Notes under the pieces: generated by a model
Database searches by the model: none
Told to the model about the DNA's origin: nothing
Seen by the model: only the letters and a program-made list of their open reading frames with translations
Assembly (NCBI GenBank): GCA_965655095.1
Contig: OZ296658.1
Span: forward strand, 51,088,001-51,152,000
Length of the DNA stretch: 64,000 nt
From: Haplodiscus bocki
Taxonomy: Eukaryota
Reading direction: 5' to 3'
Position numbers and translations under genes: made by a program
Part shown: one piece after another, positions 1 to 64,000 of the stretch
How positions within the stretch are numbered: the first letter of the stretch is position 1
How the letters are laid out: every line of letters begins with the position of its first letter

Positions 1-1560
1 AATCCATCACTTACAACACTACTGCTTCTTTGGAATAGCTAACTTGTACGGACTTTGTAGACCTTGGTCAAGGTTAAGACAGAAATTGACAAATGTTTTG
101 GTTCAAAGGTGATTCCAACATCGAATTGTTTATGTGAAGTATAAACTGAATCTGTTTATCAACTCGATGTCATAAATTTTGTATTTGATGAATTTATTGC
201 TCACCAATCCATTTTTAACTTTCCATATGAAGTAAATTCAACTATTTACTTTCCTTAAAATTTCTTCATATTAGAAGCTGGTTGAGTTGAAACACTGGAG
301 ATAAAAAAAACCTTGATTCTCAAGCTAAAATTAAAATTGCGACTACATCATGTTGTTTTACAACCAAGAAAACTTCTTCCGAAAAACTTAAACTAACTGT
401 AATTGAATTGCAACAAGTATCAGAAACTGAAAAGACGGATTCCGGAGAAAAAAAATTTCGTCTGAAATGAACACTATAAAACGGCAGACAAAAAGCATGT
501 TTAAACTTCACGACTGATACGGAAAACCACAATATTGTCGTGTAACGTCGCCGAAACAATTTGTACCTCAAATATAATGAAGTTGATCCGGATTTGAAAG
601 AATACCCGCCACTCTTGGCAAAACAATTGTATCTAATGTGCTATCTTGACATTTTTTTAAAGCGGTGCATTGAATTGGATGAAGCAACTGTTTCATAATA
701 GATAAAACACGTGATTTTGTCCAGAAAAGGAATGAAACTCCTTATATGGAATTTTCACGTGACAATAACCTAAGAAAAACGTATATAGGCATCAATTTGC
801 AGCTTGAAAATGATTTTTTATCTTTTATTCTCAATAAATTATCTAATCTTTCAGCTACCAGCATACCACCTCGATAACCAAAAACCCATGGTTTACAACA
901 CTACTGCTTCGTTGGACTAGCTAACTTGTACGGACTTTGTAAACTTTGGTGAATTTTAATACAGATTATGACATTTGTTTTGGTCCAAGAGTGACTCTAA
1001 CATCGCATTTTTTATGTGACGTATAAACTGAGTTTCTTTGTCGACTCGAGGTGATGAATTTTGTATTTATTTAATTTATTGCTCATCAGTCCAATTTTAT
1101 TTTTCCATAGGAAGTAGGTTCTACTATATACTTCAACTCATTTTTCGTTGTGTTCGAGGCAGTCCAAACAGTGGAGATAATAGAAACCCATTTCTAAAAC
1201 TAAAGTAAAAAATTTTGTTATTATCATGTTGTACTTGCAACTCCAGATATTTTTCCTGAAAAACCTACACTTACTAAAGTTGAAAAGCAAAAATCAACAG
1301 ATTGTCAGTAGACTGATCCCAAAGAAGAAGATTTTTACTTAAAATGGATAATATATAAAGGTAGGAAAAGATATGTGTAAACTTCAAGACTGAAACAAAC
1401 AAGTTGAAAATTGTCTTGTACTGTTACCGAAACACTTTGTTTGTCAAAGGTAATGAATTCGGACTCAATTAGTCAAACTGTCAGGAGCCCTTGGCAAAAC
1501 GAGCTTTTATATTGACTTGCATTGACCTATTTTTGAAGCGGTGCAATGTACTGACTGAAA
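1..1560 (+). repeat. Diverged tandem duplication (~882-bp period) of a two-ORF Polinton cassette, possibly PC4-like ssDNA-binding remnants
   Basis: ttacaacactactgcttc..ctaacttgtacggactttgta occurs at 11 and 893, and homology continues to ~660/1540. Both copies translate with stops as YNTTASL-x-LTCTDFV.. and ..KLTxxExQxxxDxxKTDxxExxFxLKW..LLAK. The PC4-like assignment is recall/inference only. Confidence 0.7.
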
Positions 1561-1989
1561 TAATCTTTCATAATTGAAGCAAACTTCGTCAAGAAATTAT
1601 ATTCCTCTTCTGATGAGCAATTTCCAAAAACATTTGGGATAAAAAAAATCGTTTGACCACAACAGTGGTCGCCTAAACCTATCTCTAAATGCATATTCGG
1701 ATGATAGTTTTTATACGTGGGATGGATCAAAAGTTAAAAATTGGTTAAACCATTGGATTTGGTGACTTGTACTTGGAGTTCATATTTTGTCATTTCAAAA
1801 AGTTTTGAGGAAATGCAATACTCCATGATGCTGCTGGAGCTTTGTCGTCAAGATGTGTTAATGACGCGCTTACTGCTACACGCTTGGATGGACCAAATTC
1901 ATTTGTCCTTGGTCACGTGACACGACTAATATTTTGCCTTTACGTAAAACTCTTTCCTTTTTCATTTATTTTGACTGTTGAAGCAGTAT

Positions 1990-2395
1990 GTCTTGCCTTG
2001 TACTAGACTTCGAGCTGGCAAAAAAGACGCTATTAGGGGGTTAGGAGTTCTTATTGTTGGTAATGTTCAGGGTTGCTCATTTAGTCTGCCAAGAAACCAA
2101 CAAATCAAGTATCCGTTTTTTGTGGAACAGTGGAAGTTTGGATTACAAGGAGCTCCCAAATTTTCTTTCGTAATAAATGAAGGCTGTGTGTTTTGCAAAA
2201 AGGACAGAAAAAAGCAAGTTTTTGAAAATTTAACGGATAAACAGTAAGAAAACTTTGATGATCATGGCTGCTCCAAACATCGAGATTTTGTTGATCATAA
2301 AGCAACTGCAAAGTGTGGATTTGCTCGAATTGCCCATTGCTACACTATACTACACTTCAATGTGCGGAGCGGAATGCAAAAATGCTTGATAGCTA
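1990..2395 (+). pseudogene. DEDD-type 3'-5' exonuclease-like Polinton accessory gene (frameshifted)
   Basis: VLDFELA..IRGLGV..VQGCSF, later WNSGSLDYKELP, FAKRTEK, ENFDDHGCSK and C-terminal TLQCAERNAK across frames. Confidence 0.65.
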
Positions 2396-2784
2396 GAAAA
2401 TGCAGTACTCGAAGACGCAGATTTTGCATTGTTGAATGTTATGTCAGTTTCTACTTAAATAGATCATCTAAGAAGATTCAATCTTTTTTCAGAAATTCGT
2501 TATCGAGCGTTTGAGCCTTTTAGCTAGATCACTGATCAAGCCGACATTATGAAATCAGGCAATTATGTCTGCGACCATAACAATTGAGAAAGAAAATCAT
2601 GTTCTTGTTTAGGAAAAACCTGTACCAGATCTCTGTTTATCTCTTTTTCCTAACATTTTGTTATTTTGTTGATTATCTTTGGTTGCTTTTGCAGAATTCA
2701 CCTTTCGAAAACCTGTGACGAACCAGTTGTTTGCATGGGAATGTTTTCTGGTGCAACAGGACACAGTTTACAATCACCAAGTCT

Positions 2785-3650
2785 AAGAACAAGTTAAACT
2801 CTACAAAAAATTGCGTCTTCATATCACTGGTCTCTCTGTTCGAGACGGAAGATATACAACTTTCTTACGATGGGCTCAGAACTAGAATTTTCAACCAACA
2901 TTTAAGAAAATTTGTTTATTTGGCAACAATTTTAGTCACTCTACGATGTTGTGCAGAAAGAGATGGAATATCTTAAGTTCGTTCAAATTTTAAACATTGA
3001 ATTTATAGATTCGTTAAAAAACAGTGGTACAAAGTACTTTCCAACTTTTCACAATTATTGTGAAAAAACTGGGAACTCAGAAGCATTTGTTGATAGTGCT
3101 AGCTGGACGACATCTTGAGTTGAGTTCTTTTTAGATTCAGCACACCTTGTTTCATCAAAAATGTTTTTGTCGTGACTTTGAGCTCCAAAACTCGCACACT
3201 GTTCTCTCCAAAACTCCCGTGATGTGGTGCAAGACACTACACTGAGTACACATGTGGGTCTCGGACCCGAGATAAATGGCTGGTGGATATTGAGATGCAA
3301 GATCTGTTCTCTACGGTTATTTATTGAGTGACCTGTGGGCCACGAACAGACGATCGGCTACGTTATTGTTCAAATGATGGACCCATTCCCTCAAATTTAT
3401 TTATCCCCGACCGGTTGAAACATTTAGAGTTTTTGAGCGATGAACACAAAAAGTCTCTCTGTTCTCCGACTTCTTCTTGTTTTTTAACGCACACCCAATT
3501 TTTTTTTCCTCACTGTTGCCCAATGGGTTTCAACAGGTTTCTCCGCGAAAACATAGTGTATCTGCTCAAAGGAAAACAGCGAGGCATAAAAGACAAAATG
3601 TGACAGAATTTCTCAACGACGTTCGTTAGCTCTTTCCGTTTGACTCCAAA
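2785..3650 (+). pseudogene. A32/FtsK-like DNA packaging ATPase
   Basis: Decayed Walker A (VFISLVSLFETEDIQL vs. VGPSxTGKS), Walker B region KNSGTKY.., arginine-finger motif AGRH, then HTLFHQ..RDFELQNSHTVL..PRD and PRTDDRLRYC (ORF 3328-3603). Confidence 0.85.
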
Positions 3651-3739
3651 AATTATCACTTGAGATCCGAAAATTGATTACAACTCAAAAAATTCTCTAC
3701 TCTTCCAGTCATTATTTATTTTTTCTGATTCGGTGCAGT

Positions 3740-4160
3740 TCAATCATATTCTTGTTTCTCATAATCCTGACAGATCGTATTTCTGACAACAACAACAAAA
3801 AATTGAATTACAAAGCAGTTACAGTGCAAAAACTTCCAAAATATCAAGTTGAACAAATTAACTTGGCTGAAAAGGAAAGGAAATAAATTGAGAAAAAAAT
3901 TGCGGAAGCAGACTCTCCAATCAACAAAGCTTTGTCTTGTCTGCTTATCAAGCTCTGAAATTTGCAGACTTTATTATTGCATGGTGCAGAAACTGGAGTT
4001 TTACTGTTAGTCTCTGTTCAGCAACAGTTTTGTAAAAATGCAGACGTTTCCGATATTTACCTCACTTTTTTTTGAAGCTGCTGCCATATTTCCGACTCTG
4101 GTTCTAACTCAAAAGGCTAAATCGAAAGAAAAAGCAATCTAGGTTTTTCTTAAAACATTA
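3740..4160 (+). pseudogene. Polinton ORF of unknown function between ATPase and integrase
   Basis: Coding-like frame QKLPKYQ...ADSPINKALSCLLIKL*NLQTLLLHGAETG..KNADVSDIY..TLVLTQKAK, co-oriented and abutting the integrase. Confidence 0.55.
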
Positions 4161-4164
4161 ACAT

Positions 4165-5050
4165 CAAAAGTTGCAAAGATTGTACACACAAGGTGTTGCT
4201 GCTGGTGGATCTCTAAGCAAACTAGTTGAAACTAGGAATCTACCAGTAGCCAAGGTGACACAATTTTTGCCTTCAAAACCATGTTCTACGAAATTGACGC
4301 GGTCGACGGGTAAATTCAAGAACAGTCAAGCGTTTGTTAGGTTTGAAATTGAAACTTGGTGTATGGACTCAGCATAGTTTGATAAAATAGCCAAAAATAA
4401 AAACGGGTAACGAATCTACCAGTTCGTCGAGACCTATTTGGTAGAACCGTAGTTGCAAAAGGAATGAAAACAAAAAAGTCCACAGAATCAGTTGGCACAG
4501 TTTCAACTTTGAATACAAAATAGAATCGAACCAGGAAAAATCGGGTCGATAAGGGAACAGAATGTGCAGGAGAGGAACAAAAAACTTTGAAAAGCTTGAA
4601 GCATACAAAATTAATCTGCAATGAGTGAGAGTAGGCTGCATTTATATGCTGAACGTACAATACGGTCTTTAAAAAATAATCTTTACCGTGACATGATAGA
4701 TTATGTATCTAGGTAAATTCACAAGTTATCTCTATTGGCCAAAAGCCTTAAATCTAGAGAAACTTGGTCGAAAGACTGGATACCAAAAAATGTCATGAAA
4801 TACCAATTTTTTCCCATATAGCAAGCCACTACAATATTATAGCCAACCCAAATTTTGTATTGAAGACAAAGTACGCATCTCGACGTACGACTTACCCTTC
4901 AAGATGAGCTATAAGCCACAGTTTACAGGAGAGGTTTTTAAAATTGTCGCGATTTCTTCCGGAAAGCCCACAACAAACACAAAAAAAAGTGAACAGGATG
5001 AGATTACTCGTGGCAAATTTTATCAAAAAGATTTGATCGAAATATCTTAA
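4165..5050 (+). pseudogene. Retroviral-like (rve) integrase of Polinton
   Basis: LYTQG..GSL..; DDE region WCMDSA (D1), KNRVDKGTE (D2), AAFICxER (E); C-terminal ISTYDLPFKMSYKPQFTGEVFKIV..GKFYQK. Confidence 0.9.
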
Positions 5051-5051
5051 A

Positions 5052-5830
5052 ATGGAATCCCCTGCAATAGAATTGGCTTCCATTGAATCTGCACTACACT
5101 TTCTAGACAACACACTCAGTTCTTTTATAAATTTGCTACCGGAACAACTGAATGTGGAGGGCCAATGGAAGATTGCAACTTCCAGAATATCCTACCCAGC
5201 TGTAGACAAAAAAAGTAACAGAAGGGATTTTCATGTTTTTTGTTCAAAGGTGTTATCTAAATTTCAGTCTTCATTTGGAACTTTTTTTCCATTACGAATA
5301 CTGTTGAAGCTTTGAACACGCTCATTCAGGATTGAAACATAGGCGGCAAAAACTGTAATACAATTAAAGTTTCTCTGGGAACGCAAAATGGTGAAATTTA
5401 CATTGAAAATGGGGAATGTGGTCTTGCATTCTTCAGTAACGACGTGGGACACATTTTCGGAAGTAATGTTGGCAAAGAATTGAGGGTGATGTTGAGCGGA
5501 ACAGGACCTCCCTTCTCCTTACGATATTATCCGCATACACTCTCGCATGATATACAAAGACCGGATCACTACAAAGTGTTGGTGACATAAAGGTTCGCTT
5601 GCTGTTTTGCAGCCCTTTCATTTCAAAAGCAATTGCTGGGGTCATTATAACTACTCAACAGTATGTGAACTTTAAGACTTTCAGTAACCTATAAGTTAGA
5701 CCACTGCTCAAAAAGTCTTATCATAGTGTTCACACTGTCTTCAGAGACACCAACGATGAAAAATTACCTTTGTATGTGTCGATATCACTCATGTTGAACT
5801 GACGTTTAAAAAAACCTGCGACTTTAGTTT
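5052..5830 (+). pseudogene. Minor capsid (penton, single jelly-roll) protein
   Basis: MESPAIELASIESALHFLDNTLSSFINLLPEQLNVEGQWKIATSRISYP (typical NTxSxFxxxLPxxxxLxGxWEVA start); VGDIKVRLL; C-terminal FSNL*VRPL..HSVH..RDTNDEKLP. Confidence 0.85.
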
Positions 5831-5849
5831 CTATCGAAAAAGACGCTAA

Positions 5850-6220
5850 AAGGCTGTTGCTTCAGGACAAATAGTGAAGATTTCATTTTATAGAGGTTTT
5901 CGTTGACAGCATGGAAGGGTAATTGGTGCAGTTGCACAAGTTTTTACGAGAACCGAAATTCCATTTTTGTATATAAATATCGTCACAGCTGCAAAACTTG
6001 TCAGTGCTTACTTGTTGGAATTTGCTGCGCCAGAGATTGCAAAGGTTCTTAGTGGTAGAAGGAATTTTAAGAAAGTAACAAAGAACCCGGGAAAAGAAAC
6101 TCTGTGAAAATAGTTGGGTAGCGGTAGCAAGAAAAAATCTGCCAGCAGCATCATTTCAACAAAAACTGCGAAACAAACCAATTGGTCGAGAAGAGACATT
6201 TTTACAAGATTTTCTCAATA
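5850..6220 (+). pseudogene. Small basic core protein (pVII/pX-like) with QxGxG protease-cleavage-type motif
   Basis: FYRGFR*QHGRVIGAVAQV..IPFL..IVTAAKLVSAYLLEFAAPEIAKVLSGRRNFK..LGSGSKKK; lies between penton and MCP as in adintoviruses. Confidence 0.65.
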
Positions 6221-6223
6221 ACC

Positions 6224-7270
6224 ATGTCAGATAGTTTTTGGTAAAAACTTTTTGTGGCGGTTTATGGAAATGTTGGAGAAAAAGTCCCAGTATGAGACAA
6301 TGTTCTGTCGTGCCACGAACGATGAAATTCTCCAAATACCTCGCTGGATGCCAATTGCATGGAGAGTAAATCTCGAACGAATCGGAACTCCTATTTTGAT
6401 TTGAAACCGTCTTAAATGGCTTTTAAACTGCAATCGGTCGGAGGTCTTGGTTACGGATTCTATAAGACCAAAGAATTTTAAAAGGAGCACAAGGAAGAGT
6501 GAAACAAAAAATCAGAAGCAGAGGAAACACAGGAGGATGAAAAAGACGCTCGAGTTTCTCAGCTTAATCATGTAAACAACATTTTGCAATAAATTTTTCT
6601 AACGTTGAGGTCTGCATCAAAAAGCAACAAAAATACATTTTTAATGGATTGTAAACGCACAATTTTTACATTTTCAACAAGTTTCAGGGAGCATCTCTGA
6701 GTTCAAAGGAGTTTTGCAGTGCAAAGGGTATGTTTATGGAGAACCCCTCAATGACTTAATGCAGACAAATTTGTCTTACCCTTCTTTTATCGGGTGATTG
6801 AAAAAGTTTGATGGACCCGATGTCTCCATGTTGAATGGAAAAAAAGGAGTTGGTTTTTCTTCTACCTCTGAAGAGCTTTTCCCAAATACGGAATTGAGGC
6901 AAATTCCGGTATCGGCAAATTGGTCTCAGACAAATAACACACTTCAGAGACGGATGGCCATTTCTTGATTTTGATGCTGCTCATAAATGTGACTTTTTTT
7001 GTTACCACAATGACAACAATGAACTTTCAAGATGATATCTCCTTAATACTCATGGATATTTTCAAATTCAAAGACCTTTAGGTACTAATGTATGATTTGA
7101 TTTCATAACATTACTGAAATATGTTCAATACTCAGAACTATTTGGAGAATCACTCAGGTTGGGGCTAAGGTTAACCTACCTTCTAGAACAAGTTACTGAA
7201 CTCATTGTATTCAGAAGACGAATGTCTTTGGTTTCAGTTGAAGAGTTTTATGTTGTTGGATAGAGTGTCC
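6224..7270 (+). pseudogene. Major capsid protein (double jelly-roll), internally deleted
   Basis: HVNNILQ*IFxNVEVCI..NGL*xH; GVLQCKGYVY; FFSTSEELFPN then jumps to FRYRQIGLRQI..LDFDAA (deletion near 6905); TTMTTMNFQDDI; C-terminal LFGESLRLGL..LEQVTELIV. Confidence 0.85.
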
Positions 7271-7274
7271 AAAT

Positions 7275-7670
7275 TTGAAAATGTTGCTCTCCGGCAAATA
7301 CTCAGTGGTATCTTCCTACTCATGGATCAATACTCAGTTCGTTCCCTTCAAATATTGTTCCATTTCTTCCCGATGAAACTTTAGCCATCATAAATACCCA
7401 ACCCAGCAATATTCAGAATGAGCATTGGATAAGGATTGCAAACTCGGTTCACGAATTGTTTTTTGTAAACCTTCTTGGAGCTGAAAAAACTTTCTCCTCA
7501 AGCAGCACTTCAAAAAGATGATGCCGGAACTACTACAGTCCCATCACAGCGTATGCGGTTTCTACACGGTATATGCAGCTTGTCATCTCTTCAAGTTGCC
7601 GCAAGAAGATTTTACTGGAGTTCACAATGGTAAAGTATTTTCTTTCTCACCTAAATACGTGTACTTTTTC
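7275..7670 (+). pseudogene. Adenain-like (C5) maturation cysteine protease
   Basis: IINTQPSNIQNEHWIRI (catalytic His), LFFVNLLG (decayed FDSLG), LQSHHSVCGFY (catalytic Gln/Cys). Confidence 0.9.
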
Positions 7671-7799
7671 CTTCTCTTCAATTTGAAAGTGCAAGTAACA
7701 CAATGTTTTTGTTACTTTTTCTACTCAATTTGACTTTTTGAAACTATAATTCAATCTCTTTACATTGCATTTGGTTGAAACAGCATTCTGAGTCCTGAT

Positions 7800-8268
7800 A
7801 AGTAACCGGAGGTGTCAAGAATTATATAAAGGCATGATAATTAGTCCAAGCCGTACTAATTATTAGCGGGGCCCTGGAAAATAGTTGAAAAAAACTTTCT
7901 CGAAAAAAGACTCATTTTGCCGAAAATAGGTCCTTCAGCCCACTCCTTATCTTTATAAAGTGCAACACCCTATAGCCTATACTAGTACATTGTAGATTAA
8001 TATTCTCATCCTAATGCTTTTCCAAACACAAAGTGATTCGGCCCAAAACCAAAAAGATGTCGCCGGCCAATCAGAACCGAGAACGAAAAACCTTGAAACT
8101 ACGTCAGCCTATCAGAATTGAGTATTACGTCACCCAAAAACAACCTAGAGCTCTCAGCTAGGGTTATAGACGCCTTCCGGTTCTCGGCTCTGCTCGGCTT
8201 GCTTTAGTTTGTCTTAATACATAGGGTCTTAAACTCCGCTCGACTGGTCTGCTCTTTTTTCCACTACT
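7800..8268. repeat. Putative right terminal inverted repeat of the Polinton
   Basis: Non-coding. Tandem CC(A/T)ATCAGAA(C/T)(C/T)GAG and TACGTCA motifs at 8065-8135; ends ...ccACTACT at 8268. The partner TIR is outside the window and the inner boundary is approximate. Confidence 0.6.
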
Positions 8269-9506
8269 ATCTGACTCCAATTTATATCTTGAGTACCAGA
8301 ATCCAGCGCTCTGTGGAATCTCCACAGTTGTTTTCCTTAAGTTGCGCCTTTCTGACGTACCCACTGTTGCTCCAGCCGGTACCCGAGCAATTTTTCACAA
8401 TCCAGCAAAGTCCCAACTAAAGCCAGGTCCGTAAAACTAAATGAATCAGACTATTTTCATCAGACTAACAAGTTGGCTCCTAGAAAGCTCCTGTTGCAGG
8501 TTATTGCCTGCGACGGCATCATATGTCAAATTAACAAAAAAGATCCTCAAAAAATTTTAACCACATTTTCAGGACTGAAACTAGGATGTATAATTATAAA
8601 TAAACACATAAATATAAATGTAAACATCAACTGATACATAGTTCTACACCCCTTTGTAACTGTCTCAAAACAAAATATTTCACGATGCTTCGATATTTTT
8701 ATGTTTTTTTAATGTCACATGTAACTCCATACTAATATCAATAATACAGGGCGCACCTGAGCGCCAAGGATGGAGCACGTTCATTTCAGTAGTTGTTTAT
8801 CGATTTGTTTACTGCTTTGTCAAACTGTCTTTGGCTGAAGCTACTCTGAACAACCATTGACAAAGAACAAGTGCCTTCAATCTATCATGTCATAAAAAGT
8901 GCTGTTGACGTGATTTTAACGTAGTTGACCGCAGTCAAGCCTTTTTTTTCCACGCCGAACTGCTGTTCCAAACTTATGGCGAAATCACGTCAACAATCGG
9001 AAAAATCACGTTAAGAAGAAACAAAAATAATAATGATATCAGTACCATAAAAATAGCCACTAGTGATCATTTACCCCTAAGGTTGATGAACTAACATGAA
9101 AATTACTCCAAAATTATTTGTGAAACCCATATAAAAGCAACTCTTTAAATTTATATCATGATTGCGAAATAACGTAAAGAGTTTGACAGCTAACGTTAAA
9201 AGTAAATCAAATCGTGTATGTATGACATTGAAAAAATCGACCTAATACGGTCCGATGTAGTGCTATGTCATACTCGTGTCAAACATAAAATATCATGACG
9301 GCAATTGTTTTCCATGATTTTATCCATGCATGCAATTTTACACGAAGCTCTTTTACTCACCTATACCATCACCATCATAAGAAGTTTTTATATTTTGAAT
9401 ATCATGTAAAAGCGGTATTCTATTCTTTGGTGATATATATTTAGAGCTTCAATGGTCTTTTCAAAACTACGTAATATAGTGCATTAATTAGGCGGTAAAT
9501 TTTCCC

Positions 9507-10353
9507 TTGATGTTGTAGTTTCAGTTACATCCACATTGAATGTCAGCCTTGGAGAGAACCCGATTGGATATCGAGAAAATGATATGACCCCCAGTTTTCC
9601 AGAGAACGAATTGAACGAGGACAAAAAAATATTACGCAATCAACTTACCGATCAGTTGCATAACTCAATTCGAACGGTTCACGAAACAATCGGCCTTTTT
9701 TAAACAAAACTCGCATTGTTTGGATATTTGTTTGTTTCATTGTGCTCTGTCAAAATTTTTTCGGAGTTCATTTCCAAAGATAATTCAAAATGGTTTCTGA
9801 TCGGAAGAAGAAACACCAACACAAAGATGAACTTAGTCAGTTGAACGAAACTTTAAACGATTTTGTCATCGTTAATTGAACCAATTTAGGTGCAATTGGA
9901 AAAGAGACCGTAGAACCTCAAACCAACGGTCTTTCTATTAAGTTTGGAAATATAATAGTCGCTTAAAACAGTTCATGTCGGGATCAAGTCATTGAAAAGA
10001 ATTATGACGACAAAATCAGGAAGTCGGTTGTTAATGCTGTTATGACTGTCGGAATTCGGGTTCATGATGCGATTTTGACAGCGATGGACAAGGTAGTAAT
10101 ACGCGAGTTAAAATGGCGGAGGGATCAATCACCCGGTCATCAGGACGAGGACCCTGTAGTATGGTCTAAAACCCCGATCAAAGAGATTTCACAGGGAATA
10201 CTGAGTACACTCCGCTCATGTCAGCCTGCAGCTGAATAGGTTTACACGTTGAGCAAGACAGAAATTATGACACTCCTAGTTTTGGAAATTTCGAGGATGT
10301 CGACTTTCCGGCATTAGGACCTAATTAGGACCGGAATGCGCACGCTCATCACA
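9507..10353 (+). mobile_element. Probable solo LTR (~845 bp) containing a decayed ORF
   Basis: Starts t-TGATG, ends CATCACA (imperfect inverted termini). Internal frame from ATG 9790 (MVSDRKKKHQ..LSQLNETLNDFVI..RVHDAILTAMDKVVI..FPALGPN*DRNAHAHH) runs to the terminal CA. No clear TSD. Confidence 0.55.
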
Positions 10354-10925
10354 ACTTCTTCGCTGGAGTATTTCACAAACAAATGTGCTGCCATTATGGC
10401 GACTGTTGTTAGGCCGTTCAGAGCTACAATTTTTTTCAAACTAGACTCGTTCTCAAGCTGATTGGGTTTCATTTAATAAGAAAATGGGAAATCAATGACA
10501 GGAGAACTATGACCGATTCGGCAGTGCCCAACTTCTGGCGTCTAGAAGTAAGAAATCTCAGGAACAACAGCATACACTCTGGAGTAAGACCATACGTCAT
10601 CGACAGTACTCCCTTGACAAGAAAAGGGCCGAATGTTGCAGTCCAGAACCTGTTTCTCACTGAGGCTCTGCAACTTTCTTTAAAAAATTCTGAGCTACAT
10701 CTTAAACTCTTTGGTTAATAAAAGAATTTTTAAACTCAGTTTTATCACCCAGTGAGACATTGGTGATATGAATTCAAAGATTAGTTTTCAAGAGTTCTAA
10801 AAAGATTTTTTTTAGGTCATATTTACTTCACTGAGGTCTAACTTGTTTATGGCTTCACAGCGTTCTTGAATTCTTTTTTAAATCTTTGTCAGTATTGGGG
10901 TGTAAACACGCATTGGACTTACTCA

Positions 10926-11172
10926 CACTGTAAAAACGGCTCAGATAAAATTACATGAAAAAGCAGGCTAATTAGCCTGCGGCCTGCATTTATTTCAGCC
11001 CCATTTGCGGTTTACCTGCGGTACATGAATTAGCTGGTAAATATACCTGTAAAATCGTGGCAAAGACATGAGCTTTATAGGTAAATTTACCTGCTAATTC
11101 ATGAACCGCAGGTAAACCGCATATGGGGCCGAAATGCATGCTGGCCGCAGGCTAAACTGCCTACTTTTTCAT
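10926..11172. repeat. CACTG-started non-autonomous DNA element end with ~100-bp-arm palindrome
   Basis: CACTGTAAAAA at 10926. Arms 10955-11053 and 11074-11172 are reverse complements with about ten mismatches by eye; ~20-nt loop. Confidence 0.7.
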
Positions 11173-12021
11173 ATCTTAAGTACGCAATATATGTAGTAAT
11201 TCTGCATACAGAACGCGAGCAAGTTCCACCGTATACTTTGCGCAAAATTAACTTCAGAAACAAGCTAAGCTAAAGGCCTTTAAGTGTGAAATTCAAACAA
11301 AAATTGCCAGTAATTTAAAGTGCAGATGCGCAGCAAAGTATTTGCACAATACAGTGAAAACTACAAGTAACCTGCCCGTGAGTTTACTTGCACATGATCA
11401 CAAAACAACCTGCTTATAATCACTAAATTTGTCTGCAAACAGCACACAAAAATATACCCAAAACGCATGTGAAGCTAAATGCAAATCTAATGTTGTCCTT
11501 ACCACAACACATTACCATCAACGAACGTTATCAGGACCTCAAACTACCCAAATTTGGTATAGTCTCTTCTGGCAGACACTATGGTCAATCACACTGGCAA
11601 CGCTACCAACAAACAGCTGCTCCACAAATCCCATTACATAGAAACTGAGCAAAAGCAAGAATGTAAACTGGACACAAACAATGAAAACTTTCATAACTGT
11701 CTTATGTACAAAACTCTTTGTTCTTTCAACTTTAATTGCTATTGAGTTCAAGATTCTCCACGAAGCATAGATTGTTTCAGCCAAGTATCACGGTAGAAGA
11801 ATCAAAGTATTTCTTTCATACAACGCGGCGCAGCTAATTATTACATGCGAAAAAATTCACCTGCATTAGTATCCTGTAGATTTAGGTTTGAGGTTACAAC
11901 ACCTTTTAGCAAGAAAAAGTATCGAATTAAAGTTTAATACCGATATCAAAAAATGATTTTTTTTTCATTATTTTAATTACCCAGGAGGGCTGTTATCTAC
12001 ATGCATGATGTTAATGAAGAC

Positions 12022-12221
12022 NNNNNNNNNNNNNNNNNNNNNNNNNNNNNNNNNNNNNNNNNNNNNNNNNNNNNNNNNNNNNNNNNNNNNNNNNNNNNNN
12101 NNNNNNNNNNNNNNNNNNNNNNNNNNNNNNNNNNNNNNNNNNNNNNNNNNNNNNNNNNNNNNNNNNNNNNNNNNNNNNNNNNNNNNNNNNNNNNNNNNNN
12201 NNNNNNNNNNNNNNNNNNNNN
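12022..12221. other. Assembly gap (200 N)
   Basis: Run of N. Confidence 1.
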
Positions 12222-12618
12222 GCACCTGTTTTTAGGGCAATGTGTCCTTCGATCGCACCAACAGGTCCAAAGATCCAGTAACTACCACAAGGACTTTTAA
12301 GAGAAGTAACTGCTCTCAACTTACTCGACTCGAACTATCGGGCATAAACTTGTTAGAAGCCGAGAAGTTCGAGCTTCTGATGTGACGAATGTTTGTATTT
12401 GAAGGAATGAATCCCGTTCGTGTTGTGGCGAGCTCCTCAAAAGGGATGTCCGAGACATGATTCATCTCCAGTTTTAACGTTTCGGTTCCTTTCTCATTCG
12501 CGTCGTTGTGTTTCGTTACATGTAACAGAAGAGAATGTTTGGAATTCTGGAAACCTATAGTCGCCCTCTACAGGTTCTAAGACCCCGGCTTTACCACCCA
12601 GGGATGACGCAGGGACTT

Positions 12619-13801
12619 CTCGGGTCGAAATTTTGACTGAAATTTTTCTACGATAACGGCGGATCGGCGGAAAAAAATGGCAAAACCGCCGGTAATTCGT
12701 AGAAAAATAACGGCGGTTACCGGCGTTTCTTGGAAAACTAACAGCCAGTACAGCCGTTTCTTAGGAAATTTCCGGCAATAAATTACTACCCATATCTTAG
12801 AAAAATAACGGCAGACTTCGATTCGCCACTATCTTAGCCGCTGTCGTTCAACATTATTAGCGAAAGTTTCCAATTTTCGACCACCTCAAATATATAGTCA
12901 AAAGGATAAAAAAAGTATACCAAGTTGTCGAACAAAAGGAGCAATATGCATAAGACTTAATACATCTAAAAAGACAAAACGCTTGCGTCAAAAGGAGAAG
13001 AAAATGAAGGAAATTGTCGCACAATACTCCCTTCCAAAAACAAGGTTTGCAGATGATGGAAACAGAAGTCCTTATGTTTCAAGTTAAAGGTTCTCAGTTT
13101 GTGGGCGCAAGATAGCCCATTTGACACGTTCCACGAGAACTTGGCCTCCATAAGACCCCAAAAGCTGAAAAACAGAATCGAGATATCACAAAAATGACAC
13201 CAAGGTGAAATTCAAACAGCCAGATTCCGATATGGAACAATATGAAAAAAGACTCAAAACCTCTAAAAAGACAAAACGTGTTAGTCAAAAGAAAAAAAAG
13301 TAAATATAGTTGTCCGACAACGCTCCCTTCAGAAACAATGTTTGCATATGATGGATTCAAGAGTCTTTATGTCTCAAGCTAAAAGGTTTTAGGATGTGGG
13401 TACCTGATAGTTCACTTAAAAGGATCTACGACAAGATCATGGCCTTCATAGGGCCCAAAAAACTACTTGACAGAATAGAGATATCAGAATGAAAACGAAC
13501 AGAAATGAAAACAGCCTGATTTAAGATATCGCACTACATAGAAAAGGCCCAAAATCTGGTTTTCCGATGGGGTACGCTTTTTCTGCATCAGTATCAAAAA
13601 TGTTACCGGCGCTTTTTTTGTGGGATATCGGCCGAAATAACGGCTTTTCGTTAAAAAATAGCGGCGGTCAACTTCATTTCTCTGCAAAAGTTCTACGATA
13701 ACGGCGCATCGGCGGTTCTTAGAAGATTAACGGCGGTATCAGCGGAATTACCGGCGATGTTAGAAAAATAACGGCGAATCTCAAAAAAATTTTGACCCGG
13801 G
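12619..13801. mobile_element. Non-autonomous TIR DNA transposon, CACTA/EnSpm-like
   Basis: TIRs CTCGGGTCGAAATTTT / AAAATTTTGACCCGGG (14/16 match), TT on both flanks, clusters of subterminal ATAACGGCG repeats at both ends. Confidence 0.75.
12967..13555. repeat. Internal tandem duplication, ~297-bp period
   Basis: taaaaagacaaaacg at 12967 and 13264, with collinear diverged sequence after each. Confidence 0.8.
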
Positions 13802-14574
13802 TTCTTAACCATATCTTTCAACGGGTATTATCTCTGTCAGGACTGGGGGTACATGCATGCTCCGTAGTAAGATATCTTTGTGGTGGTAAACGCGGGAATT
13901 CTTTTTTTTTGAGTTGGGGAAAGATGCTTTGCTTTGAAAGAAGTTAATCTTGAACCTCAGTTGTTCGTTCAGTTCTCAGTCGTGCTATAGCGAGTTCGTA
14001 GAGTTTTGGAAAATTTTGAAGGAGACTTTTGGTAAAGTGTGAGTAAGAGAGCTTTCTTATGATCGCAGAGGAGCTGAGTTCATGAACGATTGGTTTCAAT
14101 CTAGATTCAGAGTTGCCCTCATAGAATGTTTGAAGAGTCGAGATAAAATGCGTATTTTTTCTCTGCTGACAATGCAAGAGCAGTCTCCTATTAGCTTCGA
14201 CTTCATTAATTCAATGATCACGTTCCATGAAAAACTCCGTTCCAATTGATCCGTCGAAAGGTGTCGAAACGGTTTTACCAGTTAGTCTATGAGAAGCTTC
14301 GATTTCTCCCACTAAACTTCGATGGTAGTAGTTCTCTATCATTTGCTTTTATCCGCTTCTTTAATTATCGGAGCCAATATTCGGTCAAAGCATAATCAGG
14401 ACTCTCCGCTCAGTTTCTTAAAGTTTTTTATTTTCCTTCCATATTTAATTATGGAAGGAAAATCACTCACTCAAAGCATGCGTTCTTTACGCTTCCTTGT
14501 CAATTGCACAATTGCACAAGATTGTGACTTTATAATGATCAAGTTACAGCAGATTTGCCGTAAAATGCGAATGA

Positions 14575-14892
14575 AATAAAAGGGTTTCCTAAAAACTTAC
14601 CAAAATAGTGGGTTTTCGTGAAAAAAGTTTTTTGATAAAAAAAAGAAATTTTTAGAAATTGAGAACAAGCAGCAAATGTGACGTAGAACGCGGAGAAAAT
14701 GGTAATATTTCAAAACAATGCCTTTTTGTCACCAGAATTTAGGGTTTTAAAAAATCCGATTTTCTTTCAAAATTGGGAAAGATTGGCCAATGTGATATAA
14801 AACGAATAAAGGAGGGTAATATTTCCTGAATACACATTTTTAACAAAATTTTGAGGGTGGAAAATATCCTTGTGGTAGCCTGGCGCCTTGTT
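14575..14892 (+). mobile_element. Possible non-autonomous Helitron-like 3' end
   Basis: Two ~115-bp diverged internal repeats (aaattg..aatgtga..ggtaatatttc), then a decayed GC-rich hairpin-like stretch followed by CTTGT. Confidence 0.3.
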
Positions 14893-15019
14893 GCTAGCAC
14901 TGATCAACTAACTTTTACTGTTTGAAGTTAACAGTCACAAATGTAGTTTACTTTATATTTGTAGCTTGATATCATCGCTGCAATTGTTTGAATTTGGATT
15001 GGAGTTATAACTCACAGGG

Positions 15020-15610
15020 TGTCGGGCGGTAATGCCGTACTCCCAATTTCCCTTGCTGACAAGGTTTTAGAGGTCCCGCTTTATGACTGGGTGAGCGCGT
15101 CAAGCCTGTGTCTGCTGGGTACCAGTAACCGCCGTTGGAGAATTAAGTGCCGAGCCTTTTTGGATCAATTGGTTCAGCAGTTGAATCAATGTGTATATTT
15201 GCTCGTTCAGTGGTCTTAAGATCGCCTTGATCCTTTCCTTCATCAATTCGTATGAGACTCCGTAGGTAGGTTCTTCGATTCGTTCTGGGTCACGCGATGC
15301 GGAAGCTTAGTTGGTTTTTTCGGCGCTCACGGATATTTTAGGATGCAAGATGTTACTGTATGTCTTTCCATTTCCTAATATTCCCAAGCCGGGATAAAAA
15401 CTCGAAAAAAGTTGAATTTGATTTTGTATTTTTGATGGTTCGATTGAGGATATAGGTATCAATTTCACAAAGTATAAAGTGAAAACGGATGCAAAGGGAT
15501 GTGTGTATGTAAGCAAGGTTTCGTAATTTCCCCGGGCAACTATATCTCTCGATGTCTCAATATTTCTCTGAAGTATTGTGGATTTCTCGTATAAACGTAA
15601 ACGTAGAACA
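15020..15610 (-). mobile_element. LTR (~590 bp) of a further family, truncating the Gypsy array; contains a coiled-coil ORF remnant
   Basis: TG...CA termini (tgtcggg...gtagaaca). The right edge is where homology to gag at ~57580 stops. Minus frame ..LMKERIKAILRPLNEQIYTLIQLLNQLIQ..GSTALPPD runs to the terminus. Flanks do not form a TSD. Confidence 0.6.
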
Positions 15611-17500
15611 GTCTTGCATATCAACTTCTGAAAAATTTCAGAGCCATCTATAAAAACGTCGACAAAGGCCAGTCCACGTACGTGCCAAATATGCTTCTGG
15701 TTTGGACTAGTCGGTTCAGGACCAGGTTGATGAATTGTACGGGTTTTCATACCCTTAAGGAATTGCTCTGGTCGGTATCTCCAGTCTGTGCCATCAACAA
15801 TTTGAAGTTGGCTAGAAAGTGGAGCACATGTAGGCACATTAAGAGTATATGGTTGGAGAGATGGTACAGGAAAATGAGTTTGAACAGGTAGATTAGAAGT
15901 TCTAGATAATGGAGGCTGATTGACCATCCAAGGAAGAAGAGTATGATTTGGGGGTTTGAGGTTATGGTCCGTTTATGTGGTGAAAGATACATAGTATTTA
16001 TTTGCGGAATTGTATAAAGTTGAGATGACTTAGTATGATATGGTTTTCTGAAGGTTTCAATAAGTGAAATGGTAGGGATAGAAAATTTTCATCAAATGAT
16101 CGGTATGAACGTTGAATTTAGAAGAAAAACAACATTGGAATGTTTAATTGTCGGTGTTTTTAATTGGATTGGTTGTTTAAAAGTGCTATTTTGAGTTTGA
16201 TGAGTTTGTAATTGTGTTTGAGGTATCATTTTAGCTAAACGTAGTCCAACAGAGGTATGTGAAAACAAAGGTGTAAGTGGTCGCGGACAAAAACTAGTTT
16301 TATCAAGTGCAGTTAAATGTGCTGGAGGGGATTGACGTAGGTTCTGGTGTGGTGTCGAAGGATCAGTTCGTTTATTATAGAAGGTATTCTCGATTTGATT
16401 TGGACTTTTAGGGGTTGGTTGTGTTGCCTGCAATGTAGTTGGTCAAATTAGAGCGAGATCTGGATCTGCAGAGAACAAGGTTCCTAGACATCAATCCATT
16501 TCTTGTCTTTTATAGAGAGTTGAAACTTTAATTTTAGAAAATGGAATAAGCGGAAGGATATTTCTACTATTTTGTAAATCAAAAACTTCATGAATTGGTT
16601 CCAATAATGTTAAACAATTCGATAAGATTGTCCTGTTTTTTGACAGTGCTCGTTCAGTTCCGAAAAGGTAATATTCATGAAACAGTTTTGAAGAAAATGG
16701 GAAAAGACAAGTTGTCAGATATCTGGATCGTCAACAAGGCTAAATTGGTCCAAGAATGAGCAAAAGATGATAGTGAGAAGATATATTCCTTTTTGCAATT
16801 TACTAACCGGGTCATTTTGCGGAAAACGGTTTCTGATAGAAACGGTAATTTCTTCCAAGGTTCCCAAATGGGAAATTATTTGACCGACACTTGAACTTTG
16901 TTGTGGGAATTGTGCATATGCAGTATCTGTTTCAGATGTGGTTTGAAGGAGAAGGTTTTGTAGAAGTTGATCATATACTTGAACTATCTCTTGCTTGAAA
17001 AAGTGGTTGGAATGTATTTTGTTTGGTTTCACCATAACTAAAATTGAGTGTGGTTGCACATTATCTTGAATAATCTGGAATTGATTAGTTTTTTGGTGTT
17101 ATAAGGCAAAAACAAAAAGATGTGAAAGAAGTTCTATATGGTGTAAGAGACAGGTAGTTTTATATATGAAAAATCGTTGTTTTTAGCATTTAGTAATAAA
17201 AGTACAAAAAGAAGTTACTCTATTATCAAGAGAAAGAAGATTTGATGTAGATTTGAATCATGGCGGTAGAGGTTATTGTTGGAGCTGTCGATTTGCTGTT
17301 TAAACGTATGTGAAGACATCTGTTATCTAAACAAAAAAATCAGTGAGGGAGAATGACAGAAAGTACACACTTCGGAACATTCGGTGCGAGGATTGAGGAC
17401 GACGCGATTGTAGTGAGGGTGGTACGTTTGCCTAAATTTGAAGCGAGGTTTTGGTAAAAGAAGTAATTTTGAAACACCTACAAGGAATTGAATTCAAAAG
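15611..17500 (-). pseudogene. Gypsy 5' leader and gag N-terminal part (truncated unit)
   Basis: LQIVDGTDWRYRPEQFLKGMKTRTIHQPGPEP..WHVR (capsid-start FDG motif); homologous to 57580-59240. Confidence 0.75.
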
Positions 17501-17508
17501 TCGCACCA

Positions 17509-18275
17509 GTTGAACTAAGCAAATTGATCAGTCTTTCATGTCCATTGATATCACTCGATCTTAAGTCTAAGTAGGAACCTCTGCAAACTTACTGCTTAAA
17601 TCAAATGTACCGATTGCGTAAATACTAATTCTAGAACGGAAGACCTTTCTTCTAAAACTTCACTTCCCTTAATCTTAGTCTTACAATGCTTTGTGGAACA
17701 TTCCACCCTGTAACGTTGGGTTAGCTCTTCAGCCTTTTTTTCTCATATTTTTATTACAAAGCGTTGGTTAACCTTCTTCCGTTAGAGAGTTTTTTCTTTT
17801 ATCCAGTCCGCCTTATCTGGGTCTGAAGATGTTTGTTTATTTGTTGTTGTTTTTTCATATCGATCTATTTTCAACATCGGGAAAATTTATTGTTGTTTGC
17901 TGTTTCTTATACGAAGCTGACAATTGTTCTACTTTATATTGATAACATCCGCAGTAACAGTAACAGCTGTTCCACAGTTCATTAGTTTCCACAAAAGAAT
18001 TGTAATGTTGTTTATTAGATAAGTTAAGAGATAGGATGTTTGTGCCGTCATCAGTTGACAACAATGTAATCGAAATTAATTGAGAACTTGATTGATTGCT
18101 AGCAGCTAGTGGCTTTCTCCGTTCGTGTTCTTTAAAGAGGAGGTATAGAGGTCGAGAATGTTGAAATGAGTTGTTTTTGTTAAATTTGATCATCTGTGGC
18201 TGCAGTTATAATATTTATTGCTACATATTTGTTGGATAAGTCAGTTTGGATTTGCTACACAGTTTAGTTCACACA
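17509..18275 (-). repeat. Gypsy LTR-A copy 1
   Basis: Minus strand: PPT gtgaaaaggagaat, start TG(TG)TGAACTAA, end TTAGTTCA(ac) (inverted termini), then PBS TGGTGCGACT. Confidence 0.85.
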
Positions 18276-18499
18276 ATTCTCCTTTTCACGAAATGTAGGA
18301 CTTCATTTTCTACTCAATGCTCAAGATTGTATAGTGGGCCTATTTTATGTGGCTTTTCTTTCTCAAAAGAAATGCTTAAAGGTTTTCTCTTTTGAATGTA
18401 AGTTGTTGTCTATGCCTCCTGGGTTAAGTAGTCTTATCAATCATAACGGTAGGAGCTGTTCCCATAGTGGGCAAAAAAGTAGAGTGGTGAGTGGTTTAT

Positions 18500-21200
18500 T
18501 GGTTTTAAATTAAAAAGGTTGACAAATCAACTTAAGGTAGGAGATGTTAATGTTCAGAAAAATTTAAAGGCAAATAAGTTCTAAATGAGAAAGAGGATAG
18601 AAGTAAAGTATGTAATTTTAGGTATGTGGTGATAAAAAAGGAAATTAGAAAAGAGTAACATTTACAAATCCAATGAGTGCTATACAACAGTGAGAAAGAA
18701 TATTAACATGAAAGGTGTTAAATGCTTAGTCAGATCAGTCTTATAAATTTTTAGGGTGTTTTTTTGAAGGAATGAGTGTATTATGAAAGTCAAGGTAAGG
18801 TTTCAGTTTCTGAATTTATTCAGAGACTTCATCCTGTATTTTTTCAACATGTCCATTGTTTGTTTTTATTAATTCAGCAAACAGTGGGGGGTTAGGTTCT
18901 TGCAATAGAGTGAATAGAGTGCGAATGAATGCAAAATTTTTGAAGTGAATCATGCGAAGATGCATGTCAATTTGCACGTGGTTGTGGTATTTGGAGGAAA
19001 TATATGAGTTTTGTGACTAAAAGGTCAAGTTGTGCAATATTATTTGAAGAGGTTAGGAGATGCATATAAAAGTGAAGTGGTGTAGGAGCGATAGGTTGGG
19101 ACATTTAAGAGTGGAAAAGTTAGTCAGTTTGAGTGGTTAATAGAGAAGGTCGTTGGTTATCGTAAACGTAGAGATGCGGATCATGTATTGAACGACCTTC
19201 ACGTCGGACAATGAGAGGCCGGTTGGGTTTCTTTCTGAATTGTAGAAAAAAAATATTCTTTAGGAGGTTCATAAATCCGGATACGGCCATGCAAGTAAGA
19301 GGAGTTGAGTGTGTATTGAGTTGAGGGTGAATAGGGTGATGAGTTTTTAGTGTGAATGAAAATTCTTTAGTACGCTATGTGTGGTCAGTATAGAATTTTT
19401 CAAAGGACTATCGGTGTATTTTTTTATATGATTGAATCCGATCGAGTGAAGAGTTAGAAGTGGGTAAATTTAGTAGGTCAAAATTCTTGGGTTCAATAAA
19501 GTTAAATCCTAATTGCATCAAGTTAAAGTTAGGTTTACACCAAAAATCATAAGAGTTAGTTGCTTTAGAGACATGTGAACATAGATGATCTTTAGCAGAG
19601 TCTAATGCAAGGAGTGTAAATTGATAATCAGTTTCTTGCATGTAGAATTGAGTTTTTGTAGGGTTGTAGAGAATAGCAGGCGCCTATAACTGGGGGCTGT
19701 GAATATCACGGATTTCAGTAATTGTGTTGGGAAAAAAAGTGTAGGTGGATGGATTGAAGGGGTGCATGGCATCGGTGATGTAAAAGGTGTGGGCTGAAAT
19801 TTGAGGTGTAGAACAGGAAGATATCGTGCGTCGTTAGTGAAATGGCATGCAGGTGGAATTTTGGGTCAAATCTATAGCGTTTATGGATTGGGTACTAGGA
19901 AAGCTAGTTAGAAACAAAGTAGACACGATAGACGGACAACGTGGATTGCTAAATAGGAGTGTAAATGATAGTGAAGCAGTTCTGTTAACACATGCGGATT
20001 GACTGGTTAGTGGAGGTACAAGCATTGATTTGAGATTTCGTGTAGCATGCAAAGAAGTACAGGTAGAGAAATATGGTTCTTAGGAAGAATTAGTAGGAGT
20101 TACTTGTTGAGTGGTACCAGAAGAGTTAGCAAAAAACAATTTTGGGGGGTTTTGAATGTGAGGTGGTAATACTAAAGTATTTTGAAGGTCTTGCAATTGA
20201 ATATTCGATTGTGAAGGAGGAGAACAGTTCACAGGAGGAGGGGTTGCAGGGACCATGTTGATGTCTGATTTTGAGGGATAGTAAGTTCGAGCGACGTCGA
20301 ATTGTTTGAGAAAATAATGTCGAAAGGTAGAAAAACTGGTCTTCGTCTCGGAGCAAAGTAGCGGGTTGGTATGATTTTGAGGGTTCCATCGCAAAAAAAT
20401 GAGAGGAGCATTTTTAAATTAAAATGTTGATCAAAATTTATTACTTTGAGGTTAAAAGAGCTGCAAATTGAAACAAAATTTTTAAAATGATTGCTTTCTA
20501 AGGTAGCGAAGGCATGTACAGCTCTGAAAGAATTAGGTAACATAAGGGTATTGCCCAGAAATAGGCGAAAAGTTTTTTTTTCGTCAACAGACATGCAGCG
20601 ACAGTTAGTTCTTTGAGCTCTCAAATTATACTGGGAAATTTCAACTGAAGTGAGGCAGTTTCGGTTGAAGTTTTTTTTTATTTGACGTCAAATTTGTATT
20701 TCTTTATTTGACGGCAACGTAGACAGCGAAAGTGTCACAGAGAAGTTTTTTGGTGAGAATTTGTTGGAGAGAGTATTGTTTACGAAAAAATTTTATATTT
20801 TTGATTCAAGTAAAACTTCTGCTGAAACTTTTTGTGTGATCAAGGGTTTTTTGACGGTTGGAGCACATTTGTTTGCAAGAAATCATGCAAATAATTAATT
20901 TTTAAAATTAGTTTCTTGATATATTTTACGAGGGTTCGTTAAAAGAACTTCCCATTTGAAATTTGTTTTTGGGTAACCCAAATCGGTGTTGAAAACATTG
21001 CAATTCGGTAATTTGTGGTAATGTAAAACTGTTATCATTCTATTTAGGAAGGTTTTGTGGAGGTGGTTTTTTAGGCAGAAACCGATGAGTTAATTTGTGA
21101 GCGTCAGTTGATTTTCTTCTTAGTAATTGTTGCGTACGTTTAGTATAATTTTTTTGGGGTAGTAAGTCAATTTGGTTAAATGATCCTTTAGATGGTGTGT
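18500..21200 (-). pseudogene. Post-env orphan coding-like region, copy 1
   Basis: Fragment ORFs 19408-19641, 20080-20394 and 20229-20624 recur at homologous positions in the other units; no recognisable domain. Confidence 0.55.
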
Positions 21201-21254
21201 TTAAATATTCGATAGTTGAATTTTAAGAAACAAAGCCAAATTAGGTATAAAATT

Positions 21255-22178
21255 TTATGTTGGTGTAACAACGTCCCCTGCGATATTTTGGGTGGTTTCA
21301 TTTGAAACACGAAGTTTGCTTGATGAATCTGTATTATTGGGAATGGTTGTATTAGAAGATGATTGATTTGGTGGAGTTGACTTTGGGTTTTCATAATTGC
21401 CCCTATTTTTTGGTGGATAGATTGTTCGTTTCAAAAAAAGTTTCTGCTGTTGAAGTGAATAAAACTGCAAAAAAATTATCTGTGAGCCAAAGATTTGAAT
21501 TAATTAAAGAGTAATTAATACATAAATTAGAATTGTTACTGCAAAATGAATAAAAAGTTACAATGCTTATTTCAAACCACATTTTGTTCCGATGTAATAG
21601 GGTCAACCAAAAGTATTGAATTGCATTGTTTTGAACCAGTCTTAATTTGAAAATAGTTTTAGTGTTAAAGTACTATCCGTTGATCCTATTCGCATTTGTA
21701 TTGTCCGATAGCATTGCCAAGAATCTTTTTTGTGGCCAGAATTTGGATTACCATCGTCTAAGAAATCATAGCTTGTTGTTTTACGAAGAACTAGACTTGT
21801 TTTGTCTGAATGCTGTGTCAACAGAAATGTATTCCCAGACTTTTTTATACGTTTAAGTGGATAAAGGCCTCCAGTATGCACAGAGAATGTGTTTGGTTGA
21901 ATTGTACTTCAAAAATCCGGAGGTTTAAAAAGAACTGGAGGTCTTGTTTTACTGGCATTGGTTTTGAAAGATAATAATCATTTCCATCAGGGTTTACTGC
22001 ATTGAAATTAGCTGGGTTACTATCACATGCGATTTCTTTTTCTAACGATTATGTTTGATGACTTACAGGATCTACAAAATAGTGTGTATCTTGACAAAGA
22101 AAGAGTATTTTGTCAAAGTATTTCTCCCTGTGAGTATAAGGCGGAGAAAGATAATGTTGGCATTCACATAACCGAAGC
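21255..22178 (-). pseudogene. env: env C-terminal part (class III fusogen-like), copy 1
   Basis: LRLCECQHYLSP..YFDKIL..YFVDPVSHQT..EIACDSNP..HTGGLYP..LLTQHSDKT, then hydrophobic TM-like segment and Ser/Thr-rich tail. Confidence 0.75.
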
Positions 22179-25100
22179 CATATCGGGATCCATGGTGGTA
22201 TGTGGTTTCTTGGAGGGTCTTCTGTGCTCGCGCGTCCGCTGCGGAGCACACGTCGACTTGTTTTCAAGACCCGCATTACTCGATGTCATACCAAGTACGT
22301 ATTTTGTCAACTATATTTGAAATGGATTCTCTTTGAGTAACAGCCTTGAAGCTTGTCGATAGTAGACCAGACGTCGAGGGTATTGGACCAATCAATACCC
22401 AACCCAACGGTAAACGGACGGCTAATGGAGTTTTGTTTCGGTCGGATCAAAATACTCCAATGGGCGGATACAGTGGAACATATCCTGACCAAGAATCATT
22501 TCGATATCTCCATGACTTTACTTTTCCAAAGAAATTGGTTAAATTTGCCGATATTGGACTTGTATTGAATCGAAATCAATTACTTCGGTTCCAACGTTCA
22601 AGTCTTTTCTCACATACGGCTTGGCTTTAAAAGACGGGCAAGAGCTACCCGAAAGAACCGGTGTCAACTTCAACTGGACAAGTTGTGTGTCAATGGTTTG
22701 ATGTGATTTATTTCCGTGAATTGTAAGTTACAAAACTGTGCCTTGCACATTCAATTTTTTAACCAGATTCTGGGAAGAATACGAGTTATTGCATGCAGAA
22801 TTACAGGGGACAAGGACTTTTCGATTTTGGAAGGATGATTGCAAAAGGACCTCAGTAATCTGCGATAGTCCGTTAACATTCGTCTTGAAGGCCTGCCGGG
22901 GCTCTCTTTTGTTCTGTTCTGCACAACAGTTACATTGCTTACCGTAATTTCCTCAGTTAGTCAGTTTCTTTGCCGTTTTTTGTCGAAAAATTCCTTAGGA
23001 GCCCTGGAGCAAGGTGTTATGACTGCTTGAGCAGCCTTGCTTGAAGCGCGTGCACGATTTTGGACTTTTGCGGAAAGAATGTCGCCCAATCAAGCATCGA
23101 AAACAAGGGTTGTTGTCTGCAACTAATTTCGTCTGTTAGATAGTCGTCTTTTCAAGGAACACCGGACAACGCCACAAGTGTTGCTTTTCTTTACAAGCAG
23201 TACAATTAGTGGTCGAATGTCTGCTTTGTCTCCTATTGATGTTGTTTGATTGGAGCTGCCTGACGCAAATTTTTTGGTTCCGGTCTTCATTCTGATAACA
23301 ATAGCAGATGGGTTGCTGTCTTCGGTTTTCGGTTTTACTGAGGACAATTTAATTCTCCCATGTGCCTCTGCTTTGTTCTTCAACCAATCCTTGAATTTGA
23401 CTGATGTCGGACGATTCCAGTTCTTCTTCACGATATGCATTGAACAAGATCCTTTCAACTTTGGTGGAATTTTCTGTGTCGCTTGGCCTAAGAGGGAAGC
23501 ACTGGGCAAATAGGGATGGTGGTGCAATGACCGAAAAACTCCTCTTAAAGCAGAGATTGTCCCCGAATAACTGATGAAACGTTGACTGATATGCCTTTTC
23601 AGTGGCGGAAGTTTGCTGAGTTGATACACGTAAACACTCACTACTGCCTGTGGCTTCCCGAATTCCATTCTAATGTCTTCTTTGCGCCCTTGTACGAAGT
23701 TCCGCAGTGAGCAAAATCTGCAATCGATGTCTCTGCCTGGCCAATCATTAGAGTCTTTGATTAGATCAATTAATTTAACACCGTCCGTTAGTGAAGCTGA
23801 GCCAAAGGCACTTTTAAACTGGCCTGGCCATTCGTGCCCTTGTAAAGGATTGCCGCTGTATTGCGCCAGTTTCCACTACGTTAGATTGTCTTTTCTTGAG
23901 GACGCCAGCAGTTGAGCTAAATCTTGTACCCTGAAAGCAGTAGGTTCCGATTAAGGCAATAGACCCAGCGGGTACAACTTCGGGTCCTCCAATTGTCATC
24001 GCAGCTGTTAAAACAACGATATTTGGTATAGCACTTCCTTCAAAGTTCGCTCCTGAGGATGAATTCATTTGGTAAACACTGCCACCACCTGTTACAGGAA
24101 CCACTTGTAGAACTGTAGCGTTGTTGCCAATATCCGTTTTTGGTGCTCTTGAAAAGTTTGCGGAGTTGACTATGATATGGCAGTATTTGGCTGTGAAGAT
24201 CCGGTCGTTGGAAAATTTCATGCTGAAAGTTTTGGCAAAACATGGTTGGCTAGCACGGTGAAACTTGAGTTTGGTTTCGAAGTAGCTATCTTTTGTTGAG
24301 CTCAAGGACACAGGGTCGAGGTTTGTTGGTTCTAATTGCGGTTGAGTGGCATTCGATTTAGCGGAGTATTGGGCCTTGTTTAAAGATGACTGAAACGGAC
24401 TTGTCCTATCTTGAACAATAACGGAAGGCGGAGTAATTTCAGTCGCATCGTTGGAAGGAGTCCCCATTAGGAGCACTCCAACTGATACAAAACTTGGACA
24501 TGGTTGCAATCTGTCCACGTCTTTCCGTTTCTACTGTAGAGTCCTGCACCTTAGTAATTTGGTTTTTGACATCGGTTGACGCGTTGGTAACCCAATTATT
24601 CAGTCTCACAACTTTTACACTTTGACTGTGCGCAATAAGTTCGAACAAAGCATCCGGCAGGCTTTGGCAGGTTTTCAAGACTTCTTCGATTAGTTCTAAT
24701 TCAGTCAATGTTGCTTCCACCAGTCTCCTTGTTTTATCTTCTTCCAGCTCAGCAAGCATCAACGCTTGTTCTTTTTTCATTCGCCCTTCTTTCTGCTTGA
24801 GCCACTGGAGGTCAAGTTCTTGGTTCTGCTGAACCAGACGCAACATACCTCAGTTCTGTTTGTCCTTCTTTTGGCGTCGGTATATTGCAATGAAAAGCTG
24901 TCACTGGCTAGATGTCTTAGAAATTCCAGAAGTGGAGCTTTTGAAGTCTGAGAAGCAGACTTGGCTTTCTGATCGGTTTTGACGGAAGACTGCGAAAATT
25001 TCTGCGTTTCAGGAAGGCCACCGGTATACTCACGAGCCCTTTTCAAAACTTTGTCGTTGTCCAGAGTCTAATCGCTCGGCCAGCTTTCCAACTCACTTTT

Positions 25101-25314
25101 CATTGTTTCAGGACCTGTAGTTTTATCTGCCAAAGAGTACCGTTGTTCGTCTTTACTAAATGATTTGGTCATTGCCCTTTCGCACGATTTAACCAAACGT
25201 TCAACTCTTACATTCTTTCCTGCGTTATCTACAGCTTCCATTATTTTTGCTGGTACCTTTTCAACTCCGCCTCCACTTTCGCACGAATTTCATAAAGTTT
25301 TTTCAGGTTTTCAT
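22179..25314 (-). pseudogene. BEL/Pao gag-protease, 3'-truncated
   Basis: DUF1759-type WKLAQYSGNPLQGHEWPGQFKSA..FGKPQAVV, triple zinc knuckle (CFRCL..HSFRKC..C..HNTLL) and DUF1758-type protease region. Confidence 0.85.
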
Positions 25315-25336
25315 GTTGTGAAACAGGCAACACCAA

Positions 25337-26580
25337 AATAGGCGTCGATTTTCCTATGTTTTAGGGGATGTTTCAAAGTTAATTGAAGGTTGCAAAACAA
25401 ATAAAAGATGGGAAGGTCGTTTATTCGTTGTTTTGTGAAAAGTAGTTACGAACTACAAAAGGGTTTTTGAAGACCGGGTTACGTAAACAGAAATTTTCTA
25501 TGGCCTTAGGACTTCATCCAGTCAGCGAAGTCTGGACAATATCGCTAAGGTGAACAAAAAGTAGGGTGATATGACTTTTGAGGTATCAACATGACAATGA
25601 AATCTGGACGCAATCGTGAAAAAGTGTTTGAAGCTGTTGAGAATTCAACCATTCATGGAAGTGTGGACGCAACTCCAGCAGCTGAAAAACGAGCGCGTTT
25701 ACGAAAGGGAAAAGGTGATGTTCGTTTTCTTTTGAGCGTTTTGTGTACGCTAATTAGGTCTTTTCGGTCGGCTTTTAGCAGTAATTGAGGAGAGATCACT
25801 TTTTTCTGCTAAATAAAATCTATGTTCTTCAATTCAATCTGAAGTCTCTTGTGTAATGCTCTCAACTGGTTCAAAAGATGGGTACTAATTTGCTTTCTTA
25901 CGGAGAAAAATCAATTACAATGCTGAACTCTTGAATAAAAATGCTTTTTTCCGTTTCTTGGATTGAATCAAATATACCGGGCGTACGGCCACGCTGGCAA
26001 TACACAAGAGCACTGAGCTTGTCCTGAGGAGTTTCCAAAACCTTTATTAGATTCGGTACTGATATTGGTCGGTAAAAATTACTTTTTTTTCTACAAATGC
26101 TTTTATTCAACACATCGTGCCAAAGAACAACCTCGGTTTTACCTTTCAGAACTTTTAAAAATAAATTTTGCACAAATTTTCTGGGATTTATCGCTTACGG
26201 TTTAGGACTTAGGCCCGGGATAGTGTGAACTTTTTACTTCTACTTTGATTGTTGTTCAGAGCTCAACGCGTATGTCGGAAGATGAATGGAACTTCAAAAA
26301 ATTTTCAACGATTTTCATGCGAAAACGTGTTTTTTTAAAAAAATTCGCGGTTTTAGAGTAAACAACGGGATACTGGGAAAAAATCACAGGTTGTGAAAAC
26401 AAAAGTGCAAACTTTTCGGAGAGATTTTCGAAAAAAAGTTAACAAGTCTTTAGCTCGAAAATATAAAATTTGAGACGTCAGAGATAAAAAGTTCAAGTTT
26501 AATCAAACCGGAACCGGTATTACTCTCGTTCTTTTGGTTCTTCACGTGCTTGAGATAGTTCGATACATTGCTCGTCTACA
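25337..26580 (-). repeat. BEL 5' LTR (type S, ~1.24 kb)
   Basis: Starts TGTAGACG and ends with decayed inverse CGCCTA..; AATAAA ~80 nt before the end; followed by TGGTGTTGCCTG (PBS-like) and the gag ATG at 25314. Confidence 0.65.
25720..26318 (-). pseudogene. SGNH/GDSL-hydrolase-like ORF inside LTR
   Basis: Block-I-like IFxSSIH, block-II HTIPGLS, block-III-like VVLWHDVLNKS, ALVYC strand, block-V-like RALH, basic tail; ~200 codons with stops. Confidence 0.55.
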
Positions 26581-26581
26581 C

Positions 26582-27097
26582 AGGTGAGGTGTTGGAAAAT
26601 CCACAGTTTCATTCGCTTCATTTACCGAATTCTGAGTAAGGCTGGACAATTGATCCATATTTACCGATGTGTTATTTGCAGTCAAGTTTCGGTGTCCATC
26701 ATTACACATCCGATTAGCCATATTGTCAGCTTATTGATTCACTTCGGGTGAATGAGGCGTGGTACCCATCATGTCAGTCACCTTATGCTTTTGACCCATA
26801 AGGTTTGACACTTGAATCATTGCTTCATTAATTGGACGAGGATTGCCAATTTTCTGCACGAAGTCTTTGTTTGCTCTGTGATCAAGATGCCATTAATTTG
26901 ACTCGCACTCTTTTCCTGTGTTGAACTGTCTCATCATCAAACATCTGAAGCGGACACTTAGATCATTCCTGATAGCATCGACTGAAATCATCCGGTAGCT
27001 CTTCGCGGGCACTTTCACTTCCGTAACCTCATTAATGTCAACGATTGCTATGTCTTCCGTTTTGTATTCCGTAAAACAAGGGATTTGACAAGTTTTC
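26582..27097 (-). pseudogene. Fragment of another coding element (possibly post-protease spacer of a Gypsy pol) into which the BEL LTR inserted
   Basis: QIPCFTEYK..EVKVPAKSYRMI.. continuing to ..VDFPTPHL, cut at the LTR TG; partial second copy at 49969-50162. Confidence 0.4.
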
Positions 27098-27102
27098 AAC
27101 TT

Positions 27103-27585
27103 GTGGGAGGTTCAGAGATCATTGAAGGAAGCGTCCAAAAATCCTGTTTGTTGGAAAGATCCAAAAGACAACGTATATGATCTTGGCAGTTATTGCGCCT
27201 AACAGCGTGGTATCTGAGCATTGTTTTTCGGAAGAAACTTTGACAGTCAGGGTAATGGTTCGTACTAGAGTCGTATCCGCAAAGTTTTCTATCTTTGGTA
27301 ACCTGTAATAGTTTTTGCTTTAGCTCTGTTAGATAGATTAACACGTGCTTTATTATTGGCAGCACCATATGGATTTTCATTACAATCAACAACTCGATTT
27401 GGGCTAAAGTGTTGCAAATTAAGACGTCCTCTGCAGTCATAAAGACATACCAGTAGATTATTGATTTTGTCCTGGTGAATTGTTGCGGAAAAATCAGGAG
27501 GGTCGACGGCCCGAGGAGGTTGTGGATTCTTAGTAGAAGAGGGGCGAAGAGTCAAAAAGAAGATGGATAAAATAAATCTGAACAT
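27103..27585 (-). pseudogene. env: env N-terminal part, copy 1
   Basis: Signal peptide MFRFILSIFFLTLRPSST, then LYDCRGRLNLQHFSPNRVVDC..KARVNL..RAKAKTITGY. Confidence 0.75.
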
Positions 27586-27609
27586 GGGTTTTGGAAGGTA
27601 ACGATACGG

Positions 27610-28080
27610 TGTGCAGAACATCAACAGTGTCAAAGACAAACTTAAGTATCGAGCAAACAATGGAAGCACGAAAAGTTTTATAAGTAATTTCTGGACTAAA
27701 ATGGAATTGAATGGACACGCTTATGAAAAGCTGTAAACTCTTCGGCTTCATACAGCTCGTTTTAAGACGACTGTTTCTGAATATCATATATTTCAGTGTG
27801 TATTTGAGCTCAATTCCGCCCTGACTAACAATTTCATCAACACGACAAATTCGATGAACTGGAAAAAGAACAAACATACTTTGATCAATATTCGTACCCA
27901 ATACAATTGAAACGACAATAATAATCTTTCAAGATAACTTGAGACCTTGGGAAGAAAAACATTTCGCCGTTTGCGGGGTTGGAACTTCGGACACTGGAAT
28001 TTCAGTCGGACAATCTAGCTCTAGACCATCGGTCTTCGTAAAAGTTCATTTTTTTCTGTTACATATATTGCTTCGCAACA
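27610..28080 (-). repeat. BEL LTR type T (solo copy, ~470 bp)
   Basis: Starts TGTTGCG, ends TGCACA; flanked by CGGTAC / CCGTAT; homologous to 41311-41781. Confidence 0.6.
27965..28034 (-). ncRNA. tRNA-like Pol III unit in LTR-T (copy 1)
   Basis: A-box-like TGGTCTAGAGCTAG, B-box-like AGTTCCAACC, TTTTT 5 nt downstream. Confidence 0.55.
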
Positions 28081-28229
28081 GTACCGTGTTCGTCAACACG
28101 ATCAAAGTCAAATTCAGTTCCTGAACAAACAAAGGAAGCGGGAAAGGTTTTATACGTGTTTTCTGTACAAAAAAACTGGAGGAAAATAAAAGGCTAAGAA
28201 ACAAACACTAATTGCAAACTGGTTTTTTA

Positions 28230-31200
28230 AGTCCGGTTGTGTGGGATTAGACTTCCTTTAGTCTTTCTGGCAGGGCTAAGACTGAGTGAGCGGTTTATAT
28301 TAAAAATGCCATCTGATTCCATTTCATCAAATAAGTCAGTACCAGCATTCTTTGACAGGAAAAAAGTTGTACTACGTCGATTTGGGATATTCTGATGTGC
28401 AAGTTGAAGTTAGGAGGAGGAGTAGAGACTGAAACTTTGAACAATTCGTTCAACACAGGGAAAAGATTTTTCGTATATCTCAACCGAGGAGGTTGTAAAC
28501 TTAAGAAGATTATCTATTGGCCTTACATGAAAAAAAGGCGAATGTTTTAAGGGCAAACTTAAATTTACAGTTTGAATTACTTTCGGGAGTAGATGGTGAT
28601 CGAGACCTAATTGGAGTCGGAGTACATATGGTGATGATTGAACAATTGCCAGAGAGTTTGTGGGTTTAGTTAAAATTTTAGGTGAAAGACTTCCTGGAGG
28701 GCGTGATATAGGAAAGGAGCTCCAAGTTATATGATTTATTGCACCGGTGTTTTTGAAATCATCATCAGATAGAGTGATTGCATCATCTGAAAGAAAAATA
28801 GTATCGTTAAAATGGCTACCCTGGAGTAGGTCTGGGAGGATTCAAGTTCGAGGATTCTTTTGGTTTGCGTTTGATGAAGAATGTTCGGTAGAACGAAATT
28901 AAACTGTACCTTGCCTTGAGAGAGAGTAGTTTGGGAAAGAGTCTTTTCAATTCTTGTTACAGAGTGTCCAAATTCAGAAAAAAAAGAATAGTTCTGATTT
29001 TAACTTTCAACTCTGTTTAGTGACTGAGTATAAATTTTTATTTAGTACTTTATTCACGGCAAAGTTGAACAAAAGTAGTTATCGGGAACAATTTTGAAAT
29101 TGAAAAACGAATTGATTTTAAGCTTGTAAACAAAAAGTGATTTTTATAAGATTATAAAAGCAATTACGAATTCTTTTCGAGGTGCTCACTGATTGGTCAT
29201 CATGTTGTTGAGTTTTGTGAAATTTTTCGTGCCAGGCTTAAATCTTTTCCTCCGATTCGTTTGTTTCAAACGTCTTGACACTTTAATGTCTTTTGATTCC
29301 GTTTTGATGACGTTAAAATTCGTTTGAGTTCTTTTTAAACCATAATTTCATTACATGAGCTCAAATTGAACTTTCAAGAACGGAATATTTTTTCCGATAA
29401 AAATTGGGGGGCTGCCTACGGAGACTGCTTCTGAGTCTTCACTGGGAGAATGTTGTATTTACGAAAATTGCGGCGTCAAATTGAGACACTGTTGGTAATA
29501 TTCCGTCTGATTGAGGATTTTAATTTGACTGTTTGGTAGATTTTGGGAAGATATTGTGTCAAGTGGAGACCCTGGCTGTATATGTTTGGTTAATTGAGTA
29601 ATTTTCCTTTGACTAATTGGCACCCTTTGGAATCGTCCTGAAGTTTCAAATGATAATGGTGACGAAAAGTCGGCGTCGAGATGGGTGTGCAAGTTGTCAA
29701 ATAAACTGGGATCCCCTGAGGTGTCCCCGTCGGAAATATCTATAGATGCACACCGGGAACTACCGGGAGACTGTATATTTTCTGGTGTTTTAAATGGGAA
29801 AATGGTGATAAGAGGCTTAAATGAGACGTTTCAAAACTTTCGAAAAAAATTGTCTAATTACTGTTTGAGGAGGTCAAATGTGATTAGTCGATTTGTGTGT
29901 GCTTATAAAACAATTCCTTGAATAGACATTCTTTCGTAAATTACATCTGTTATTTTTCTCACAGCATAATTTTGGCCTTTTTTAATGTTTGAAATTTTTC
30001 AGATTATTTCGGGTTTTTTTGCAACTTCTGTGTGAAACAAAGATGCATTCTTTTAATTTATATGCCTTGCCAAATCTGTTATTTCTTCCAGGTTTAGACA
30101 ATCATCTCTCTTTAATTGTCAATTTTTGACAAAAATAGAAATCACAACAATGATTTTGCCATTTACAGTGTATATGAAAACAATGGTTTCGATAAAAGTG
30201 ATTGAATTACTCTGATCCGATCCGTTAACTTTTTATGCGAGTGGATTAGTATATATCTGTAAAATGAGCTAATTTAGATAACACTTTGATTGTGAGTATA
30301 TTCTGAAGGAAATTCGATTGGCACTCGAGGTATGTCTTTGAATACCTTTTCATCTGGGGAAAATTGAGTGAGAATTTGAGTATTATGAGCAGAATTAAAA
30401 AACTGCGCTTGGTCTCACCAATGGATATTAACTTGTTAATTTGCTGTGTAGTGGTTGGACTAAATCATCCAAGGTGCCAAATAAGCTAATCCAGCTCTCA
30501 ACTATGCCATTCCCCCAGGAATGTGAAGGTATCTCGGACAATATTTAGAGACCAAGGAATTGCCCAGATTTGCAATTATGGTTGGAAAATTTTCTGTTTC
30601 TTTGTCAGTGACTATATTTTTCCGTGGGCCGAAAAAAAATTCGACTGGTTTACTAAAACATCTGCTGCGTCATTTAGTTGATTTGACTTGGTAACGACGA
30701 AATGTGTGAGTGCATCGAGAATGGCAAAGCTTCAACAATTTCACTCTGATGCATAGTGGAGCTTTCCTTTGTTTTCCATGCTGCTACGCTAAATAAATCC
30801 TCCATTAGTTTCAACAAATTCAAGTTGAGGAGCGATGTTGATATCCATTCTGAAAACTTCTGTAGTTTGACAGGATGGACAAACTTTTTAATTGAAGATC
30901 AATCCTTTTTCGTAGGCCGGGAAAATGAAAACGAGTTTGAAGTCATTACAAGTGCCTTCCTGATCATAATGATCGGAAATGTCAAACCAGTGTTCTTTAA
31001 AAATCGGTGCATAGTATTTTTATCGGTAAGCAAGATTGTCTTTCGGTAATGGATGACACTAAAGTCCCCAATAAAATGTCATTTGGAGAAGGTCCGAATT
31101 TTAACCATCTGATAAAAGGCGATATCGTTCAGAAAATGATTTGGAGATCTATTTGCTTTAACTGTCGCAGTTTTTTGGTAGGTATTGTAGTGGATGGCTC

Positions 31201-34200
31201 CGTGAACCAATTTCTTATATTCTTCACAGCAAATTCAATTTTTTTATGTTGGAGAAGGACTGCATTATCGAGTTTACGATTTTTTTGGTGCAAAAAGGTC
31301 ATGACTTTGTTTGGACTCATGTCAAAGATAGTAGTCAGGGGAGATTTCTAAAGTGTCTTCAATTCAAGCGAAAAACTGCTGAGTTATGGTCGAGATACGT
31401 TTTTTGCAATACTACTTTCCGGTTGGTAAATGGTAGCGTTCTCGAGTTCCAACCGGAAGTAGTTGAATACTTCTCGAGTTGCACTTCTTCTATTAAATGT
31501 ATCGTTATCGTCACCATGAATCTCAGTATCATTTAGGAAGGCCGAGGACGCGGCAAGTGATTTTTTTCTTCATTTGTTTTATAGAGATAGAGCTGTTTTC
31601 AAAAACAATTAAATATTTAGGTCTTCAAGTGGAGTGCTGTTGTATGTAAGTGGTGTGATGTCCTTTGAAGCCAATATCAAACATTTGAAGAAATAACTTT
31701 TTTTCGTCATTCTCACAAAAAAATTGATAAGAGTTGTTTAAGTCTTGAAATGTAATTGGTTCATCTTTTTTTTAAAACTGAGTGTGGTTAAAGTTGGCTA
31801 AATCCTTAGAAGCGGCGGTATGAAACTCAATTGATTGTGAAATTGTTTTTAGAACTTCTTGTTGCTTCTTGACAAACTTTGTTGAAAAATTTCTGCTTAA
31901 GAAGTCAGCCCAGCAATGTGTTTGTCCTTGTCTCATAAAAAATTTCGGAAACCTTGTGAGAGCATTTTGGCATCTGAAAAATCGGAGATTTTTATTGCTT
32001 TTCAGGGAAGAGAGGCTAAGAATTGTTTTTTGTTCCGTGAAATTTTCAACGGTGCGTCTGGAGCCAAATGTTGAAAAAAACACAAACTTTTAATGCATGA
32101 ATAATGGCAGTAAGTTCTCGGTAGATAACATCATTTTTTTGTTCACTTTCTGCGAAAACACGTAAGTCATAGAAACTGACTTGTATTTGTCCTCTGCAAT
32201 CCACTTGGATAAGCATTGTGGATACTCTGATAGCAGAAGAATCAACCATAATCAAAAAGGATTGTTCTTATTTGGTAGTGTCAAATCATAATTTTGTCCT
32301 CATTTTGTTTCACTTGGAGGAAAACAGCTTCTTGTTTTCTCTATCAAAAAAAAGACGTTATCTTTTAAAGGTGTATACAATGCAACAAGTTCTACCTGCA
32401 AATTCAGAATAAACTGTGAATATCAATTTAAAGCTCCTAACAGTTTCAGAGCACTTTTTTAGGATCAAAAAGTTTCTTTTCTTGGAATGCCTTTATTTGG
32501 TCTGGAAGTAGTCTGATTCTGTTTTGGTTGATGACATGGCCAACAAATTCAACGGTCGTAAGGAAAAAATAAGTTTTATCTTGAGGGGTTTCAAATTTAC
32601 ATTTCCCCTAATGTTTCATGCAAATTAGAAAGTCTATCAGACTTTTGTTTTTAAATATCAGCTCGAATCAATAAGTAATCAGTTTGTAAGATAGTTTCAT
32701 TCCTTCTGAGGAGCGGTGAAAAAAGAAATCTCATTACGCCGACAAAAACAACACGTAAAGCGTTCAATCCATGAAATTTTTGTTTGTATTGTTTAATATC
32801 AACCAAACTTGAACAACTCTTTGAGTTTCTGGTGTTAAGGCAACTTGGTGGCATGAAGTGGTGGTAAGGTTGATTGTACTGACTAATAGCGTCGTTTCGT
32901 GGTACTAAATTTTGAACTGTTAGCAAACTGAAATGGTATTTCGATACATCAGTTATTGCATTAGGTAGTCTGGCATCGCTAGCGACTTTGAATATGTCAC
33001 TTTTTGGAAGAAAAATATTGGAGTCAAAAAATTCAGAACCAAATTCATTATTTCCTGCAGCATCAAGATCAAATAATTCAATAATTCCATTCGTTTCTTT
33101 TTAGTGGTGAAACTTTTCTATTTTATCAAAGTAAGGTATTGGGATTTTTGTGATGCGTTGATTTTTTAAATCTGCGTTTGTTTGCAATGTAATTTGATGT
33201 TGTAGGTCAAGGACACCAAGATTATCCTCATATTGTGAGTACACATCTTGAAATTCCTAAAGAAGTTGCATAAGGTTAAATAATTCTCGGGGAGAGAGTT
33301 GTCTGTGTAAAAATTTAATTTGCGGAGGATTGTATGATAGTTAGGGTCAAGTTTTTGGATGAGTGTAGTAAAGGTAGAGGATTCTCTAAAGAGATGTGAC
33401 TGAGTTCGTGAAGTGCAGAGACAAAAGATTGTGTGGTAATGGATGCATAGTCGGTATGCACATCGAAGGTGTTTGGACAATTTATATATCTTAAAGTTTA
33501 ACTTACTTGATTAAGATTGTAAACTGTATATGGCCGAGGTTGTGGCTTTTTGACATTGCATTCTCATTGGAAATCAATGTATTCTAAAAATTATTTGTGT
33601 ATAGCAATCGGAACTTTTGTTTTGTTTCTAGAACAACATTGAAGCGTTAAATTTTTGGAATAGGGTCATACAGTTCGGTAAAACTCAATTCATGGTAGTA
33701 CTTTCAGAAAAAATGGAAAGAAGCAATGCTTATAATTCGGTTAGTAGTTTGTGGTTTGGTTTTACTTTCTTGCAGCGGAAACGTAAAAAGACGTATGTCG
33801 TTACCGGGAAGATTGATGTGTTTTTTGACAGTTAGATTCTAAACATTAAATAGAACAAAGGTTGTTCATGAGATACATGAAGAAATGAGTTTTTGTTTAG
33901 ATTTGCCGTATTATATAGAATAATTTTCAGGTTTAGTTGTGCGTGTTAAGTGTCAATTGACTTGCAATATGTTTGTAAGACTCGGAGGCCAAAAATATTA
34001 TTTTATGTATCAGCAATCGGGAAGGTAATGGCTAGTGTTGTTGAAAGATCTCGGAAAGGAAAAATGGTTGAGTCAACATTCCTTCTATTGAAAAAAACTG
34101 AAAATTTGCTGTTCGTAGTTTTGTTTCCCAGTAAGTTTCATATTCGTATTTGAATTGTTTTATAGGAATATTAATTTCATTCCAGGTAGGAGAATTCAAG

Positions 34201-34825
34201 ATACTAATAGTGGCTTTAGTGCCGGGCAAAGACTCTACTCCAAGGAAGTTTGGTTCTGATTTTTGAGTTGGTTTCTTCACGGACACCTTAGGAGTTTTAA
34301 AACAACTTGAACCAATTCTAGTAATAACATCTAGACTATTCTTTTCTTTCAAATATTCCCACATCAGAACAAAGTCAGTAATCACAAAGAGCTTGCAAAA
34401 CATCTTCGAGATTGTCTGTATTTTGACGAAACGCTGGTGATTGGTTATTTTGGTTTATCGGACGAAAATGACTATGTGAAGTAAGCCGATTAGGAGTAAT
34501 TGATTTGGAACTAATTCTAAGAATACGAGAATAGTTTTCATTGTAATAACGGTTTGGAGAAGAAGATCTAGTGTTATTATTAATCCTCCCGTTTGTATTT
34601 TGACGGTCATATTTGTCATATGAAGGATAATTTTGTCTGGATGAGCGAAGTCTAACAAGAGATTGGCATTGGTCTCGACAATTTGACTCATGAGGAGAGA
34701 GGTAGATTTCTGGAGCTCGCTTGTTAGGTAAATCTTGGTTGTTCCTGAAAGACTTCATAAACTATTTTTGAGTCCCAGATTGAAGAGGTTGGTGCTCGTT
34801 TTGTTCCAAGGATTCGAAGTTTATT
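28230..34825 (-). pseudogene. pol: Gypsy gag 3' part plus pol (PR-RT-RH-IN with long C-terminal extension)
   Basis: PR SLPGTKATISILN (~34230; decayed DTGA); RT ..QVALTPETQR.., DKTYFFLTTVEFVGHVI (~32.5-33.1 kb); RH IMVDSSAIRVS..YRELTAII (32046-32255); IN ILDALTHFV, IVTDKR (~30.4-30.9 kb). About 1.9 kb of gag is deleted at ~34830. Confidence 0.88.
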
Positions 34826-35138
34826 AAAGTAATTAAAGTACAAAATGAGGTTAGTCTACTATCATGAGAAAAAGGATTTTATGTAGATTTGAATCATGGC
34901 GGTAGAGGTGAAGGTTGATGTTGCTGTTTAATCGTATATGAAGGCGTTTGTTAACTAAACAAAGGAAATCAGTGAGGGAGAATGACAGAAAGTATACAAT
35001 TCTGAATATTCGGTGCGAAGATTGAGGACGACGCGATTGTACCGAAAATGGTACGTTTGCCTAAATTTGAAGCGAGGTTTTGTTAAAAGAGGTAATTTTG
35101 AAAACACCTTCAAGAAATTGAGTTCAAAAGTCGCACCA

Positions 35139-35914
35139 TTTGAACTAAGCAAGTTGATCAGTCTTTCATCTCCATTGAAATCACTCGATCTTTAGTCTTA
35201 GTAGGAACCTCTACAAACTTATTGCTTAAATCAAATGTGCCGATTGCGTAAATACTAATTCCAGAACGGAAGAACTTTCTTCTAAAACTTCACTTCCCCT
35301 TAATGTTAGTCTCACAATGCTTTTTGGAACATTCCACGATGTAACGTTGGGTTAGCTCTTCAACCTTTCTTTCTCATATTACCATTACAAAGCGTTAAAG
35401 CGTTGGTTAACATTCCTCCGTTAGAGAGTTTTTTCCTTTATCCAGTCCGCCTTATCTGGGTCTGAATATGTTTGTTTCTTTGTTGTTGATTTTTCATGTA
35501 GGTATATATTCAACCTCGAGATAATTTAGTGTTGTTTGCTGTTTTTTATACGAAGCTGAGACTTGTTCTACTTTATTCATACTAACAGCAGTAACAGTAA
35601 TAGCTATTCCACAGTTCATTAGTTTCCACAAATGAATTGTGTTGTTGTTTATTAGAAAAGGTAAGAGATCGGATTTTAGTGCCGTCGTTCAGTTGACAAC
35701 AATGTAGTTAAAATTATTAGGAATTTGATTGGTTGCTAGCAGCCAGTGGCTTTCGCCGTTTGTGTTGTTTAAAGAAGAGGTATAGAGATCGAGAATGTTG
35801 AAATGAGTTGTTTATGTCGTAAATTTGATCATCTGTGGCTGCAATTATAAGATTTGTTGCTACATAGTTATTGGATAAGTCAGTTTGGATCTGATACACA
35901 GTTTAGATTTCACA
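35139..35914 (-). repeat. Gypsy LTR-A copy 2
   Basis: PPT gtggaaacgagaac, TGTGAAATCTAA start, TTAGTTCA end, PBS TGGTGCGACT. Confidence 0.85.
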
Positions 35915-36129
35915 GTTCTCGTTTCCACGAACTGTCGGACTTCATTTTGTACTCAATGCTCAAGAATGGCTAGCGGGCCTATATTGTGTGGCTTTTGTTT
36001 CTCTAAAGAAACGTTAAAAGGTTTTATCTTTTGAATGTCAGTTGTTATCTATGCCTCCTGGGTTAAGGAGTCTTATCAATCATAACGGTAGGAGTTGTTC
36101 CCATAGTGGGCAACCAAGTAAAATGGTAA

Positions 36130-38830
36130 GTGGTTTATTGGTTTTAAAACAAAAAGGTTGACAAACCAACTTAAGGTAGGAGATGTTAATGTTCAGAAAG
36201 TTTTAAGGCTAATAAGTTCTACATGAAAAATAGGATATAGTTAGAGTAAAGTATGTAATTTTAGGTATGTGGTAATAAAAAAGGAAATTGGAAGAGAGTA
36301 ACATTAACAAATCCAATGACTGCTATACATCAGTGAGAAAAAATATTGACATGAAAGGTGTTAAATGCTTAGTCAGATGAGTCCTATAATTTTTAGGGTG
36401 TTTTTTTGAAGGAATGAGTGTATTATGAAAGTCACGATAATGTTTCAGTTTCTGAATTTATTCAGAGACTTCATCCTGTATTTTTTCAACATGTCCGTTG
36501 TTGGTTTTTTAAAAATTCAGCAAACAATGTGGGGTTAGGTTCCTGCAATAGAGTGCATAGAGTGCGAATGAATGCAAGATTTTTCAAGTGAATCATGCGA
36601 AGATGCATGTCAATTTGCAGGTGGTTGTGGTATTTGGTTGCGATAAATGAGTTTTGTGACTAAAAGGTCAAGTTGTGCAATTTTAATTGAAGAGGTTAGG
36701 AGATGCCTATAAAAGTGGAGTGCTGTAGGAGGGGTAGGTTGGGAGATCTAAGAGTGGAAAAGTTAGCCAGTTTGAGTGGTTAGTAGAGGAGGTGGTTGGT
36801 TATTGTAAAGGTAGAGATGCGGGTCATGTATTGAACGACCTTCACGTGGGACAATGAGAGGTTGGTTGGGTTTCTTTCTGAATTGTAGAAAAAAAATATT
36901 CTTTAGGAGGTTCATAAATCCGGATACGGCCATGCAAGTAAGGAGAGTTGAGTGTGTATTGAGCTGAGGTTGAATAGGTTGATGAGATTTAAGTGTGAGC
37001 GAAAATTCTTTAGTACGCTATGTGTGGTCAGTATAGAATTTTTCAAAGGACTATCGGTGTATTTTTTTATATGATTAAATCCGATCGAGTGAAGAGTTAG
37101 AAGTGGGTAAATTTAGTAGGTCAAAATTCTTGGGTTCAATAAAGTTAAATCTCAATTGCGTAAAGTTAAAGTTAGGTTTACACCAAAAAGCAAGAGTTAG
37201 TTGCCTTAGAGACATGTGAACATAGATGATCTTTAGTATAGTCTATTGCAAGGAGTGTAAATTGATTAATAGTTTCTTGCCTGTAGAATTAAGTTATTGT
37301 AGGGTTGTAGAGGATAGCAGGCGCCTATAACTGGGGGCTGTGAATATCACGGATTTCAGTAATTGTGGTGGGAAAAAACGTGTAGGTGGATGGATAGAAG
37401 GAGTGCATGGCATCGGTGATGTTATAGGCGTGGGCTGAAATTTGAGGTGTAGAACAGGAAGATAACATGCGTCGTTAGTGAATTGGCATGCAGGTGGAAT
37501 TTTGGGTCAAATCTATAGCGTGCATGGATTGGGTACTAGGAAAGCTAGTTAGAAACAAAGTAGACACGATAGACGGACAACGTGGATTGCTAAATAGGAG
37601 TGTAAATGATAATGAAGCAGTTCTGTTAACACATGCAGATTGACTTGTTAGTGGAGGTGCAAGGATTGATTTGAGATTTCGTGTAGCTTGGAAAGAAGTA
37701 GAGGTAGTTAAAATTGGTTGTTAGGAAGATTTAGTAGGAGTTATTTGTTGAGTGGTATCAGAAGGATTAGCAAAAAGTTTTTTTGGAGGGTTTTGACTGT
37801 TAGGTGGTATTACTAAAGTTTTTTGAATGTCTTGCAAATGAATATTTGATTGTGAAGGAGGAGAATGGTTCACAGGAGGAGGGGTTGCCAGAGACCATGT
37901 TGATGTCTGATTTTGAGGGATAGTAAGTTCGAGCGACGTCGAGTTGTTTGAGAGAATATTGTCGAAAGGTAGAAAAGCTGGTCTTCGTCTCAGACCGAAG
38001 TAGCGGGTTGGTGTTATTCTGAGGGTTGCATCGCAAAAAAATGAGAGGAGCCTTTTCAAATTAAAATGTTGATAAAATTTTATTACTTTGAGGTTAAAAG
38101 AGCTGCAAATCGAACCAAATTTTTTAAAATGAATGCTTTCTAAGGTAGCGAAGACATGTACAGCTCTGAAGGAATTAAGGTATTGGCCAGAATTCAGAAA
38201 AAGTTATTTTCGTCATCAGACATGCAGCGACAGTTAGTTCTGTGAGCTCTCAAATTATACTGGGAAATTTCAACTGAAGTCAGGCAGCTTCAGTTGAAGT
38301 TTTTCTTTAATTGACGTCAAATTTGTTTTTCTTTTTTTTGACGGCAACGTAGACAGCGAAGGTGTCACAGAGAATTGTTTTGGCGAGAATTTGTTGGAGA
38401 GTGTATTGTTTACCGAAAACGTCTTTTCTTTTTTGAGTTATTTAAAATTTTTGCTGAAACTTTTTGTGTGATCAACGGTTTCATGACGGTTGGGGCACCT
38501 TTGTTTGCAAGAAATCGTGCAAATAATTAATTTTTTTAATTAATTTTGTGAAATAGTTTACGAAGGTTCCTTTACGAAACTTCCCATTTGAAATTTGTTT
38601 TTGGTAACCCAAATCGGTGTTAAAAACATTGCAATTCGGTAATTTGTGGTAATGTAAAACTGTTATCATTTTAATTAGAAAAGTTTTGTGGAGATGGTTT
38701 TTAGGGTGGAACCGATGAGTTAATTTGGAGCGTCAGTTGGTTTTCTTTTTAGTAATTCTTGCATACATTTTGAATAATATTTTTGGGGTAGTAAGTCAAT
38801 TTGGTTAAATGATCTTTTAGATGGTGTGTT
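36130..38830 (-). pseudogene. Post-env orphan coding-like region, copy 2
   Basis: Collinear with 18.5-21.2 kb and 60.2-62.9 kb; ORF fragments 37721-38059 and 38481-38669. Confidence 0.55.
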
Positions 38831-38879
38831 TGAATAATCAATAGTTGAATTTTAAGAAACGAGGCCATTATAGGTATAA

Positions 38880-41286
38880 TATTTTATGTTGGAGTAACAA
38901 TTTCCCCTACGATATATTGGGTGGTTTCATTTGAAACACTAGGTTTGCTTCATGAATCTGTAATATTGGGGATGGTTGTATTAGAAGATGATTGATTCGG
39001 TGGAGTTGACTTTGGGTTTTCATCATTGCCCTTATTTTTTGGTGGATAGACTGTTCGTTTCAAAAAATTTTCTGCTGTTGATGTGAATAAAACTGCGAAA
39101 AAATTATCTGTGAGCCAAAAATTTGATTTATTTCATAGAGTATTTTTTACATAATTTAGAATTGTTACTGCAAAAAGAAGAAACTGATGCAAAGCATCTT
39201 TTAAAGCACATTTTGTTCCGAGGTAATAGGGTCAACCAAATGTGTTGAAATACATTGTTTTGAACCAGTTTCATTTAAAAATGTTTTTGAGGATAAATTA
39301 CTATCCGTTGATCCTATTCGCATTTGTTTTGTCCGATAGGATTGCCAAAAATCTTTTTTGTGGCCAGATTTTGGATTACTTTCGTCTAAGAAATCTTAGC
39401 TTGTTGTTTTACGAAAAAACTGACTTGTTTTGTCTGAATGCTGTGTCAACAGAATTGTATTCCCAAAATCTTTTATATGTTTAGGTGGGTAAAGGCCTCC
39501 AGTATGTGCAGAGAAAGTGCTTGGCTGAAGTGTACTTCGAAGATCTGAAGGTTTAAAATGAGTTGGAAGGTCCTGTTTTACTGGCATTGGTGTTGAAAAT
39601 TAATAACCATTTTCATCAGGGTTTACTGCATTGAAATTAGCTGGGTTACTATCACATGCGATTTCTATTTCTAACTATTATGATTGATGACTTACAGGAT
39701 CTACAGACTAGTGTGTATCCTGACAGTGAATTGGTTTTTTGACAAAGTATTTCTCCCTGTGAATATAAAAAGGAGAAATATAATGTTGGCTTTCACATAA
39801 CCGAAGCGAAACACATCGTTATGAAAAAATTATTTTTGTTTCCTGTTACTACCTCTCCTGCTGGAAAAAGTTTGGTTTCAGCTACGGAAAACAAACTCAA
39901 AATTTGAGTTCGTCAGATTCCACAAAGCTGGGTTAGTGTATTTCTTTCACTAATGGTCACGATCTCATATATATGGCTAACAATGTACTCAACTTTGGAA
40001 TTAAAATGTGCAGGTATGTCCAAGGCTTCAAATCTAATACTGGAGCTTCATCTATTTCTTCCTTCGCAAGATCATCGTTCGTTGATTTTTTCACTGCGGA
40101 TATCAACAGTAAAAAGAGCGGGTTCGCTGTCAAAAACTTCGTTCTTTTTCCAACTTATCGAGTTATTAACCACACGTGGGTGTTCTGGTAAATCTGTATG
40201 AAACTCAAAACCAATTGGATATCGGAAAAAGTTTTTTTCATACTGAGCTTCAAGTTATGGAGATTGTTGGTTGCAAAAAGACTTTATTTGTGGTAAAACT
40301 TCAAACCTTGTATTTGGGTCACCGGGAATTTTTTTGAAAAGTGAGTCGGCTGCGCCCAATTTTTCTTCATTTTGTCAATTTGATAAAGATTCTATCCAAT
40401 TTCGGTTCTGGCTTTGGTTAGTTCTGCTTCAATTTGATGAGGAAAATAAACAAAGTAATGGTCATTCTGAAACTAAAGTATTGATGCAGAAAAAAGGACA
40501 GTTTGTTGACAATATTCGTCTTTGTTTAGATGAGATATAGATCGGCCATTATAACCTATTTGGTTTTGTTTGTATTTTCGACTTTTTCCTTGTTAGAAAT
40601 ATTAACTTCCAACTAAAAATGATATTAAAAAGTTCATTCAGTTGGGATTTACAAAATTATTGTATTTTTGTGAATTATCTTTTGTCCATGTTTTTAACAT
40701 AGATTTAAGGTTTTACACCCAAACTCCATAGAAGTCTAGACCAAAGATTTTGCTGACATTTTGCTTTGAATAATAGGTATTAGTTCCGTTGATCGAAATC
40801 TATAAGAACAGCGATTGGTTAAGGAGGTTCGATAGTTTTGTTTTATCGTTTGTTGGGAAGATACAGAAGACAATCTAGATAATTTCGGCAGTCGCTGCGC
40901 CTAATAGCGTGGTATCTGAACATTGTTCTTCGGTAGAAACTTTGGCAGTCACGGTAATGGTTCGTGCTAGCGCCTTATCCGCAAAGATTCGTATTTTGGT
41001 ACCCTGTGATAGTTATTGCTTTAGCTCCGTTAAGCAGATTATCACGTGTTTTTTTTTGGCAGCATCGAATGGATTTTCACTACAATCAACAACTTGATTT
41101 GGGCTAAAATGGTGCAAAATAAAATTAGGACGTTCTCTACAGTGATAATGACATGCCACTAGATCGTTTGTTGTGGTGGATTTTCTCGGAAAAATCAGGA
41201 GGATAGTCGACACGAGGAGATAATGGATTCTTAGTAATAGAGAGCTGAAGAGTCAAAAAGAATATGGATAAAATCATTCTGAACAT
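38880..41286 (-). pseudogene. env: Full-length decayed env (~800 codons), class III fusion protein-like (gB/chuvirus G type)
   Basis: Signal peptide MFRMILSIFFLTLQLSIT; YHC..HFSPNQVVDC; TRFEVLP..FC; HFNSKVEYIVSHIY..ERNTLTQLC..RTQIL helix; GNKNNFF; VDPVSHQ..EIACDSNP; TM-like segment near 39.1-39.25 kb. Confidence 0.78.
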
Positions 41287-41310
41287 GGGTTTTAGAAAGT
41301 ATTGGTACCG

Positions 41311-41781
41311 TGTGCGGAATATCAACAGGATCAACAAGAAATTTCTGTCTCCAACAAACAATGGAAGCAGGAAAGTTTTCATAACTGATTTCTGGACTTA
41401 AATGGTATTGGATGGACATGTTTGTGAAAAACTGTACACTCTCCAGCTTACTACATCTCAATTTAAAACGACTGTTTCTGAATATCATTTGTTTCAGTGT
41501 GTATTGGAGCTCATTTCCGCCCTGAATAACGTTCTCTTTAACATGACATAATTCGACCAACTGGCAAAAGAACACTTCTACATTTATCAATATTAGTGAA
41601 AAATACAACTGAATCATCATTAAGATTTTTTCAAGATTTTGTGAGACTAAGAAACAAAATTTGTTTCGCCGTTAGCGGCATTGGAACCCCAGACACTGGA
41701 ATCTCAGTCCCACACTCTAACTCTAAACCATCGGTCCTCGTAAGAGTACTTTTTTTCTTTTATATACATTGCTTTGCAACA
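41311..41781 (-). repeat. BEL 3' LTR type T
   Basis: Directly follows the BEL integrase tail and PPT-like CCGGAGAA; TGTTGC start, CCGCACA end, then CGGTAC. Confidence 0.7.
41667..41736 (-). ncRNA. tRNA-like Pol III unit in LTR-T (copy 2)
   Basis: GACCGATGGTTTAGAGTTAGAGTGTGGGACTGAGATTCCAGTGTCTGGGGTTCCAATGCCGCTAACGGCG followed by TTTT. Confidence 0.55.
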
Positions 41782-41914
41782 TTCTCCGGGTTCAAAAAAT
41801 TGGCCAAGAGCAGAAATTTAACTGAACATCATTGCGTTTTTTTCAATTTTTCTAGAATCATATAAATAATCAGAGAATTTGCTTATATAGATTCAGAATT
41901 AACGTGGCAAAGGA

Positions 41915-44900
41915 TCAACGAAAAAAGTTTACGAGGGATCCGGGGGTGGTAAAACATGAGCGGGTTTTACAATTGAACGTATCAGATTTCCCGACAACGT
42001 TTTTATTTCTGGTTCTAGCAATGGCGTCACCAACGTAATTTAATTTGACAACACCTGCAAGCGTGTAGTATCCTCTTGGACCAGTAGCTTCAACAATCCA
42101 AACCAGATCGCCGGTTCTCAGGTCTTGGTCTATCGACGAAAACCAATTGGATCGGTGATTCAAAAGCGGGACGTACTCTCTGAACCATCGACTTCAGATC
42201 GTAACGTTTTCTGTGGTCAAAATCGCTACTCAGAGTTGATGGTAAACTTGAGCCGGATCTTCCTAGCAGGAAGTGGCTGGAGTCAAAACATCCAATTCAG
42301 TCGCATCAGCATTTGTTTGAATTAGTGGACGGGAGTTTCGAATTTGTTCAGCTAGACAGAATGTAGTCGTCAGAATCCCGTCGGTTGTGGGGTCCTTCCG
42401 CCACAAAAAACCGAGAGACGGTCGGTCGTTTGGAATTGCTTTTTTTTGAAAAAAACTTTCCCTCGATGTCAGCAGAAACTGCATACGAGTACCTGTGGTG
42501 ACGGAATAGCAGACGAATAAGGTTTTGCAACAGGTGACGCCCCTGTTAGAAGTGCACTGGTGAGCGGATGGCCATGAAATTCAGCTGTGCCGTTGAGGAC
42601 TCGTCGTAATTCGCCGGGTTTGTGCGGGTGATACACAAGGTGATGTGGTAAACACCCTTCACGGGGTTGGTCGATCTTAAAATAAACGCAATTTTTGACT
42701 GCGACGATATAACTATTTGAAAGATTGTCAGTTTTGGTCGTAGAATACTGCTCTTCTAAATTCGGATCTTTCCGAAGACAGCGTTCAAGGGACTTGAGCT
42801 GAATTAATTCCGAAATATAGTTGTTCGACATTATATTTTTTGTGATTAGCTCAAAGCACACCAACGTGATATCGGGATCTATCGTGGTATGTAGTTTCTT
42901 GGAGGGTCTTCTGTGCTCGCGCATGCGCTGCGGAGCACACGTCGACTTCTTTTTAAGACCCGCATTACTCGATGTCATACCAAGTACGGATTTCGGCAAC
43001 TACATTTGAATTGGATTCTCTTTGAGTAACAGCCTTGAAGCTTGTCGGTAGTAGAACAGACGTCGAGGGTATTGGACTAATCAATACCTACCCCAACAGT
43101 AAACGGACGGCTAATGGAGTATTGTTTCGGTGGTATCAAAATACTCAATGGGCGGATAGAGAGGAACATATCCTGACCAAGAATCATTTCGACATCTCCA
43201 TGACTTTACTTTTCCAAAGAAATTGGTTATATTTGCCGATATTGGACTTGTAGTGAATCGAAATCAATTACTTCGGTTCCAACGTTCAAGTCTTTTCTCA
43301 CATACGGCTTGGCCTTAAAAGACGGGCAAGAGCTACCCGAAAGAACCGGTGTCAACTTCAACTGGACAAGTTGTGTGTCAATGGTTTGATGTGGTTTATT
43401 TCCGTGAACTGTGTGTATCAAAACTGTGCCTTGCACATTCAATTTTTTCAACCAAATTCTGGGAAGAATACGAGGTATTGCATGCAGAATTACAGGGGAC
43501 AAGGACTTTTTGAATTGGGAAGGATGATTGCAAAAGGACCTCAGTAATTTGCAATAGTCCGTTAACATTCGCCTTGAAGACATGCCGGGGCTCTCATCTG
43601 TTTTGTTCTGTACATCTGTTACAATGCCTACCGTAATTTCCTCAGTTTAGTCAGTTCTTTGCCGTTTTTTGTCGAAAAGTTCTTTCGGAGCCATGGAGCA
43701 AGGTATTATGACTGTTTGAGCAGCCTTGCTTGAAAAGCGTGCACGATTTTGGGCATTTGCGGAAAGAATGTGGCCTAATCAAGCATCGAAAACAAGGGTT
43801 GTTGTCTGCAACTAATTTCGTCCGTTGGGTAGTCGTCTTTCCAAGGAACACCGGACAACGCCACAAGGGTTGCTTTTCTTTACAAGCAGTACAATTAGTG
43901 GTCGAATGTCCGCTTTGTCTCCCATTGATGTTGTTTGATTGGAGCTGGCTGACGCAAATTTTTTGGTTCCGGTCTTCATTCTGATAACAATAGCAGATGG
44001 GTTGCTGTCTTCGGTTTTCGGTTTTTCTCAGTACAATTTATTTCTCTCATGTGCCTCTGCTTTGTTCTTCAACCAAACCTCGAATTTGAGTGTTGTCGGA
44101 CGATTTCAGTTCTTCTTCACGATATGCATTGATTGAGATCCTTTCAGCTTTGGTGGAATTTTTCTGTGTCGCTTGGCCCAAAAGTGATGCACTCGGGAGA
44201 TAAGGATGGTGGTGCAATGACCGAAAAACTCCTCTTAAAGCAGTAATTGTCGCCGAATAACTGATGAAACTTCCATTCATATGCCTTTTCAGTGGTGGAA
44301 GTTTGCTGAGTTTGTACATTTAAGCACTCACCACTGACTGTGGCTGCCCGAGTTCCGTTCTAATGTCTTCATTGCGCCCTTGTACGAAGTTCCGCAGTGA
44401 GGAAATTCTGCAATCGACGTCTTTGCCTGGCCAGTCACTAGAGTCTTTGATTACATCAATTTAACACCGTCCGTTAGTGGAGCTGAGTGAAGGGCACTCT
44501 TAAACTGGCCTAGCCATTTGAGCCCTTGTAAAGGATCTCCGCTATTTTGCGCCAGTTTCCACTGCGGTCAATAGTCTTTTCTTGAGGACGCCAGCAGTTG
44601 AGCTCAATCTTGTACCCTGAAAGCAGTAGGTTCCGTTCAAGGCAATAGACCCAGCGGGTACAACTTCGGGTCCTCCAACTGTCATCGGAGCTGTTAAAAC
44701 AACGATGTTTGGTATAGCACTTCCTACAAAGTTCGGTCCTGAGGATGAATTCAATTGGTAAACACTGCCACCACCTGTTACAGGAACCACTTGTAGAACT
44801 GTAGCGTTGTTGTCACTATCCGTTTTTGGTGCTCTTGAAAAGTTTGCGGAGTTGACTATGATATGGCAACATTTGGCTGTGAAGATCCGGTCGTTGGAAA

Positions 44901-45993
44901 TTTCCATGCTGAAAGTTTTGGCAAAACTTGGTTGGCTAGCACGGTAAAACTTGAGTTTGGTTTCGAATTGACTATCTTTTGTTGAGCTCAATGACTCAGA
45001 ATCAAGCTTTGTTGGTTCTAATTGAGGTTGAGTGGCATGCGATTGAACGCAGTATTGGGCCTTGTTTTATGATGACTGAAACGGATTTGTCCTATCTTGA
45101 ACAAAAACGGAAGTCGGAGTAATTTCAGTCGCATCGTTGGAAGGAATCCCCATTAGAAGCACTCCAACTGATACAAAACATGGACTTGGTTGCAATCTGT
45201 CTGCATCTTTCTGTTTCTACAGTAGAGTCTTGCACCTTAGTAAGTTGATTTTTGACATCGGTTGACGCGTTAGTAACCCATTTATTTATTCTTATAAATT
45301 TTACACTTTGACTGTGCGCAATAAGTTCGGACAAAGCATCTGGCAGGATTTGGCTGGTTTTCGAGACATCTTCGATTAGTTCTAAATCAGTCAATGTTGC
45401 TTCCACCAGTCTCCTTGTTTTATCTTCTTCCAGTTCAACAAGCATCAACGCTTGTTCTTTTTTCATTCTCTCCTCTTTCTGCTTGAGCCACTGAAGGTCA
45501 ACTTCTTGGTTCTGCTGAACCAGACGCATTATACCTACGTTCTGTTTGTCCTTTTCTCGCGTCGGTGTATTGCAATGAAAGGTTCCTGCTCTCACCGGCT
45601 AGATGTCTTAGAAATTCCAGATGTGGAGGTTTTGAAGTCTGAGAAGCAGACTTGGCTTTCTGATCGGTTTTGACGGAAGACTGAGAAGTTTTATGCGTTT
45701 TAGGAAGGCCATCGATATACTCACGAGCTTTTTTAAAAACTTTGTCGTTGTCCAGAGTCACGTCGCTCGGCCAGCTTTTCAATGCTTCGGGATCTGTAGT
45801 TTTATTTGCGAAAGAGTACAATTGGTCGTCTTTACTAAATGATTTCGTCATTGCCCTTTCGCACGATTTAACCAAACGTTCAACTCTTACATTCTTTCCT
45901 GCGTTATCTACAGCTTCCATTATTTTTGCTGGTACCTTTTCAACTCCGCCTCCACTTTCGCACGAATTTCATAAAGTTTTTTCAGGTTTTCAT
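41915..45993 (-). pseudogene. BEL/Pao polyprotein with internal deletion (gag, protease, RT N-half fused to IN C-terminus)
   Basis: DUF1759 gag; WRCPVF..CFRCL..HSFRKC..C..HNTLLH; RT LPHHLVYHPHKPGELRRVLNG, YAVSADIEG, FLWRKDP; DUF5641-type LRTGDLVWIVE..PRGYY. Confidence 0.9.
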
Positions 45994-48900
45994 GTTGTAA
46001 AACAGGCATCGCCAAATTAGGCTTCGGTTTTCCTACGTTTAAGGGATATTTCTAGGCTAATTGAAGGTGGCAAAACAAATAAAAGACAGGAAGTTCTTTT
46101 ATTTTTTGTATTTTGAAAAGTAGTTACGAACTACAAAGGGGTTTATGAAGACCGGGTTACGTAAACAGAAATTTTCTAAGGCTTTAGACTTCACCCAGTC
46201 AGCGGAGTCTGGACAATATCGCTAAGGTGAACAAAAAGTAGGGGGATATGACCTTTGAGGTATCAACTTGACAATGAAGTCTGGCCGCAATCGTGAAAAA
46301 GTGTTTGAAGCTGTTGAGAAATTAACCATTCAATGAAGTGTGGACGCAACTCCAGCAGCTGAAAAAAGGAGGGGGTTTACGAAAGGGAAAAAGTGACGTT
46401 CGTTTACTTTTGAGCGTTTCGTGTACGCTTATTAGGTCTTTTCGGTCGGATTTCAGAAGTAATTGAAGAGAGATCACTTTTTTCTTCTAAAAAAATCTAT
46501 GTTCATCATTTCAATCTCAAGTCTATGGTGTAACGTTCGCAACTGGTTCAAAAGATTGGGACTAATTTGCTTTCTTACGGAGAAAAATCATTTAAAATGC
46601 TGAACTCTTGAATAAAAAAGCCTAATTGCGTTTCTTGCAGTGAATCAAATATATCGGGCGTACGGCCACGCTGGCAATACACAAGAGCACTGAGCTTGTC
46701 CTGAAGAGTTTGCAAAATATTTATCAGATTCGGTACTGATAATGGTCGGTAATTTTTACTTTTTTTTCTACAAATGCTTTTATTCAGCACATCGTGCCTA
46801 ACAGCAACCTAGGTTTTACCTTTCAGATCCTTCAAAAATAAATTTTGCACAAAGTTTCTCGGTCTTATCGCTTAGGCTTAGGACTTAGGCCCGGGATAGC
46901 GTAAACTTTTTACTTCTACTTTGATTGTTGTTCAGAGCTCAATGCGTATGTCGCAAGATGAAAAGAACTTTAAGAAATTGTCAACGATTTTCATTTGAAA
47001 ACGTGTTTTTTTAAAGAAAAATTGGGGGCTTTAGAGTAAACAACCGGATACTGGGAATATATCACAGGCTGTGAAAACAAAAATGCAAAATTTTCGGAAA
47101 GATTTTCGAAAAAATTTTTACAAGTCTTGAACTCGAAAGTATAAAATTTGAGATATCAAAGGTTTAAAACTCAAGTTTAATCAAACCGGAACCGGTATTA
47201 CTCTCGTTCTTTCAGTTCCTCACGTGCTTGAGATAGTTCGAGATATTGCTCGTCTACACAGGTGAGGTGTTGGACAATCCACAGTTTCATTCGCTTCATC
47301 AACCGAATTGTGATCTTCATCTACCAAAAGTTTTTTCAGGTTTTCATGTTGTGAAGCAGGCAACGCCAAATTAGGCGTCGGTTTTCCTACGTTTTAAGGG
47401 ATATTTCTAGGCTAATTGAAGGTGGCAAAACAAATAAAAGATGGGAAATCCTTTTATTCTTTGTATTTTGAAAAGTAGTTACGAACTACAAAGGGGTTTA
47501 TGAAGACCGGGTTACGTAAACAGAAATTTTCTGAGGCCTTAGGACTAAGCCCAGTCAGCGGAGTCTGGACAATATCACTAAGGTGAACAAAAGTTAGGGT
47601 GATATGACCTTTGAGGTATCAACTTGACAATGAAGTCTGGACGCAATTGTGAAAAAGTGTTTGAAGCTGTTTAGAAATCAACCATCCAATGAAGTGTGGA
47701 CGCAACTCCAGCAGCTGAAAAAACGAGGGGGTTTACGAAAGGGAAAAAGTGACGTTCGTTTTCTTTTGAGCTTTTCGTGTACGCTTATTAGGTCTTTTCG
47801 GTCGGCTTTTAGCAGTAATTGAGGAGAGATCACTTTTTTCTTCTGAAAAAAATCTATGTTCATCAATTCAATCTCAAGTCTATGGTGTAATGTTCTCAAC
47901 GGGTTCAAAAGATTGGGACTAATTTGCTTTCTTACGGAGAAAAATCATTGGAAATGCTGAACTCTTGAATAAAAAAGCTTATTTGCGTTTCTTGGAGTGA
48001 ATCAAATATATCAGGCGTACGGCCACGCTGGCAATACACAAGAGCACTGAGCTTGTCCTGAGGAGTTTGCAAAATATTTATCAGATTCGGTACTGATAAT
48101 GGTCGGTAATTATTACTTTTTTTTCTACAAATGCTTTTATTCAGCACATCGTGCCAAACAACAACCTAGGTTTTATCTTTCAGATCTTTCAAAAAAAATT
48201 TGCACAAATTTTCTCGGTCTTATCGCTTACGGTTTAGGACTTAGGCCCGGGATAGCGTAAACTTTTTACTTCTACTTTGATTGTTGTTCAGAGCTCAATG
48301 CGTATGTCGCAAGATGGATAGAACTTTAAGAAATTGTCAACGATTTTCATTTGAAAACGTGTTTTTTTAAAGAAAAATTCGGGGCTTTAGAGTAAACAAC
48401 CGGATACTAGGAATAGATAACAGGCTGTGAAAACACAAATGCAAAATTTTCGGAAAGATTTTCGAAAAAATTTTTACAAGTCTTGAACTCGAAAAAATAA
48501 AATTTGAGACATCAAAGGTTTAAAACTCAAGTTTAATCAAACCGGAACCGGTATTAATCTCGTTCTTTCGGTTCCTCACGTGCTTGAGATAGTTTGAGAT
48601 ATTGCTCGTCTACACAGGTGAGGTGTTGGACAATCTACAGTTTAATTTGCTTCATCAACCGAATTGTGATCTTCATCTAACAAAAGTTCTTTCAGGTTTT
48701 CATGTTGTGAAGCAGGCAACACCAACTTACGCGTCGGTTTCCCTACGTTTTAAGGGATATTTCTAGGCTAATTGAAGGTGGCAAAACAAAAAAAAATGGG
48801 AAGTTCTTTTATTCTTTGTATTTTGAAAAGTAGTTACGAACTACAAAGGGGTTTATGAAGACCGGGTTACGTAAACAGAAATTTTCTAAGGCTTTAGACT

Positions 48901-50025
48901 TCACCCAGTCAGCGGAGTCTGGACAATATCGCTAAGGTGAACAAAAAGTAGGGGGATATGACCTTTGAGGTATCAACTTGACAATGAAGTCTGGCCGCAA
49001 TCGTGAAAAAGTGTTTGAAGCTGTTGAGAAATTAACCATTCAATGAAATGTGGACGCAACTCCAGCAGCTGAAAAAAGGAGGGGGTTTACGAAAGTGAAA
49101 AACTGACGTTCGTTCTCTTTTGAGCGTTTCTTGTACGCTTATTAGGTCGTTTCGGTCGGCTTTTAGCAGTAATTGAGGAGAGATCATTTTTTTCTGCGAA
49201 ATAAAATCTATGTTCTTTTATTCAATCTCAAGTCTCTGGTGTAATGCTCTCAACTGGTTCAAAAGATTGTGACTAGTTTGCTTTCTTACGGAGAAAAATC
49301 ATTTAAAATGCTGAACTCTTGAATAAAAATGCTTTTTTTCCGTTTTTTGGAGTGAATCAAATATATCAGGCGTACGGCCTCGCTGGCAAAACACAAGAGC
49401 ATTGAGCTTGTTCTGAAGAGTTTGCAAAACATTTATCAGATTCAGTACTGATAATGGTCGGTAATTATTACTTTTTTTCTACAAATGTTTTTATTCAGCA
49501 CATCGTGCCAAACAACAACCTAGGTTTTACCTTTCAGATCTTTCAAAAACAAATTTTCCACAAATTTTCTCGGATTTATCGCTTACGGTTTAGGACTTAG
49601 GCCCGGTATAGCGTAAACTTTTTACTTCTACTTTGATTGTTGTTCAGAGCTCAACGCGTATGTCGCAAGATGAATAGAACTTCAAAAATTTTCAACCATT
49701 TTCATGCGAAAACGTGTCTTTTTTTTGAAAATTTGGGGCTTTAGAGTAAACAACGGGATACTGGGAAAGTATCACAGGTTGTGAAAACAACAGTGCAATC
49801 TTTTCGGAAAGATTTTTTAAAAAGTTTTATCAAGTCTTGCTCTCAAAAATATAAAATTTGAGATGTCAAAGATTTAACGTTCAAGTTTAATCAAACCGGA
49901 ACCGGTATTACTCTCGTTGTTTCGGTTCTTCAAGTGCTTGAAATAGTTCGATACATTGCTCGTCTACACATGTGAGGTGTTGAACAATCCACAGTTTCAT
50001 TCGCTTCATCTACCGAATTGTGAGT
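45975..50025. repeat. Three tandem ~1355-bp units, each LTR-S with SGNH-like ORF plus short flanks
   Basis: LTR starts (cgtctaca on +) end at 47258, 48614 and 49968; ORF ATGs at 46994, 48350 and 49705. Confidence 0.92.
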
Positions 50026-50164
50026 AAGGCTGGACAATTGATCCATATTTACGGATATGTTATTTGCAGTCATGTTTCGGTGTCCGTCATTATACATCTG
50101 ATTAGCCTTATTGTCAGCTAATTGATTCATTTCGGGTGAACGAGGCATGCTACCCACCATGTCA

Positions 50165-50326
50165 ATAAGAATCTTTCAAGATAATTTGAGACCTTAAGAG
50201 AAAATGTTTTTCGCCGTTTGCGGGGTTGGAACCTCGGACACTGGAATCTCAGTCGGACACTCTAGCTCTAGACCATCGGTCTTCGTAAAAGTTCTTTTTT
50301 TCCGTTACATATATTGCTTCGCAACA
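50165..50326 (-). repeat. Truncated LTR-T (5' part)
   Basis: TGTTGCGAAG start at 50326 preceded by CGGCAC; truncated by a deletion at ~50165. Confidence 0.65.
50212..50281 (-). ncRNA. tRNA-like Pol III unit in LTR-T (copy 3)
   Basis: GACCGATGGTCTAGAGCTAGAGTGTCCGACTGAGATTCCAGTGTCCGAGGTTCCAACCCCGCAAACGGCG followed by aaaaacaTTTT. Confidence 0.55.
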
Positions 50327-50480
50327 GTGCCGTTTTCGGAACGTCAACACGATCAAAGTCAAATTTAGTTGTCGAACAAACAAAGGAAGCAGGAAAGTTT
50401 TTTTACGTGTTTTCTGTACAAAAAAAGAAAGGGTGGAACATATAAGGCTGAGAAACAAACACTAATTGCAAACTGGATTT

Positions 50481-53400
50481 TTAAGTCCGGTTGTCTGGGA
50501 TTAGACTTCCTTTAGTCTTGCTGGCAGGGCTCAGACTGAGTGAGCGGTTTATATTAAAAATGCCATTTGATTCTAGTTCTTCAAACAATTCAGTAGCAGC
50601 ATTATTTTGATAGGAAAAGAATTGTACTATGTCGTTTTGGGATATTTTGATGTGCAGGTTGAAGTTAGGAGGCGGAGTAGAGACGGAAACCATGAACAAT
50701 TTGTTCAACACAGGGAAAAGATTTTTCGTAAATCTCAACCGAGGAACTTGTGGAGTTAAGATGGTTATCTATAGGCCTTACTTGAGAAAAAGGCGAAAAG
50801 TTTGAGGGTAATATTAAATTTACGGTTTGAATTACTTTCGGGAGTAGATGTTGATCGAGACCTAATTGGAGTCGGAGTACATATGGTGATGATTGAACAA
50901 TTGCTTGAGAGTTTGTGGGTTGAGTTAAAACTTCAGGTAAAAGATTTCTTGGAGGGCCTGATATAGGAAAGGAGCTCCAAGTTATATGACTTAATGCACC
51001 GGTGTTTTTTGAAATCATCATCAGATAGAGTGATTGCATCATCTGAAAGAATAATAGTATCGTTAAAATGGCTACCCTGGAGTAGGTCTGGGAGGATTCA
51101 AGTTCGAGGATTCTTTTGGTTTGCATTTGATGATGAATGTTCGGTAGAACGAATTTAAACTGTACCTTACTTTGAGAGAGAGTAGTTTGGGAAAGAGTCT
51201 TTTCTCTTCATGTTACAGAGTGTCCAAATTTAGAAGAAAAAGAATAGTTCTGATTTTAAATTTCAACTTTGTTTAGTGACTGAGTATAAATTTTTATTTA
51301 GTACTTTATTCACGGCAAAGTTGAACAAAAGTAGTTATCGGGAAAAATTTCGAAGTTGAAAAACGAATTGATTTTAAGCTTGTTAACAAAAAAGTGATTT
51401 TTTAAAGATTATAAAGACAATTACGAATTCTTTTCGAGGTGCTCTCTGATTGGTCATCATGTTGTTGAGTTTTGTGAAATTTTTCGTGCCAGGCTTAGAT
51501 CTCTTCCTCCGATTCGTTTGTTTCAAACGTCTTGACAATTTAATGTCTTTTGATTCCGTTTTGATGACGTTAAAATACGTTTTAGCTCTTTTTAAACCAT
51601 AATTTTCTTACATGTGATCCAAATGAACTTTCCAGAACGGAATATTTTTTCCAAAATATTTGAGGGGCTGCCTACGGAGACTGATTCTGAGTCTTCACTG
51701 GGAGAATGTTGTATTTACGAAAAATGCGGCGTCAAATTGAGACACTGGTGTTAATAGTCCGTCTGATTGAAGGTTTTAATTTGACTGTTTGGTAGATTTC
51801 GGGAAGATATGGTGTCAAGTGGAGACCTTGGCTGTATATGTTTGGCTAATTGAGGAATTTTTGTTTGATTACCTGGCTCTCTTGGGAATCGTCCTGAATT
51901 TTCAAATGATAATGGAGACAAAGGTCGGCATCGAGATGGGTGAGCAAGTTGTCAAATAAACTGGGATCCCGTGAGGTGTCCCCGTCCGAAATATCTATAG
52001 ATGCACACGGGGAACTGGCGCGTGACTGTATCTTCTCTGATGGTTTATATGGAGAAATGGTGATAAAAGGCTTAAATGAGACATTTCAAAACTTTCGAAA
52101 TAATTTGTCTAATTACTTACTGAGAAGGTAAAAAGTGATTAGCCGATTTGTGTTAGCTTATAAAACATTTGCTTGAATAGACATTCTTTCGTAAATTACA
52201 TCAGTTAATTTTCTCACAGGAATATTGGGTTCTTTTAAAGTTTGAAATTTTTCAGATTTTTTCGAGGTTTTTGTAATTTCTGTGTGAAACAAAGGTGCAT
52301 TCTTTTAATTTATATGCCTTGCCAGTTCTGTTGTTTCTTGCAGATTTTGACAGTAGTCTCTCTTTAAATGTCAAATTTTGACAAAAAAAGAAATCAAAAA
52401 ATTGATTTTGCCATTTAGATTGTATATGAAAACAATGGTTTCGATATAAGTGATTGAATTACTCTGATCCGATCTGTTAATTTTCTATGCGAGTGGATTA
52501 GTATATATCTGCAAAATGAGCTATTTCAGATATAACTTTGCTTTTGAGTATATTCTGAAGGAAATTCCATTGGCACTCGAGGTATGTCTTTGAATACCTT
52601 TTCATATGGGGAAAACTGAGTGAGAATTTGGGTATTATGAGCAGAGTTAAAAAACTGCGCTTGGTCTCACCAATGGATATTAACTTGCTGTGTGGTAGTT
52701 GGACTAAATCATCCAAGGTGCGAACTAAGCTAATCCAGCTCTCAACTACGCCATTCCCCCAGAAAAGTGAGGGTATCTCGGACGATATTTAAAGACCAAG
52801 AAACTGCCCCGATTTGCAATTGTAGTTGGAATTTTACTGCTACTTTGTCAGTGACTATATTTTTCCGTGGGCCGAAAAAAAATTCGACTGGTTTAGTAAA
52901 ACATCTGCTGCGTCATTTAGTTGATTTGGCTTGGTAACGACAAAATGTGTGAGTGCATCGAGAATGGCAAGTTTGAAGAATTTCACTCTGATGCATGGTG
53001 CATAGGAGCTTTGTTTTCCATGCTGATACGCTAAATAAAACCTCCACAATTTTCAACAAATTCAAGCTGCGGAGCGGTGTTGATATCCATTCCAAAAGCT
53101 TCTTTAGTTTGACAGGATAGACAATTTTTTTAATTGAAGATCAATCCATTTTCGTAGCCCGTGAAAATTAAAACGAGTTTGAAGTCATTACAAGTGCCTT
53201 TCTGATCATAATGGCCGGGAATTTCAACCAGTGTTCTTTAAAAATTGCCGCATAGTATTTTTATCGGTAAGCAAGATTGTCTTTCGCCAATGGATGAGAC
53301 TAAAGTTCCCAATAAAATGTCTTTTAGAGAAGATCCGAATTTTAACCATCTGATAAAAGGCGATATCGTTCAGAAAATGATTTGGAGCTTTATTTCCTTT

Positions 53401-56400
53401 GACTGTCGGAGTTTTTTTGGTAGGTATTGTAGTGGATGGCTCCGTGAACCAATTTCTTACAATCTTCACAGCAAATTCAATTTTTTGATGTTGGAGAAGG
53501 ACTGCATTATCGAGTTTAGTATTTTTTGGTGCAAAAAAGTCATGATTTTGTTTGGATCCATGTCAAAGATGATAGTCAGAAGAGATTTCTGAAGTGTCTT
53601 CAATTCAAGTGAAAAACTGCTGAGTTTTGGTCGAGATAAATTTTTTGCGATTCTACTTTCCGGTTGGTGTTTGGTAGTTTTCTCGAGTTCCAACCGTAAG
53701 AAGTTGAATTCTTCTCGAGTTGCAATTCTTTCCTTAAATACCTCGTCATCGTCACCATGAATATCAGAATCAATTAAGAAGGCCCAGGACGCGTCAAGTG
53801 AATTTTTTTTCAATTGCTTCATAGAGATAGAGCTGTTTTCAAGAACAATTAAATATTGAGGTCTTCAAGTGGAGTGCTGTTATATGTAAGTGGTGTGATG
53901 TTCTTTAAAGCCATTATCAAACATTTGAACAAATAACTTATCTCCGTCATTCTCACAAAAAATTTGATAAGAGTTGTTTAAGTCTTGAAATGTAATTGGT
54001 TCAACATTTTTTTTAAAATTGAGTTTGGTTAAAGATGGCTAAATGCTTGGAAGCGGCGGTATGAAACTCAATGGATTTTGAAAATGTTTTTAGAACTTCT
54101 TGTTGCTTCTTGACAAACTTTGTTGAAAATTTCCGCTTAAGTAGTCAGCCCAGCAATGTGTTTGTCCTTGTGTCATAAAAAGTTTTGGAAACCGTGTGAG
54201 AGCAATTTGGCATCTGAGTAATCGGAGGTTTTTGTTGCTTATAAGGAAGAGAGGCTAAGAATTGTTTTTCGTTCCGTGAATGTTTCAACGGTGCGTCTGG
54301 AGCCAAATGTCGAAAAAAACACAAACGTTTAATTCATGAACAATGGCAGTTTTTTCACATTTGATAACATCATTTTTTTGTTCACTTCCTGCGAAAACAC
54401 GTAAAACATAGAAAATGACTTGTATTTTTCCTCTGCAATCCGCTTGGATAAGTACTGTGGCTACTCTGGTCGCAGAAGTATCAACCATAATCAAAAAGGA
54501 TTGCTTTTATTTTGTAGTGTCAAGTCATATTTTTGTCCTCATTTTCTTTCACTTGGAAGAAAACAGCTTCTTGTTTTCTCTATCAAAAAGGAGACATTAT
54601 CTTTTAAAGGTGTATACAATGCAACAAGTTCTACATGCAAGTTCAGAATAATTCTGAATATCAATTTCAAGCTCCCAACAATTTCATAGCACTTTTTTAG
54701 GATCAGGAAGTTTCTTTTGTTGGAATTCCATTATTTTGTCTGAAAGTAGTCTGCTTCAATTTTTGTTGATAACCAGGCCGAAAAAACTAACGGTAGTAAG
54801 GAAAAAATACGTTTTATCTTGAGGGGTTTCAAATATATGTTTCCCTACTGTTTCCTGAAAATAAGGTAGTCGATCAAACTTTTGTTTTTAAATATCAGCT
54901 CGACCCAATAAGTAATCGGTTCGTAAGATAGTTTCATCCTTTCTGAGGAGCGGTGAAAATAGAAATCTCATTACGCCGACGAAAAAAATCACGTGAAGCG
55001 TTCAATCCATGAAATTTTTGTTGGTATTGTATGTTATCAACCGAATTTGAACAACTCTTTGAGTTTCTGGTGTTAAGGCAACTTGGTGGTATGAAGTGGT
55101 AAAGTTGATTGTACTGACTATTAGCGTCGTTTCGTGGTACCAAATTTTCAACTGGTAGTAACATGAACTGGTATTGCGATACATCAGTTATTGCATTAGG
55201 TAGTCTGGCATCGCTAACGACTTTGCATATGTCACTTTTTGGAAGAAATATATTGGAGTCAAAAAATTCAGAACCAAATTCATTATTTCCTGCAGCATCA
55301 AGATCAAATAATTCAATAATTCCATTCGTTTCTTTTTAGTGGTGAAACTTTTCTACTTTATCAAAGTAGGGTATTGGGATTTTTGTGATGCGTTGATTTT
55401 TTAAATCTGCATTTGTTTGGATTGTAAAATGAAATGATACGTCAAGGACACTAAAGTCTTCCTCAGTTGTGAGTACACACCTTGAAATTCACAAAGAAGT
55501 TATATAAGGTTAATTAATTCTCGGGGTGAGAGTTGTCCGGGTTAAAATTTAGTTTGCGGAGGATTGTATGATATTTAGGGTCAAGTTTTTGGATAAGTGT
55601 AGTAAAGGTAGAGGATTTTTTAAAGTGATGTAACTGAGTTCGTGAAGTGCAGAATCGAAAGGTTGTGTGGTAATGGATGCATAGTCGGTATGCACGTCGA
55701 AGGTGTCTGGACAATTTATATATATTAAAGTTTAATTTGCTTGATTAAGATTGTAAACTGTTTATGGCCGAGAATATGGCTTTGTAACATTGCATTCTCA
55801 TTGGAAATCAATTTATTCTAAATATTCTTTGGGTATAGCAATCGGAAATTTTGTTTTGCTTTCTAGAAAAACATTGAAGCGTTAGGCTTTTGGAAAAGGG
55901 TCATACATTTCGGTAAAACTCAATTGATGGTAGTACTTTCAGAGAAATGGAAAGAATGAATGCATATTGTTAGATTAGTAGTTTGAGGTTTGTTTTTTAT
56001 TTGCAGTGGAAACGTAAAAAGACGTATGTCGTTACCGGGAAGATTGATGTGTTTTTTGACAGTTAGGTTCTAAACATTAATTAGAACAAAGGTTGTTCAT
56101 GAGATATATGAAGAAATGGGTTGTTGTTTAGATTTGCCGTATTATGTAGAATATTTTCCATGTTAGTTTGAGCGTGTTAAGTGTCAATTGACTTGCATTT
56201 TGTTTGTAAGACTGGGAGGCCAAAAATAATAATTTTTGTTCCAGCAATTGCGAAGTTAATGGCTAGTGCTGTTGAAAGATCTCAGAAAAGCAAAATGGTG
56301 GAGTCAACATTCCTTTTATTGAAAAAAACTGAAAATTTGCTAATCGTAGTTTTGTTTCCCAGTAAGTTTCATATTCGTATTTGAATTGTTTTATAGGAAT

Positions 56401-59240
56401 GTTAATTTCATTCCAGGTAGGAGAATTCAAGATACTAATAGTGGCTTTAGTGCCGGGTAAAGACTCTACTCCAAGGAAGTTTGGTTCTGATTTTTGAGTT
56501 GGTTTCTTCACGGACACCTTAGGAGGTTTAAACCAACTTGAACCAATTCTAGTAATGCCATCTGAAATTTTCTTTTCTTTCTAATATTCCCACTTCAGAA
56601 AAAATTCAGTAATCACAAAGAGCTTGCAAAACATCGTCGAGATTGTTTGTATTTTGACGAAACACTGGTGATTGGTTTATCGGATGAAAATGACTATGTG
56701 AAGTAACCCGATCAGGAGTAACTGATTTGGAACTAATTCTAAGAATACGAGAATAGATTTCATTGTAATAACGGTTTGGAGAAGAAGATCTAGTGTTATT
56801 ATTGATCCTCCCGTTTGTTTTTTGACGGTCATATTTGTCATATGAAGGATAATTTCTGTCTGGATGAGCGAAGTCTAACAAGAGATTGGGATTGGTCGCG
56901 ACAATTTGACTCATGAGGAGAGAGGTAGATTTTTGGAGCTCGCTTGTTAGGTAAATCCTGGTTGTTCCTGAAAAACTCCTTAAACTATTTCTGAGTCCCA
57001 GATTGAAGAGGTTGGTGCTCGTTTTGTTCCAAGGATTCGAAATTTACCACTAAATAATGATTTTATTTCACTATTGAAACATCTAGAAATATTGCGACAA
57101 TTCTTCGACGAACGTTACAATAAATCAATTTTTGAGGAGATTCTTTATTATTGGCGTAATGTCAGTGGCGAGCTTGTTGTCATGATTTATGTTCGAGAAA
57201 AAGTGGGTCGATTCATGATAGTTCACTTCCTGTCATGGTTTAGGCGTCATTTCATCAGCAATGTGTTTTCGGTTGATATAGTTTCTGAGAATTTCAAAAG
57301 AGATTATAGGTTCTTGGAGAGTTTGTTAATGGTCTTCTCTCTTATCGTAGATAAAACCCTTCACTTTTAACGGGAGTCCTTGAATGACAATTTTGACATC
57401 TTCTCGGTTGCGCTTTTCAGAATTATTTTCTGCCAAGCCTTTCTTAAGGTCTCCATCACGGGAAACAATAATTGGAAAAATTATTGTGTGTTTAACTGTG
57501 CATTTTGTGCTCCGAATCTGGTTTTTTATGTTGCTGTAAAACTATCGAATTGTTTAGGAAATCTAAACGTGAAGATAGACCAGTCTTGCGTATCAACTTC
57601 GGAAAAACTTCAGGGCCATCCGTAAAAACGTCAACAATGGCCATTCCACGTACGTGCCAAACATGCTTCTGGTCTGGGCTAGTCGGTTCAGGACCAGATT
57701 GGTGAAATGTACGGGTTTTCGTACGATAAAGGAACTGCTCTGGTTGGTATCTATGGTCTGTGCCATCAAAAATCTGAAGTTGGCTAGAAAGTGGAGCACA
57801 TATAGGCTCATTTAGAGTATATGTTTGAAGAGATGGTACAGGCAAATGAGTTTGAACAGGTAGATTAGAAGTTCTAGATAATGGAGGTTGATTGACCATC
57901 CAAGGAAAAAGAGTATGATTTGGGGGTTTGAGGGTATGGTCCGTTTATGTGGTGAAGGATACATGGTATTTAATTGCGGAATTGTATAATGTTGAGATGA
58001 CTTAATATGAGATGGTTTTGTAAAATTTGCAATGAGTGAATCAGTAGGGCTAGAAAATTTTCATCGACTGATCGGTATGAACTGTGAATTTAGAAGAATA
58101 ACAACATTGGAAGGTTTAATTGTCAGTGTTTTTTATTGGATTGGTTGTTTAAAAGTGCTATTTTGAGTTTGATGAGTTTGTAATTGTGTTTGAGGTATCA
58201 TTTTAGCTAAACGTAGTCCAACAGAGGTATGTGAAAACAAAGGTGTAAGTGGTCGCGGACAAAAACTAGTTTTATCAAGTGCAGTTAAATGTGCTGGAGG
58301 GGATTGACGTAGGTTCTGGTGTGGTGTCGAAGGATCAGTTCGTTTATTATAGAAGGTATTCTCGATTTGATTTGGACTTTTAGGGGTTGGTTGTGTTGCC
58401 TGCAATGTAGTTGGTCAAATTAGAGCGAGATCTGGATCTGCAGAGAACAAGGTTCCTAGACATCAATCCATTTCTTGTCTTTTATAGAGAGTTGAAACTT
58501 TAATTTTAGAAAATGGAATAAGCGGAAGGATATTTCTACTATTTTGTAAATCAAAAACTTCATGAATTGGTTCCAATAATGTTAAACAATTCAATAAGAT
58601 TGTCTTGTTTTTGACCGACACTTGAACTTTGTTGTGGGAACTGTGCATATGCAGTATCTGTTTTGTTGGTGGTTTGAAGGAGAAGGCTTGATTGAAGTTG
58701 ATCAAATACTTGAACTATCTCTTGCCTAAAAAATTGGTTCGAAGGTGTGTTCTTTGGTTTTATCATAACTAAATTTGAGTGTCGTTGCACATTGTTTTGA
58801 ATATTCTGGAATTGATTAAATTTTTGGTGATATAAGGCAAAAACATAAAGATCTGAAAGAGTTTCTAGATGGTGTAAGGTTTAGATCTTTACAGGTAGTT
58901 TTATATAAGGAAAATCGTGGTTTTTAGCATTTAATAATTGAAGTACAAAATGAGGTTAGTTTACTACCATGAGAAAGAAAATTTTATGTAGATTTGAATC
59001 ATGGCGGTAGAGGTGAAGGTTGATTATGCTGTTTAACCGTATATGGAGACATCTGTTACCTAAACAAAGAAAATCAGTGAGGGAGAATGACAGAAAGTAC
59101 ACAATTCTGAATATTCGGTGCGAGGATTGAGGACGACGCGATTGTACCGAAAATGGTACGTTTGCCTAAATTTGAAGCGAGGTTTTGGTAATAGAGGTAA
59201 TTTTGAAAACACCTTAAAAGGACTTGAAATCAAAAGTCGC
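50481..59240 (-). pseudogene. pol: Gypsy leader, gag and pol, apparently undeleted but decayed
   Basis: gag LQIFDGTDHRYQPEQFL (57492-57899); R/S/N-rich nucleocapsid region (56606-56914); PR ~56450; RT YHQVALTPETQR (55002-55184); RH IMVDTSATRVA (54285-54494); IN ILDALTHFVVTKP (52855-53049). Confidence 0.88.
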
Positions 59241-59244
59241 ACCA

Positions 59245-60019
59245 CTTGAACTAAGCAAGTTGATCAGTCTTTCATGTCCATTGATATCACTCGATCTTAA
59301 AGCTACGTCTTAGTTCGAACCTCTACAATCTTACTGCATAAATCAAATGTGCCGATTGTGTAAATACTAATTTTACAACGGAAGACATTTCTTCTAAAAC
59401 GCCACTTCCTCTTAATCTTAGTCTTACAATGCTTTGTGGAACATTCCACACTGTTACGTTGGGTTAGCTCTTCAACCTTTCTTTCTCACATTGTCATTAC
59501 ACAACGTTGGATAACATTCCTCCGTTAGATAGTTTATTCTTTTATCCAGTCCATCATATCTGGGTCTGAAGATGTTTATTTCTTTGTTGTTGTTTTTTCA
59601 TGTCGATCTATATTCAACATCGAGATATTTTTTTGCTGTTTGCTGTTTCTTATACGAAGCTGAGAATTGTCCTACTTTATTCATACCATCAGCAGTAACA
59701 GTAATAGCTATTCCACAGTTCATTAGTTTCCACAATTGAATTGTATTGTTGTTTATTGGAAGAAGTAAGAGATCGGATGTTTGTGCCGTCGTTCAGTTGA
59801 CAACAATGTACTTAAAAGTATTTAGGAATTGGATTGGTTGCTAGCAGCCAGTGGCTTTCTCTGTTCATGTTCTTTAAAGAGGAGGTATCGAGATCGGGAA
59901 TGTTGAAATGAGTTGTTTTTGTCAGAAATTTGATCATGTGTGGCTGCAGTTATACTATTTATTGCTACATAGTTATTGGATAAGTCACTTTGGAATTGAT
60001 ACACAGATTAGTTTGCACA
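59245..60019 (-). repeat. Gypsy LTR-A copy 3
   Basis: PPT gtggaaacgagaat, TGTGCAAACTAA start, TTAGTTCA end, PBS TGGTGCGACT. Confidence 0.85.
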
Positions 60020-60229
60020 ATTCTCGTTTCCACGAACTGTAGGACCTCATTTTGTACTCAATGCTCAAGATTGGCTAGTGGGCCTATATTGTGTGGCTTT
60101 TGTTTCTCTAAAGAAACGCTTAAAGGTTTTATCTTTTGAATATCAGTTGTTGTCTATGCCTCCTGGGTTAAGGAGTCTTATCGATCATAACGGTAGGAGT
60201 TGTTCCCATAGTGGGCAAACAAGTTAAGT

Positions 60230-62930
60230 AGTAAGTGGCGTATTGATTTTAATTGAAAAATGTTGACAAATCAACTTAAAGTAGGAGATGTTATTGTTCA
60301 GAAAGTTTTGAAGGCAAATAAGTTCTAAATGAGAAAGAAGATAGGAGTAAAGTATGTACTTTTAGGTATGTGGTAATAAAAAAGGAAAATAGAAAAGAGT
60401 AACATTTACAAATCCAAATACTGCTATACATCATTGAGAAAGAATATTAACATGAAAAGTGTTAAATGCTTAGTCAGATGAGTCTTATAATTTTCTTGAG
60501 GTGTTTTTTTGAAGGAATGAGTGTATTATGAAAGTCACGATAAGGTTTCAGTTTCGGAATTTATTCAGAGACTTCATCCTGTATTTTTTCAACATGTCCA
60601 TTGTTTGTTTTTATTAATTCAGCAAACAATGGGGGGTTAGGTTCTTGCAATAGAGTGAATAGAGTGCGAATGAATGCAAATTTTTTCAAGTGAACCATGC
60701 GAAGATGCATGTCAATTTGCACGTGGTTGTGGTATTTGGAGGCGATATATGAGTTTTGTGACTAAAAGGTCAAGTTGTGCAATATTATTTGAAGAGGTTA
60801 GGAGATGCATATAAAAGTGAAGTGCTGTAGGAGGGATAGGTTGGGACATCTAAGAGTGGAAAATTTAGTCAGTTTGAGTGGTTAATAGAGGAGGTCGTTG
60901 GTTATTGTAAACGTAGAGGTGCGGGTCATGTATTGAACGACCTTCACGTGGGACAACGAGAGGCCGGTTGGGTTTTTTTCTGAAGTGTAGAAAAAAATTT
61001 CTTTAGGGGGGTCATAATTGTGGATACGGCCATGCAAGTAAGAGGAACTGAGTGCGTATTGAGTTGAGGGTGAATAGGGTGATGAGATTTTAGTGTTAAC
61101 AAAAAAATTTTTTATTACGCAGTGTGTGGTCAGTATAGATTTTTTCAAAGGACTATCGGTGTATTTTTTAAAAGAAAGAATCCGATCAAGTGAGCAGTTA
61201 GAAGTGGGTAAGTTTTGTAGGTCAAGTTTCTTGGATTCAATAAAGTTGAATCCTAGTTGCTGAAAGTTAAAGTTAGGTTTAAACCAAAAATCGTAAGAGT
61301 TAGTTGCTTTAGTGACATGTGAACATAGATGATCTTTCGTATAGTCTAATGCAAGGAGTTTAAATTGATAATCAGATTCTTGCATGAAGAATTGAGTTTT
61401 TGTAGGGTTGTAGAGAATAGCGGGCGCCTATAACTGGGGGCTGTGAATATCACGGATTTCAGTAAATGTGTTGGGAAAAAAAGTGTAGGTGGATGGATAG
61501 AAGGAGTGCATGGAATCGGTGATGTAATAGGTGTGGGCTGAAATTTGAGGTGTAGAACAGGAAGATATCGTGCGTCATTAGTGAATTGGCATGCAGATGG
61601 ACTTTTGGGTCAAATCTTTAGCGTGCATGGATTGGGTACTAGGAAAGCTAGTTAGAAACAAAGTAGACACGATAGACGACAAGGTGGATTGCTAAATAGG
61701 AGTGTAAGTGATAATGAAGCAGTTCTGTTAACACATGCAGATTGACTGGTTAGTGGAGGTACAAGGATTGATTTGAGATTTCGTGTAGCATGCAAAAAAT
61801 TAGAGTTAGTTAAAATTGGTTGTTAGGAGGAATTAGTAGGAGTTGTTTGTTGAGTGGTATCAGAAGGGTTAGCAAAAACTTTATTTGGAGGCTTTTGAGT
61901 GTTAGGTGGTATTACTAAAGTATTTTGAAGGTCTTGCAGTTGAAGATTTGATTGTGACGGAGGAGAATGGTTCACAGGAGGAGGGGTTGCCAGAGACCAA
62001 TTTGATCTATGATTTTGAGGGATAGTAAGTTCGAGCGACGTCGAGCTGTTTGAGAGAATAATGCCGAAAGGTAGAAAAACTGGTCTTTGTCTCGGACCAA
62101 AGTAGCGGGTTGGTATGATTCTGAGGGTTGCTTCGCAAAAAAATGAGAGGAGCATTTTCAAATTAAATTGTTGATAAAATTTTATTACTTTGAGGTTAAA
62201 ACAGCTGCAAATTGAACCAAATTTTTTTAAAATGAATGCTTTCTAAGGTAGCGGAGACATGTACAGCTCTGAAGGAATTAAGTAACATAAGGGTATTGGC
62301 CAGAAGTCAGCAAAAAGTTTCTTTCGTCAACAGACATGCAGCGACAATTGGTTTTTTGAGCTCTCAAATTATACTGGCAAACTCCAACTGAAGTGAGGCA
62401 GCTTCAGTTGAAGTTTTTTTTATTTGACGTCAAACTTGCTTTTTTTTTGTTGACGGCAACGTAGACAGCGAAAGTGTCACAGAAATTTATTTTGGCGAGA
62501 ACTTGTTAGAGATATTATATTTTACCGAAAAAATTTATATTTTTGAGTTATGTAAAATTTCTGCTTTTTGTGTGATCAAGGGTTTTATGACGGTTGGGGC
62601 ACCTTTGTTTGCAAGAAATCGTGCGAATAATTAATGTTTTATATTACTTTCATGAAACAATTTACGAGGGTTCCTTAACGAAACTTCCCATTTGAAATTT
62701 GTTTTTGGTAACCCAAATGGGTGGTAAAAATATTGCAATTCGGTAATTTGTGGTAATCTAAAACTGTTATCATTCTAATTAGGAAGGTTTTGTGGAGATG
62801 GTTTTTTAGGGAGGAACCGATGAGTTATTTTGTGAGCGTCAGTTGGTTTGCTTCTTACTAATTGTTGCATACGTTTTGTATAATTTTTTTGGGGTAGTAA
62901 GTCAATTTGGTTAAATGATCCTTTAGATGG
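60230..62930 (-). pseudogene. Post-env orphan coding-like region, copy 3
   Basis: Longest surviving fragment is 60882-61385 (167 aa; ..YLHGRIHNYDPPKEIFF..). Confidence 0.55.
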
Positions 62931-62984
62931 TGTGTTTGAATAATCAATAGTTGAATTTTGAGAAACAAGGCCAAATTAGGTATA

Positions 62985-64000
62985 ATATTTTATGTTGGAG
63001 TAACAACCACCCTACGATATATTGGGTGGTTTCATTTGAAACACTAGGTTTGCTTGTTGAATGTGTATTAATGGGAATGGTTGTATTAGAAGATGATTGA
63101 TTTGGTGGTGTTGACTTTGGGTTTTCATCATTGCCCTTATTTTTTGGTGGATAGACTGTTCGCTTCAAAAAAGTTTCTGCTGTTGATGTGAAAAAATCTG
63201 CAAAAAAATTATCTGTGAGCCAAGAATTTGATATAAATTTAGAGTAATTAATACAAAATTTAGAATTTTTACTGCAAAAAGAAGAAACTGATGGAATGTA
63301 TATTTTAAACCACACTTTGTTCCGATGTAATAGGGTCAACCAAAAGTGTTGAATTGCCTTGTTTTGAACCAGTTTCTTTTAAAAATGTTTTTAGTGTTAA
63401 AGTACTATCCGTTGGTCCCATTCGCTTTTGTTTTGTCCGATAGGATTGCCAAGAATATTTTTGTGGCCAGAGTTTGGATTACTTTCGTCTAAGAAATCTT
63501 AGCTTGTTGTTTTACGAAAAAATTGACTTGTTTTGTCTGAATGCTGTGTCAACAGAATTGTATTCCCAAAATCTTTTATATGTTTAGGTGGGTAAAGGCC
63601 TCCAGTATGTGCAGAGAAAGTGCTTGGCTGAAGTGTACTTGGAAGATCTGAAGGTTTAAAGTGAGTTGGAAGGTCTTGTTTTACTGGCATTGGTGTTGAA
63701 AGTTAATAATCTTTTTCATCAGGGTTTACTGCATTGAAATTAGCTGGGTTACTATCACATGCGATTTTTATTTCTAACGATTATCATTGATGACTTACGG
63801 GAACTACAGAATAGTGTGTATCTTGACAGTGAATTGGTGTTTTTCCAAAGTCTTTCTCCCTGTGAGTATAAAACAGAGAAAGATAATGTTGGCATTCACA
63901 TAACCGAAGCGAAACACCTTCGTTATGAAAAAAATTACTTTTGTTTCCTCTGGGTACCTCTCCTGCCAAAAAAAGTTTGGTTTCAGCTACGGAAAATAAA
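62985..64000 (-). pseudogene. env: env C-terminal part, copy 3 (runs off window)
   Basis: AGEVPRGNKSNFFHNEGVSLRLCECQHYLS..TPIHCQDTHYSVVPVSHQ; HTGGLYP; TM-like segment. Confidence 0.75.

What the first reader, a model, noticed from the sequence alone, without database searches (positions are those of the whole stretch)
25337..26580. SGNH-hydrolase-like ORF encoded inside a BEL/Pao LTR
Seen: a ~1.24-kb TG-started segment directly upstream of the PBS and gag contains a sense ~200-codon frame (IxxSSxH..IPGLS..VVxWHDVLNxS..ALVYC..LH, basic tail) ahead of the AATAAA; four copies are in the window. Known: SGNH domains occur in ORF1 of CR1/L2/RTEX LINEs and as the RNA-binding OSK domain, and LTR-encoded proteins are rare (MMTV sag, HIV nef overlap). 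Inference: an LTR-borne esterase-fold or RNA-binding accessory gene with a non-canonical block III.
Basis: partly seen in the sequence, partly recalled or inferred. Interest (0 to 1): 0.75.

Follow-up and report, generated by a model that had tools for sequence, protein, structure and literature searches.

The report
Decayed BEL/Pao esterase-like pre-gag gene
The 1.24-kb segment is not a long terminal repeat: it is the worn-out front part of a BEL/Pao retrotransposon that carries, ahead of gag, a small extra gene for an esterase-shaped (SGNH-fold) protein, an accessory gene that LINE elements in the same genome also carry.

Summary
The ~200-codon frame is real, but it lies on the minus strand and is broken in all four window copies. 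The four copies share the same stop codons. They are one dead insertion copied by a ~20-kb segmental duplication and a local 1,355-bp triplication.

The segment is not an LTR. The true LTR is a 357-bp repeat (28080->27724) lying 1.4 kb upstream of the frame. Five intact relatives in assembly ERZ25074608 all read: LTR (337-341 bp, 100% identical pairs), PBS, ~800-nt leader, ORF (200-202 aa), 240-430-nt spacer, gag-pol (966-2138 aa), PPT, LTR. Each has its own 5-bp target duplication.

The same family (at least 810 clusters at 50% identity) is also the ORF0 of CR1-like LINEs and precedes another LTR element. Earlier notes of this scan already reported that on other DNA. GDSL genes in LTR elements are published for rotifers. 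This is a new variant of a known kind.

The parts
27724..28080 (-). True 5' LTR of the window's BEL/Pao copy 1 (357 bp, starts TGTTG, ends ..TTTTCA). It contains a tRNA-like stretch.
   Evidence: Aligns with the LTRs of full-length relatives and with the window's own 3' LTR (A4). End motif located; sequence read.
26294..27723 (-). Leader between the LTR and the accessory ORF. The PBS position directly after the LTR is decayed (TAAGCGTGTCCAT against TGGTGGCCATAGAG in intact relatives).
   Evidence: No PBS match with up to 3 mismatches anywhere in the window.
25702..26293 (-). Remnant of the SGNH-fold accessory ORF, copy 1 (aligns to residues 8-206 of P0001). It has two frameshifts and several stops, and the start is lost.
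   Evidence: tblastn; three-frame translation.
25294..26635 (-).
   Evidence: Self-BLAST and repeat families D1-D4.
22165..25244 (-). gag-pol remnant of copy 1 (residues 30-1063 of a 2135-aa BEL/Pao polyprotein: gag and protease), cut off at ~22180.
   Evidence: tblastn with the L042 gag-pol. DUF1759 gag domain found in a genomic relative.
45973..50023 (-). Three tandem copies of the unit (period ~1355 bp) in the duplicated block. ORF remnants lie at 49681->49090, 48325->47736 and 46969->46380, all broken, with stops shared with copy 1.
41936..45923 (-). gag-pol remnant of copy 2 (residues 30-1220, then 1972-2131; RT-RH-IN largely deleted), ending with the DUF5641-type C-terminus of pol.
   Evidence: tblastn.
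41425..41781 (-). 3' LTR of copy 2, preceded by a PPT-like TTGAACCCGGAGAA and ~155 nt after the end of pol.
50163..50326 (-). Truncated 5' LTR of copy 2 (first ~164 bp). The rest of the LTR and the leader are deleted.

Best explanation
The segment is the decayed pre-gag region of a BEL/Pao LTR retrotransposon on the minus strand: part of the 5' leader, a ~200-codon accessory gene, and the spacer before gag. It is not an LTR. Shown: functional relatives are built LTR (337-341 bp) - PBS - ~800-nt leader - ORF (200-204 aa) - 240-430-nt spacer - gag-pol (~2135 aa: DUF1759 gag, Pao protease, RT, RNase H, integrase, DUF5641) - PPT - LTR. Shown: the ORF encodes a stand-alone protein with an SGNH-hydrolase fold. 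The block I Ser (G/A-A-S-S in place of G-D-S), block II Gly, block III Asn (W-H-D-x-x-N-N) and block V His (L-H-P/Q) are conserved, the triad Asp is missing, and a basic NLS-like tail (..RPKRPSKRAR..) is added. Shown: it evolves under purifying selection as strong as gag-pol and belongs to a large unannotated family also used as ORF0 by CR1-like LINEs. Inferred: it is an esterase or lipid-binding accessory factor that works like the esterase domain of CR1/L2 ORF1p, linking the element's RNA-protein particle to membranes or lipids, or removing an acyl group from a host molecule. Inferred: it is made as the first cistron of the genomic RNA. gag-pol would then be reached by leaky scanning or reinitiation (AUGs between the two starts are depleted), or from another transcript. 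The window's four copies are dead duplicates of a single insertion.
Against: There is no sequence-level link to SGNH families. Pfam finds nothing in 199 members. The PDB sequence profile search finds nothing. hhalign and hmmsearch against canonical SGNH proteins of the same genome find nothing. The catalytic Asp is absent and the Asp of GDS is replaced, so catalysis is unproven. Residue-level superposition of S8/G34/N71/H155 on a solved active site could not be inspected. No RNA data were available, so expression and the route to gag-pol translation are inferences. The leader has 6-8 AUGs, which argues against simple cap-dependent scanning to the ORF.
Confidence: 0.85

Rival explanations
1. 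One reading: the 1.24-kb segment is the LTR of the BEL/Pao element, so the SGNH-like protein is encoded inside an LTR, like MMTV sag.
For: The segment lies upstream of gag and is repeated in the window.
Against: It occurs once per element in all full-length relatives, whose real LTRs are 337-366 bp and lie further upstream and after pol. In the window the repeat after pol is the 357-bp LTR, not this segment. The tandem copies have a 1355-bp period that includes the gag-proximal spacer, and they share stop codons, so they are a local duplication.
Confidence: 0.02
2. The protein keeps the SGNH fold but is catalytically dead. It would act as an RNA-binding or RNP-assembly factor, as the OSK domain of Oskar does, with the basic C-terminal tail binding nucleic acid or directing nuclear import.
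Confidence: 0.25
3. The ORF block is an unrelated element (for example a LINE 5' fragment with its ORF0) that inserted by chance into this BEL/Pao copy.
For: The same protein family is ORF0 of CR1-like LINEs in this genome.
Against: Every copy of this BEL/Pao family examined has the ORF at the same place. This holds for dozens of own-genome copies and for several subfamilies of intact elements. The ORFs linked to LTR elements group apart from the LINE ORF0s in a small tree with 100/99 support.
Confidence: 0.02
4. The ORF is a passenger without function for the element, such as a captured host gene that is drifting.
For: No activity or expression data exist.
Against: dN/dS is 0.07-0.19 between subfamilies. 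Length is conserved at 200-205 aa in hundreds of copies. The ORF is retained in elements with identical LTRs.
Confidence: 0.04

Closest known systems
Esterase (ES) domain of ORF1p of CR1/L2/RTEX LINEs, e.g. ZfL2-1 (Kapitonov & Jurka 2003; Schneider et al. 2013, PMC3905857)
   Same: It is an SGNH fold carried by a retroelement, encoded upstream of the polymerase gene. PAF-AH-like structures are among the best matches for both (paper read). It is the likely functional analogue (lipid or membrane interaction).
   Different: The ES domain is fused to a coiled coil or PHD inside ORF1p and has a full S-D-H triad (S143, D279, H282). The protein here is a free-standing ~200-aa ORF in an LTR element that also has gag. 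It has no triad Asp and no detectable sequence similarity to canonical SGNH.
GDSL esterase/lipase ORF3 of Vesta LTR retrotransposons and Athena/Terminon Penelope-like elements of bdelloid rotifers (Rodriguez, Kenefick & Arkhipova 2017, PMC5408684)
   Same: It is an SGNH/GDSL accessory ORF in an LTR retrotransposon, and the same ORF type is shared between different retroelement classes.
   Different: The rotifer ORF3 lies downstream of pol, in the Vesta clade rather than BEL/Pao, and was recognisable by HHpred as GDSL. Here the ORF lies upstream of gag in BEL/Pao and the sharing partner is a CR1-like LINE.
OSK domain of Drosophila Oskar (PDB 5a4a)
   Different: OSK has lost the catalytic residues and is fused to a LOTUS domain. 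Here S, G, N and H are conserved and the protein stands alone.
Bacterial and eukaryotic SGNH enzymes: OatA C-terminal domain (6vjp), acetyl xylan esterase (7ddy), GDSL lipase (3p94), PAF-AH Ib alpha (1bwp)
   Different: Sequence identity is only 12-16%. The motifs deviate (AASS, WHDxxNN, LHP without Asp), and there is a basic C-terminal tail.
Three-ORF CR1-like LINEs with a stand-alone SGNH-like ORF0 in this same genome (scan notes s1-382571, s1-382575)
   Same: It is the same protein family. P0212 and the L067 ORF0 match the family profile at E about 1e-31 and are followed by PHD-type ORF1, an RRM-like ORF1 part and an APE endonuclease.
   Different: The host element is a LINE rather than a BEL/Pao LTR element. 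LINE and LTR versions separate in a small tree.

Membership tests
   The ORF block occurs once per element. Terminal repeats are a different 337-366-bp sequence. The window's 3' LTR is at 41781->41425.
PBS TGGTGGCCATAGAGAGG and PPT GGGCCCGGAGGA flank the short LTR, ~800 nt upstream of the ORF.
BEL/Pao LTR retrotransposon (the element as a whole) | gag with DUF1759, Pao-type aspartic protease (Peptidase_A17), RT, RNase H, integrase with DUF5641, in that order | tested here: met
   Pfam families on the 2127-2139-aa polyproteins of relatives. DUF1759 in own-genome copy L026. The window copies align to residues 30-1063 and 30-1220 plus 1972-2131.
BEL/Pao LTR retrotransposon (the element as a whole) | TG..CA LTRs with a short target-site duplication | tested here: met
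   TGTTG...TTTTACA LTRs with five different perfect 5-bp TSDs in L041-L045.
SGNH/GDSL hydrolase superfamily | Three-layer alpha/beta/alpha fold with five parallel strands, as in solved SGNH enzymes | tested here: met
SGNH/GDSL hydrolase superfamily | Block I nucleophile Ser in a GDS(L) motif at the end of strand 1 | tested here: inconclusive
   Ser8 is nearly invariant and sits at the strand 1/helix 1 junction. The motif is (G/A)-A-S-S, with the Asp replaced by Ala.
SGNH/GDSL hydrolase superfamily | Block II Gly and block III Asn (oxyanion hole) | tested here: met
   Gly34 (after strand 2) and Asn71 (after strand 3) are at least 90% conserved in 82 members only 27-50% identical. Block III reads W-H-D-x-x-N-N, not GxND. 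Positions were judged from secondary-structure order, not from a superposition.
SGNH/GDSL hydrolase superfamily | Block V His, with Asp three residues before it (DxxH) | tested here: inconclusive
   His155 is nearly invariant (L-H-P/Q), but the position three residues before it is not Asp. A Ser-His dyad is possible.
SGNH/GDSL hydrolase superfamily | Significant match to a curated SGNH sequence model (Pfam Lipase_GDSL, Lipase_GDSL_2 and similar) | tested here: not met
   No such hit at E<=1 in 117 + 82 members, nor in the PDB profile search, nor by hhalign or hmmsearch against own-genome SGNH proteins.
SGNH/GDSL hydrolase superfamily | Esterase or acyl-transfer activity | not testable with these tools
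   This needs recombinant protein and an assay.
OSK domain (Oskar) | SGNH-like fold with the catalytic residues lost, fused to a LOTUS domain | tested here: not met
CR1/L2-type LINE ORF1p esterase domain | Esterase fused within ORF1p (coiled coil or PHD + ES) of a non-LTR element, with an S-D-H triad | tested here: not met
   The ORF here is separate and sits in an LTR element. Even in the LINE relatives it is a separate ORF0 ahead of the PHD ORF1. There is no triad Asp.

The most novel reading that the evidence does not exclude
A large, unannotated family of free-standing ~200-aa SGNH-fold proteins (at least 810 clusters at 50% identity, more than 2000 candidate loci in this genome alone) is a portable first-cistron module. 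It has moved between CR1-like LINEs, BEL/Pao and at least one other LTR retrotransposon lineage. It is an active Ser-His esterase needed for retrotransposition, which would point to a shared lipid- or acyl-dependent step in otherwise unrelated retroelement life cycles.
Probability: 0.3. Interest if true: 0.7.

Novelty: new variant of a known kind. Interest (0 to 1): 0.45.

Why it matters
SGNH esterases are a recurring but unexplained accessory of retroelements. They occur in the ORF1p of CR1/L2/RTEX LINEs and in the ORF3 of rotifer Vesta and Athena elements. This BEL/Pao lineage carries the fold as a separate gene ahead of gag. It is under purifying selection as strong as gag-pol, and the same protein family serves as ORF0 of LINEs in the same genome. 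That supports the view that retroelements of different classes draw on a common pool of accessory genes. It also offers young, intact elements (identical LTRs) in which the role of the esterase could be tested. On the practical side, the family has no Pfam model, and the block can be mistaken for an LTR, as happened here. The window copy itself is dead and of no functional interest.

Tried and rejected
- Pfam scans of single ORFs and of 199 family members found no SGNH or OSK family. The only hits were weak and scattered (TPR_ZFYVE26, DUF1639, KaiA_N), taken as chance.
- The PDB sequence profile search gave nothing below E 0.1.
- hhalign of the family profile against single canonical SGNH proteins of this genome (L052 C-terminal domain, L054 ORF0) gave probability below 1%. 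hmmsearch of the family profiles against them scored no better than shuffles.
- Two attempts to build a canonical SGNH profile failed. The L054 ORF0 has only 7 close homologues. The L052 domain found none in the allowed length range.
- A PBS pattern taken from one subfamily (TGGTCCACCGACCCG) is absent from the window. The window copy has a decayed version of the other PBS form.
Full-length structure therefore rests on L031 (3' LTR start visible) and on the intact elements of assembly ERZ25074608.
- ARAGORN finds no tRNA gene in the window.
- No RNA runs are on record for this organism.
- The idea that 27723-28080 encodes an RT fragment upstream of the ORF was rejected. It is the true LTR, and in L037 the same repeat interrupts the RT.
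- The tree of 13 sequences is too small to give the direction of transfer. The RVP-type LTR member joins a long branch.

Full report
**Observation.**
Its longest intact piece is a 91-aa ORF at 25898-26173 containing VVLWHDVLNKS and ALVYC.

Self-comparison shows a 1,342-bp unit (25294-26635) with three tandem copies at 45973-50023, period about 1,355 bp, all about 90% identical. These copies sit inside a much larger repeat. The block 17192-34823 recurs at 34828-57046 and again from 57564 to the window end, so the window is a ~20-kb segmental tandem duplication.

Three-frame translation shows that all four ORF remnants are broken. They share stop codons at the same positions and have all lost the first strand with the start codon. 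They therefore descend from one copy that was already dead, not from four transpositions.

**What surrounds it.**
tblastn with an intact BEL/Pao polyprotein places gag-protease directly downstream on the minus strand, at 25244->22165 (residues 30-1063) and at 45923->42854.

The second copy continues into RT and then jumps to the pol C-terminus (residues 1972-2131, ending at 41936). About 155 nt after that pol end, preceded by a PPT-like TTGAACCCGGAGAA, lies a 357-bp repeat (41781->41425). It is homologous to 28080->27724, which lies 1.4 kb upstream of the ORF remnant in copy 1.

Both repeats start with TGTTG and end with TTTTCA, and they align with the LTRs of full-length relatives (A4).

**Genome-wide copies.**
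The unit is a dispersed repeat, with 44 scored matches at 72-80% identity. In nearly every copy it is followed collinearly by gag. In a few copies an internal deletion joins it to the protease.

In 10-kb loci the unit never occurs twice. In L031 a 359-bp direct repeat brackets the element. One copy lies ~600 bp upstream of the unit and is followed at once by a TGG-starting PBS. The other lies just after the C-terminal end of pol. The same LTR/PBS junction is found upstream of the unit in four further own-genome places.

**Intact relatives.**
The word-index protein search found more than 200 proteins of 200-205 aa at 53-100% identity. None has a Pfam domain or a name.

Their contigs in ENA assembly ERZ25074608 carry complete elements. 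For example, L042 reads:
- 5' LTR at 8866-9202
- ORF at 10001-10609
- gag-pol at 11035-17442 (2135 aa with DUF1759, Pao protease, RVT_1, Integrase_H2C2 and DUF5641)
- 3' LTR at 17609-17945

The LTR pairs are 100% identical. Five elements have five different perfect 5-bp target duplications, a common PBS (TGGTGGCCATAGAGAGG) and a common PPT (GGGCCCGGAGGA).

The ORF is therefore an internal gene between PBS and gag.

**The protein.**
Between subfamilies, dN/dS of the ORF is 0.07-0.19, against 0.09-0.15 for gag-pol of the same elements.

An exhaustive profile search found 810 clusters at 50% identity with E <= 1e-3, 501 of them at E <= 1e-10. Across 82 members only 27-50% identical to P0009, these residues are at least 90% conserved: Ala7, Ser8, Gly34, Trp65-His66-Asp67, Asn71, Tyr105, Ser138 and His155. 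The consensus reads MVxIxGASSL .. PGLSxNP .. IWHDxINNS .. AIVYCxRxGTP .. LHP, followed by a basic tail.

No Pfam family and no PDB sequence matches.

For that second model all 50 top chains have the SGNH fold:

Foldseek gives probability 0.99-1.00 for GDSL lipases. The ESM Atlas shape search (best TM 0.59 to a GDSL cluster) and its language-model neighbours (GDSL clusters; Annelida and Mollusca) agree.

In the model, Ser8 follows strand 1 at the start of helix 1, Gly34 follows strand 2, Asn71 follows strand 3, and His155 lies in a late loop. That is the SGNH block order. The Asp of GDS and the Asp of DxxH are both absent, so a Ser-His dyad or a non-catalytic role both remain possible. I could not inspect a residue-level superposition.

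**Relation to other elements.**
A family member from another data set (P0212) is followed by a PHD-type ORF.

In this genome, L067 carries the same architecture: ORF0 of this family, then a PHD ORF1, an RRM-like ORF1 part and an APE endonuclease. That is a three-ORF CR1-like LINE. Another member (P0269) precedes a polyprotein with a retroviral-type protease. More than 2000 candidate loci exist in this genome.

In a 13-sequence tree the LINE ORF0s separate from the LTR-linked ORFs with 100/99 support. The tree is too small to infer direction of transfer.

This reproduces what earlier notes of this scan reported on other DNA of the same genome. I tested those notes rather than relying on them.

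A second, unrelated kind of LINE ORF0 with a recognisable Pfam GDSL match also exists here (L054). It shows no similarity to this family.

**Literature.**
Esterase domains in CR1/L2/RTEX ORF1p are established. ZfL2-1 has an S143/D279/H282 triad, is active and binds acidic phospholipids (PMC3905857).

GDSL ORF3s occur in Vesta LTR retrotransposons and Athena Penelope-like elements of bdelloid rotifers, with sharing between element classes (PMC5408684).

Three full-text searches found no report of a pre-gag SGNH ORF in BEL/Pao or of a free-standing LINE ORF0 esterase. Two papers on LTR elements were checked and do not mention one. The library is not exhaustive.

**Mechanism (inferred).**
The protein most likely works like the LINE esterase, as a lipid or membrane-interacting factor or a deacylating factor for the particle. 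Its basic tail may serve nuclear import or RNA contact.

ATG triplets between the ORF start and the gag start are depleted: 2-6 observed against 9-13 in dinucleotide shuffles, with 0-24 of 300 shuffles as low. That fits leaky scanning or reinitiation. The 800-nt leader, however, carries 6-8 ATGs, so another transcript or internal entry is equally possible. No RNA runs were available.

**Verdict.**
The LTR interpretation is refuted. The SGNH-fold interpretation is supported at the level of predicted structure and conserved residues. The case is a new variant of a known kind and was already met elsewhere in this scan. The window copies are dead duplicates.

All searches and models used natural sequences.

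Noticed in passing
window 17192-34823, 34828-57046, 57564-64000: The whole window is a ~20-kb segmental tandem duplication at ~90% identity, with indels. For example, 39807-42869 is present only in the second unit and 26776-27916 only in the first. A further unit lies just beyond the window (L005), and an 82%-identical copy lies 1.4 Mb away (L006/L040).
   Followed up: partly
window 17200-22180, 34830-39810, 58930-63910: The repeated ~5-kb block next to the truncated BEL/Pao copy has a very strong GC skew on the plus strand (0.33-0.47). First-reader notes file it under a Ty3/gypsy element with an envelope gene.
   Followed up: no
window 27975-28035 (minus strand) and 41650-41781: The true BEL/Pao LTR contains a tRNA-like stretch (GGTCTAGAGCTAGA..GTTCCAACCCC), also present in the LTRs of L031, L036 and L042. 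ARAGORN calls no tRNA in the window. A first-reader note (s1-359339) flags it as a possible Pol III unit.
   Followed up: partly
window 40848-41424 (minus strand): The 3' LTR of copy 2 is followed by ~580 bp homologous to the post-LTR leader (27723->27146). The 5' LTRs are preceded by PPT-like sequence. This suggests a head-to-tail pair of elements sharing one LTR, with the second element truncated.
   Followed up: partly
L042, L047, L048 (ORF against gag-pol): Between the same pairs of elements, synonymous divergence of the accessory ORF (dS 0.23-0.52) is 3-4 times lower than that of gag-pol (0.84-2.0). This points to recombination between subfamilies or to RNA-level constraint on the ORF region.
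   Followed up: no
L054:1438-3300: This is a different LINE-like unit. A 204-aa stand-alone ORF gives a recognisable Pfam Lipase_GDSL_2 match (IGGNN, DGVHL blocks) and is followed by a Cys-rich 312-aa ORF. It is unrelated in sequence to the family studied here, so two separate SGNH 'ORF0' families coexist in this genome.
   Followed up: partly
L052:1372-2943 (minus strand): An intact 523-aa ORF combines DUF4078 with a C-terminal canonical GDSL domain (GDS, GLND, DGIHP). Whether it is a host gene or a LINE ORF1p with a coiled coil was not determined.
   Followed up: no
L037:2600-3800, L028-L030: In a deletion subfamily the ORF block is joined directly to the protease (gag missing). It lies next to Cys-rich LDL-receptor-class-A-like open frames and a tandem 'NPQQK' repeat.
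   Followed up: no
L031 2893-2945 against L042 9195-9225: Two PBS forms occur in the family. TGGTCCACCGACCCG lies directly after the LTR in one own-genome subfamily. TGGTGGCCATAGAGAGG is used in the intact elements and also lies ~40 nt further on in the first subfamily. The primer tRNAs were not identified.
   Followed up: no

Follow-up and report, generated by a model that had tools for sequence, protein, structure and literature searches.

The window analysed here, a stretch of 64,000 nucleotides at C11:51088001-51152000 of Haplodiscus bocki, contains a segment that resembles the gene of a class III viral fusion glycoprotein and lies among remnants of Ty3/Gypsy and BEL/Pao retroelements, which raises the questions of whether it is still a gene, to which element it belongs, and where it came from. 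A preliminary description regarded it as an envelope (env) gene captured independently by a Ty3/Gypsy element, as a new kind of lineage. Very probably, the segment is the pseudogenised env of an old Ty3/Gypsy element of about 15.5 kb, with a predicted class III (chuvirus-G/gB-like) fusion protein as its product, and forms part of a head-to-tail array likely amplified after the death of the element. The following features are distinguished.

38870..41289, minus strand: env pseudogene, class III, PF24664 family, with its Met at 41286
62986..64000, minus strand, running on to 65529 outside the window: 3' part of env from the next array unit, 92% identical, with 13 of 19 stops in common
27146..27717, minus strand: older duplicate of the env 5' end with its flank, about 80% identical, directly 3' of Gypsy pol and spacer
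21252..22178, minus strand: 3' part of env from another array unit, its 5' part deleted
59246..59553, minus strand: LTR of about 308 bp, TG...CA type, common to two array units and followed by the PBS-like TGGTGCGAC
35140..35448, minus strand: LTR 3' of the main env of the window
17510..17809, minus strand: LTR of the third unit
57047..58609, minus strand, second copy at 15592-16637: decayed 5' part of gag, to which young gag proteins align in dispersed copies
52300..57046, minus strand, second copy at 30048-34823: end of Gypsy gag and pol (RT, RNase H at about 54189-54581, integrase), decayed; PF17917, PF17919
50327..52299, minus strand, second copy at 28091-30047: pol-env spacer, its 3' part a former family ORF of about 295 codons
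35449..38879, minus strand: 3.4 kb between env and 3' LTR, with a former family ORF of about 590 codons; remnants at 36580-37194, 18925-20259 and 60670-61170
41800..50023, minus strand, second copy at 22180-26635: nested BEL/Pao fragment, foreign to the Gypsy element, with DUF5641 at 41918-42193

The window copy of env makes no protein. No ORF of at least 120 aa lies inside 38880-41230, the minus-strand frames of 38800-41400 contain 40, 39 and 61 stops, and the reading phase of the family is interrupted by 19 stops and 17 frameshifting indels. In an alignment of the window copy with 16 dispersed copies and two array neighbours, its mismatches are distributed evenly over the codon positions (0.215/0.21/0.247), and the copy decays neutrally. 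The frame of about 800 codons in the preliminary description thus does not exist in the window copy but holds for the family, in which env is represented by a frame of 827 codons. The three further env pieces that had been recognised in the window (27146-27717, 21252-22178 and 62986-64000) are real.

The motifs that had been listed for the segment also exist, but as a composite of several copies. The window copy itself retains a hydrophobic N-terminus (residues 1-13, by hydropathy) and the motifs YHC, SVDPV, LCGI*RTQIL (the asterisk marking a stop inside the motif) and EIAC. YDC (at 27441) and FVDPV (at 22078) belong to other env pieces of the window, and FDKIP is absent from all four window pieces and was seen in dispersed copies of the family.

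The window pieces of env fall short of the Pfam cut-off (E 0.056; 0/3 pieces). All three dispersed env pieces exceed the 27-bit cut-off of PF24664, the Monjiviricetes fusion glycoprotein (71.9, 36 and 29.4); the four window pieces are all picked up, in order, by a profile built from 30 intact relatives. Closest among the intact relatives is P0124 (901 aa, from a cluster of 1,758 members), which is not present in intact form in this genome; it aligns with positions 40326-39369 (E 6e-40) and with the other env pieces of the window, at an identity of about 36% to the window pieces and of 53% to one dispersed piece. Hydropathy alone assigns it two hydrophobic segments resembling a signal peptide and a transmembrane segment (residues 27-45 and 715-733).

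A sequence search of the PDB with the env profile yielded no matches. The structural model of P0124 (pLDDT 61.4, pTM 0.42) matches herpes gB in all PDB entries listed (best E 2.8e-12); among viral structures, the glycoproteins G of chu-like, xinmo-like and other negative-strand viruses score best (E 1.5e-29). With an independent aligner, gB, rhabdovirus G and thogotovirus GP make up 11 of the top 12 matches (best Z 9.2), and domain IV reaches a Z of 8.8 at an rmsd of 3.7. The TM-scores to gB are low (0.22-0.35) because only a monomer was modelled, with middling confidence. The PF24664 matches and the predicted structure of P0124 support an assignment of env to the chuvirus-G/gB class III family, in agreement with the preliminary description. 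As a prediction made on a relative, P0124, and not on the window copy, the class is well supported, the structural details are not.

The preliminary description placed env downstream of a Gypsy pol. In the window, the adjoining pol is that of the BEL/Pao fragment (41800-50023), and Gypsy pol follows only beyond it, at 52300-57046. Since the end of the BEL pol (41918-42193) lies about 630 bp before the start of env on the same strand, env might be owned by the BEL/Pao element, as in the chuvirus captures of mosquito BEL elements or in Tas. The dispersed copies of the family make this reading extremely improbable. At the DNA level, a search of the 1.5 Gb assembly in which 40 of 138 candidates were scored gave at least 46 matches; at the protein level, 110 were obtained. 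At 18 dispersed sites picked from these match lists, Gypsy pol and spacer precede env in 17, and neither blastn nor tblastx detected BEL/Pao at any of the 18. Moreover, the 5' flank of env is Gypsy spacer, which recurs after Gypsy pol at 27146-28080. For the family, the position of env behind Gypsy pol is therefore as first described.

The surroundings of the dispersed sites also define the element. An LTR follows env at 16 of the 18 sites, which places env between integrase and the 3' LTR, and both LTRs are present at 12; several of the missing ends are truncated or lie beyond the sequence examined. Nine of the 12 copies with both LTRs span 14.9-15.9 kb, as expected for the 15-16 kb Ty3/Gypsy element of the preliminary description. 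The family layout, about 15.5 kb in total, consists of an LTR (about 308 bp), the PBS-like TGGTGCGAC, a leader, gag-pol, a 2 kb spacer, env, a 3.4 kb tail and an LTR. Of nine target duplications of 4 bp, four are exact and another four have one mismatch. The PBS-like TGGTGCGAC is found also in most young families of env-bearing elements in this genome; a primer tRNA for it was not found. The order RT, RNase H and integrase in pol follows from alignment with young pols, and Gypsy-type RNase H domains occur in both pol copies of the window. Pfam detected no protease in the window frames and gave weak matches in young relatives.

Three frames of the family are free of shared stops, namely env (827 codons), a frame of 295 codons just before it and one of 591 codons after it, which means that the length of about 800 codons is true of the family and that it possessed two further genes. 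These counts are based on the share of copies with a stop in each column of three regional alignments, with 14 copies per region and RT and integrase outside them; for env, the criterion was that no stop is common to half of 14-16 copies. The ORF of about 295 codons matches no Pfam family in four copies. That of about 590 codons has no Pfam family (best E 0.006, to single members of coiled-coil type), no match in the PDB, no homologue in the databases and no counterpart in young elements; its model is poor (pLDDT 44.5), with a helical C-terminus.

In an active element, the env product would have been a type I membrane glycoprotein of the secretory pathway, presumably a trimer, which may have allowed gag-pol particles to pass from cell to cell, and probably from soma to germ line, by analogy with the errantiviruses of Drosophila. 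All 19 aligned env copies of the family are broken, with 2-23 stops and 4-17 frameshifts each, the protein matches longer than about 250 residues all contain stops, and open env frames occur only in other families. The mean identity of the dispersed LTR pairs is 85.7% (10 pairs), which indicates that the family is old.

The array in which the window copy resides begins at 15592 and runs head to tail up to a gap near 88158 (in window numbering, past the end of the window). Its units are 85-94% identical and set apart by single LTRs at 82329, 59553, 35448 and 17809. Each unit contains a BEL/Pao fragment with a version of the env 5' end on either side, the two being about 80% identical to each other; deletions are specific to individual units. 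Array and dispersed copies are 70-71% identical, dispersed copies among each other 79%. The array units have 10-13 env stops in common, compared with a mean of 0.4 among dispersed copies, suggesting that amplification took place after inactivation. Unequal recombination between LTRs would be a likely route to such an array.

Several other structures were observed in and around the array. A 1,355-bp part of the 5' end of the BEL/Pao fragment (45973-50023), perhaps LTR plus leader, is present three times in this unit and once in each of the other two. An insert of about 360 bp in the pol-env spacer (41419-41800, 50163-50327), partly SINE-like by eye, occurs in all array units and at no dispersed site. 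The Gypsy and BEL pieces of 15592-64000 all lie on the minus strand, which accounts for the steady positive GC skew of this region; the one-strand layout recalls piRNA clusters and is explained equally well by tandem duplication. Outside the array, tandem repeats of about 880 bp extend as an array from about -9250 to position 1577, and an inverted repeat at 10955-11172 has 99-nt arms that are 87% complementary and a 20-nt loop. The window contains neither tRNA genes nor long simple tandem repeats. Elsewhere in the genome, a family copy at C8:88.30-88.33 Mb (L075-L078) has its internal 6.5 kb, from integrase to env, in triplicate, with 95% identity.

Local amplification, as in the window and of the pol-env part at C8:88.3 Mb, could also be expected of a fusogen domesticated by the host, and env could likewise be a free-standing endogenous viral element of a chuvirus. 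Both are very improbable, because every one of the 19 aligned copies is broken, decay is flat over the codon positions, and env is always found within an LTR element; no single-copy open orthologue at a conserved locus is present among the 110 protein matches. The evidence favours a dead gene of the Gypsy element.

The origin of env in this element had been attributed to an independent capture, on the premise that the env genes of Gypsy elements are class I. This premise has been outdated by the discovery of gB-type envs in Gypsy elements (PMC13524379). Chary & Hayashi (eLife 2026; PMC13524379) found that gB-type env in Ty3/gypsy is about as common as the F-type, occurs in many phyla and is widespread and ancient, which leaves an independent capture unsupported; they argue for ancient inheritance with rare exchange. 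In this genome, the window env is homologous to the envs of at least four other Gypsy families. The combined evidence fits one old env stock common to several Gypsy lineages. The env of the window family would then have been inherited from an ancient env-bearing Gypsy stock, an "errantivirus" of the HSV/gB type, rather than newly captured.

The alternative, that a Gypsy lineage took up its class III gene separately, with a chuvirus-like virus or, through recombination, another retroelement as the donor, is unlikely, although several observations are in its favour. In a tree calculated from 221 columns of the conserved C-terminal ectodomain, with one virus-like row among its 29 rows, the window and family pieces cluster with P0124 (100/100) on a long branch of their own, while the deep branches are without resolution. 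The RT-RNase H of the family is just 33-36% identical to that of the young env-bearing families, a value deflated by decay (the young families are 60-91% identical among themselves), so env may have been exchanged between Gypsy lineages. Furthermore, chu-like G proteins are the best viral structural matches of P0124, and the domain I motif C-G-x-H-S-H, present in young envs here and in errantivirus envs of insects and flatworms, is not recognisable in P0124. By contrast, 22 other proteins, including five Gypsy envs from this genome, show 27-39% identity to a family env piece, and the virus-like row shows 16%, so that the identity of the family env to other retroelement envs is over double its identity to the sole virus-like homologue found. 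With P0066 as query, 68 relatives reached E 2e-42 or better, compared with a single virus-like protein at 8e-11. Inheritance from an old Gypsy stock is the preferred reading, and the window copy is a dead member of an already described kind of Gypsy element.

The other env-bearing families of the genome include young ones. When the genome was searched with another intact env, 63 matches were obtained, and 37 of the 55 near-full-length ones are without a stop. At the young sites, LTR pairs are 96.8-100% identical in 9 of 10 cases, and pol mostly contains stops or shifts. These young relatives are Gypsy elements by their domains, with Ty3 as the best solved relative of one young pol, and have ORFs after env. 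One young lineage of 18-20 kb has LTRs of 1.9-3.0 kb that are 99.7% identical (L112:1316-7839, L113:911-4737, C1:95.07 Mb; also L102/L103, L142, L145-L160); close homologues of it are abundant in ENA assemblies. Between protease and RT, it encodes a macrodomain similar to TARG1/C6orf130 (E 1.7e-23; Pfam Macro is below the cut-off). TARG1-like domains are also known from polyproteins of fish retrotransposons.

After env, the 18-20 kb lineage has an ORF of 202 aa, followed by one of 308 aa with a coiled coil and a TRAF/MATH domain (PF21355, E 1.6e-17; TRAF1, E 1e-13). The TRAF ORF has at least 128 matches in the genome and stands behind env and the 202-aa ORF in all 16 dispersed matches sampled. 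Its diverged copies differ mostly at third positions (e.g. 36/22/66; 9 of 16 were comparable), and the TRAF/MATH gene behind env appears to be under purifying selection. At C4:103.37-103.40 Mb (L161-L163), a unit of 1.8 kb is repeated in tandem and consists of the TRAF ORF, the 202-aa ORF and, in opposite orientation, a scrap of pol; env is lacking, several of the TRAF frames are open, and the array may represent a retroelement gene amplified by the host. Two other young env families have an ORF of 516 aa (L099:3549-5099) or 267 aa (L105:3292-4095) with a coiled-coil-like part after env; neither ORF matches a Pfam family, and the atlas scores of the 516-aa ORF (at most 0.84) gave no lead. Neither TRAF nor macrodomain was found in the window family, as the young accessory ORFs have no tblastn match in the window or at nine dispersed sites.

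It is conceivable, if rather doubtful, that the window family is the fossil of a still-living Gypsy lineage of 12-20 kb that resembles a "complex retrovirus". Such elements would combine a class III fusogen with accessory genes (a coiled-coil TRAF/MATH protein without RING and an ADP-ribose hydrolase of the TARG1 type) that might damp TNF/Toll-type signalling and ADP-ribosylation of the host during cell-to-cell spread, and the two extra ORFs of the dead family would be further accessory genes. If the accessory genes do modulate immunity, convergence on complex retroviruses could be tested in these elements.

By itself, the window copy adds one more dead family to a kind of element that was described in 2026 as widespread, and it extends the range of gB-type Gypsy env if the phylum of the host lies outside the sampling of PMC13524379. 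The mitochondrial COX1 translates sensibly with table 5, which speaks against cnidarians, ctenophores, tunicates, echinoderms and rhabditophoran flatworms as the host, provided that the contig in question belongs to the host. The main value of the window copy is as a pointer to young env-bearing Gypsy families, one lineage of which has a TRAF/MATH gene and a macrodomain.

Class III envelopes have been associated also with another group of retroelements. In Ascaris, the BEL/Pao element Tas has a gB-like env, and BEL/Pao elements of mosquitoes with a chuvirus glycoprotein were reportedly described by Dezordi et al. in 2020. The glycoprotein family (PF24664/gB-like) is the same, but the carrier is BEL/Pao in those cases and Gypsy here. 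The gB-type Gypsy envs were found with the chuvirus-like glycoprotein of mosquito BEL as bait, and this glycoprotein also adjoins gypsy pol in 114 elements (PMC13524379).

The closest counterparts of the window family are the errantiviruses of the HSV/gB type, in which, likewise, a gB/chuvirus-like env with signal peptide, ectodomain and TM stands behind a Gypsy pol, and LTRs enclose both (PMC13524379). A furin site is not required in these elements, and none is present in P0124 or in two young envs of this genome; the motif C-G-x-H-S-H is common to their insect and flatworm envs and the young envs found here (PMC13524379). How gB-type errantiviruses enter cells without the partners gD/gH/gL was stated as open (PMC13524379). 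Whereas the elements of that study are intact, the window family is dead, and it had further ORFs on both sides of env as well as a 3.4 kb tail; the published screen limits regions to 10 kb and pol-env gaps to 0.5-1 kb (PMC13524379). The terms "accessory", "macro" and "TRAF" are absent from the text of PMC13524379, and a literature search, mostly without full texts, found no paper on a single element that combines a gB-type env with both TRAF and a macrodomain.

Extra genes and envelopes are combined also in other invertebrate retroelements. LTR elements of rotifers have extra ORFs too, but their env is, in the portion of the source consulted, paramyxovirus F-like (PMC5408684). Like the window family, Tor of Oikopleura is an invertebrate Gypsy element with env as a third ORF; according to the part of that account available to us, Tor Env is a demonstrated membrane glycoprotein, which some classes express from an internal promoter in a long pol-env spacer (PMC4402516). 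For the TRAF gene, Burro of planarians offers the young lineage a precedent; the accessible part of its description presents it as a large Gypsy element with env homology and MATH/TRAF-C, the latter forming an accessory ORF in one species (PMC6431247). Going by the same part, Burro differs in its size (>30 kb), in having env in frame between gag and pol, and in the location of TRAF upstream of or inside the polyprotein, not after env (PMC6431247).

What the first reader, a model, noticed from the sequence alone, without database searches (positions are those of the whole stretch)
41650..41781. tRNA-like Pol III transcription unit embedded in the U3 of a BEL/Pao LTR (3 copies)
Seen: about 45 nt inside the LTR start, all three copies (27965-28034, 41667-41736, 50212-50281) carry a 70-nt sequence. 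It has an A-box (TGGTCTAGAG), an anticodon-arm-like GA-CTGAGAT-TC, a B-box-like GGTTCCAA(C/T)C and a T4-5 run within 8 nt downstream. There is no SINE body, tail or TSD. Known analogues: Cassandra TRIMs carry 5S RNA in their LTRs, and some viruses use tRNA-like Pol III units. Inference: a captured Pol III gene could act as a promoter or insulator, a small-RNA source or a self-encoded primer.
Basis: partly seen in the sequence, partly recalled or inferred. Interest (0 to 1): 0.8.

Follow-up and report, generated by a model that had tools for sequence, protein, structure and literature searches.

The report
Decayed tRNA-derived block in BEL/Pao LTRs
The end-repeats of two old, broken BEL/Pao jumping genes carry a worn-down piece of a tRNA gene that belongs to the repeat itself; a young relative in another organism still has it with good RNA polymerase III promoter boxes, so a feature so far described only in miniature elements (Helenus) also occurs in full-length ones.

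Summary
The 70-nt stretch is present three times at the stated coordinates, always on the minus strand, 46 nt inside a ~357-bp repeat (TGTTGCG...TTTTCA). Other loci show this repeat is the LTR of an 8-9 kb BEL/Pao family (LTR pairs, PBS, PPT, 5-bp TSD, DUF1759, Peptidase_A17, rve).

The three copies are not independent. w3 and w2 are the 5' and 3' LTRs of one element, and w1 is a segmental-duplication paralog of w3.

The block is tRNA-derived. All 25 family LTR copies that cover this part carry it at the same place. An HMM of this genome's own tRNAs hits 17 of the 25 colinearly. Five copies keep a perfect B box (GGTTCGANNCC), and A-B spacing is 42 nt.

It is not a tRNA. ARAGORN and Rfam call nothing, only 47% of cloverleaf cells pair (same as controls), and there is no covariation.

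The window copies are the most decayed: the B box reads GGTTCCAAY, and none is individually recognisable as tRNA-like.

A young relative in another organism (LTRs 99.1% identical) keeps the module in both LTRs.

Pol III activity is untested. The self-primer idea is not supported.

The closest known kind is Helenus/TRIMp3, so this is a new variant. The scan found the same thing earlier on other DNA of this genome (s1-376473, s1-376455).

The parts
27724..28080 (-). LTR copy w1: complete 5' LTR of BEL/Pao element A (TGTTGCG...TTTTCA)
   Evidence: Boundaries shared with >20 dispersed copies. BEL/Pao internal region follows downstream.
27965..28034 (-). tRNA-derived block, copy 1. A-box-like TGGTCTAGAGC, B-box-like AGTTCCAACCC, T5 at 27955-27959.
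   Evidence: No tRNA call. z = -0.1 against real tRNAs.
27146..27723 (-). 580-nt segment D1 after the LTR, homologous to the segment after w2. It has no TGG-type PBS and its nature is unresolved.
   Evidence: Self-BLAST 27146-28080 = 40848-41781, 80%.
22180..26610 (-). Internal (gag-pol) region of element A, cut off at 22178 by an unrelated repeat
   Evidence: 72-75% identity to the internal regions of full-length elements L071, L072 and L024.
41424..41781 (-). LTR copy w2: 3' LTR of BEL/Pao element B, preceded by a PPT-like tract (…GAACCCGGAGAA)
   Evidence: 41399-42037 matches the LTR plus 3' internal end of L008/L024.
41667..41736 (-). tRNA-derived block, copy 2. TGGTTTAGAGT, GGTTCCAATGC, TTTT at 41656-41659.
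40848..41423 (-). Segment D2 after w2, homologous to D1
42200..47313 (-). Internal region of element B (integrase end at 42200-42385, up to the gag region)
   Evidence: Colinear with L072 5919->1086 and L027 752-938.
45973..50164 (-). 1354-bp unit of the gag-side internal region, in three tandem copies
50163..50326 (-). LTR copy w3: first 164 nt of the 5' LTR of element B. The rest of the LTR and the leader are deleted.
   Evidence: nhmmer LTR positions 8-204 only. 91% identical to w1.
50212..50281 (-). tRNA-derived block, copy 3. TGGTCTAGAGC, GGTTCCAACCC.

Best explanation
SHOWN: The 70-nt stretch is a decayed tRNA-derived module. It is a fixed, inherited component of the LTR of one BEL/Pao retrotransposon lineage. 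It lies in sense orientation, about 46 nt from the LTR's 5' end, and is copied with the LTR at every retrotransposition. That is why both LTRs of full-length elements and all solo or partial LTRs carry it at the same position.

What survives of the tRNA is the part that makes an internal type-2 Pol III promoter: an A-box-like D-arm, an anticodon-arm remnant, a B box in the T-arm with tRNA-like spacing, and a T-run just downstream. The acceptor and T stems do not pair, so no tRNA can be made.

The three window copies belong to two ancient, broken elements that were later multiplied by a segmental duplication. They are among the most degraded versions (B box GGTTCCAAY).

INFERRED: In active elements the module was kept by selection as a TFIIIC/Pol III-binding element. 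A young relative in another organism has it in both LTRs, and across diverged LTR variants the B-box block is one of only two conserved islands. It would work either as a chromatin boundary or position-independent activator for the LTR, or as the source of a short (~90 nt) Pol III transcript. It cannot drive the 8-9 kb genomic RNA. In this window it is most likely a functionless fossil.
For: Same block at the same LTR position in all 25 family copies that cover this part of the LTR, including both LTRs of L071, L072, L025 and L074.

BEL/Pao identity: DUF1759, Peptidase_A17 and rve lie between or next to the LTRs. There is a PBS TGGTGGCCATAGAGAGGTTCGA, a PPT GGGCCCGGAGGA and a TSD GTCAT/GTAAT.

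tRNA homology:
- An HMM of this genome's own Lys/Arg/Thr tRNAs hits 17/25 LTR copies, all on the element strand and colinear (tRNA positions ~10-66), with best E 1e-4. Twenty shuffles gave at most 8.3 bits.
- Best pairwise matches have z = 4.6-5.0 for L008, L015 and L018.
- The pattern TGGTCTAGNGGT-N24-36-GGTTCGANNCC, taken from LTR copies, hits 424 places in 1.5 Gb and 0 for the reversed control. Nearly all of the 100 places listed are tRNA-Glu or tRNA-Pro genes.

Boxes: B box 9/9 in 5 copies and 8/9 in many. A-B spacing is 42 nt in nearly all, and T4+ lies 14-21 nt after the B box.

Conservation: the block is the most conserved part of the LTR, with majority frequency 0.85-0.92 against 0.73-0.89 elsewhere.

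Young relative L077, in an assembly that does not match G000: LTRs 99.1% identical, TSD CCTAT, intact PBS. The module is in both LTRs, scores 20-21 bits with the tRNA HMM, and is 22/26 identical to a Lys/Arg(TCT)-type D-arm, z 5.8-7.1.

A second variant, L080, has B box GGGTTCAATCCCC plus T5. The LTR start and the B-box block are the conserved islands in the cross-variant alignment.
Against: No structural tRNA signal anywhere:
- Rfam tRNA model silent at E<=10, even for L077.
- ARAGORN silent at default settings and at -ps/-ps90. Only noise-level calls with inconsistent anticodons appear at -ps80.
- Cloverleaf cells paired 47.4%, equal to the shuffle mean and to the -1 register. No covariation.
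- Fold z-scores near 0.

The window copies alone are not significantly tRNA-like.

The extra conservation of the block is modest. The copies in this genome are all old, with LTR pairs 64-78% identical, so conservation within this genome mostly reflects shared ancestry.

The parent tRNA species is ambiguous: Pro/Glu-like A box, Lys/Arg-like in L077.

Five more distant BEL/Pao contigs showed no module, though their LTRs may not be on the contigs.

No expression or binding data were available. The function is inference only.
Confidence: 0.75

Rival explanations
1. The three window copies are live Pol III genes. TFIIIC binds the A and B boxes and Pol III makes a ~90-nt tRNA-like RNA that ends at the T-run. 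The RNA serves as a small-RNA source, insulator or primer.
For: A-box-like and B-box-like motifs at tRNA spacing and a T4-5 run are present in all three copies. A TATA-like AATATATG lies about 30 nt upstream.
Against: The B box has C at position 57, which is a purine in cytoplasmic tRNAs (established knowledge), and w1 also has G52>A. Scores are 7-8/9 for the B box and 6/9 for the A box. The elements are ancient wrecks, with LTR identity 78-81% and broken ORFs. There is no cloverleaf and no stable fold. The PBS is not complementary to the block.
Confidence: 0.07
2. The resemblance to a tRNA is coincidental. The conserved block is an ordinary Pol II enhancer or transcription-factor site of the LTR, for example the palindrome GACCGATGGTC, or part of the leader RNA.
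For: The most conserved stretch is GACCGATGGTCTAG, a palindrome. Structure-aware tRNA detectors find nothing. U3/R/U5 are unmapped, so the block could lie in R.
Against: There is colinear similarity to real tRNAs over ~50 nt in 17/25 copies and in L077, well above shuffles. An exact B box with correct spacing occurs that otherwise matches only tRNA genes in 1.5 Gb. The palindrome is not kept in L077 or L080, while the B box is.
Confidence: 0.08
3. A tRNA-derived SINE inserted separately into each LTR copy, or the copies are SINE heads that happen to lie in LTR-like DNA.
For: Kojima proposes SINE2 insertion into an LTR as the origin of Helenus (PMC10886601). This could be the original event here too.
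Against: The position and flanks are identical in all copies, and both LTRs of each full-length element carry the block. It has no tail or TSD of its own. Genome searches with 121-nt and 79-nt queries returned only LTR copies.
Confidence: 0.02

Closest known systems
Helenus (TRIMp3) non-autonomous LTR retrotransposons, Kojima 2024, PMC10886601
   Same: Both have a tRNA-derived sequence inside the LTR with conserved box A and box B (GGTTC). Usually it is not a functional tRNA. PBS and PPT are of the normal LTR-element type, and Pol III use is inferred from conservation only.
   Different: Helenus elements are 311-1263 bp and have no coding capacity. In animals they give 4-bp TSDs and are linked to Gypsy partners. 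The paper argues that autonomous partners must use Pol II and are unlikely to share such LTR sequence. Here the carriers are 8-9 kb BEL/Pao elements with gag-pol and 5-bp TSDs. Xenacoelomorpha is not among the phyla listed for Helenus. That this genome is an acoel comes from earlier notes and was not checked here.
Cassandra and Ajax TRIMs (5S rRNA-derived module in the LTR)
   Same: A small-RNA-gene promoter module is carried in both LTRs and inherited with them.
   Different: Their module is 5S-derived (type-1 promoter) and the elements are non-autonomous. Cassandra is in plants and Ajax in nemerteans (PMC10886601).
tRNA-derived SINEs (SINE2)
   Same: A tRNA-derived head keeps A and B boxes while the cloverleaf decays.
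   Different: There is no LINE-derived body or tail, no TSD of its own, and it is never found outside the LTR.
Genuine tRNA genes of this genome (Glu, Pro, Lys, Arg, Thr arrays)
   Same: A box up to 8/9, B box up to 9/9, the spacing, the AGGTC variable region and the downstream T-run.
   Different: The acceptor stem pairs in 28% of cells and the T stem in 35%. The Rfam score is below reporting level, against 52-70 bits for the real genes.

Membership tests
tRNA gene (Rfam RF00005 / ARAGORN) | Scores at or above the gathering threshold (29 bits) of the covariance model | tested here: not met
   There was no hit at gathering. There was also none at E<=10 on ten LTR loci, on window 27920-28090, or on the young relative. 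Real tRNAs of this genome score 52-70 bits.
tRNA gene (Rfam RF00005 / ARAGORN) | Four-stem cloverleaf maintained, with covariation | tested here: not met
   47.4% of cells are paired, against a shuffle mean of 47.4% and 49.9% at slide -1. The acceptor pairs at 28%, the T stem at 35%, and the covariation score equals the shuffles. ARAGORN finds 0.
Type-2 Pol III promoter unit | A box (TRGCNNAGTGG) and B box (GGTTCGANNCC) at tRNA-like spacing, with a T4+ terminator | tested here: inconclusive
   In the family, the B box is 9/9 in 5 copies, the A box is 6-8/9, spacing is 42 nt and the T-run is present. In the window copies the B box is 7-8/9 with a pyrimidine at position 57. Sequence alone cannot show activity.
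Type-2 Pol III promoter unit | TFIIIC/Pol III occupancy and a transcript | not testable with these tools
BEL/Pao LTR retrotransposon (Belpaoviridae) | Paired LTRs with TG...CA ends, PBS, PPT and a short TSD | tested here: met
   LTR pairs were found in L071, L072, L025 and L077. The PBS starts TGG, the PPT is GGGCCCGGAGGA, and the TSDs are GTCAT/GTAAT and CCTAT/CCTAT.
BEL/Pao LTR retrotransposon (Belpaoviridae) | BEL/Pao-specific domains (DUF1759 gag, Peptidase_A17, rve, DUF5641) | tested here: met
   Pfam hits lie between or next to the LTRs. The gene tables of L075-L077 show the same domains. The window's internal regions are colinear with these elements.
Helenus / TRIMp3 | tRNA-derived sequence with box A/B inside the LTR | tested here: met
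Helenus / TRIMp3 | Miniature non-autonomous element (no coding region, total length up to ~1.3 kb) | tested here: not met
   The carriers are 8-9 kb with gag-pol. The shortest derivative seen is 1.9 kb (L074).
tRNA-derived SINE | Stand-alone dispersed unit with its own tail and TSD | tested here: not met
   All genome matches extend into LTR sequence on both sides.

The most novel reading that the evidence does not exclude
Autonomous BEL/Pao retrotransposons of this animal lineage have kept a tRNA-derived TFIIIC/Pol III module in their LTRs across species because it works for them. It could act as a built-in chromatin boundary that shields the LTR promoter from silencing, or as the source of a regulatory small RNA. 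That would make Pol III-type modules a feature of full-length LTR elements and not only of miniature parasites of them.
Probability: 0.35. Interest if true: 0.65.

Novelty: new variant of a known kind. Interest (0 to 1): 0.42.

Why it matters
Small-RNA-gene modules in LTRs (Cassandra, Helenus, Ajax) have been described only for miniature non-autonomous elements. The Helenus paper explicitly expects autonomous partners not to carry them.

A coding BEL/Pao lineage that carries a tRNA-derived A/B-box module in both LTRs, in decayed form here and in a 99%-LTR-identity copy in another organism, questions that expectation. It also offers a likely source from which Helenus-type miniatures can arise.

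In practice, such modules inflate counts of tRNA-like sequences in genomes. They also mark places where TFIIIC may bind outside tRNA genes.

For this particular window the copies are fossils, so the local biological weight is small.

Tried and rejected
- Functional tRNA: rejected. ARAGORN and Rfam are silent. The cloverleaf count equals the controls and fold z-scores are near 0.

- Self-encoded primer: rejected. The family PBS is closest to Arg-type tRNA 3' ends. It scores only 5-8 (T-loop only) against the reverse complement of the block. L077's PBS also differs from its own block.

- Independent SINE insertions: rejected.

- Long ORFs of the window in Pfam: nothing except a sub-threshold Trypsin hit. 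The BEL/Pao identity had to come from other loci and from colinearity.

- Naming the parent tRNA: not settled. The A box looks Pro/Glu-like, and L077 looks Lys/Arg(TCT)-like. I held only Lys, Arg and Thr genes by reference.

- Segment D (580 nt after w1 and w2): tested as a possible LTR extension or leader. No PBS or clear end was found, so it is left unresolved.

- TSDs for the window elements: none found.

- More distant BEL/Pao contigs (L075, L078, L079, L081, L082): no module seen. These contigs may lack the LTRs, so this says little.

The consensus lines that DNA alignment prints were ignored.

Full report
**1. What is at the coordinates**

The three stretches are real and alignable.

ARAGORN finds no tRNA in the window. 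Rfam finds nothing at gathering thresholds, nor at E<=10 on the 171 nt around copy 1.

**2. The repeat that carries it**

A search of the window's own genome (1.5 Gb; the window is C11:51,088,001-51,152,000) returned at least 23 matches on many chromosomes. BLAST of a wider query shows that dispersed copies share sharp boundaries at window 28080 and ~27724.

An alignment of 26 copies shows a 357-395-bp unit that starts TGTTGCGAAGCA and ends CAGCTTTTCA.
- Six copies are followed by a PBS-like TGGTGGCCATAGAGAGGTTCGA.
- Many are preceded by a PPT-like GGGCCCGGAGGA and by conserved internal sequence.
- Full-length elements with two such repeats occur in L071 (8.7 kb), L072 (9.0 kb) and L025.
- Between or next to the repeats lie DUF1759, Peptidase_A17 and integrase.
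- L071 has a 5-bp TSD, GTCAT/GTAAT.

The family is old: LTR pairs are 64-78% identical.

**3. Anatomy of the window**

Self-comparison and comparison with the full-length elements give two elements, both on the minus strand.
- Element B runs from 50326 to 41424. It holds a 5' LTR of which only the first 164 nt remain (w3), a 1354-bp piece of the gag-side region in three tandem copies, the rest of gag-pol, the integrase end, a PPT and the 3' LTR (w2).
- Element A has a complete 5' LTR (w1, 28080-27724) and internal sequence 26610-22180. It is cut off by an unrelated repeat at 22178.

The two elements sit in two copies of a large segmental duplication. w1 and w3 are 91% identical paralogs, and w2 is 78-81% identical to them.

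A 580-nt segment follows both w1 and w2 and has no PBS. I could not resolve what it is.

**4. Is the block tRNA-derived?**

Yes, at family level.
- All 25 copies that cover this part of the LTR have it in the same place.
- Natural copies such as L018 read TGGTCTAGGGGTACCGTGTCGGGTTGAGATTCCAAGGTCCGAGGTTCGAATCC. This is an A-box-like D-arm, a 7-nt anticodon-type loop CTGAGAT flanked by a 4-bp stem remnant, an AGGTC variable region and an exact B box.
- The pattern TGGTCTAGNGGT-N24-36-GGTTCGANNCC, taken from such copies, matches 424 places in the genome and none for the reversed control. Nearly all of the 100 places listed are tRNA-Glu or tRNA-Pro genes, plus the LTR copies L008 and L018.
- A sequence HMM built from this genome's own Lys, Arg and Thr tRNA genes hits 17 of 25 LTR copies. 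All hits are on the element strand and colinear over tRNA positions ~10-66, with best E 1e-4. Twenty shuffled sets gave 0-4 scattered hits of at most 8.3 bits.
- Box scores: B box 9/9 in five copies, A-B spacing 42 nt in nearly all, T4+ 14-21 nt after the B box.
- The block is the most conserved part of the LTR, though only modestly so.

**5. Is it a tRNA or a folded RNA?**

No.
- Laid on 19 copies, the standard cloverleaf pairs in 47.4% of cells. This equals the shuffled mean and is no better than a slid register. The acceptor pairs at 28% and the T stem at 35%, and there is no covariation.
- Minimum-energy folds are not cloverleaves and have z-scores from -1.0 to +1.3.
- Lowered ARAGORN thresholds give only noise-level calls with inconsistent anticodons.

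**6. The window copies**

All three have GGTTCCAAY, with a pyrimidine where tRNAs have purine 57. w1 also has AGTTCC. None is hit by the tRNA HMM. Their best similarity to real tRNAs has z = -0.1, 3.1 and 1.1. They are fossils inside broken elements.

**7. Primer idea**

The family PBS is nearest to Arg-type tRNA 3' ends among the tRNAs I held. It is not complementary to the block.

**8. Relatives elsewhere**

A profile-free search with an integrase fragment next to a 3' LTR led to a 387-kb contig of ENA assembly ERZ25074608 (L077).
- It holds a 7.97-kb BEL/Pao element with LTRs 99.1% identical, a TSD CCTAT/CCTAT and a 29-nt PBS.
- It has the same PPT and the same LTR start, TGTTGCAAAGCA.
- A homologous block sits at the same distance in both LTRs.
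- That block scores 20-21 bits with the tRNA HMM. It is 22/26 identical to the D-arm of a Lys/Arg(TCT)-type tRNA (z 5.8-7.1), with B box GGTTCAATTCC.
- Neither its LTR nor its flank matches the window's genome, so it comes from another organism.
- A second LTR variant in that assembly (L080) keeps GGGTTCAATCCCC followed by T5. In the cross-variant alignment the LTR start and the B-box block are the conserved islands.
- Rfam still calls no tRNA there.

More distant BEL/Pao contigs showed no block, but they may lack the LTRs.

**9. Mechanism**

Shown:
- The block is tRNA-derived and is inherited as part of the LTR.
- The promoter-type elements survive better than the stems.
- The block is retained in a recently active relative.

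Inferred:
- In active elements it binds TFIIIC/Pol III.
- Because a T-run follows at once, and the element is 8-9 kb with many T-runs, Pol III cannot make the genomic RNA.
- The plausible roles are a boundary or activator element for the LTR, or a short RNA.
- Whether the block lies in U3 is not known.

**10. Comparison with the literature**

Kojima 2024 (PMC10886601) describes Helenus. These are TRIMs of 311-1263 bp with tRNA-derived LTR sequence, conserved boxes A and B, and usually no functional tRNA. They are grouped with Cassandra and Ajax as TRIMp3. The paper notes that 'not a few' Repbase LTRs resemble part of a tRNA, but it argues that autonomous partners must use Pol II and should not share such LTR sequence.

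The present case has the same kind of module in autonomous BEL/Pao elements, so it is a new variant of a known kind. A full-text search found no paper describing this for BEL/Pao.

**11. Earlier notes of this scan**

Notes on other DNA of the same genome (s1-376473, s1-376455) reached the same reading and gave me the Helenus lead. I checked the paper, and I checked the claim of younger relatives myself. That the genome is an acoel comes from other notes and was not verified here.

Noticed in passing
window 45973-50164: A 1354-bp piece of the BEL/Pao gag-side internal region is present in three tandem copies (90-93% identical) inside element B. The same piece is single in element A.
   Followed up: partly
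window 16879-22178, 34823-39895, 58610-64000, and 27916-34823 = 50163-57046: The window is built from large direct repeats (89-94% identical), forming a tandem segmental duplication of a composite of BEL/Pao and another retroelement. Earlier notes call the other part a Gypsy-like element with a class III envelope gene. GC skew is strongly positive (0.2-0.47) in these parts.
   Followed up: no
L074 7968-9849 (G000:C2:13.595 Mb): A 1.9-kb derivative with two family LTRs (64% identical), a PBS and a 1.15-kb internal region without a long ORF. It is a short non-autonomous offshoot that also carries the tRNA-derived block, so it is a possible step towards a Helenus-like miniature.
   Followed up: partly
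L077 15651-15704 (minus strand), ENA ERZ25074608: A third tRNA-like stretch (19 bits with the tRNA HMM, GCCTAGTGGTTAGCATG...GTTCGAGTCCCGC) lies 4 kb from the young BEL/Pao element. It is unrelated to that element's LTR and may be another tRNA-derived repeat.
   Followed up: no
G000 C7:23.68-23.78 Mb, C4:107.93-108.14 Mb, C6:84.75-84.85 Mb, C11:32.11-32.18 Mb: tRNA genes (Arg-TCG, Lys-TTT, Glu, Thr) sit in very large tandem arrays with many slightly mutated members. These include anticodon changes (Lys>Arg-TCT, a TTA 'stop' reader) and one member with the same GGTTCCAAT B-box variant as the window LTRs.
   Followed up: no
G000 C3:71385376 and C3:75830894: Two further matches to the A-box/B-box pattern resemble neither known tRNAs nor this LTR family (TGGTCTAGTGGTAATGTCTTGAG...GGTTCGAAACC).
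   Followed up: no
window 45125-45595 (minus strand): A 156-aa ORF inside the BEL/Pao internal region gives a sub-threshold Pfam Trypsin hit (E 0.0014, 18.9 bits against a cut-off of 20.6). It is probably spurious.
   Followed up: no
window 5123-5206 (minus strand): ARAGORN at a lowered threshold (-ps) calls an 84-nt tRNA-Cys(GCA)-like sequence that it does not call at default settings. It may be a pseudo-tRNA or noise.
   Followed up: no
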